Below are positions 1 to 20,000 of a stretch of DNA of 20,000 nucleotides, piece by piece. The notes under the pieces were generated by a model, which worked only from the letters and a program-made list of their open reading frames with translations, was not told the origin of the DNA and did no database searches. How positions within the stretch are numbered: the stretch's first letter is position 1; each line of letters begins with the position of its first letter. The stretch is from IMG/VR virus record IMGVR_UViG_3300020214_000011. One strand, written 5' to 3'. This DNA comes from an uncultured virus (IMG/VR IMGVR_UViG_3300020214_000011) (taxonomy: Duplodnaviria; Heunggongvirae; Uroviricota; Caudoviricetes). The translations under genes and the position numbers were made by a program.

Positions 1-1
1 C

Positions 2-1456
2 GACGGAACGCCGGACGAGCAACCAGTCAAGAAGAAGCCCGGTCGCGGCCAGCCATATCAAAGAATGGACAACTCCTTCCTCGAGAAGCGCAGGAGGAGG
101 CACGTCAACCGGTCGCTCAGGGAGCAGGGCATAACCCCGACTCAGGGCAACCAAATACACGAACACGACGACGGATCGCTTCATACTTACGGACGCAGCG
201 ACGAGGAGAGGGAGGCGAGGGGACAAGCGAGGGCCGACTTCACCGTCGAAGAGGACAGAAAGAGGTTCGTCAACAATCAATTGCGCAAGAGGGGAATAAA
301 ACCAGCTGAAGGCAACTTTACTGTTGATCCGGAAACTGGAGGAAAATACTGGAACGCTCCAAACAGAAGCGACGAGGAGCGTCAGGCCAGGCGAGAGGCG
401 AGGGATGAGTACAACCGCCGCATGAACGCGGGCAAGCCGAGACAGAAGCCGTCCACCGGGGAACCCGCCAAACCGCCGGTGAAGTATCCACCTGGATACG
501 TTCCCGGCCTGCCTGCCGACAGGTACCCTGACCCTGGTGCGTACGTTCCAGGTAAACCGGCCGATCGTTACCCCCAGGCGCAGAAGCCGGGAGTTCGCTT
601 CCCCACGGCCGACGACGCCAGGAAGGTAAACGAGCGAAAGTTCCCGCCCCCGAGGGGCTCGGCGAAACCGAGCACCGGCGGCGTCGTGGACGACGGAAGG
701 TACATCAACGAAAACCCGCAGTTCTACGACTTCCAGACCTGGGAGGACAGGCAAATCCTCGACCAGCGCAATGACAAAAAGCGCCAGGCCGCACACGACG
801 CGGCCAAGGCGCGTTACGCCGCAGCGGAAAGGGAGAGGGCCACCAGAAAAGCGGAATCAAAACGGCCGACTCCTCCGTCCGCACCGCAAAGGACTTCAAG
901 TCGCCCCACCACTCCGAGCCGGGAACCGCGCAATCTGAAGGAACGATTGGTGACGAACGTTTTCAAAGACGATGAGAGGCGCTCAAGCAACGGCACGGCC
1001 CGGGACCGCGACACGCGACCGGCACCGAATCGGCCCACGGGGGGAAACCGCGACACGCGACCGGCACCGGATCGGCCAACGGGGGGAGACCGCGACACGC
1101 GACCGGGGGACCCACCGCTTCGCGCTCGCATTCCCGAACCTGGATCACCGCCGCAACGAACCACGGAACCGGGCAGGTACGGACGTCCCGGCGATCCACC
1201 GCTTCGCGCGCGACGACCTGGACCTGGAGACCCACCTCCTCGGACGGAAATAGTTCCGAGGGGCGACGACGACCGACGACCAAGGCCGGCGACCATCAAT
1301 CCTCGCGAAATTCCTGGCCGCGACGTGCAAAAGAATCCTCCGTCTCGTACGAAACCGATAACCAGAACGCCGAATCCGAACCGCAGAAATCCCGACTCCG
1401 ACCGAGATCGCCGACCGCGCACTGGAAGGAACTTCGGTCAGGAGCGTGGTAAGTGA
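2..1456 (+). CDS. Large Pro/Arg-rich low-complexity repeat protein, probably 5'-truncated by the window edge
   Basis: Frame is open from base 2 through ATG65 to TGA1456. It has internal repeats: VNxxLRxxGIxPxxGN..RSDEERxAR x2, YVPGxPADRYP x2, RDTRPAPxRPTGG x2.4 and PGDPPLRAR x2. The stop overlaps the next start. Confidence 0.7.
   Translation, partial: DGTPDEQPVKKKPGRGQPYQRMDNSFLEKRRRRHVNRSLREQGITPTQGNQIHEHDDGSLHTYGRSDEEREARGQARADFTVEEDRKRFVNNQLRKRGIKPAEGNFTVDPETGGKYWNAPNRSDEERQARREARDEYNRRMNAGKPRQKPSTGEPAKPPVKYPPGYVPGLPADRYPDPGAYVPGKPADRYPQAQKPGVRFPTADDARKVNERKFPPPRGSAKPSTGGVVDDGRYINENPQFYDFQTWEDRQILDQRNDKKRQAAHDAAKARYAAAERERATRKAESKRPTPPSAPQRTSSRPTTPSREPRNLKERLVTNVFKDDERRSSNGTARDRDTRPAPNRPTGGNRDTRPAPDRPTGGDRDTRPGDPPLRARIPEPGSPPQRTTEPGRYGRPGDPPLRARRPGPGDPPPRTEIVPRGDDDRRPRPATINPREIPGRDVQKNPPSRTKPITRTPNPNRRNPDSDRDRRPRTGRNFGQERGK
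1005..1106 (+). repeat. 42-bp coding tandem repeat, about 2.4 copies
   Basis: ACCGCGACACGCGACCGG recurs at 1005, 1047 and 1089, encoding a 14-aa unit. Confidence 0.9.
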
Positions 1457-1857
1457 TGCAAAGGTTCTGGTACGGAGCGAAGGTGCTCAACGTGGTCGAC
1501 GGGGACACCGTGGACCTGATGATCGACCTCGGCTTCAACATTCACCACAAGATCAGGGTCCGCCTCTTCGGGGTGAACACCCCCGAGTCGAGGACCAAGG
1601 ACGCGGCCGAGAAGGAGATGGGCCTGAAGGCCAAGTCGTTCACCAAGGACTGGCTCGACAGGCACCAGTGGGTCTTCGTGAACACCATCCCGGACAAGAA
1701 CGACAAGTACGGGAGGATCCTGGCGAAGGTCTACTCATCGGACAAGGTGGACGACCCGACGACGGCGTGCCTCAACGTCGACATCGTGCAGGCGGGTTTC
1801 GCCAGGGAGTACTATGGCGTCGGCGACAAGACCTGGGCGGAGTACAAGCACAAGTGA
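1453..1857 (+). CDS. Thermonuclease (SNase-like) family nuclease
   Basis: VVDGDT, RVRLFGVNTPE, DKYGRILA and LNVDIVQAGFA motifs. AGGAG lies upstream; ATG1456 is an alternative start. Confidence 0.9.
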   Translation: MMQRFWYGAKVLNVVDGDTVDLMIDLGFNIHHKIRVRLFGVNTPESRTKDAAEKEMGLKAKSFTKDWLDRHQWVFVNTIPDKNDKYGRILAKVYSSDKVDDPTTACLNVDIVQAGFAREYYGVGDKTWAEYKHK

Positions 1858-2060
1858 GAGACGCGGACAAGACAGACCTCGACGAGAGGTTCGAGGCCAT
1901 GGAGAAGCGCATTTCGGAGCTGGAGGCGCTCGTGGCGTCGCTCTCCCGACCGAAGGAGAAGAGCGACAAACCGCTGCCGGAGATGCCGAAGTTCGACTGG
2001 CGGAACAACCTGGGCATCGCCACCGTCTACGACATCTACAGCGGCAAGGCCAACCTCTAG
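1854..2060 (+). CDS. Small hypothetical protein with a coiled-coil segment (68 aa)
   Basis: GTG start overlaps the nuclease stop (GTGA). MRDADKTDLDERFEAMEKRISELEALV..., with high GC3. Confidence 0.7.
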   Translation: MRDADKTDLDERFEAMEKRISELEALVASLSRPKEKSDKPLPEMPKFDWRNNLGIATVYDIYSGKANL

Positions 2061-2665
2061 GCGATCTCCCTCAGGGGGAGGAGGAAGCTTCCCGCCTCCC
2101 ACATCAACCCGATCGAGGCGTACCCCATCACGTCCACGACATTGTCCGTGATCGACTCGTTCTTGGGGTCGTCGGTCGCACCCCTCGCCACGAGGTTCTC
2201 GAGGCGCGCAACCTTGTCCTGGATCCTCACGATCAGCCCGACCCTGCCGAACCTCCTGATGTTTTCGTGGCCGTAGTCCATCTGCTTCCTGACCAGAACC
2301 CCGTGAACGTGGTCGGCGATGTTGGTGCTCGACATCATGGACGCCGGGCACACCTGCGAACCGAACATCCTCGCGTAGAAACCCACCTGTCTCCACGCCT
2401 CGGTCACCGCGACGACGGGCGCTGAGTTGCGCGACACGATGCCGTTCTCGTTGAACTGCAGGTCTATGAGGGAGTTCACGGAGCTCCTGAGCATCTTGAG
2501 CGTTCCGTCCACCCCGTAATCCTTCGTGTTGATCATCGGTCGGTAGTGATTGAGATTGAACGGCCTGCACACGTACTGCCCGCTCGCGTTGGGAAGGAAC
2601 AGCAGGAGCGCGTTCATCGCGGCATCGTCCCATGTTGAAGCCGTCACCGGATCAAACCTATTCAA
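2057..2665 (-). CDS. DUF1599 / nucleotide-modification-associated domain 1 (Nmad1)-like protein
   Basis: The C-terminal RKQMDYG..IRRFG..GLIVRIQDKVARLENL..ESITDNVVDVMGYA pattern is typical of this all-helical phage family. Confidence 0.65.
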   Translation of the reverse strand: MNRFDPVTASTWDDAAMNALLLFLPNASGQYVCRPFNLNHYRPMINTKDYGVDGTLKMLRSSVNSLIDLQFNENGIVSRNSAPVVAVTEAWRQVGFYARMFGSQVCPASMMSSTNIADHVHGVLVRKQMDYGHENIRRFGRVGLIVRIQDKVARLENLVARGATDDPKNESITDNVVDVMGYASIGLMWEAGSFLLPLREIA

Positions 2666-4193
2666 GGACGGCCCCGTACTTCCTCGCGATCCACTCCGCG
2701 ACGGGGGCGGCGACGCCGTTGCCGCACTGCTTGTACCTGTGCGTGTCGCTGACTTCCTCGCCTTCGTCAGTCCACCTCGTGTGGTCCCTCGGCCATCCCA
2801 TCAGCGCCTCGCACTCCGATGGCATGAGCCTCCTCACGACCATGTTCTGCACTACGCCGCTGGATTGCTTCGTCCCGGCGCGCAACGAGTGGTGGATCCC
2901 GCCGTCCACGAGCCTGTTGTTGTACTCGTCGTACGCGACGGCGCCGTCGGGCTCGATGACGAGATTCTCGCCGCGCGACGACGGCACGCCGCCGTCACCG
3001 CCGGACCTGAGGGTCATGGCGAGACCGTCGTTGACGTCCGTGTGGGCCACGGCGTGGCCGGCGCCCCCGGTCCTGAGCGTCGGGAAGGCGATCTCGGACG
3101 GCTGGGCGTCGAGGCACTGGGTGTGGGAGAAACCGATTGCCTGTGCGACCATCGGGGTGTTCAGGCCACCCGTGCCCATGAACGCCGTGAGCGTGTTCAC
3201 CGTGTCCCCCTGCATCCTCACGCCGTCCTGCCGGTGCGCGTGGAAGACCATCGTCTCCGGGTACTCGTAGGCGACCAGGGTCTCGCTGCCACCGCCGATG
3301 TCCCCGCCGGCTGCGCGGAGGGTGCCGATCCCGTCTACATACTTGGAGAAGCTCGACTGCGTGAACACTTGGGCGCCCGACACGACGAGATCGGTGGCGT
3401 CCTTGTGGTCGCGCGCCTTGATGGCGGAGGCTGTCTCGTCGGAGGCGTAGTCGCCGAAACCGCGCATCCTGAACCCCTCCTGGTCATGCTCGGTTTCTAG
3501 TCCGAAGTCGAGTTGCCCTTGTCCCGGTCCTGGTTCTTGTCCACGACCGCCTGCAGCGCCGCCTTCAGCCGGGGAGGAAGCGTCTTGTTTCTCCTTATCG
3601 CCCTTCTTAGAATGCCTGCGCAAGCCCTCGCCGACAGGTAATATCGGGAAGGTACTTCGCTCTGCGGCGCCAGAATCGAAGAGAGAACACACGAAGATGC
3701 GCCTTCGTCGCTGGGGGATTCCGAAGTGCTGCGCATCCAGCACTGCCCACTCGACAGCCACAGCCCCTGCGTCAGCCATTTCGTCGAGGACGACCCCGAA
3801 GTCAGCGCCTTTGTTGGAGTTGAGGGCTCCTGGGACGTTCTCCCATATTGCCAGTCTTGGAAAAGTTCCGTTTGTTGCATCGCGCATCTCCCTGATAATC
3901 CGCATTGCCTCGTGAAACAAACCGGACCGAGAACCAGTGAGACCAGCCCTCTTCCCGGCGACGGAAAGATCCTGGCATGGAGAGCCGAAGTTTATTGCGT
4001 CGACTGGCTCCAGCAACCTCCCGTTGACGTCCTTTACGTCGTAGTGCTTCGGAACGTCCGGCCAGTGCCTGCGGAGGATCCGCTGGCACTGCTCGTCCCA
4101 TTCCGCCTGCCATCGGCAACGCCAGCCGGCGGCCTCGAATCCGAGATCGAAGCCACCGACGCCGGCGAAAAGACTGCCGAAAGTCAGGGTCAG
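2658..4193 (-). CDS. DNA (cytosine-5)-methyltransferase with an expanded variable region; inferred CTG start
   Basis: Motif I SLFAGVGGFD lies upstream of the ORF-track start (4016) in the same open frame. Also IV GSPCQD, VI WENV, VIII QRRRRIF, IX RRLMPSECEALMGW and X YKQCGNGV. Confidence 0.92.
   Translation of the reverse strand: MTLTFGSLFAGVGGFDLGFEAAGWRCRWQAEWDEQCQRILRRHWPDVPKHYDVKDVNGRLLEPVDAINFGSPCQDLSVAGKRAGLTGSRSGLFHEAMRIIREMRDATNGTFPRLAIWENVPGALNSNKGADFGVVLDEMADAGAVAVEWAVLDAQHFGIPQRRRRIFVCSLFDSGAAERSTFPILPVGEGLRRHSKKGDKEKQDASSPAEGGAAGGRGQEPGPGQGQLDFGLETEHDQEGFRMRGFGDYASDETASAIKARDHKDATDLVVSGAQVFTQSSFSKYVDGIGTLRAAGGDIGGGSETLVAYEYPETMVFHAHRQDGVRMQGDTVNTLTAFMGTGGLNTPMVAQAIGFSHTQCLDAQPSEIAFPTLRTGGAGHAVAHTDVNDGLAMTLRSGGDGGVPSSRGENLVIEPDGAVAYDEYNNRLVDGGIHHSLRAGTKQSSGVVQNMVVRRLMPSECEALMGWPRDHTRWTDEGEEVSDTHRYKQCGNGVAAPVAEWIARKYGAVLE
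3497..3880 (-). CDS. Nested +1-frame gene inside the methyltransferase, M.EcoHK31I beta-subunit-like (127 aa)
   Basis: It has its own AGGGAG-7nt-ATG. The C-terminal LSSIL..VPSRYYLSARACAGILRRAIRRNKTLPPRLKAAL matches, from memory, the alternative-frame beta polypeptides of C5 MTases. The host frame loses its GC3 bias here. Confidence 0.7.
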   Translation of the reverse strand: MQQTELFQDWQYGRTSQEPSTPTKALTSGSSSTKWLTQGLWLSSGQCWMRSTSESPSDEGASSCVLSSILAPQSEVPSRYYLSARACAGILRRAIRRNKTLPPRLKAALQAVVDKNQDRDKGNSTSD

Positions 4194-4678
4194 AAGGGTT
4201 CTTCTCCGTCGAACGCAGGCTGGTTCGAGCCACCGACCCTCGCAGGTTGCTTGGACTGCGACGAGGTGGTGCCACGGACATTGCCGCGACCCTGCTCCTT
4301 GCCGTTGCCTTCGCCCTGTTGGCGCTGCTTGCGGTCAAACTTCTCGATGGAGCGGACCGAGATCCCGATCTCGTCGGCGAGCACGTGGATGGCCGAGCGC
4401 TTCTTGCCCGTCTCCTTGTCGTCCCAGCTCTCCTGCTCGAGGCGGCCGGTCACGGTGACCCGGACTCCCTTGGCGAGGATTCCGGCGCCGTCCTCGGCGA
4501 GGTTCCTCCAGGCGACGACGTTGAAGAAAGAGGTCTTCTCCTGCTTCTCGCCCTTGGCGTCGGTCCAGTAGTTGTTTACCGCGACCGAGAACTGCAGCTT
4601 GGCAGTCCCCGAATCGAAGTACCTCACCTCGGGGTCGGCCGTGAGGTTTCCGGTGATTGTTACAGGCGCTAGTGACAT
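4190..4678 (-). CDS. ssb: Single-stranded DNA-binding protein
   Basis: ITGNLTADPEVRY, FFNVVAWRNLAE, KGVRVTVTGRL and an acidic tail DGEEPF. GAGGAGG precedes ATG4678. Confidence 0.95.
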   Translation of the reverse strand: MSLAPVTITGNLTADPEVRYFDSGTAKLQFSVAVNNYWTDAKGEKQEKTSFFNVVAWRNLAEDGAGILAKGVRVTVTGRLEQESWDDKETGKKRSAIHVLADEIGISVRSIEKFDRKQRQQGEGNGKEQGRGNVRGTTSSQSKQPARVGGSNQPAFDGEEPF

Positions 4679-4717
4679 GTCAGTATCCTCCTCGTGTCGG
4701 TTGAATTCGCCACTCGC

Positions 4718-4766
4718 AGCATACCACCTCCGGCGGTTTGCGTCAAGGACAATCCCGTGATAGTCT
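4718..4766. promoter_or_regulatory. Overlapping divergent sigmaA-type promoters
   Basis: Minus strand: TTGACG(4746-4741)-17-TATGCT(4723-4718) for ssb. Plus strand: TTGCGT(4738)-17-TAGTCT(4761)-7nt-ATG4774, leaderless. Confidence 0.65.
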
Positions 4767-4773
4767 GATGGGT

Positions 4774-5052
4774 ATGAACGCTGGCCCAATGACGCCCGAA
4801 AAGGCGCGACTGTACGTGATCGACCAACTCCAGGACGCCATCTTCGAGATGTCGTTTGACCCCGAGGCGGCCGAGTCCGAGCAGCAGGAGTTCTTCGATC
4901 GTTGCGGAGACGTGGCTCGAGGCATCATTGAGCTCACCCAGGCCGAAGTCACGGCTGTGGACGAGGACGGCAACGCCCACCTGAAGTTCTTGCTCGCGCA
5001 CCTGACCGACGGGAAGATACCGCCCAGGGACGGCAAAAAGGTAGCCTCCTGA
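4774..5052 (+). CDS. Hypothetical protein
   Basis: ORF with phage-like codon bias; start chosen from the leaderless promoter geometry. Confidence 0.7.
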   Translation: MNAGPMTPEKARLYVIDQLQDAIFEMSFDPEAAESEQQEFFDRCGDVARGIIELTQAEVTAVDEDGNAHLKFLLAHLTDGKIPPRDGKKVAS

Positions 5053-5063
5053 TTTCCCCCGCA

Positions 5064-5300
5064 GTGAAGGACGAGAACAGCCTTGATCCGGCTTTCGTCA
5101 AATCGGAATTGGACGAAGCGGAAAAGAAGATCAACAACATCGTCTGCGAACATCACTGGTTCGCGTCGGAGTTCGCTTTGTATTCGCCACTACACCCCAA
5201 CGGCGGAGAAGAGGACGAGTTTCTTCACGCCCTCGGAATGGCTCACGATTGGCTGAGACAGGCGATGGTTTACTACGACGAAATGCACGAAGACGAATAG
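5064..5300 (+). CDS. Acidic hypothetical protein (78 aa)
   Basis: Fills the gap between the previous gene and the tmRNA 3' end. Confidence 0.6.
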   Translation: MKDENSLDPAFVKSELDEAEKKINNIVCEHHWFASEFALYSPLHPNGGEEDEFLHALGMAHDWLRQAMVYYDEMHEDE

Positions 5301-5680
5301 TGGAGCTGGGGGGAATCGAACCCCCGTCCGAGCGGATACCGAAGAGATTGCTACGACCGTTCCCGTTTCGGCGCTGACGCTGCGTCGCCGACGGGTCGGC
5401 CGCCTAGTCGCCTAGGCCGCGTCCCGTCTTTCCGGGATGTCGTCGGGCTTTCGTTCCCCGAGGTCAACGGTCTTTCCCGTCGTCGTCCCCGCTTCTGTTG
5501 CCGGGCTGCGGTGGATCGGCCCCGTGTGACCTTGCGGCTCACGAGTGCTCTCCTACCGCTTGATTAGGCGGCGAGAGCGAACTGCTTGTTGGCAGTTGTT
5601 TGGTTGCCCTGTTTTGCGAGTCTGAGCAACTCGGGTCGCACCCTCCACGGACAGACCGATCGTCGAAACCTGTCAGCCCC
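5301..5680 (-). ncRNA. ssrA: tmRNA, tag peptide (A)ANKQFALAA* at 5593-5564
   Basis: 5' GGGGCTGACAGGTTTCGAC and 3' GGGGGTTCGATTCCCCCCAGCTCCA form an Ala acceptor stem with G3.U70 and a T-arm. The internal frame ends FALAA-TAA; length about 380 nt; 3' CCA is not encoded. Confidence 0.95.
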
Positions 5681-5696
5681 TTGAGATTGCGTCTTC

Positions 5697-5702
5697 ATTA
5701 TA
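5697..5702 (-). promoter_or_regulatory. -10 element for tmRNA
   Basis: Perfect TATAAT 16 nt upstream of the mature 5' end; no clear -35. Confidence 0.5.
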
Positions 5703-5737
5703 GCGCATTGTCTATATTGAGTTTCCCCGCGGTGGGA

Positions 5738-7681
5738 TCACTTGTCGCCCAGTCCCCTCTCCAGCAGCGACATCACCAGCTGCTCGACGCCCTCCCTCTC
5801 CAGTTCGTCCGTGGTTCCGTCCACGGCGGCGTTGACGATCTCGCGCTTCGACTCGATCAGCCTGTAGATCCTCTCGTCCACGGTTCCGTCGGCGATCGAG
5901 TAGGTGACCATCACGGACCCCTTCTGGCCGAGCCTGTGGCATCGGGAGTAGAGCTGGTCGACGTCGGCGGGCGTCCACGGAAGCTCCACGAAAAGGACCT
6001 TCTGCGCGGCGGTGAGCGTGTGGCCCGTCTTCGCAGCCTGGATGGACAGCACGATGGCCGGGGCCTCCTCGACTGGGAGCGTCTGGAACTTCCTCTTCGC
6101 CTCCTCCACCTCCTCCACCTTCATGCCGCCCTGGATCTTGAGACCGCCGAACTCGGCGGCCAGCTCGTCAACGACGTCCCTGTGGTGGGCGGCGATGACG
6201 ACCTTCTGGCCGGCCTCGATGTTCGCCTGCACCCACTCCTTGATGGATTCCATCTTCGCCTTGGCGGCGAGCCTGCGGAGCACGGAGACCTTCACGAGGT
6301 GCAGGTGCGACTCCGTCCTCATCTTGGCCGCGACGGCGGCGGACCTCGGGGACTTGCCGAGCTCCCTGGCGATCTCCTTGGCCCTCTCGACGAGGTACTC
6401 GACGATGTCGTCCTCGGCCTTGGCGTACTCCTTGGCGTGCTTCTCGCTCATGCCCACGTGGTACATGTCGTGAACCACGTCGGGGAGCTCCGCGAGCACC
6501 TGGTCCTTGGTCCTCCTGATGTAGCACGACGACCGGAGCCTGTCGTTGAGCTCCTCGAGGTTGGACGCGCCGCTGAGGATCCAGTGGCCGAACTTGTCCT
6601 TGAACGCGTCGCAGTAGCGGCGGTAGAAACCCCACTCTCCGCCGAGCTCGTCCAGTCGCCCGATTATGCCGAGCTGGCTGGCGTACTCCATGGGCCTGTT
6701 GGTCACCGGGGTCCCCGTCAGGCACAGGACAATACCCGTGCCTATTCGCTTGGCTATCTTCGTCGCCGCCCTGGTTCGCTGCGCCTCCTTCGTCTTCAGG
6801 TAGTGGGACTCGTCGCAGATGAGGCTCTGGTAATCGATCAGGGCCCTCACCCAGTGGTGGATGTTTGAGTACCCGAGGACGAGAACGTCGTGCTTCTCCT
6901 CCGGGAAGTTCTTCCTGTCGGTGACCACGGAGACGCTGCGATGCGGAGCCCACCTCGCGTACTCGGCCTTCCAGTTCAGGACGAGGTTCGGGGGGCAAAC
7001 GACCACGACCGGGAACACCGAGCACCCGTTCTGCTCGGCGTATTCCAGCGTCGCTATCGCCTGGAGCGTCTTGCCGAGCCCCATGTCGTCCGCGATGAAG
7101 CACCGGCGGGCGTTGAACGCGTAGCTGACGCCCGCCAACTGGTAGGGGAGCAGCTTGCCCTTGATGCCGTCTATCTTGATGTCGGCCGACTCGGCCCTTG
7201 ACGCCTCGTTCATCGTCTTGCTCTCAAGTTTCCGGGACTCTGCGTACGCGCGCAGGTAGACGGGCACGCCCATCTTGAACGACTCGGCGAACCCTATGAC
7301 CTCCATGGCCGAGCTCATCGGGACCTTCCATGCCTTCGTATCCGAGTTCCACGTGACGCCAGGGATCTTCTTGACCTGCCGCACCTTCACCTCGTCCCAA
7401 CCGAAGTCGATGTACGCCCAGTTGTCGGTGCATGTTATTCCGCCCGGGTCGTGGAGCCGGCTCGGTGCGTCGAACCTCATGACCGCTGGGTCAATCCTGA
7501 ACCCCCTCGCGGAGGCGAAGTCCCTCGCCTCCCGGATGCTCGTGGCGGGGAAACGCCAGACCTTGCCGACCTTGTCCCAGCGCGCCCCCCGGATGCACTT
7601 GACCGCCTGCACGTCGGACGCGTCGTAGGGGAAGTCCATCACGAGCTCGCCGTCCCCGAGCCACAGGTACTTCTGGCTCAC
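5738..7681 (-). CDS. SNF2-family ATPase/helicase, SMARCAL1/HARP-like
   Basis: IADDMGLGKT, ICDESH, LTGTP, GHTLTAA and QLYSRCHRLGQ motifs, plus two N-terminal HARP-like repeats. GTG7681 overlaps the whiB stop. Confidence 0.92.
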   Translation of the reverse strand: MSQKYLWLGDGELVMDFPYDASDVQAVKCIRGARWDKVGKVWRFPATSIREARDFASARGFRIDPAVMRFDAPSRLHDPGGITCTDNWAYIDFGWDEVKVRQVKKIPGVTWNSDTKAWKVPMSSAMEVIGFAESFKMGVPVYLRAYAESRKLESKTMNEASRAESADIKIDGIKGKLLPYQLAGVSYAFNARRCFIADDMGLGKTLQAIATLEYAEQNGCSVFPVVVVCPPNLVLNWKAEYARWAPHRSVSVVTDRKNFPEEKHDVLVLGYSNIHHWVRALIDYQSLICDESHYLKTKEAQRTRAATKIAKRIGTGIVLCLTGTPVTNRPMEYASQLGIIGRLDELGGEWGFYRRYCDAFKDKFGHWILSGASNLEELNDRLRSSCYIRRTKDQVLAELPDVVHDMYHVGMSEKHAKEYAKAEDDIVEYLVERAKEIARELGKSPRSAAVAAKMRTESHLHLVKVSVLRRLAAKAKMESIKEWVQANIEAGQKVVIAAHHRDVVDELAAEFGGLKIQGGMKVEEVEEAKRKFQTLPVEEAPAIVLSIQAAKTGHTLTAAQKVLFVELPWTPADVDQLYSRCHRLGQKGSVMVTYSIADGTVDERIYRLIESKREIVNAAVDGTTDELEREGVEQLVMSLLERGLGDK

Positions 7682-7926
7682 GCCGCCGACCTCTTGGCCT
7701 TCTTCTTGATTCGCTTGCGCTCGCTCTCGGTCTTGCCTCCCCATATGCCGTGCTCTATGTCGTTGTCGAGGGCGTACTGGAGGCACTTCTTGCGGACGAA
7801 GCAGATCGAGCACGCCTGCAGGGCCTTCTTCGGTTTCTTCCTGCCGATCGGGAAGAAGTCGTCCGTCTGCGGGATCGTCGCACACCTTGCTTTGCGTCGC
7901 CAGGACTCGCCTGATATGTGGATCAT
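7678..7926 (-). CDS. whiB: WhiB-family Fe-S transcription factor (82 aa)
   Basis: W..KARC, FFP, CxxCxVRxxC, GIWGG and a basic tail. AAGGAG precedes ATG7926. Confidence 0.93.
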   Translation of the reverse strand: MIHISGESWRRKARCATIPQTDDFFPIGRKKPKKALQACSICFVRKKCLQYALDNDIEHGIWGGKTESERKRIKKKAKRSAA

Positions 7927-7955
7927 GTAGGTACTCCTTGTAAGTAGCAAGGTGC

Positions 7956-7999
7956 AGACTACGGCGCGTCTGGACGAATTGCAACCTCCGGGGTAAAAT
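7956..7999. promoter_or_regulatory. Overlapping divergent promoters for whiB-helicase and thioredoxin
   Basis: Minus strand: TTGCAA(7984-7979)-17-TAGTCT(7961-7956). Plus strand: TGGACG(7971)-17-TAAAAT(7994)-6nt-ATG8006. Confidence 0.7.
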
Positions 8000-8005
8000 T
8001 TCATC

Positions 8006-8323
8006 ATGAGGAAGATAGACGAGGCGGAGTTCAACGAGCTGGTGGCCCAGGGCGGGCCGATGGTCGTGGACATGTGGGCCGAGTGGTGCGGGCCGTGCAG
8101 GGTCATGGGACCGATGCTTGACAACATTTCCCGAGCCTACGAGGGGTCGGTCGCCTTCTACAAGTGCAACGTCGACGAGAACCCCCAGCTGGCGAGGCGC
8201 TTCAATGTGATGAGCATCCCGACGCTGCTCATGTTCCGCGACGGCAGGAAGGTCTCGTCGATCGTCGGAGCCACCGGCCCGGACAGGGTCGTGTCGGCGG
8301 TTGACGAAGCATTCGGGGACTGA
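8006..8323 (+). CDS. trxA: Thioredoxin
   Basis: WAEWCGPC active site and VMSIPTL; 105 aa. Confidence 0.95.
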   Translation: MRKIDEAEFNELVAQGGPMVVDMWAEWCGPCRVMGPMLDNISRAYEGSVAFYKCNVDENPQLARRFNVMSIPTLLMFRDGRKVSSIVGATGPDRVVSAVDEAFGD

Positions 8324-8324
8324 C

Positions 8325-8401
8325 TGGCGTCCTCGGCAGGAGTCGAACCTGCGACCTGCGGCTTAGGAAGCCGTCGCTCTATCCAGCTGAGCTACGAGGA
8401 C
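8325..8401 (-). tRNA. tRNA-Arg(CCU)
   Basis: GTCCTCG/CGAGGAC acceptor stem, D-arm GCTCAGCTGGATAGAGC, anticodon loop TT-CCT-AA, GGTTCGACTCC T-arm, encoded CCA. Confidence 0.95.
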
Positions 8402-8423
8402 AGAACTACGTCGACGTAGTATG

Positions 8424-8475
8424 AAGTCGGCCCCCGGGGTCGGAAAAGGGAGGGAGATCCCAGGGGCCGAACTTC
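8424..8475 (-). terminator. Imperfect GC-rich hairpin, probable terminator after the XRE gene
   Basis: GAAGTCGGCCCC...GGGGCCGAACTTC inverted repeat; no long U-tract. Confidence 0.4.
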
Positions 8476-8482
8476 AACTCGG

Positions 8483-8707
8483 TTAGATTCCCCTGAGGAA
8501 CGCCGAGAGCTTGGTGCCCAGCGCCGAGCAGAGACGGGTGAGCGTCTCGAGGCTGGGCGAGAAGTGTCCGCACTCAATTCGGTTGATCGTCTTGCGCTCG
8601 ACGCCGGCGGCGTCGGCGAGGGCGTTCTGCGACATGGCCGCCTTCTGTCGGGCCGAGCGGAGTCGCTTGGCGACCTCTTTCTCGACGATGCTGATGGTTT
8701 TCTTCAT
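8483..8707 (-). CDS. XRE/Cro-CI family HTH regulator (74 aa)
   Basis: RLRSAR..MSQNALADAAGVERKTINRIECG..PSLETL; AGGAGG RBS. Confidence 0.9.
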   Translation of the reverse strand: MKKTISIVEKEVAKRLRSARQKAAMSQNALADAAGVERKTINRIECGHFSPSLETLTRLCSALGTKLSAFLRGI

Positions 8708-8727
8708 GTTGGTCCTCCTGACCTTGG

Positions 8728-9027
8728 TTATATTGCTCCTTCGTTCACCACGGAGATGTCTCCCCCGCGGTGAGCGTACTGGTACATCGCAGCGCCTATG
8801 GTGTGGCAGTAGTCGCCTCGCGTGAATGTGATTCCGTCGCCGCGGTAGGTCGCGGACTTCTCGCCCGACTCGCCCCACTTGGCGGGCGCGGCGTCCCACA
8901 CGACGTACGGCATGAAGTCGTTCCACCTGATGCACAGGACGAGCCACCCGTCCTCCCTCGCCGTGAAGGCCACGATCGTTGCCCGTTGCTTCTCGAGCGG
9001 CATGCCGACCCTCATGATCTGACTCAT
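8728..9027 (-). CDS. Hypothetical phage protein
   Basis: AGGAGGAG RBS and ATGA overlap with the upstream gene. Confidence 0.75.
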   Translation of the reverse strand: MSQIMRVGMPLEKQRATIVAFTAREDGWLVLCIRWNDFMPYVVWDAAPAKWGESGEKSATYRGDGITFTRGDYCHTIGAAMYQYAHRGGDISVVNEGAI

Positions 9028-9272
9028 CGCTCCTCCTGGACGGTCGCCTCGGCGAGGTAGCCACAACCGTTGCCCTCGGGGTCGGCCATCGGCACGAAGG
9101 CCGTTCCGTCCTCGAACTCCACGACGACGGCGAACGCCTGGTGGTCGTAGGTCCACCCCATCTCGTGGCACTCAAGGCGCGTCAGGGGTCGGACCCGGGC
9201 GATTTTCTTGCCCGCCATCCACCCGTAGGCCTTGGAGACGAGCTCGTTTCGGGCGTCGATCTTCGTCGTCAT
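9024..9272 (-). CDS. Hypothetical phage protein (DPEGNGCG motif)
   Basis: GGAG RBS, ATGA overlap and GC3 bias. Confidence 0.75.
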   Translation of the reverse strand: MTTKIDARNELVSKAYGWMAGKKIARVRPLTRLECHEMGWTYDHQAFAVVVEFEDGTAFVPMADPEGNGCGYLAEATVQEER

Positions 9273-9670
9273 AGGGTCTCCCCATCTGCGACGAGGTAGG
9301 TCTTGTAGAACGAACCCGAGCCCTTGGCGGTGACCACCCATCCGAGGATCCGCGTCTTGTCGCCGTGGGTGTACAACTTCAACGAGTTGCGCAGGTAAAT
9401 GCGACCCTTCCTGGTGATGTTGGTGTCGGTGAGCTCCTCGTACACGGTCCAGACGGCCCCGCGCTCGTTGAGCACGAAACGCATCCTGGCGTCCACGCCC
9501 TCCATGTGACGGAACCGGTCGAGGGTCGCCTCGGTCGGATTGCCGTCGTCGCCGCGCTCGAACTCGTTCAGCTGACCAATCGGGCCCCACTCGGCGCGCA
9601 GGTCGGCGAGCGTCCCCACGCCGTCGGCGTGCTGGCTCATGAACTCGGCGGTCTCGGTCCTAACGGTCAT
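9269..9670 (-). CDS. Hypothetical phage protein
   Basis: 133-aa ORF in a tightly packed operon. Confidence 0.75.
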   Translation of the reverse strand: MTVRTETAEFMSQHADGVGTLADLRAEWGPIGQLNEFERGDDGNPTEATLDRFRHMEGVDARMRFVLNERGAVWTVYEELTDTNITRKGRIYLRNSLKLYTHGDKTRILGWVVTAKGSGSFYKTYLVADGETL

Positions 9671-9673
9671 CGC

Positions 9674-9730
9674 TCAGGTCCAGAGCCAGGTCATGAAACC
9701 GCAGAACGCGAAGAAGGAGAGCTCCCACAT
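9674..9730 (-). CDS. 18-aa hydrophobic micropeptide MWELSFFAFCGFMTWLWT (copy A)
   Basis: TGATG coupling to the upstream gene, exactly fills the intergenic gap, and has a paralog at 16566-16622. Confidence 0.75.
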   Translation of the reverse strand: MWELSFFAFCGFMTWLWT

Positions 9731-10143
9731 CAGGCGTCAACCTTGGTCTCGAGCTGGGTCACCATCACGGACACGACGGTTGTGGCCTCGCTGGCCTGGT
9801 CCACCGTCGCCTGGTCGATCACGTTCATCAGGAGGGCGCTTGCGACCAACTTCTGGTCGACCTCCTCCACGACGAGCTTCTTGAGCACCGCCGGCTTGAC
9901 GAGCTTGCGGAGCTTGTCCAGGATGATCTTGGTGCGGACCGTGCGGCGCACGAACACCTTGGACGAGAGGCCGGCGTCGTCGGTGATGACCGAGAACTCC
10001 ACGCCCTCCTTGGCGCACGCCTCGATGAAGTTCTGCTCGGCGAGCTTCTTGGCCTTGACCGCCTCGTCGTAGCACGACTTCGCTTCGGCGAACGCGCGGG
10101 CCGCCTGCATCGCGCTGGCTGGCTTCTTCTGCTTGTCTTTCAT
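9730..10143 (-). CDS. Hypothetical basic phage protein
   Basis: AAGGAG RBS before ATG10143; first gene after the promoter at 10182-10210. Confidence 0.8.
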   Translation of the reverse strand: MKDKQKKPASAMQAARAFAEAKSCYDEAVKAKKLAEQNFIEACAKEGVEFSVITDDAGLSSKVFVRRTVRTKIILDKLRKLVKPAVLKKLVVEEVDQKLVASALLMNVIDQATVDQASEATTVVSVMVTQLETKVDA

Positions 10144-10181
10144 GTCTTCTCCTTGGTAGGTAGTTGGATAACTTATGGGAC

Positions 10182-10210
10182 ACACTACGGACCCACGGGT
10201 GGTATTGCAA
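10182..10210 (-). promoter_or_regulatory. TTGCAA-class promoter
   Basis: GGGG-TTGCAA-17-TAGTGT with CCG before the -10. Confidence 0.7.
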
Positions 10211-10251
10211 CCCCAATCGCAAGTTTTTTCAAATGGCTACGCAGAAATTGC

Positions 10252-10267
10252 CGTGACATGAGTCACA
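10252..10267. promoter_or_regulatory. CRP/GlxR-like binding site
   Basis: CGTGA-N6-TCACA, a 9/10 match to TGTGA-N6-TCACA, in an intergenic region. Confidence 0.4.
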
Positions 10268-10455
10268 TCATTTTTACCGAACGTTCGTCCGTTCATGTCG
10301 TCAGATATAGGTGAGACGTCGGGGGCGGCGCCTTTCCCGTCCTCGGCGTCTCGTGAAGCCTTTCACTTGCGTTCGTTGCGTTTGGAACCACGAAACGGTA
10401 GTGCCTGGGGAGCCGAAACGGGAGCGTCACCGAGAGACGGGCATCCCCACCGATA

Positions 10456-10893
10456 TCAGAACAGGTCGTCCTCTTTCCCGGCTCCCAGCGCCCTCAGGAG
10501 CGCCCCGAGCCTCCTGATATCGCTGGTCTCGGCGACCTTGGCCGGGACGATCACGAGGAGGTTCCTGTTCTTGACTTTTGTCTTTGCCACGAGCCCGGCC
10601 GCCACGAGCTGGTCCACCGACTTCCTGATGGCCCCCTCGCTGACCCCGAGGAACACGGCCAGCGACCTCTGCGTCGCGTCGGGCGTCTCGGCCAGCGCCA
10701 CCAGCAGGCGACCCGCCGCGCTGAGGAGGGTTATCTCGTCCGGGGACGAGTAGTAGATGAGCCTGTGCTTCTCCAGCTGCTTCATCACCGTCTCCGCCAG
10801 CTTGCGCGCCTCGGCGTCGTCCCCGACGCTACCCCTCAGCGCCTTGGCGAGGGCGTCGTCGATCGCGTGCTTTCTGTATTCCCCGGTTGCCAT
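10456..10893 (-). CDS. Winged-HTH (MarR-like) DNA-binding protein
   Basis: LLVALAETPDATQRSLAVFLGVSEGAIRKSVDQLVAAGLV. TAGGAT-6nt-ATG10893 suggests a leaderless start; 10899 is the alternative. Confidence 0.8.
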   Translation of the reverse strand: MATGEYRKHAIDDALAKALRGSVGDDAEARKLAETVMKQLEKHRLIYYSSPDEITLLSAAGRLLVALAETPDATQRSLAVFLGVSEGAIRKSVDQLVAAGLVAKTKVKNRNLLVIVPAKVAETSDIRRLGALLRALGAGKEDDLF

Positions 10894-10953
10894 CGACATA
10901 TCCTATTGCGCGAACGCACCCCCGTGATGTAGGGTTGCTCGCAAGGAGGAGAT

Positions 10954-11307
10954 GTGGCCAAGGACACCAAGAAGACGACAAAGCAAAGCCGCGCGATCGA
11001 CAGGAAAATCGACGTGCTCTCTGAGAGGCTGAGGAAGATAAGGAAGAACTCGAACGAGGATGCGCAGCACCTCGTATGCCCAATGGCGAAGCTCATCTAC
11101 AAGCTCGAGGAGCAGGACCACGAGACGGGCCAGTGCCTCTACGACGCGCTGAACGACGAGCTCACCTCGACCAGCGACATAATACGCGAGATGAGGGCGT
11201 CGGGCCACCGCATATCCCGCCAGACGATTTACGACTACCGCAAGAGGGTGTGCGCCTGCGCCCACGACGACAAGTGCGGACTAGACGAGAAGTTCGGCGG
11301 CGAGTGA
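10954..11307 (+). CDS. Hypothetical protein, possible HTH plus Cys (Zn) DNA-binding protein
   Basis: AAGGAGGAG RBS; STSDIIREMRASGHRISRQTIYDYRKRVCAC. Confidence 0.7.
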   Translation: MAKDTKKTTKQSRAIDRKIDVLSERLRKIRKNSNEDAQHLVCPMAKLIYKLEEQDHETGQCLYDALNDELTSTSDIIREMRASGHRISRQTIYDYRKRVCACAHDDKCGLDEKFGGE

Positions 11308-11319
11308 ACGGGAGGAACA

Positions 11320-12546
11320 GTGAAAAGGGACAAACCGAACCAGAAGAGGCTGGCCGAGGGCATGAGACGGATCAAGGAGGGCTCCGAGGACAGGGCCCGC
11401 TCCAAGAAGGTCCTCAACGCCATCGAGGAGATGATCAGGGCCAAGGGCATAGACCTCGCCGACATCGGCTCGGTGAAGAAGGTGTCGATCTACCAGCAGG
11501 TCACCAAGGACGCCGAGGGCGAGTTCCAGGTGCACGACCTGCAGGCGATCCAGTTCTCCCCGGCGTGGGAGGAGGGGCCGAAGTGGGAGCTCCCCAAGCC
11601 AGGACCCTCCGTGCAAATACAAAAGTCCGAGGTCAAGGCGAGGTCGTCTAGGGGCAGGAAGACGGCCGTCATCGTGCCCGATATACAGATCGGGTACTTC
11701 CGCGACGTCGACAGCCAGCTGATCCCCACCCACGACGAGAGAGCTATCGCCATAGCGATGGCGATGATCAGGGACATCCAGCCCGACCAGGTGGTGATGC
11801 TCGGCGACAACCTGGACCTGCCCGAGTTCGGCAAGTACAGGCTCAGCCCGGCGTTCGCCCTGACCACGCAGGCGTCGATCGACAGGGCGACCACGCTGTG
11901 CGCCGAGATCAGGTCGGCCTCGCCCAAGTCCAAGGTCGTGTGGCTGGCCGGCAACCACGAGGAGAGGCTCACCAACTACATCCTTGACAACGCCAAGGCC
12001 GCCTTCGGCATCACCAAGGGCAACACCCCGCAGACCTGGCCCGACATGTCCATCCCGTCGCTGTGCAGGATGGACGAGTACGGCGTCGAGTTCGAGAGCG
12101 GCTACCCGGCCGGGCGCTACCTGATCAACAAGCAGCTGGCCTGCATCCACGGCAACAGGGTCCGCTCGAAAGGCTCCACGGCCCACATCTACCTCAACGA
12201 GCAGAAGCTCTCGGTGATATACGGGCACATCCACAGGATCGAGCTGGCCTACAGGACCCGCCACGACTGGGACGGGGCCCGCACCATCATGGCGGCCAGC
12301 CCCGGCACGCTCGCCCGCATAGACGGCGCCGTGCCTTCCACCAAGGGCGGGGTGGACGCGTGGGGGCGCCCGAAGACCGTCGTCGAGGACTGGCAACAGG
12401 GCGTCGGGCTCGTCACCTACGAGGAAACCGGCAAGAACCTGTTCAGCTACGAGGTGGTGACGATCTACGACGGCTACGCCATATTCAGGGGCAAGGAGTA
12501 CGACGCCCGCAAGGCCAAGGCACCCAACCTCAAGCAGGCCTCATAG
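11320..12546 (+). CDS. Calcineurin-like metallophosphoesterase
   Basis: PDIQ, LGDNLD, GNHE, IHG and GHIH motifs; GGAGG RBS. Confidence 0.88.
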   Translation: MKRDKPNQKRLAEGMRRIKEGSEDRARSKKVLNAIEEMIRAKGIDLADIGSVKKVSIYQQVTKDAEGEFQVHDLQAIQFSPAWEEGPKWELPKPGPSVQIQKSEVKARSSRGRKTAVIVPDIQIGYFRDVDSQLIPTHDERAIAIAMAMIRDIQPDQVVMLGDNLDLPEFGKYRLSPAFALTTQASIDRATTLCAEIRSASPKSKVVWLAGNHEERLTNYILDNAKAAFGITKGNTPQTWPDMSIPSLCRMDEYGVEFESGYPAGRYLINKQLACIHGNRVRSKGSTAHIYLNEQKLSVIYGHIHRIELAYRTRHDWDGARTIMAASPGTLARIDGAVPSTKGGVDAWGRPKTVVEDWQQGVGLVTYEETGKNLFSYEVVTIYDGYAIFRGKEYDARKAKAPNLKQAS

Positions 12547-12554
12547 GGGGCTCC

Positions 12555-12600
12555 AGGGGGTGGCGTGCTTGTCCACTAGGCCGACAAGCGCCCCTTTTTT
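12555..12600 (+). terminator. Intrinsic terminator
   Basis: GCTTGTC..GACAAGC stem with flanking G/C pairing, followed by T6. Confidence 0.6.
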
Positions 12601-12657
12601 CCCTCCTTGTGAGACCGTCCCAAAGAAGCAACCAGCACCAGACACGGGGAGGAACAG

Positions 12658-13305
12658 ATGACCACCATAATCGCCGTGCAGGGGGAGGGCTGGTGCGTGA
12701 TCGGGTGGGACTCCCGGATCTCCAACACCTCCGACGACGGGGACTCCGAGACCCACGTGCTGTCGGACAGCCAGCGCAAGGTCGTCCAGAACGGGCCCTG
12801 GCTCATCGGGGCGGCTGGCGACCTGAGGGCGATCAACATCCTCTCCCACAACTTCACCCCGCCCGTCCCCAGGCCGACGCTCGTCGGCTCGGCGCTCGAC
12901 AAGTTCGTCTCCACCGACTTCGTCCCCGCCCTCAGGGACGTGATGGAGAAGTCGGGCTACGCCCCGATCCACAAGGAGTCCCCGGGGAAGTGCGAGTTCG
13001 AGAGCGAGCTGATAGCCGCGGTGAACGGCAGGATCTACGGGGTGGACGGCGACTACAGCTGGATCAACGAGGCCTCGGGCCTCTACTCGGTGGGCAGCGG
13101 ATCCCGCTACGCGCTGGGGGCGATGGCGGCGACCGGGTGGGGCAGGTCCCAGCTGGCCGCCCGCAACGCGGTCCTGAAGGCGCTGTCGGTCGCAAGCAGG
13201 TTCGACCCGGGCACGGGGGCGCCGTTCCACGTCGCCACGCAGCAGACGAAGGAGCGCGACGAAAGTAGCGGCAAGAAAATTAGGCGCACCAAAAAGAGTC
13301 GCTAG
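12658..13305 (+). CDS. HslV/proteasome beta-subunit-like Ntn threonine protease
   Basis: N-terminal M-TTIIAV, DSR, conserved Lys (RKV), AGD, GSGSRYALGAM and DPGTG. Confidence 0.85.
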   Translation: MTTIIAVQGEGWCVIGWDSRISNTSDDGDSETHVLSDSQRKVVQNGPWLIGAAGDLRAINILSHNFTPPVPRPTLVGSALDKFVSTDFVPALRDVMEKSGYAPIHKESPGKCEFESELIAAVNGRIYGVDGDYSWINEASGLYSVGSGSRYALGAMAATGWGRSQLAARNAVLKALSVASRFDPGTGAPFHVATQQTKERDESSGKKIRRTKKSR

Positions 13306-13360
13306 CCAAAGCAGGAATTGACCCGTAGCCAGCCGGTAGGTTTGCCCCTAGGGAGGCGAC

Positions 13361-13726
13361 ATGCCGAGGAAGAGGGAGCCCGAGGAGGGCAAGCGGCCGA
13401 AGAGAACCGCGCCAGCGAAACCGGCGTCTGCGCCGGCGGGCGTCGATATGCCAAGAACCGAGTGGATGGCGAGGGCCAGGTGCAAGGGGGAAACCGACAA
13501 GATGTTCCCCAAGGGGCACAAGGACATCAGCTACATCCAGGAGGCGCGCGAGATGTGTGCGAACTGCACGGTCAGGCACCACTGCCTGGACTACGCGCTG
13601 GAGTTCCCGGCGGCCGACATGCACGGCGTGTGGGCGGGCCTGACGTCGAGGCAGCTGGCGGCCGAGCAGAAGCGCAGGAGGATCCAGCCGACGAGGCCGA
13701 CGCTCAGCCAGATGTGGGGCGAGTGA
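13361..13726 (+). CDS. whiB: WhiB-family transcription factor with a basic N-terminal extension
   Basis: WMARARC, MFP, CANCTVRHHC and GVWAG; GGAGG RBS. Confidence 0.92.
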   Translation: MPRKREPEEGKRPKRTAPAKPASAPAGVDMPRTEWMARARCKGETDKMFPKGHKDISYIQEAREMCANCTVRHHCLDYALEFPAADMHGVWAGLTSRQLAAEQKRRRIQPTRPTLSQMWGE

Positions 13727-13927
13727 ATCCGCCCCGGCCCGGAAACGCGCAAGGGCCGCCGCGGTGGCGGTGCGGGCGGTTATCGTTGATTTTGTAGTTG
13801 CTAGGAAACCGGCCGGAATGTAAGTAGCCGGCCAGAAGCGGCGAAAAAAAAATTGAAACTACGCGTGCGCGAGCTGATTTATGCGAGACTATCGGAAAAA
13901 AATACACGCCCGGGCGCGCGTCCCGAT

Positions 13928-14269
13928 TTATCCGACGCGGATCCCGCACTCGTCGCAGAACTCGTGGCCGTCCAGACGCACCAGCCTCTGATCGCACCTG
14001 GTCCTCCCGCAGGGCCTGGTGAGCTTGTCGCCGGTTGCGTAGGCGGCGAGCACCTCGGCTATCGTCGGGTTGGGACGGCCCTCCGGCGGGGACGGCAGCC
14101 CCCTGTCGGCCCTCTCGGCCTCCCTGATCGCGTTGGAGACGAGGGCGTTGAGCGAGATGTCCTCGCGCTCGCAGATGGCCAGCACCCGGCCCTTCAGCCA
14201 GCCCGGTATCCGCACGCAGATCTGGTGGAGCTCGTCGTCGCCCCTAGGCGGCGTCGGTTGGCGGGGCAT
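13928..14269 (-). CDS. Ribbon-helix-helix protein with a C-terminal Cys4 Zn-finger-like motif
   Basis: ICVRIPGWLKGRVLAICEREDISLNALVSNAI, plus CGRTRC..FCDECG. Confidence 0.7.
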   Translation of the reverse strand: MPRQPTPPRGDDELHQICVRIPGWLKGRVLAICEREDISLNALVSNAIREAERADRGLPSPPEGRPNPTIAEVLAAYATGDKLTRPCGRTRCDQRLVRLDGHEFCDECGIRVG

Positions 14270-14429
14270 CCCTGAGCACCAGTGCCTTGAGGTAGTCGGT
14301 GATCGACATGTCGTAGCCGTCGGACACCTCGACGAGGTGGTTCTTGAACCAGGCGGGCACGCGGATGGTCACCGTCGCCCAGTCGCCGTCGGCCCTCTTC
14401 GCCGGTCTGCCACCCCTCCCGATCGCCAC
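14244..14429 (-). CDS. Ribbon-helix-helix (CopG/Arc-like) protein
   Basis: GGRP..VTIRVPAWFKNHLVEVSDGYDMSITDYLKALV; TAGCCT-7nt-GTG. Confidence 0.75.
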   Translation of the reverse strand: MAIGRGGRPAKRADGDWATVTIRVPAWFKNHLVEVSDGYDMSITDYLKALVLRDAPPTDAA

Positions 14430-14448
14430 GCGCGCGAGGCTACTACGG

Positions 14449-14922
14449 TCAGTCCGATTGCGAGGGAACCCCGAAGTTCTCCGTCTCCCAGTCGGCGAGC
14501 TTGTCGCGGTACGCGCGGAAGAAGAGCTCGCGGTCGCCGTTGGTGTGCAGCTCGAGCGCCTCGCGCCCGCCGAGGGAGGCCAGCGTCGCGGCGACGACGG
14601 GGTGCATCCTCTCGACGGAACCGACGCCCGTGCGCGACCCGTCGGCGATCCTGCGGAGCTGCGCCCACGCCTCCCACTCCCTGGGTGGTTGGTCGCCCCT
14701 GGTCGACAGCGCGATCCTGCGGACGGTGCCGGGCCTCGGGAGCCAGTTGGAGTCCTGCGCCACGAGGCGGCGGTATGCGTGGCGGGCCTCCTTGACGCTG
14801 ACGTCGGACAAGAAGCGGGCCCAGGTGGAGAGCAGCTCGTCCCAGTCCGTCCCCTTGGGGATGCGCTCGTTCCAGGCGTTGTAGAAGGCCACGACCACCC
14901 TGCCGGCGGAGTCCTGGTCCAT
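14449..14922 (-). CDS. Replicative helicase loader/inhibitor (SPP1 G39P-like N-terminal domain)
   Basis: W..FLSDVS..EA..A...V..DS.WLPRPG.VR followed by EAW..LGG..FFRAY. TGATG-coupled to the upstream replication gene. Confidence 0.65.
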   Translation of the reverse strand: MDQDSAGRVVVAFYNAWNERIPKGTDWDELLSTWARFLSDVSVKEARHAYRRLVAQDSNWLPRPGTVRRIALSTRGDQPPREWEAWAQLRRIADGSRTGVGSVERMHPVVAATLASLGGREALELHTNGDRELFFRAYRDKLADWETENFGVPSQSD

Positions 14923-15320
14923 CAGAAGTCGGTGCCCTTGGGCCTCGAGCGGTTCTCCCTGGCGATCTCGCAGAACCTCTCGATCTTGGCCGCGTCGCGC
15001 AGTATGAGCTCGACGTCGTCGTACTTGCGCCCGCGGTCGTTGTCGCCCTGGTGGAAGGGGCTGAGCTTGCAACCGGCTATCGCCTCCAGGCACGTTGCGA
15101 CGCCGTAGGTGACCACGGCCCACGAGATCCTCTCGCGGCGCTCCTCGGTGAGCTTGACCCTGTTCTCCTGGCCGGCGCGGTGCACGCGCACCCACTCCTC
15201 CCACACGGTCCTGACGTCGTCCTGGTCGGCCGACTCGCTGCTCTTCCTGCGCCGCGCGTACTTGCGCTGCGCGTGGTTCCTCCTGGGTTTCGGCTCCGTC
15301 ACGAACAACACCCCCTGCAC
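14922..15320 (-). CDS. Replisome-organiser C-terminal-domain-like protein
   Basis: VWEEW..KLTEERRERI..AIAGCKLSPFHQGDNDRGRKYDDVELILR resembles the C-termini of phage initiators. Leaderless promoter TTGATT-17-TATGAT-6nt-GTG15320. Confidence 0.6.
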   Translation of the reverse strand: MQGVLFVTEPKPRRNHAQRKYARRRKSSESADQDDVRTVWEEWVRVHRAGQENRVKLTEERRERISWAVVTYGVATCLEAIAGCKLSPFHQGDNDRGRKYDDVELILRDAAKIERFCEIARENRSRPKGTDF

Positions 15321-15931
15321 GGGAAGATCATAGGCCACCCGGGCCGCCGAATCAAGCCCGATTGCGCGCCCGTTTTTGCACAGAGCCCCACCGAACTGCT
15401 GCGAACGCCTCGCACGGACCCTCTGTAGAGAATACGTACCATTCGTTGTACTTAAGGTCATCCGATCGCACACGGAGTCACCCAGGTCGTATCGCAACGA
15501 ACCTTTGTTCGTTGCAGTACGACGAACGAACCGACCCTTCGGCTCCGTCGTCCACGAAGGAGGGCAGGTATCACGACTGACTTTTTTTGAACTCTTCTAG
15601 CGCGAAAGCGCCGCCCATGTCAAGGGCCTTGGTGGTCTTTTTTCGGGGATCGCGGGCGGAGGGGGGTCCCGTGGGCTACAATCGGCTTCGCTCGGTCTCA
15701 ACCCCCCTTGTCCGAGCCGCGGGTCGCCGCCCGGGTCTTTTCTCCTTTCTTCCCGCGGCGGCGGCTCGCTCATCCGCCACCGTCGCGGCCCCCGGCCACG
15801 CGCCGGCCCGTCATCCGCCACCGTCGGAAGGCCTGGTCAAAGCGGTCGCCCCGCGCGACGCTCTGCGGTCCCGTATCCCAATCGCCACTCCGGAGCCCCG
15901 AGGGGGTTCGTCTGGGGGGGGGGCAGGGGGG

Positions 15932-16082
15932 GGCTGGACTCTGGAACGACGCGTGGGGAGCCGGATCCCGACGGCTCGCGACGCCCGCAGGGGCTGGACT
16001 CGGGAGCGCCGCGGACGGTACGCAGGAGGCGCCGGTACGGCCGTTTCGGTACCTGCGCGGGGCCCGGCTGGACTCAGGAGCG
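15932..16082 (+). repeat. Three spaced copies of GGCTGGACTCNGGARCG
   Basis: Copies start at 15932, 15992 and 16066. Confidence 0.85.
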
Positions 16083-16127
16083 CGCCGCGAGTCGCGTTCT
16101 GGTACGGCCGTTAAGCCGTTTCGGTGC

Positions 16128-16164
16128 AAAAAAAGGACCCCGGGGTCCTTTCGGTACCCCGGGG
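16128..16164 (-). terminator. Intrinsic terminator
   Basis: On the minus strand CCCCGGGG-(TACCGAAAGGA)-CCCCGGGG-TCC then a T-run, downstream of the last minus-strand gene. Confidence 0.65.
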
Positions 16165-16187
16165 CGGAAAACGGCGGCGAAGGGGGG

Positions 16188-16301
16188 CTACGCGTCGTTT
16201 CCCTTGCGCGCGAAGATTCGCACGCAGGCCCTCGCGACGACCACCACGGCCGCCAGTGCGCAGACCGCCACCACGGCGGTCACGTTGATCCAGAACTCCA
16301 T
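16188..16301 (-). CDS. 37-aa single-pass membrane peptide
   Basis: MEFWINVTAVVAVCALAAVVVVARACVRIFARKGNDA starts 2 nt after the upstream stop; a hydrophobic stretch followed by basic residues. Confidence 0.65.
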   Translation of the reverse strand: MEFWINVTAVVAVCALAAVVVVARACVRIFARKGNDA

Positions 16302-16303
16302 GG

Positions 16304-16540
16304 TCAGCCCTTCCTCTTGTTGCTCAGCTGCACGTTGTGGAACTCCACCCACCTCGAGCCCCTGCCGGCCAGTGGCCTGACCTGCAGGTCCAGCCTGCCG
16401 TACCTGAACCGCTCGGCGACGACCCTCACGGCGACGGATATGTCGTCGATCGAGACGCTGCCGACCCTGCCCACCACGGAGCGGTGATCCCTCTTGTCCT
16501 GTGCGGAGAATGTCCGCGCCTTGTTTCGTTGCTTGCTCAT
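16304..16540 (-). CDS. Hypothetical phage protein (78 aa)
   Basis: TGGACA-16-TAGGAT-6nt-ATG leaderless geometry and GC3 bias. Confidence 0.7.
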   Translation of the reverse strand: MSKQRNKARTFSAQDKRDHRSVVGRVGSVSIDDISVAVRVVAERFRYGRLDLQVRPLAGRGSRWVEFHNVQLSNKRKG

Positions 16541-16565
16541 CCGATCATCCTATCTTCCGCCACCG

Positions 16566-16622
16566 TCATGTCCACAGCCAGACCATGAAGGTGCAGAAGG
16601 CGAAGAACAACAGCGTCCACAT
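16566..16622 (-). CDS. 18-aa hydrophobic micropeptide MWTLLFFAFCTFMVWLWT (copy B)
   Basis: TGATG-coupled; 14/18 identical to 9674-9730. Confidence 0.75.
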   Translation of the reverse strand: MWTLLFFAFCTFMVWLWT

Positions 16623-17170
16623 CAGGCGTCCGCCTTGCCGTCGGCCGGCGGGTAGGACTTCAGCTGCTGGAGCATCTTCTGGAAGCGATCCATCTCGCCA
16701 ATGGACGCGAGGCGCCTCTCGGTCGGGGTGACCGTCTCGTCGCCCCAGGATCGTCGCTCCTCCCTGACGAGGAGTTTGGAGTCCTTGAAGTCCCAGCGGT
16801 AGCGGTAGCAGTCCTCGCCCACCCACTCAACGAAGCTGCCGTCCTCCACCCAGCGGGCGATGGCCTCCATCAGGAGGTCCTCCTGGCCCTGCTTGTCGCC
16901 GTGCCAATTGGTGAGGCATATCCACCCGTCCGTGACGATGTGCTCGAACCCCATCTCGTTGAGGAGTTGGCCGAGCGACTCGTACTCGGAGAAGTCGGCC
17001 CTCATCCAGGAGAACCACTTCTCCTCCTTGCCGTCCTCGCCCACGGTGCCGCCACGCTTCATCGCGGGCGGGCACTCGGCGTTGAACTTCCTCAGCGCGG
17101 CGAGTGCGTCGTCGGCGTCCTGGGACTTGATGCGCACCGACATCTCGGTGACGTTGACGTAGTAACCCAC
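16622..17170 (-). CDS. Hypothetical phage protein (182 aa)
   Basis: Long ORF with strong GC3 bias; MGY start and GSFVEWVGED segment. Confidence 0.8.
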   Translation of the reverse strand: MGYYVNVTEMSVRIKSQDADDALAALRKFNAECPPAMKRGGTVGEDGKEEKWFSWMRADFSEYESLGQLLNEMGFEHIVTDGWICLTNWHGDKQGQEDLLMEAIARWVEDGSFVEWVGEDCYRYRWDFKDSKLLVREERRSWGDETVTPTERRLASIGEMDRFQKMLQQLKSYPPADGKADA

Positions 17171-17176
17171 GACGCC

Positions 17177-17521
17177 CTACTTCCGGCGGCGGTTGATCTT
17201 GCGGGTCCGCCTGATGATCGTCTTGACGTCGCACACGCTGAAATCGGCGCGCTTCTCCTCGTCGAGGCCCGCTGGATCCTCGACCTGGGCGTGGATCGCG
17301 CAGGAGAGCCTGTCGACCTCGGCCTCGGTGAGGCGGCGGTCGGCCGAGAACGACACGGTCGCCACGTAGGTGTTGGCCGCCTTGTTCTTGACGATCGGCT
17401 GCGTCTTGTTCTGCAGCGCCCCCATGATCCGGGAGAACTCGTTCTCCAGGCTCGTGACGCGGCGTGAGAGCGCCCGCGTCGTCCGCTTGGTCTTCTTCTT
17501 GGTTGTCTTCTTCCTGGGCAC
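17177..17521 (-). CDS. Basic hypothetical protein
   Basis: AAGGAGG RBS before GTG17521. Confidence 0.75.
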   Translation of the reverse strand: MPRKKTTKKKTKRTTRALSRRVTSLENEFSRIMGALQNKTQPIVKNKAANTYVATVSFSADRRLTEAEVDRLSCAIHAQVEDPAGLDEEKRADFSVCDVKTIIRRTRKINRRRK

Positions 17522-17551
17522 GGTGGCCTCCTTATCGTTGTTCGTGGTTAC

Positions 17552-17580
17552 ACGATACGGCGACATGTGGTCCCTTGCAA
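17552..17580 (-). promoter_or_regulatory. TTGCAA-class promoter
   Basis: GGGG-TTGCAA-17-TATCGT with CCG before the -10. Confidence 0.7.
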
Positions 17581-17583
17581 CCC

Positions 17584-17763
17584 CTAAGGAGTGTCATCCG
17601 CCACCGTCGTTTCCCTGGGCAGGAGTTTCCCGATGTCGGTCGTCATCTCGTCGAGCCTCCGCAGGATCGCGGGGACGTCCCTGTCGGAGACCTCGTGGCC
17701 GAGTTCGGCGACGTCGTCGGCGATCCTCTCCCAGAACATCTCGGTCAGCTGCCTGCCGGTCAC
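17584..17763 (-). CDS. Small hypothetical protein
   Basis: GTGA overlap with the upstream gene. Confidence 0.6.
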   Translation of the reverse strand: MTGRQLTEMFWERIADDVAELGHEVSDRDVPAILRRLDEMTTDIGKLLPRETTVADDTP

Positions 17764-18014
17764 TTCCGCTTCCCGCGCTTCCTCTTCGTCGAGAGCATGC
17801 GGCGCAGGCGTCGGCCCAGGTCGGCGTCCCGGTCGGCGACCTTGCCCTTCTTGGGGACGCGGAGCCAGCCCTGCTCGCCCAGGACCCCGTCGTGATAGAC
17901 CGACTCGACCTCGTAGAGGGGTCGGTCGTCGAAGCGGATCATGAGGGTCTCGTCGTCCAGGACGAAGCCGTCCCGCTCGGTCCACTTGACGACGAAGTAG
18001 TGCTCGATGCTCAT
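17760..18014 (-). CDS. Hypothetical protein with a basic tail
   Basis: ATGA overlap; MSIEHYFVVKW... Confidence 0.7.
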   Translation of the reverse strand: MSIEHYFVVKWTERDGFVLDDETLMIRFDDRPLYEVESVYHDGVLGEQGWLRVPKKGKVADRDADLGRRLRRMLSTKRKRGKRK

Positions 18015-18355
18015 TGGGCGCCCTGCGCGATCAGGCGCACGAAACCCGCGTTCGGGTCGGCCTCGTCGTGCCACACCGCCGACACGAATCGCAGCGGGCA
18101 GGATTCCTCCCACCAGGCGACCACCATGTCGTACATCTCGTCGGGCGACCCCGAGAACTTCTCCGAGAACCCACCCGTCCTCCGGCGGAACCACTCCGCC
18201 TCGGTCTCGTCCATGGCCAGGTAGATCTTGTGGCACCCGTCCCAGGCGACCAGGACGGCCCCCTCAGCGTACCTCCGCACGGCGTGCAGGCCCTCGGCCA
18301 CGCTCCCGCTGTCGTGCGAACTCTCGTAGTCTCGTCGCAGCGTCGTCTTTTCCAT
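18011..18355 (-). CDS. Hypothetical phage protein (WDGCHKIY motif)
   Basis: Leaderless ATG 7 nt after TAGCGT; GC3 bias. Confidence 0.75.
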   Translation of the reverse strand: MEKTTLRRDYESSHDSGSVAEGLHAVRRYAEGAVLVAWDGCHKIYLAMDETEAEWFRRRTGGFSEKFSGSPDEMYDMVVAWWEESCPLRFVSAVWHDEADPNAGFVRLIAQGAQ

Positions 18356-18362
18356 GGGCGTC

Positions 18363-18455
18363 ACGCTACGGCGCGCACGGGCACCTTGCAACCCGCAAGG
18401 AGGTGACGTGTGCCACTTCTTGCGGGTTGCAACCCGCAAGGATCGGCGGTAGTGT
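18363..18455. promoter_or_regulatory. Back-to-back TTGCAA-class promoters with a 22-bp perfect palindrome
   Basis: Minus strand TTGCAA(18391)-17-TAGCGT; plus strand TTGCAA(18427)-17-TAGTGT. Palindrome CTTGCGGGTTGCAACCCGCAAG at 18419-18440. Confidence 0.75.
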
Positions 18456-18462
18456 TTGGGGC

Positions 18463-18717
18463 ATGGAAAAGGAAACGAACACGCTCACCGACGAGCAACG
18501 ATGGCATTTGGACGAACTCACCCAGGAGTTGGAGCGGGCGATCCGCTACTACCGGGCGATCCTGGACGCGATCAGCGGGGGCGGGTACTCGCCCGCCGAC
18601 GCCGCGACCGACTGGGAGCAGCTCGCCTTCACCGAGGGGCTCAACCCGATGGCGGCCCTGGAGCAGTACGCGCACGGGGACGAGGGGTACCAGGGCAACC
18701 CGTGGGTCGTCCAATGA
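18463..18717 (+). CDS. Hypothetical acidic protein (84 aa)
   Basis: Leaderless ATG 7 nt after the -10; MEKETNTL... Confidence 0.75.
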   Translation: MEKETNTLTDEQRWHLDELTQELERAIRYYRAILDAISGGGYSPADAATDWEQLAFTEGLNPMAALEQYAHGDEGYQGNPWVVQ

Positions 18718-19031
18718 GGACCGAGACCGTGAGGCTGTATCACGGAACACCCGTGGCGTTTCCGAAGCGCACGCGCAAGGTTCACCCCACGCCGACGACG
18801 CAAGACACGGGTGGCTATCCGTTGGGTTGGCGTATCGCACACGCGACGAGCGACATAACCGAAGCGCAACTGTACGGCCCGGTCGTTTATGAAGTTGCGT
18901 ATGACGAGCACACGCAGGAGGGATACGGCGAGACTTGCTATTTCAGCGAGCGTGGATTTTGGATCATCAGGCGAGTGCCCCGGAGCGAGTTGATCATCCA
19001 CCACCGTCGTTTCGTTTTATCCGTCCGGTAG
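18714..19031 (+). CDS. ADP-ribosyltransferase-fold protein, Arr-like (105 aa)
   Basis: LYHGT, AHATSD..A..YG.VVYEV and YFSERGFWIIR; ATGA overlap. Confidence 0.6.
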   Translation: MRTETVRLYHGTPVAFPKRTRKVHPTPTTQDTGGYPLGWRIAHATSDITEAQLYGPVVYEVAYDEHTQEGYGETCYFSERGFWIIRRVPRSELIIHHRRFVLSVR

Positions 19032-19054
19032 CCGGCTCTTCCCCGCGCGCACTT

Positions 19055-19126
19055 GTTCACGAGTCCAGCGTCAAGTGAAGCCGTTCACGAGTCCAGCGTC
19101 AAGTGAAGCCGTTCACGAGTCCAGCG
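19055..19126. repeat. 28-bp perfect tandem repeat, about 2.6 copies
   Basis: GTTCACGAGTCCAGCGTCAAGTGAAGCC at 19055 and 19083, partial at 19111. Confidence 0.95.
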
Positions 19127-19253
19127 CCCTAGAACGAGACTGGGCTCGAGAGTAAGTACGCGCGCCGCGTGATCCAGGCCCGACGGGCGCGCGAACTTCG
19201 GGCTGGACTTCCGAACGGAAGTTCGCGCGTCGTTCTCGCGCCAGGCGCGATCT

Positions 19254-19562
19254 TTACTGATCGACGGAGTAATCGTATTCGTCGTCGCTTTCGCACCAGG
19301 CGTCGAGGTGGTGGGCGTCGATTATCGCCCAGGCCGGGGCTTCGGTCTGCCCTCGCCACGAAACGCCTTCGGGTAGGGCTACCTTCTCGTCGACGTTGCG
19401 CCTAGCGTTCCACGCTTCGATCGCGGCGATGCAGGTCGGGACCATTATTTCCGGGACCGGCGGGTAGTGATTACCCTTGAGATGCCACGCGATCTGTCGC
19501 TCCAGCGAGACGCCGAACTCCTCGGCGGCTTCGCGCATAGAAATGGCGGAGAAGAGACCCAT
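19254..19562 (-). CDS. Hypothetical phage protein
   Basis: 102-aa ORF (WHLKGNHYPPVP, HHLDAW) starting 4 nt after the upstream stop. Confidence 0.75.
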   Translation of the reverse strand: MGLFSAISMREAAEEFGVSLERQIAWHLKGNHYPPVPEIMVPTCIAAIEAWNARRNVDEKVALPEGVSWRGQTEAPAWAIIDAHHLDAWCESDDEYDYSVDQ

Positions 19563-19566
19563 CGCG

Positions 19567-19998
19567 TCACCAACTCGCCTGGTAGAGGAAGTCGACGTTG
19601 GTGCGGTGCTCGTCGGACCGCGGAAACCAGTCGTTCAGGATCGACCTGAGCTGCGTGACGGTCAACTCCAGGTCCTGCCAGTAGCCGTCGTCCACCTCGC
19701 TAGAGCCGAAGAAGAACCCCTGCGTCGGGGGCAACTCCCTCTCGGCCGTCGCGACGTCGGCAACGAGCAGTCTCTCGCCTAGGTGGAGCAGAGACTCGAG
19801 ACCCTCGCGGGGGACGTACATCTCGCGGCAGTCGTCGTCGCCGTTGGCGATGTTCCGGACGAACCATCCGTGAATCGCGTTGGCCTTGCGCCAGTACGCC
19901 ACGCACATCGTGACGCTCCCGGTCAGACCCACGGCGAGCGCGCCCTCGGTCGCCCCGACGGCCGACATCCCGGCCGCGTCCCTTATCTTGACGAACTC
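19567..19998 (-). CDS. Conserved-looking phage hypothetical protein, 5'-truncated
   Basis: YWRKANAIHGWF, LPPTQGFFFGS and YQASW motifs; frame open to the window edge. Confidence 0.8.
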   Translation of the reverse strand, partial: EFVKIRDAAGMSAVGATEGALAVGLTGSVTMCVAYWRKANAIHGWFVRNIANGDDDCREMYVPREGLESLLHLGERLLVADVATAERELPPTQGFFFGSSEVDDGYWQDLELTVTQLRSILNDWFPRSDEHRTNVDFLYQASW

Positions 19999-20000
19999 CG

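Follow-up and report, generated by a model that had tools for sequence, protein, structure and literature searches.

Small partners with a single transmembrane helix tune larger membrane proteins in cells; MgtR, MgrB, AcrZ, KdpF and CydX, of 29-49 aa and present in single copy, are examples. Phages, too, make small proteins for superinfection exclusion or host takeover, T4 Imm and HK97 gp15 among them; proteins of this class, which also includes gp52 of mycobacteriophage Fruitloop, are 60-90 aa long and encoded by single-copy genes. In the temperate Pseudomonas phage D3 a single copy of Iap (inhibitor of alpha-polymerase) resides within the serotype-conversion cassette. The 31-aa Iap is reported to mimic a transmembrane helix of Wzz and to bind Wzy (PMC12004945). 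For Fruitloop gp52, binding to DivIVA/Wag31 and exclusion of another phage are reported (PMC7474061); Fo subunits a and b are the binding partners of the 19-aa IbsA of Salmonella (bioRxiv 10.1101/2025.05.26.656083), and E. coli carries five Sib/Ibs pairs (PMC2943612).

We considered a window of 20,000 nucleotides (the whole stretch of uncultured virus DNA that was analysed) with two 18-aa ORFs whose family shares some features with each of these systems. Like Iap, whose presumed target within the membrane is one particular host protein, the family consists of phage-encoded short hydrophobic peptides; unlike Iap, its members are 16-21 aa long and are present in two to three dispersed copies in early operons, and no polymerase or acetylase of serotype conversion was found among the 36 window proteins scanned. 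With the Ibs type I toxins (IbsA-E, 18-19 aa) the family shares size, nearly complete hydrophobicity and multiple copies; however, each Ibs gene stands alone on the chromosome and is silenced by an antisense Sib RNA, whereas the peptides in question are coupled in phage operons, and consensus scans for a dedicated antisense RNA revealed no opposite-strand promoter-like site near either copy. Exclusion and takeover proteins of the gp52 type, which neutralise a host envelope factor, are likewise small early or accessory phage products; for them we found no description of coordinated switching among dispersed paralogues in the literature. Finally, the single transmembrane helix predicted for the family is reminiscent of MgtR, MgrB, AcrZ, KdpF and CydX, but the family is viral, shorter and multicopy.

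The two ORFs (copies A and B) and their surroundings are as follows.

10182..10210, minus strand: promoter-like TTGCAA-N17-TAGTGT, head of operon A
9730..10143, minus strand: 137-aa gene upstream of copy A, its TGA overlapping the ATG of copy A
9725..9745, minus strand: start context of copy A, CAAGGnnGACGCCTGATGTGG
9674..9730, minus strand: micropeptide copy A, 18 aa, MWELSFFAFCGFMTWLWT; slot also occupied in L008, G002, L081 and G007
9269..9670, minus strand: 133-aa gene after copy A, not at the same position in G002, G003 and G006
18363..18391, minus strand: promoter-like TTGCAA-N17-TAGCGT, outer, one of a divergent pair
17552..17580, minus strand: promoter-like TTGCAA-N17-TATCGT of operon B (window repeat D14)
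17177..17521, minus strand: 114-aa gene, first behind the inner promoter of operon B
16622..17170, minus strand: 182-aa gene upstream of copy B, phrog_38862 (unknown function), with TGATG overlap
16617..16637, minus strand: start context of copy B; its CAAGG belongs to a stretch of 12 nt that the close relatives L074 and L075 lack
16566..16622, minus strand: micropeptide copy B, 18 aa, MWTLLFFAFCTFMVWLWT
16304..16540, minus strand: 78-aa gene after copy B, a slot marker across the clade
16188..16301, minus strand: 37-aa hydrophobic ORF at the end of operon B, of a different family and kept in close relatives; no Pfam match above cut-off

Both copies had been noticed in a sequence-only reading of the window, and their coordinates (9730-9674 and 16622-16566), minus-strand location and TGATG overlap with the upstream stop were verified. 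The peptides are identical at 14 of 18 residues, with 79% nucleotide identity over 72 nt (repeat family D3 of the window); the four synonymous differences said to separate them are indeed present (L4 CTC/CTG, A8 GCG/GCC, L16 CTC/CTG, T18 ACC/ACA). Phe and Cys codons are the same in both copies, as the codon bias of the window (TTC:TTT 83:1, TGC:TGT 45:3) leads one to expect. Such a likeness is exceptional among the 19 window ORFs of 18 codons: this pair has 13 of 17 post-start residues in common, the next best of the 171 pairs has 5. Furthermore, GACGCCTGATGTGG has two exact occurrences in the window; when up to two mismatches are tolerated, chance would give 0.23 matches, and two were reached in 7 of 200 shuffles.

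Promoter-like TTGCAA-N17-TANNNT sites do stand ahead of both operons (10210-10182, 17580-17552, 18391-18363), as the earlier reading had it; judged from their consensus, they would be of the housekeeping-sigma type. The motif is also found ahead of the early operons in all eight relatives scanned. The start context shared at 19 of 21 positions stands for the window genome and fails for the family, with CAAGG of copy B missing in L074 and L075, while the K-x-D-A end of the upstream genes, found in some relatives only, is no family feature. What is general is the overlap of stop and start that points to translational coupling: it is present in 25 of 25 high-GC copies, none of which thus looks like a stand-alone toxin transcript of the Ibs kind. 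Junctions have the forms TGATG, TAATG, ATGA and GTGA, the peptide ORF is always in the -1 frame relative to the upstream gene, and the start codon is always retained, with at least six unrelated genes serving as upstream partner. G003, for instance, lacks the 182-aa gene, and there the 114-aa gene is the coupling partner of the peptide. The notion of a spreading mini-cassette survives in part. The three slots are old and syntenic, with no recent insertions; on the other hand, at site B of L077 about 20 nt of upstream DNA were exchanged along with the peptide, therefore peptide and junction can move as a small unit.

The proposed family of hydrophobic, protein-coding micropeptides dispersed in early operons was borne out by 16 distinct 18-aa copies in eight related genomes. 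A third copy lies past the window's end, on a contig that matches 12.7 kb of the window at 99.97% identity. All 15 aligned copies, from genomes ~75-80% identical, have F6, F9, C10, W15 and W17 in common. All 25 high-GC copies are 16-21 aa long, with GRAVY 1.0-2.1 and no K or R; their ability to span a membrane was judged from composition only. The site-B slot contains a coupled hydrophobic ORF of 18-21 aa in 15 of the 24 loci examined, i.e. in 15 of 15 high-GC loci. A codon-model caller applied to the 98-kb record G002 retained no short hydrophobic ORFs (<=32 aa) other than its three copies. Several copies are operon-terminal with no same-strand gene behind them: site C of G002, L081, L079, L075 and L077, and the operon-end copies of G003 and G006, these two chosen by eye from a list filtered on overlap and hydrophobicity, the one of G006 with a score of only 2.5 and not retained by the codon-model caller. 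A low-GC ORF of 23-26 aa, a putative homologue of the family, is single-copy in four of five short records searched and missing in the fifth.

Database searches delimit the family further. An over-strict first pattern gave no matches to viral sequences; among 185,579 species genomes, a close-type pattern with the whole ORF required matched nothing cellular, its sole match being a fragment of a related phage. No Pfam match was obtained for six of the 20-26-aa relatives and no NCBIfam or PADLOC match for four; Rfam had none for the micropeptide loci. In a collection of isolate phages the 78-aa gene had no match and copy B three DNA matches at chance level (E 0.2-0.8). Two 9-residue matches to V-ATPase subunit f in a PDB profile search (E 0.34-0.46) were also taken as chance. 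The carriers form a large clade of actinophages, with Ilumatobacteraceae as the probable host. Literature searches brought up neither this family nor co-varying dispersed phage micropeptides, though the supplements of a survey of small phage genes may list the family.

Conservation is seated in the peptide frame. Its pN/pS is 0.55 as against 0.77-1.60 in the other five frames, and for codons 6-17 it is 0.34 as against 0.64-2.55; the suggestion of protein-level selection was thereby upheld. Stops or frameshifts in homologues and an RNA structure behind the conservation had been named as observations that would speak against a coding role: none of the 16 copies has a stop or indel, the consensus structure has no pairs, and for the ORF folded with 40 nt all 29 z values fall in the range -1.7 to +2.2. 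A hairpin at site B was rejected as a conserved structure, with two-sided change in only 2 of 21 pairs. A 27-aa alternative reading across site B, the caller's choice in L073, L075 and L077, was rejected because pN/pS in its frame is 1.6-1.9. We are thus highly confident that the family is protein-coding, and its insertion in the membrane, as predicted from composition, is only slightly less probable.

At the sequence level the copies within one genome co-vary, a feature absent from the earlier reading. In three lineages the two sites both carry another sequence type. Paralogues within a genome are closer than paralogues across genomes in 13 of 16 quartets (18 of 21 when L077 is included) and less similar in 2 of 16; label permutation gave p=0.007 for five genomes, 0.010 without L075, 0.0008 with L077, and 0/5000 for seven lineages. 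Among close-type genomes the effect is small, 10.9 vs 10.2 identical residues of 17, and these sequences are not independent. The clearest case is site B of L077, where nucleotide identity to L075 is 90% upstream, 95% downstream and 54% in the peptide; the best non-self match of this peptide is the site-C copy of the same genome (score 57; next 32). The operon-end copies of G003 and G006 also have site-B peptides of their own clade as best matches. The C-terminal halves co-vary; residues 2-5 are site-specific, a hint that the copies are more than redundant duplicates. Sharing of codons at four- and sixfold-degenerate residues is not clearly higher within genomes than across them (0.59 vs 0.53, p=0.18). 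The power of the synonymous test is low, and its trend (0.58 within, 0.51 across) is slightly in favour of gene conversion.

The gene directly ahead of copy C encodes a protein of ~101 aa, P, predicted to be soluble (structure with pLDDT 86.5). When the window strain was compared with L077 and G002, P was the only clearly discordant gene of 19 scored, with 39% identity to L077 and 61% to G002, and so follows peptide type; this comparison rests on L077 and G002, as G003, G006 and G007 are fragment records. Two other scored genes differ by no more than 3 points between L077 and G002. We found four near homologues of P and 14 representatives at E<=0.001; the fold search gave a best PDB Z of 2.2, no BFVD match at E<=0.001 and no usable ESM Atlas match, which does not make the fold a novel one.

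To our knowledge, dispersed paralogues are rarely retained in phage genomes. Three copies that are under protein-level constraint over genomes ~75-80% identical and that switch type jointly present the signature expected of a common binding partner; the joint change of scattered copies suggests tuning to a partner in the membrane of the infected cell. We favour, tentatively and with slightly more doubt than belief as regards the whole, early single-pass peptides that would bind a host membrane protein and be re-matched upon target change. Peptides of 16-21 aa would be made early from two or three separate early operons, through re-initiation at the stop/start overlap. As an 18-residue chain fits the ribosome exit tunnel, insertion into the membrane would follow release from the ribosome; an occasional N-terminal acid and the lack of K/R suggest an N-out orientation. 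Every copy would bind one common host membrane protein inside the membrane and inhibit or retune it, perhaps in the manner of D3 Iap or IbsA; candidates are a component of DNA entry or of a receptor, an enzyme of the envelope, a transporter, or a defence sensor in the membrane. Additional copies may provide dose and timing. Upon change of the target (new host or allele), all copies would be re-matched via recombinational replacement and parallel substitution, the assumed premise being that lineages of different peptide type infect different hosts. We infer here translation, membrane location, early timing, the host target and its identity, as well as a function as modulator, exclusion factor or toxin. 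One could speculate further about a distributed lock-and-key set, which we find doubtful: two or three paralogues would act on one membrane target or as a hetero-oligomer, matching type would be required, and the whole set, possibly with the fold-orphan P, would be swapped in step upon host shift or change of exclusion group.

The co-variation could also arise if the partner were encoded by the phage itself, with paralogues forming a hetero-oligomer (a pore or exclusion complex) or pairing with P, so that they match each other and not the host. The discordance of P and the division of the peptides into site-specific N-termini and co-varying C-terminal halves agree with this; however, P adjoins copy C and may have moved along in a single recombination block, P also occurs in low-GC relatives where no micropeptide was called right behind it, and a soluble P fits poorly, so that we consider a phage partner rather unlikely. 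Still less probable is a non-specific action on membranes, by mild depolarisers or Ibs-like takeover toxins whose likeness within a genome would stem from neutral gene conversion or re-duplication. Hydrophobicity and length alone are kept across all peptide types; in the window lineage MW-x-L and the upstream GACGCC, common to A and B, resemble a short conversion tract; recombination in the clade is free, L077 being a mosaic. This view is at odds with the five invariant residues, with the site-B CTG codon at L16 that is retained between co-varying positions 13 and 18, and with the difference of 4 of 8 shared degenerate codons between the B and C copies of L077. Constant coupling to an upstream gene and a chain that fits the exit tunnel would suit a cis-acting element that controls the downstream gene, either as a translational relay or by stalling ribosomes (at Phe, Trp and Cys codons, or as an arrest peptide), and the coding sequences of window copy B and L073 copy C can pair with a downstream purine-rich region (z -1.7 and -3.1). 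Yet no structure is common to the copies, with z in the range cited above, several operon-end copies have no same-strand gene to control, other types do not conserve the aromatic codons, and the copies are internal or terminal in operons rather than in a 5'-leader, as an attenuator or arrest leader would be, with no consensus pairs; we regard control in cis as improbable.

All junctions have the -1 frame in common, and in 21 of the 25 high-GC copies this frame stays open upstream for >13 codons; this might indicate a -1 frameshift that gives the upstream protein the hydrophobic stretch as its C-terminal membrane anchor. This would be very surprising, as a slippery heptamer is absent from all 25 copies, four site-A copies have an in-frame stop 3-7 codons upstream, and the start codon persists behind unrelated upstream genes. 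Lineage-specific types could be taken for 'dialects' of a secreted signal (arbitrium-, SHP- or ComS-like), and ComS has a similar size range and an aromatic C-terminus. Export signals of RRNPPA/arbitrium-type peptides have a basic N-region; here K and R are missing from 25 of 25 copies, and the 36 window proteins include no RRNPPA/TPR-type receptor, only a 74-aa HTH_3 protein. Neither integrase nor resolvase was found in five partial records (44-79% complete), hence no sign of a lysis-lysogeny choice, and precursors of such a signal are equally hard to credit. Last, several alignment columns are invariant in nucleotides, as in a non-coding DNA or RNA repeat that reads as an ORF by accident; codon bias accounts for the invariant third positions, and the frame-specific pN/pS, fixed start and stop, TGA/TAG exchange and lack of both consensus structure and Rfam match make this the least credible explanation of all.

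Under the preferred reading of a host membrane target, the peptides would rank with the shortest effectors of phages and open a way into the envelope biology of the abundant and mostly uncultured Acidimicrobiia, with natural type variants as specificity variants for target finding. If the lock-and-key set were real, peptide type would act as a specificity code from which host range or phage-phage exclusion could be read in uncultured actinophages. Genes of 18 codons escape standard gene callers; a syntenic slot combined with within-genome co-variation offers a reusable route to hidden micropeptide families, and the third copy and the coordinated switching lay outside what the window alone could reveal.

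Two observations concern neighbouring genes. The window phosphoesterase has only distant actinophage relatives (35-41%). The 137-aa gene upstream of copy A has no Pfam, PHROG, NCBIfam or PADLOC match; the ESM Atlas provided a lead to DUF7173-like phage clusters, in which 35-47% of the members carry that family.

Both ORFs that the sequence-only reading had placed on the minus strand were found as claimed, copy A at 9730-9674 and copy B at 16622-16566 (-), each with its ATG on the stop of the preceding gene (TGATG). The two peptides are identical at 14/18 residues (79% over 72 nt); they have 13 of 17 post-start residues in common, against 5 for the next best of the 171 pairs formed by the 19 window ORFs of 18 codons. 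The four synonymous differences listed between them hold up, and the codon bias of the window (TTC:TTT 83:1, TGC:TGT 45:3) accounts for their shared Phe and Cys codons. Both operons are indeed headed by promoter-like TTGCAA-N17-TANNNT sites (10210, 17580, 18391). The promoter motif GGTTGCAA-N17-TAG/TAT recurs at 7955-7986, 10181-10212, 17551-17591 and 18362-18432, back-to-back divergent pairs included, and is kept clade-wide.

Considering the window-like sequence type (the ‘close type’), we saw that 16/16 distinct copies from eight genomes had 18 codons each and no stop, so that the frameshifts or stops named as grounds for doubt did not appear. The pN/pS ratio for the 16 copies was 0.55 in the peptide frame vs 0.77–1.60 in the other five frames, and for codons 6–17 it was 0.34 vs 0.64–2.55 (pairs of copies are non-independent in both comparisons). 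Residues M1, F6, F9, C10, W15 and W17 were invariant in 15/15 aligned copies. RNA structure had been named as another possible cause of conservation; RNAalifold found no pairs in the 15 aligned copies, and individual folds of the ORF plus 40 nt gave z between -1.7 and +2.2 in 29/29 cases. A 97-nt segment around the third copy in the related locus L073 had z of -3.1, with pairing lost in the related locus L075. Judged by sequence, the ORF family is protein-coding and its conservation is not structural.

Comparison of the loci around three window genes put the peptides in syntenic positions and revealed a further slot, C. Locus L073 matches window 6307-19009 at 99.97% identity (the sequences differ beyond) and has a copy in slot C at 2529-2585; thus a third copy is likely in the window's own genome. 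Slot C was occupied in 6/6 genomes covering it, and slot A, after a 137-aa gene, in 5/7. In related records G003 and G006 slot A is empty, and the peptide instead follows an HTH gene and closes the same operon (these ORFs were selected by eye among overlap-filtered candidates, and the score of the one in G006 is weak). Scanning with the 78-aa gene that follows copy B brought in another 9 viral and 19 metagenome loci. Among 24 loci examined (duplicates of known records omitted), a coupled hydrophobic ORF of 18–21 aa was present just upstream of this gene in 15/15 high-GC loci and in none of the nine low-GC loci; several of the latter had an uncoupled hydrophobic ORF of 23–26 aa further downstream. 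All 25 high-GC copies had GRAVY of 1.0–2.1, lacked K and R, had no more than a single acidic residue (close to the N-terminus) and began in an overlap with the upstream stop. The gene caller kept the three copies in record G002 (98 kb) as its sole short hydrophobic ORFs, and in G003 two copies with one opposite-strand ORF.

Short hydrophobic ORFs of the clade and its low-GC relatives
L067/L069/L071 ~10378-10459 (+): 23-26 aa, downstream of the 78-aa gene with a ribosome-binding site of its own, low-GC relatives; putative kin of the family
L068:18622-18669 (+): coupled, 15 aa, A-like region of a low-GC locus; putative kin of the family
Window 16188-16301 (-): 37 aa, ends operon B; different family, kept in close relatives and G006
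L073:7177-7263 and 2964-3041 (+): 28 and 25 aa

The 28-aa ORF of L073 occupies the position of a 102-aa gene in the window (window 19009-19569, a segment differing between otherwise 99.97% identical sequences).

In the pattern search proposed earlier, the close type turned up in viral contigs of this clade alone (8 and 9 stretches in two scans). In 185,579 species genomes the close-type pattern matched once, in a 3.9-kb fragment (L100) 99.6% identical to phage locus L075. This fragment sits in a genome bin labelled Deltaproteobacteria and was probably mis-binned.

The idea of a K-x-D-A coupling cassette survived in part: the stop/start overlap is general, but the upstream genes vary by site and lineage, ending in REA, GAV, GRQ, VAS etc. 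Nor is the start context family-wide; CAAGG before window copy B lies within a 12-nt segment absent from loci L074 and L075. Residues 2–5 and the L16 codon tend to go with site rather than genome, which marks the slots as old.

The surprising part is that copies switch type in coordination. The genes of locus L077 place it with the window lineage; at site B, compared with L075, its upstream flank is 90% and its downstream flank 95% identical vs 54% for the peptide, and ∼20 nt upstream were replaced together with the peptide. The peptide at its site C, 6.4 kb off, shares this new type, and the site-B and site-C peptides are mutual best matches (57 vs 32 and 42). G003 and G006 each have their own type at both sites, and their operon-end copies best match site-B peptides of their own clade. 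Inside the close type, co-variation is slight yet present: every window-lineage copy has M13, the G002 lineage has I or V there, and both L079 copies have F7L. Within-genome paralogues were closer than cross-genome ones in 13/16 quartets (1 equal, 2 lower), or 18/21 with L077; permutation p was 0.007 for five genomes, 0.010 without L075 and 0.0008 with L077, and for seven lineages 0/5000 shuffles.

The sequences show coding, coupling, copy number and co-variation. From these we infer, tentatively and at somewhat less than even odds, that single-pass peptides, translationally coupled and made early in infection, would bind one host membrane protein within the bilayer; several copies would set dose and timing, and all copies would be re-matched on a change of target. 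One alternative, non-specific membrane action with neutral conversion, is rather improbable. Codons of 4- and 6-fold residues were shared at 0.59 within genomes vs 0.53 (p=0.18); since this rise is not significant, we lean towards selection on the peptide, though short conversion tracts may contribute. Somewhat less improbable, yet still unlikely, is co-assembly of the peptides with each other or with a phage-encoded partner, for which one gene could be considered:

L073:2224-2529 (+): gene P, 101 aa, just before copy C

Among 19 genes for which the window strain was scored against both L077 and G002, P alone was clearly discordant (39% to L077, 61% to G002), in step with the peptide type of L077; however, P adjoins C, so one joint transfer would explain the discordance equally well, and P is a lead only. 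Its model is confident (pLDDT 86.5), it has few relatives, and no structural match was found (best Z 2.2).

A cis-acting translational element would fit the general stop/start overlap; we consider it improbable. Far less credible is a -1 frameshift anchor: no slippery site was found at the junctions, and in four copies at site A a stop lies in frame 3–7 codons upstream. A secreted signal is just as implausible, and a non-coding repeat, set beside the pN/pS values, is the least plausible of all.

Under the host-target reading, the micropeptides would work as D3 Iap (31 aa; PMC12004945) does, or in the manner of IbsA (19 aa, binds Fo; bioRxiv 10.1101/2025.05.26.656083). By analogy with Fruitloop gp52 (PMC7474061), an exclusion role is perhaps conceivable. 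Known classes were set aside: the micropeptides have no stand-alone unit of a type I toxin (class features from PMC10730256), the window has no conversion cassette as in the Iap class, and the RRNPPA pheromone and leader-peptide classes were not adopted. No account of this family was found in the literature searched, which included few subscription papers; PMC13228068 and bioRxiv 10.64898/2025.12.12.693979 added nothing of decisive weight. The multicopy phage micropeptide family is real and apparently undescribed.

The gene content of the window is that of a phage: SSB, SNF2 helicase, two WhiB, DNA methylase, metallophosphoesterase, HslV-like peptidase, tRNA-Arg and tmRNA. Related records are 66–117-kb fragments (44–79% completeness); in these partial sequences no integrase or resolvase was found (0 of 5). 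G002, G004 and G005 represent a single phage (long common segments 99.98% identical). Identity to the window over aligned parts was 94.7% for locus L008, ∼80% for G002, ∼80% for G003 and ∼74% for G006.

Other features of the window and related records
Window 5300-5680 (-): tmRNA, tag ANKQFALAA
Window 8325-8401 (-): tRNA-Arg(CCT)
Window 2658-4016 and 3497-3880 (-): C-5 methylase ORF and, overlapping it in another frame, a second ORF with a methyltransferase-associated PHROG match
Window 994-1106: 42-nt tandem repeat inside low-complexity ORF 65-1456
Window 19055-19138: 28-nt tandem repeat (two exact copies, one partial)
G002 59894-74761, 87862-96348; G005 67575-78926: late-region ORFs of very large size, 2800-4955 aa

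WhiB serves as an actinophage marker (PMC6802176). Beside the tmRNA region G002 has a host-like methionine aminopeptidase fragment (~51843-52415; L040:11846-12415, -) with 75–87% identity to homologues, most of them unnamed proteins; as the named ones are from Actinobacteria, Ilumatobacter and Ilumatobacteraceae (75–84%), Acidimicrobiia are the likely hosts.
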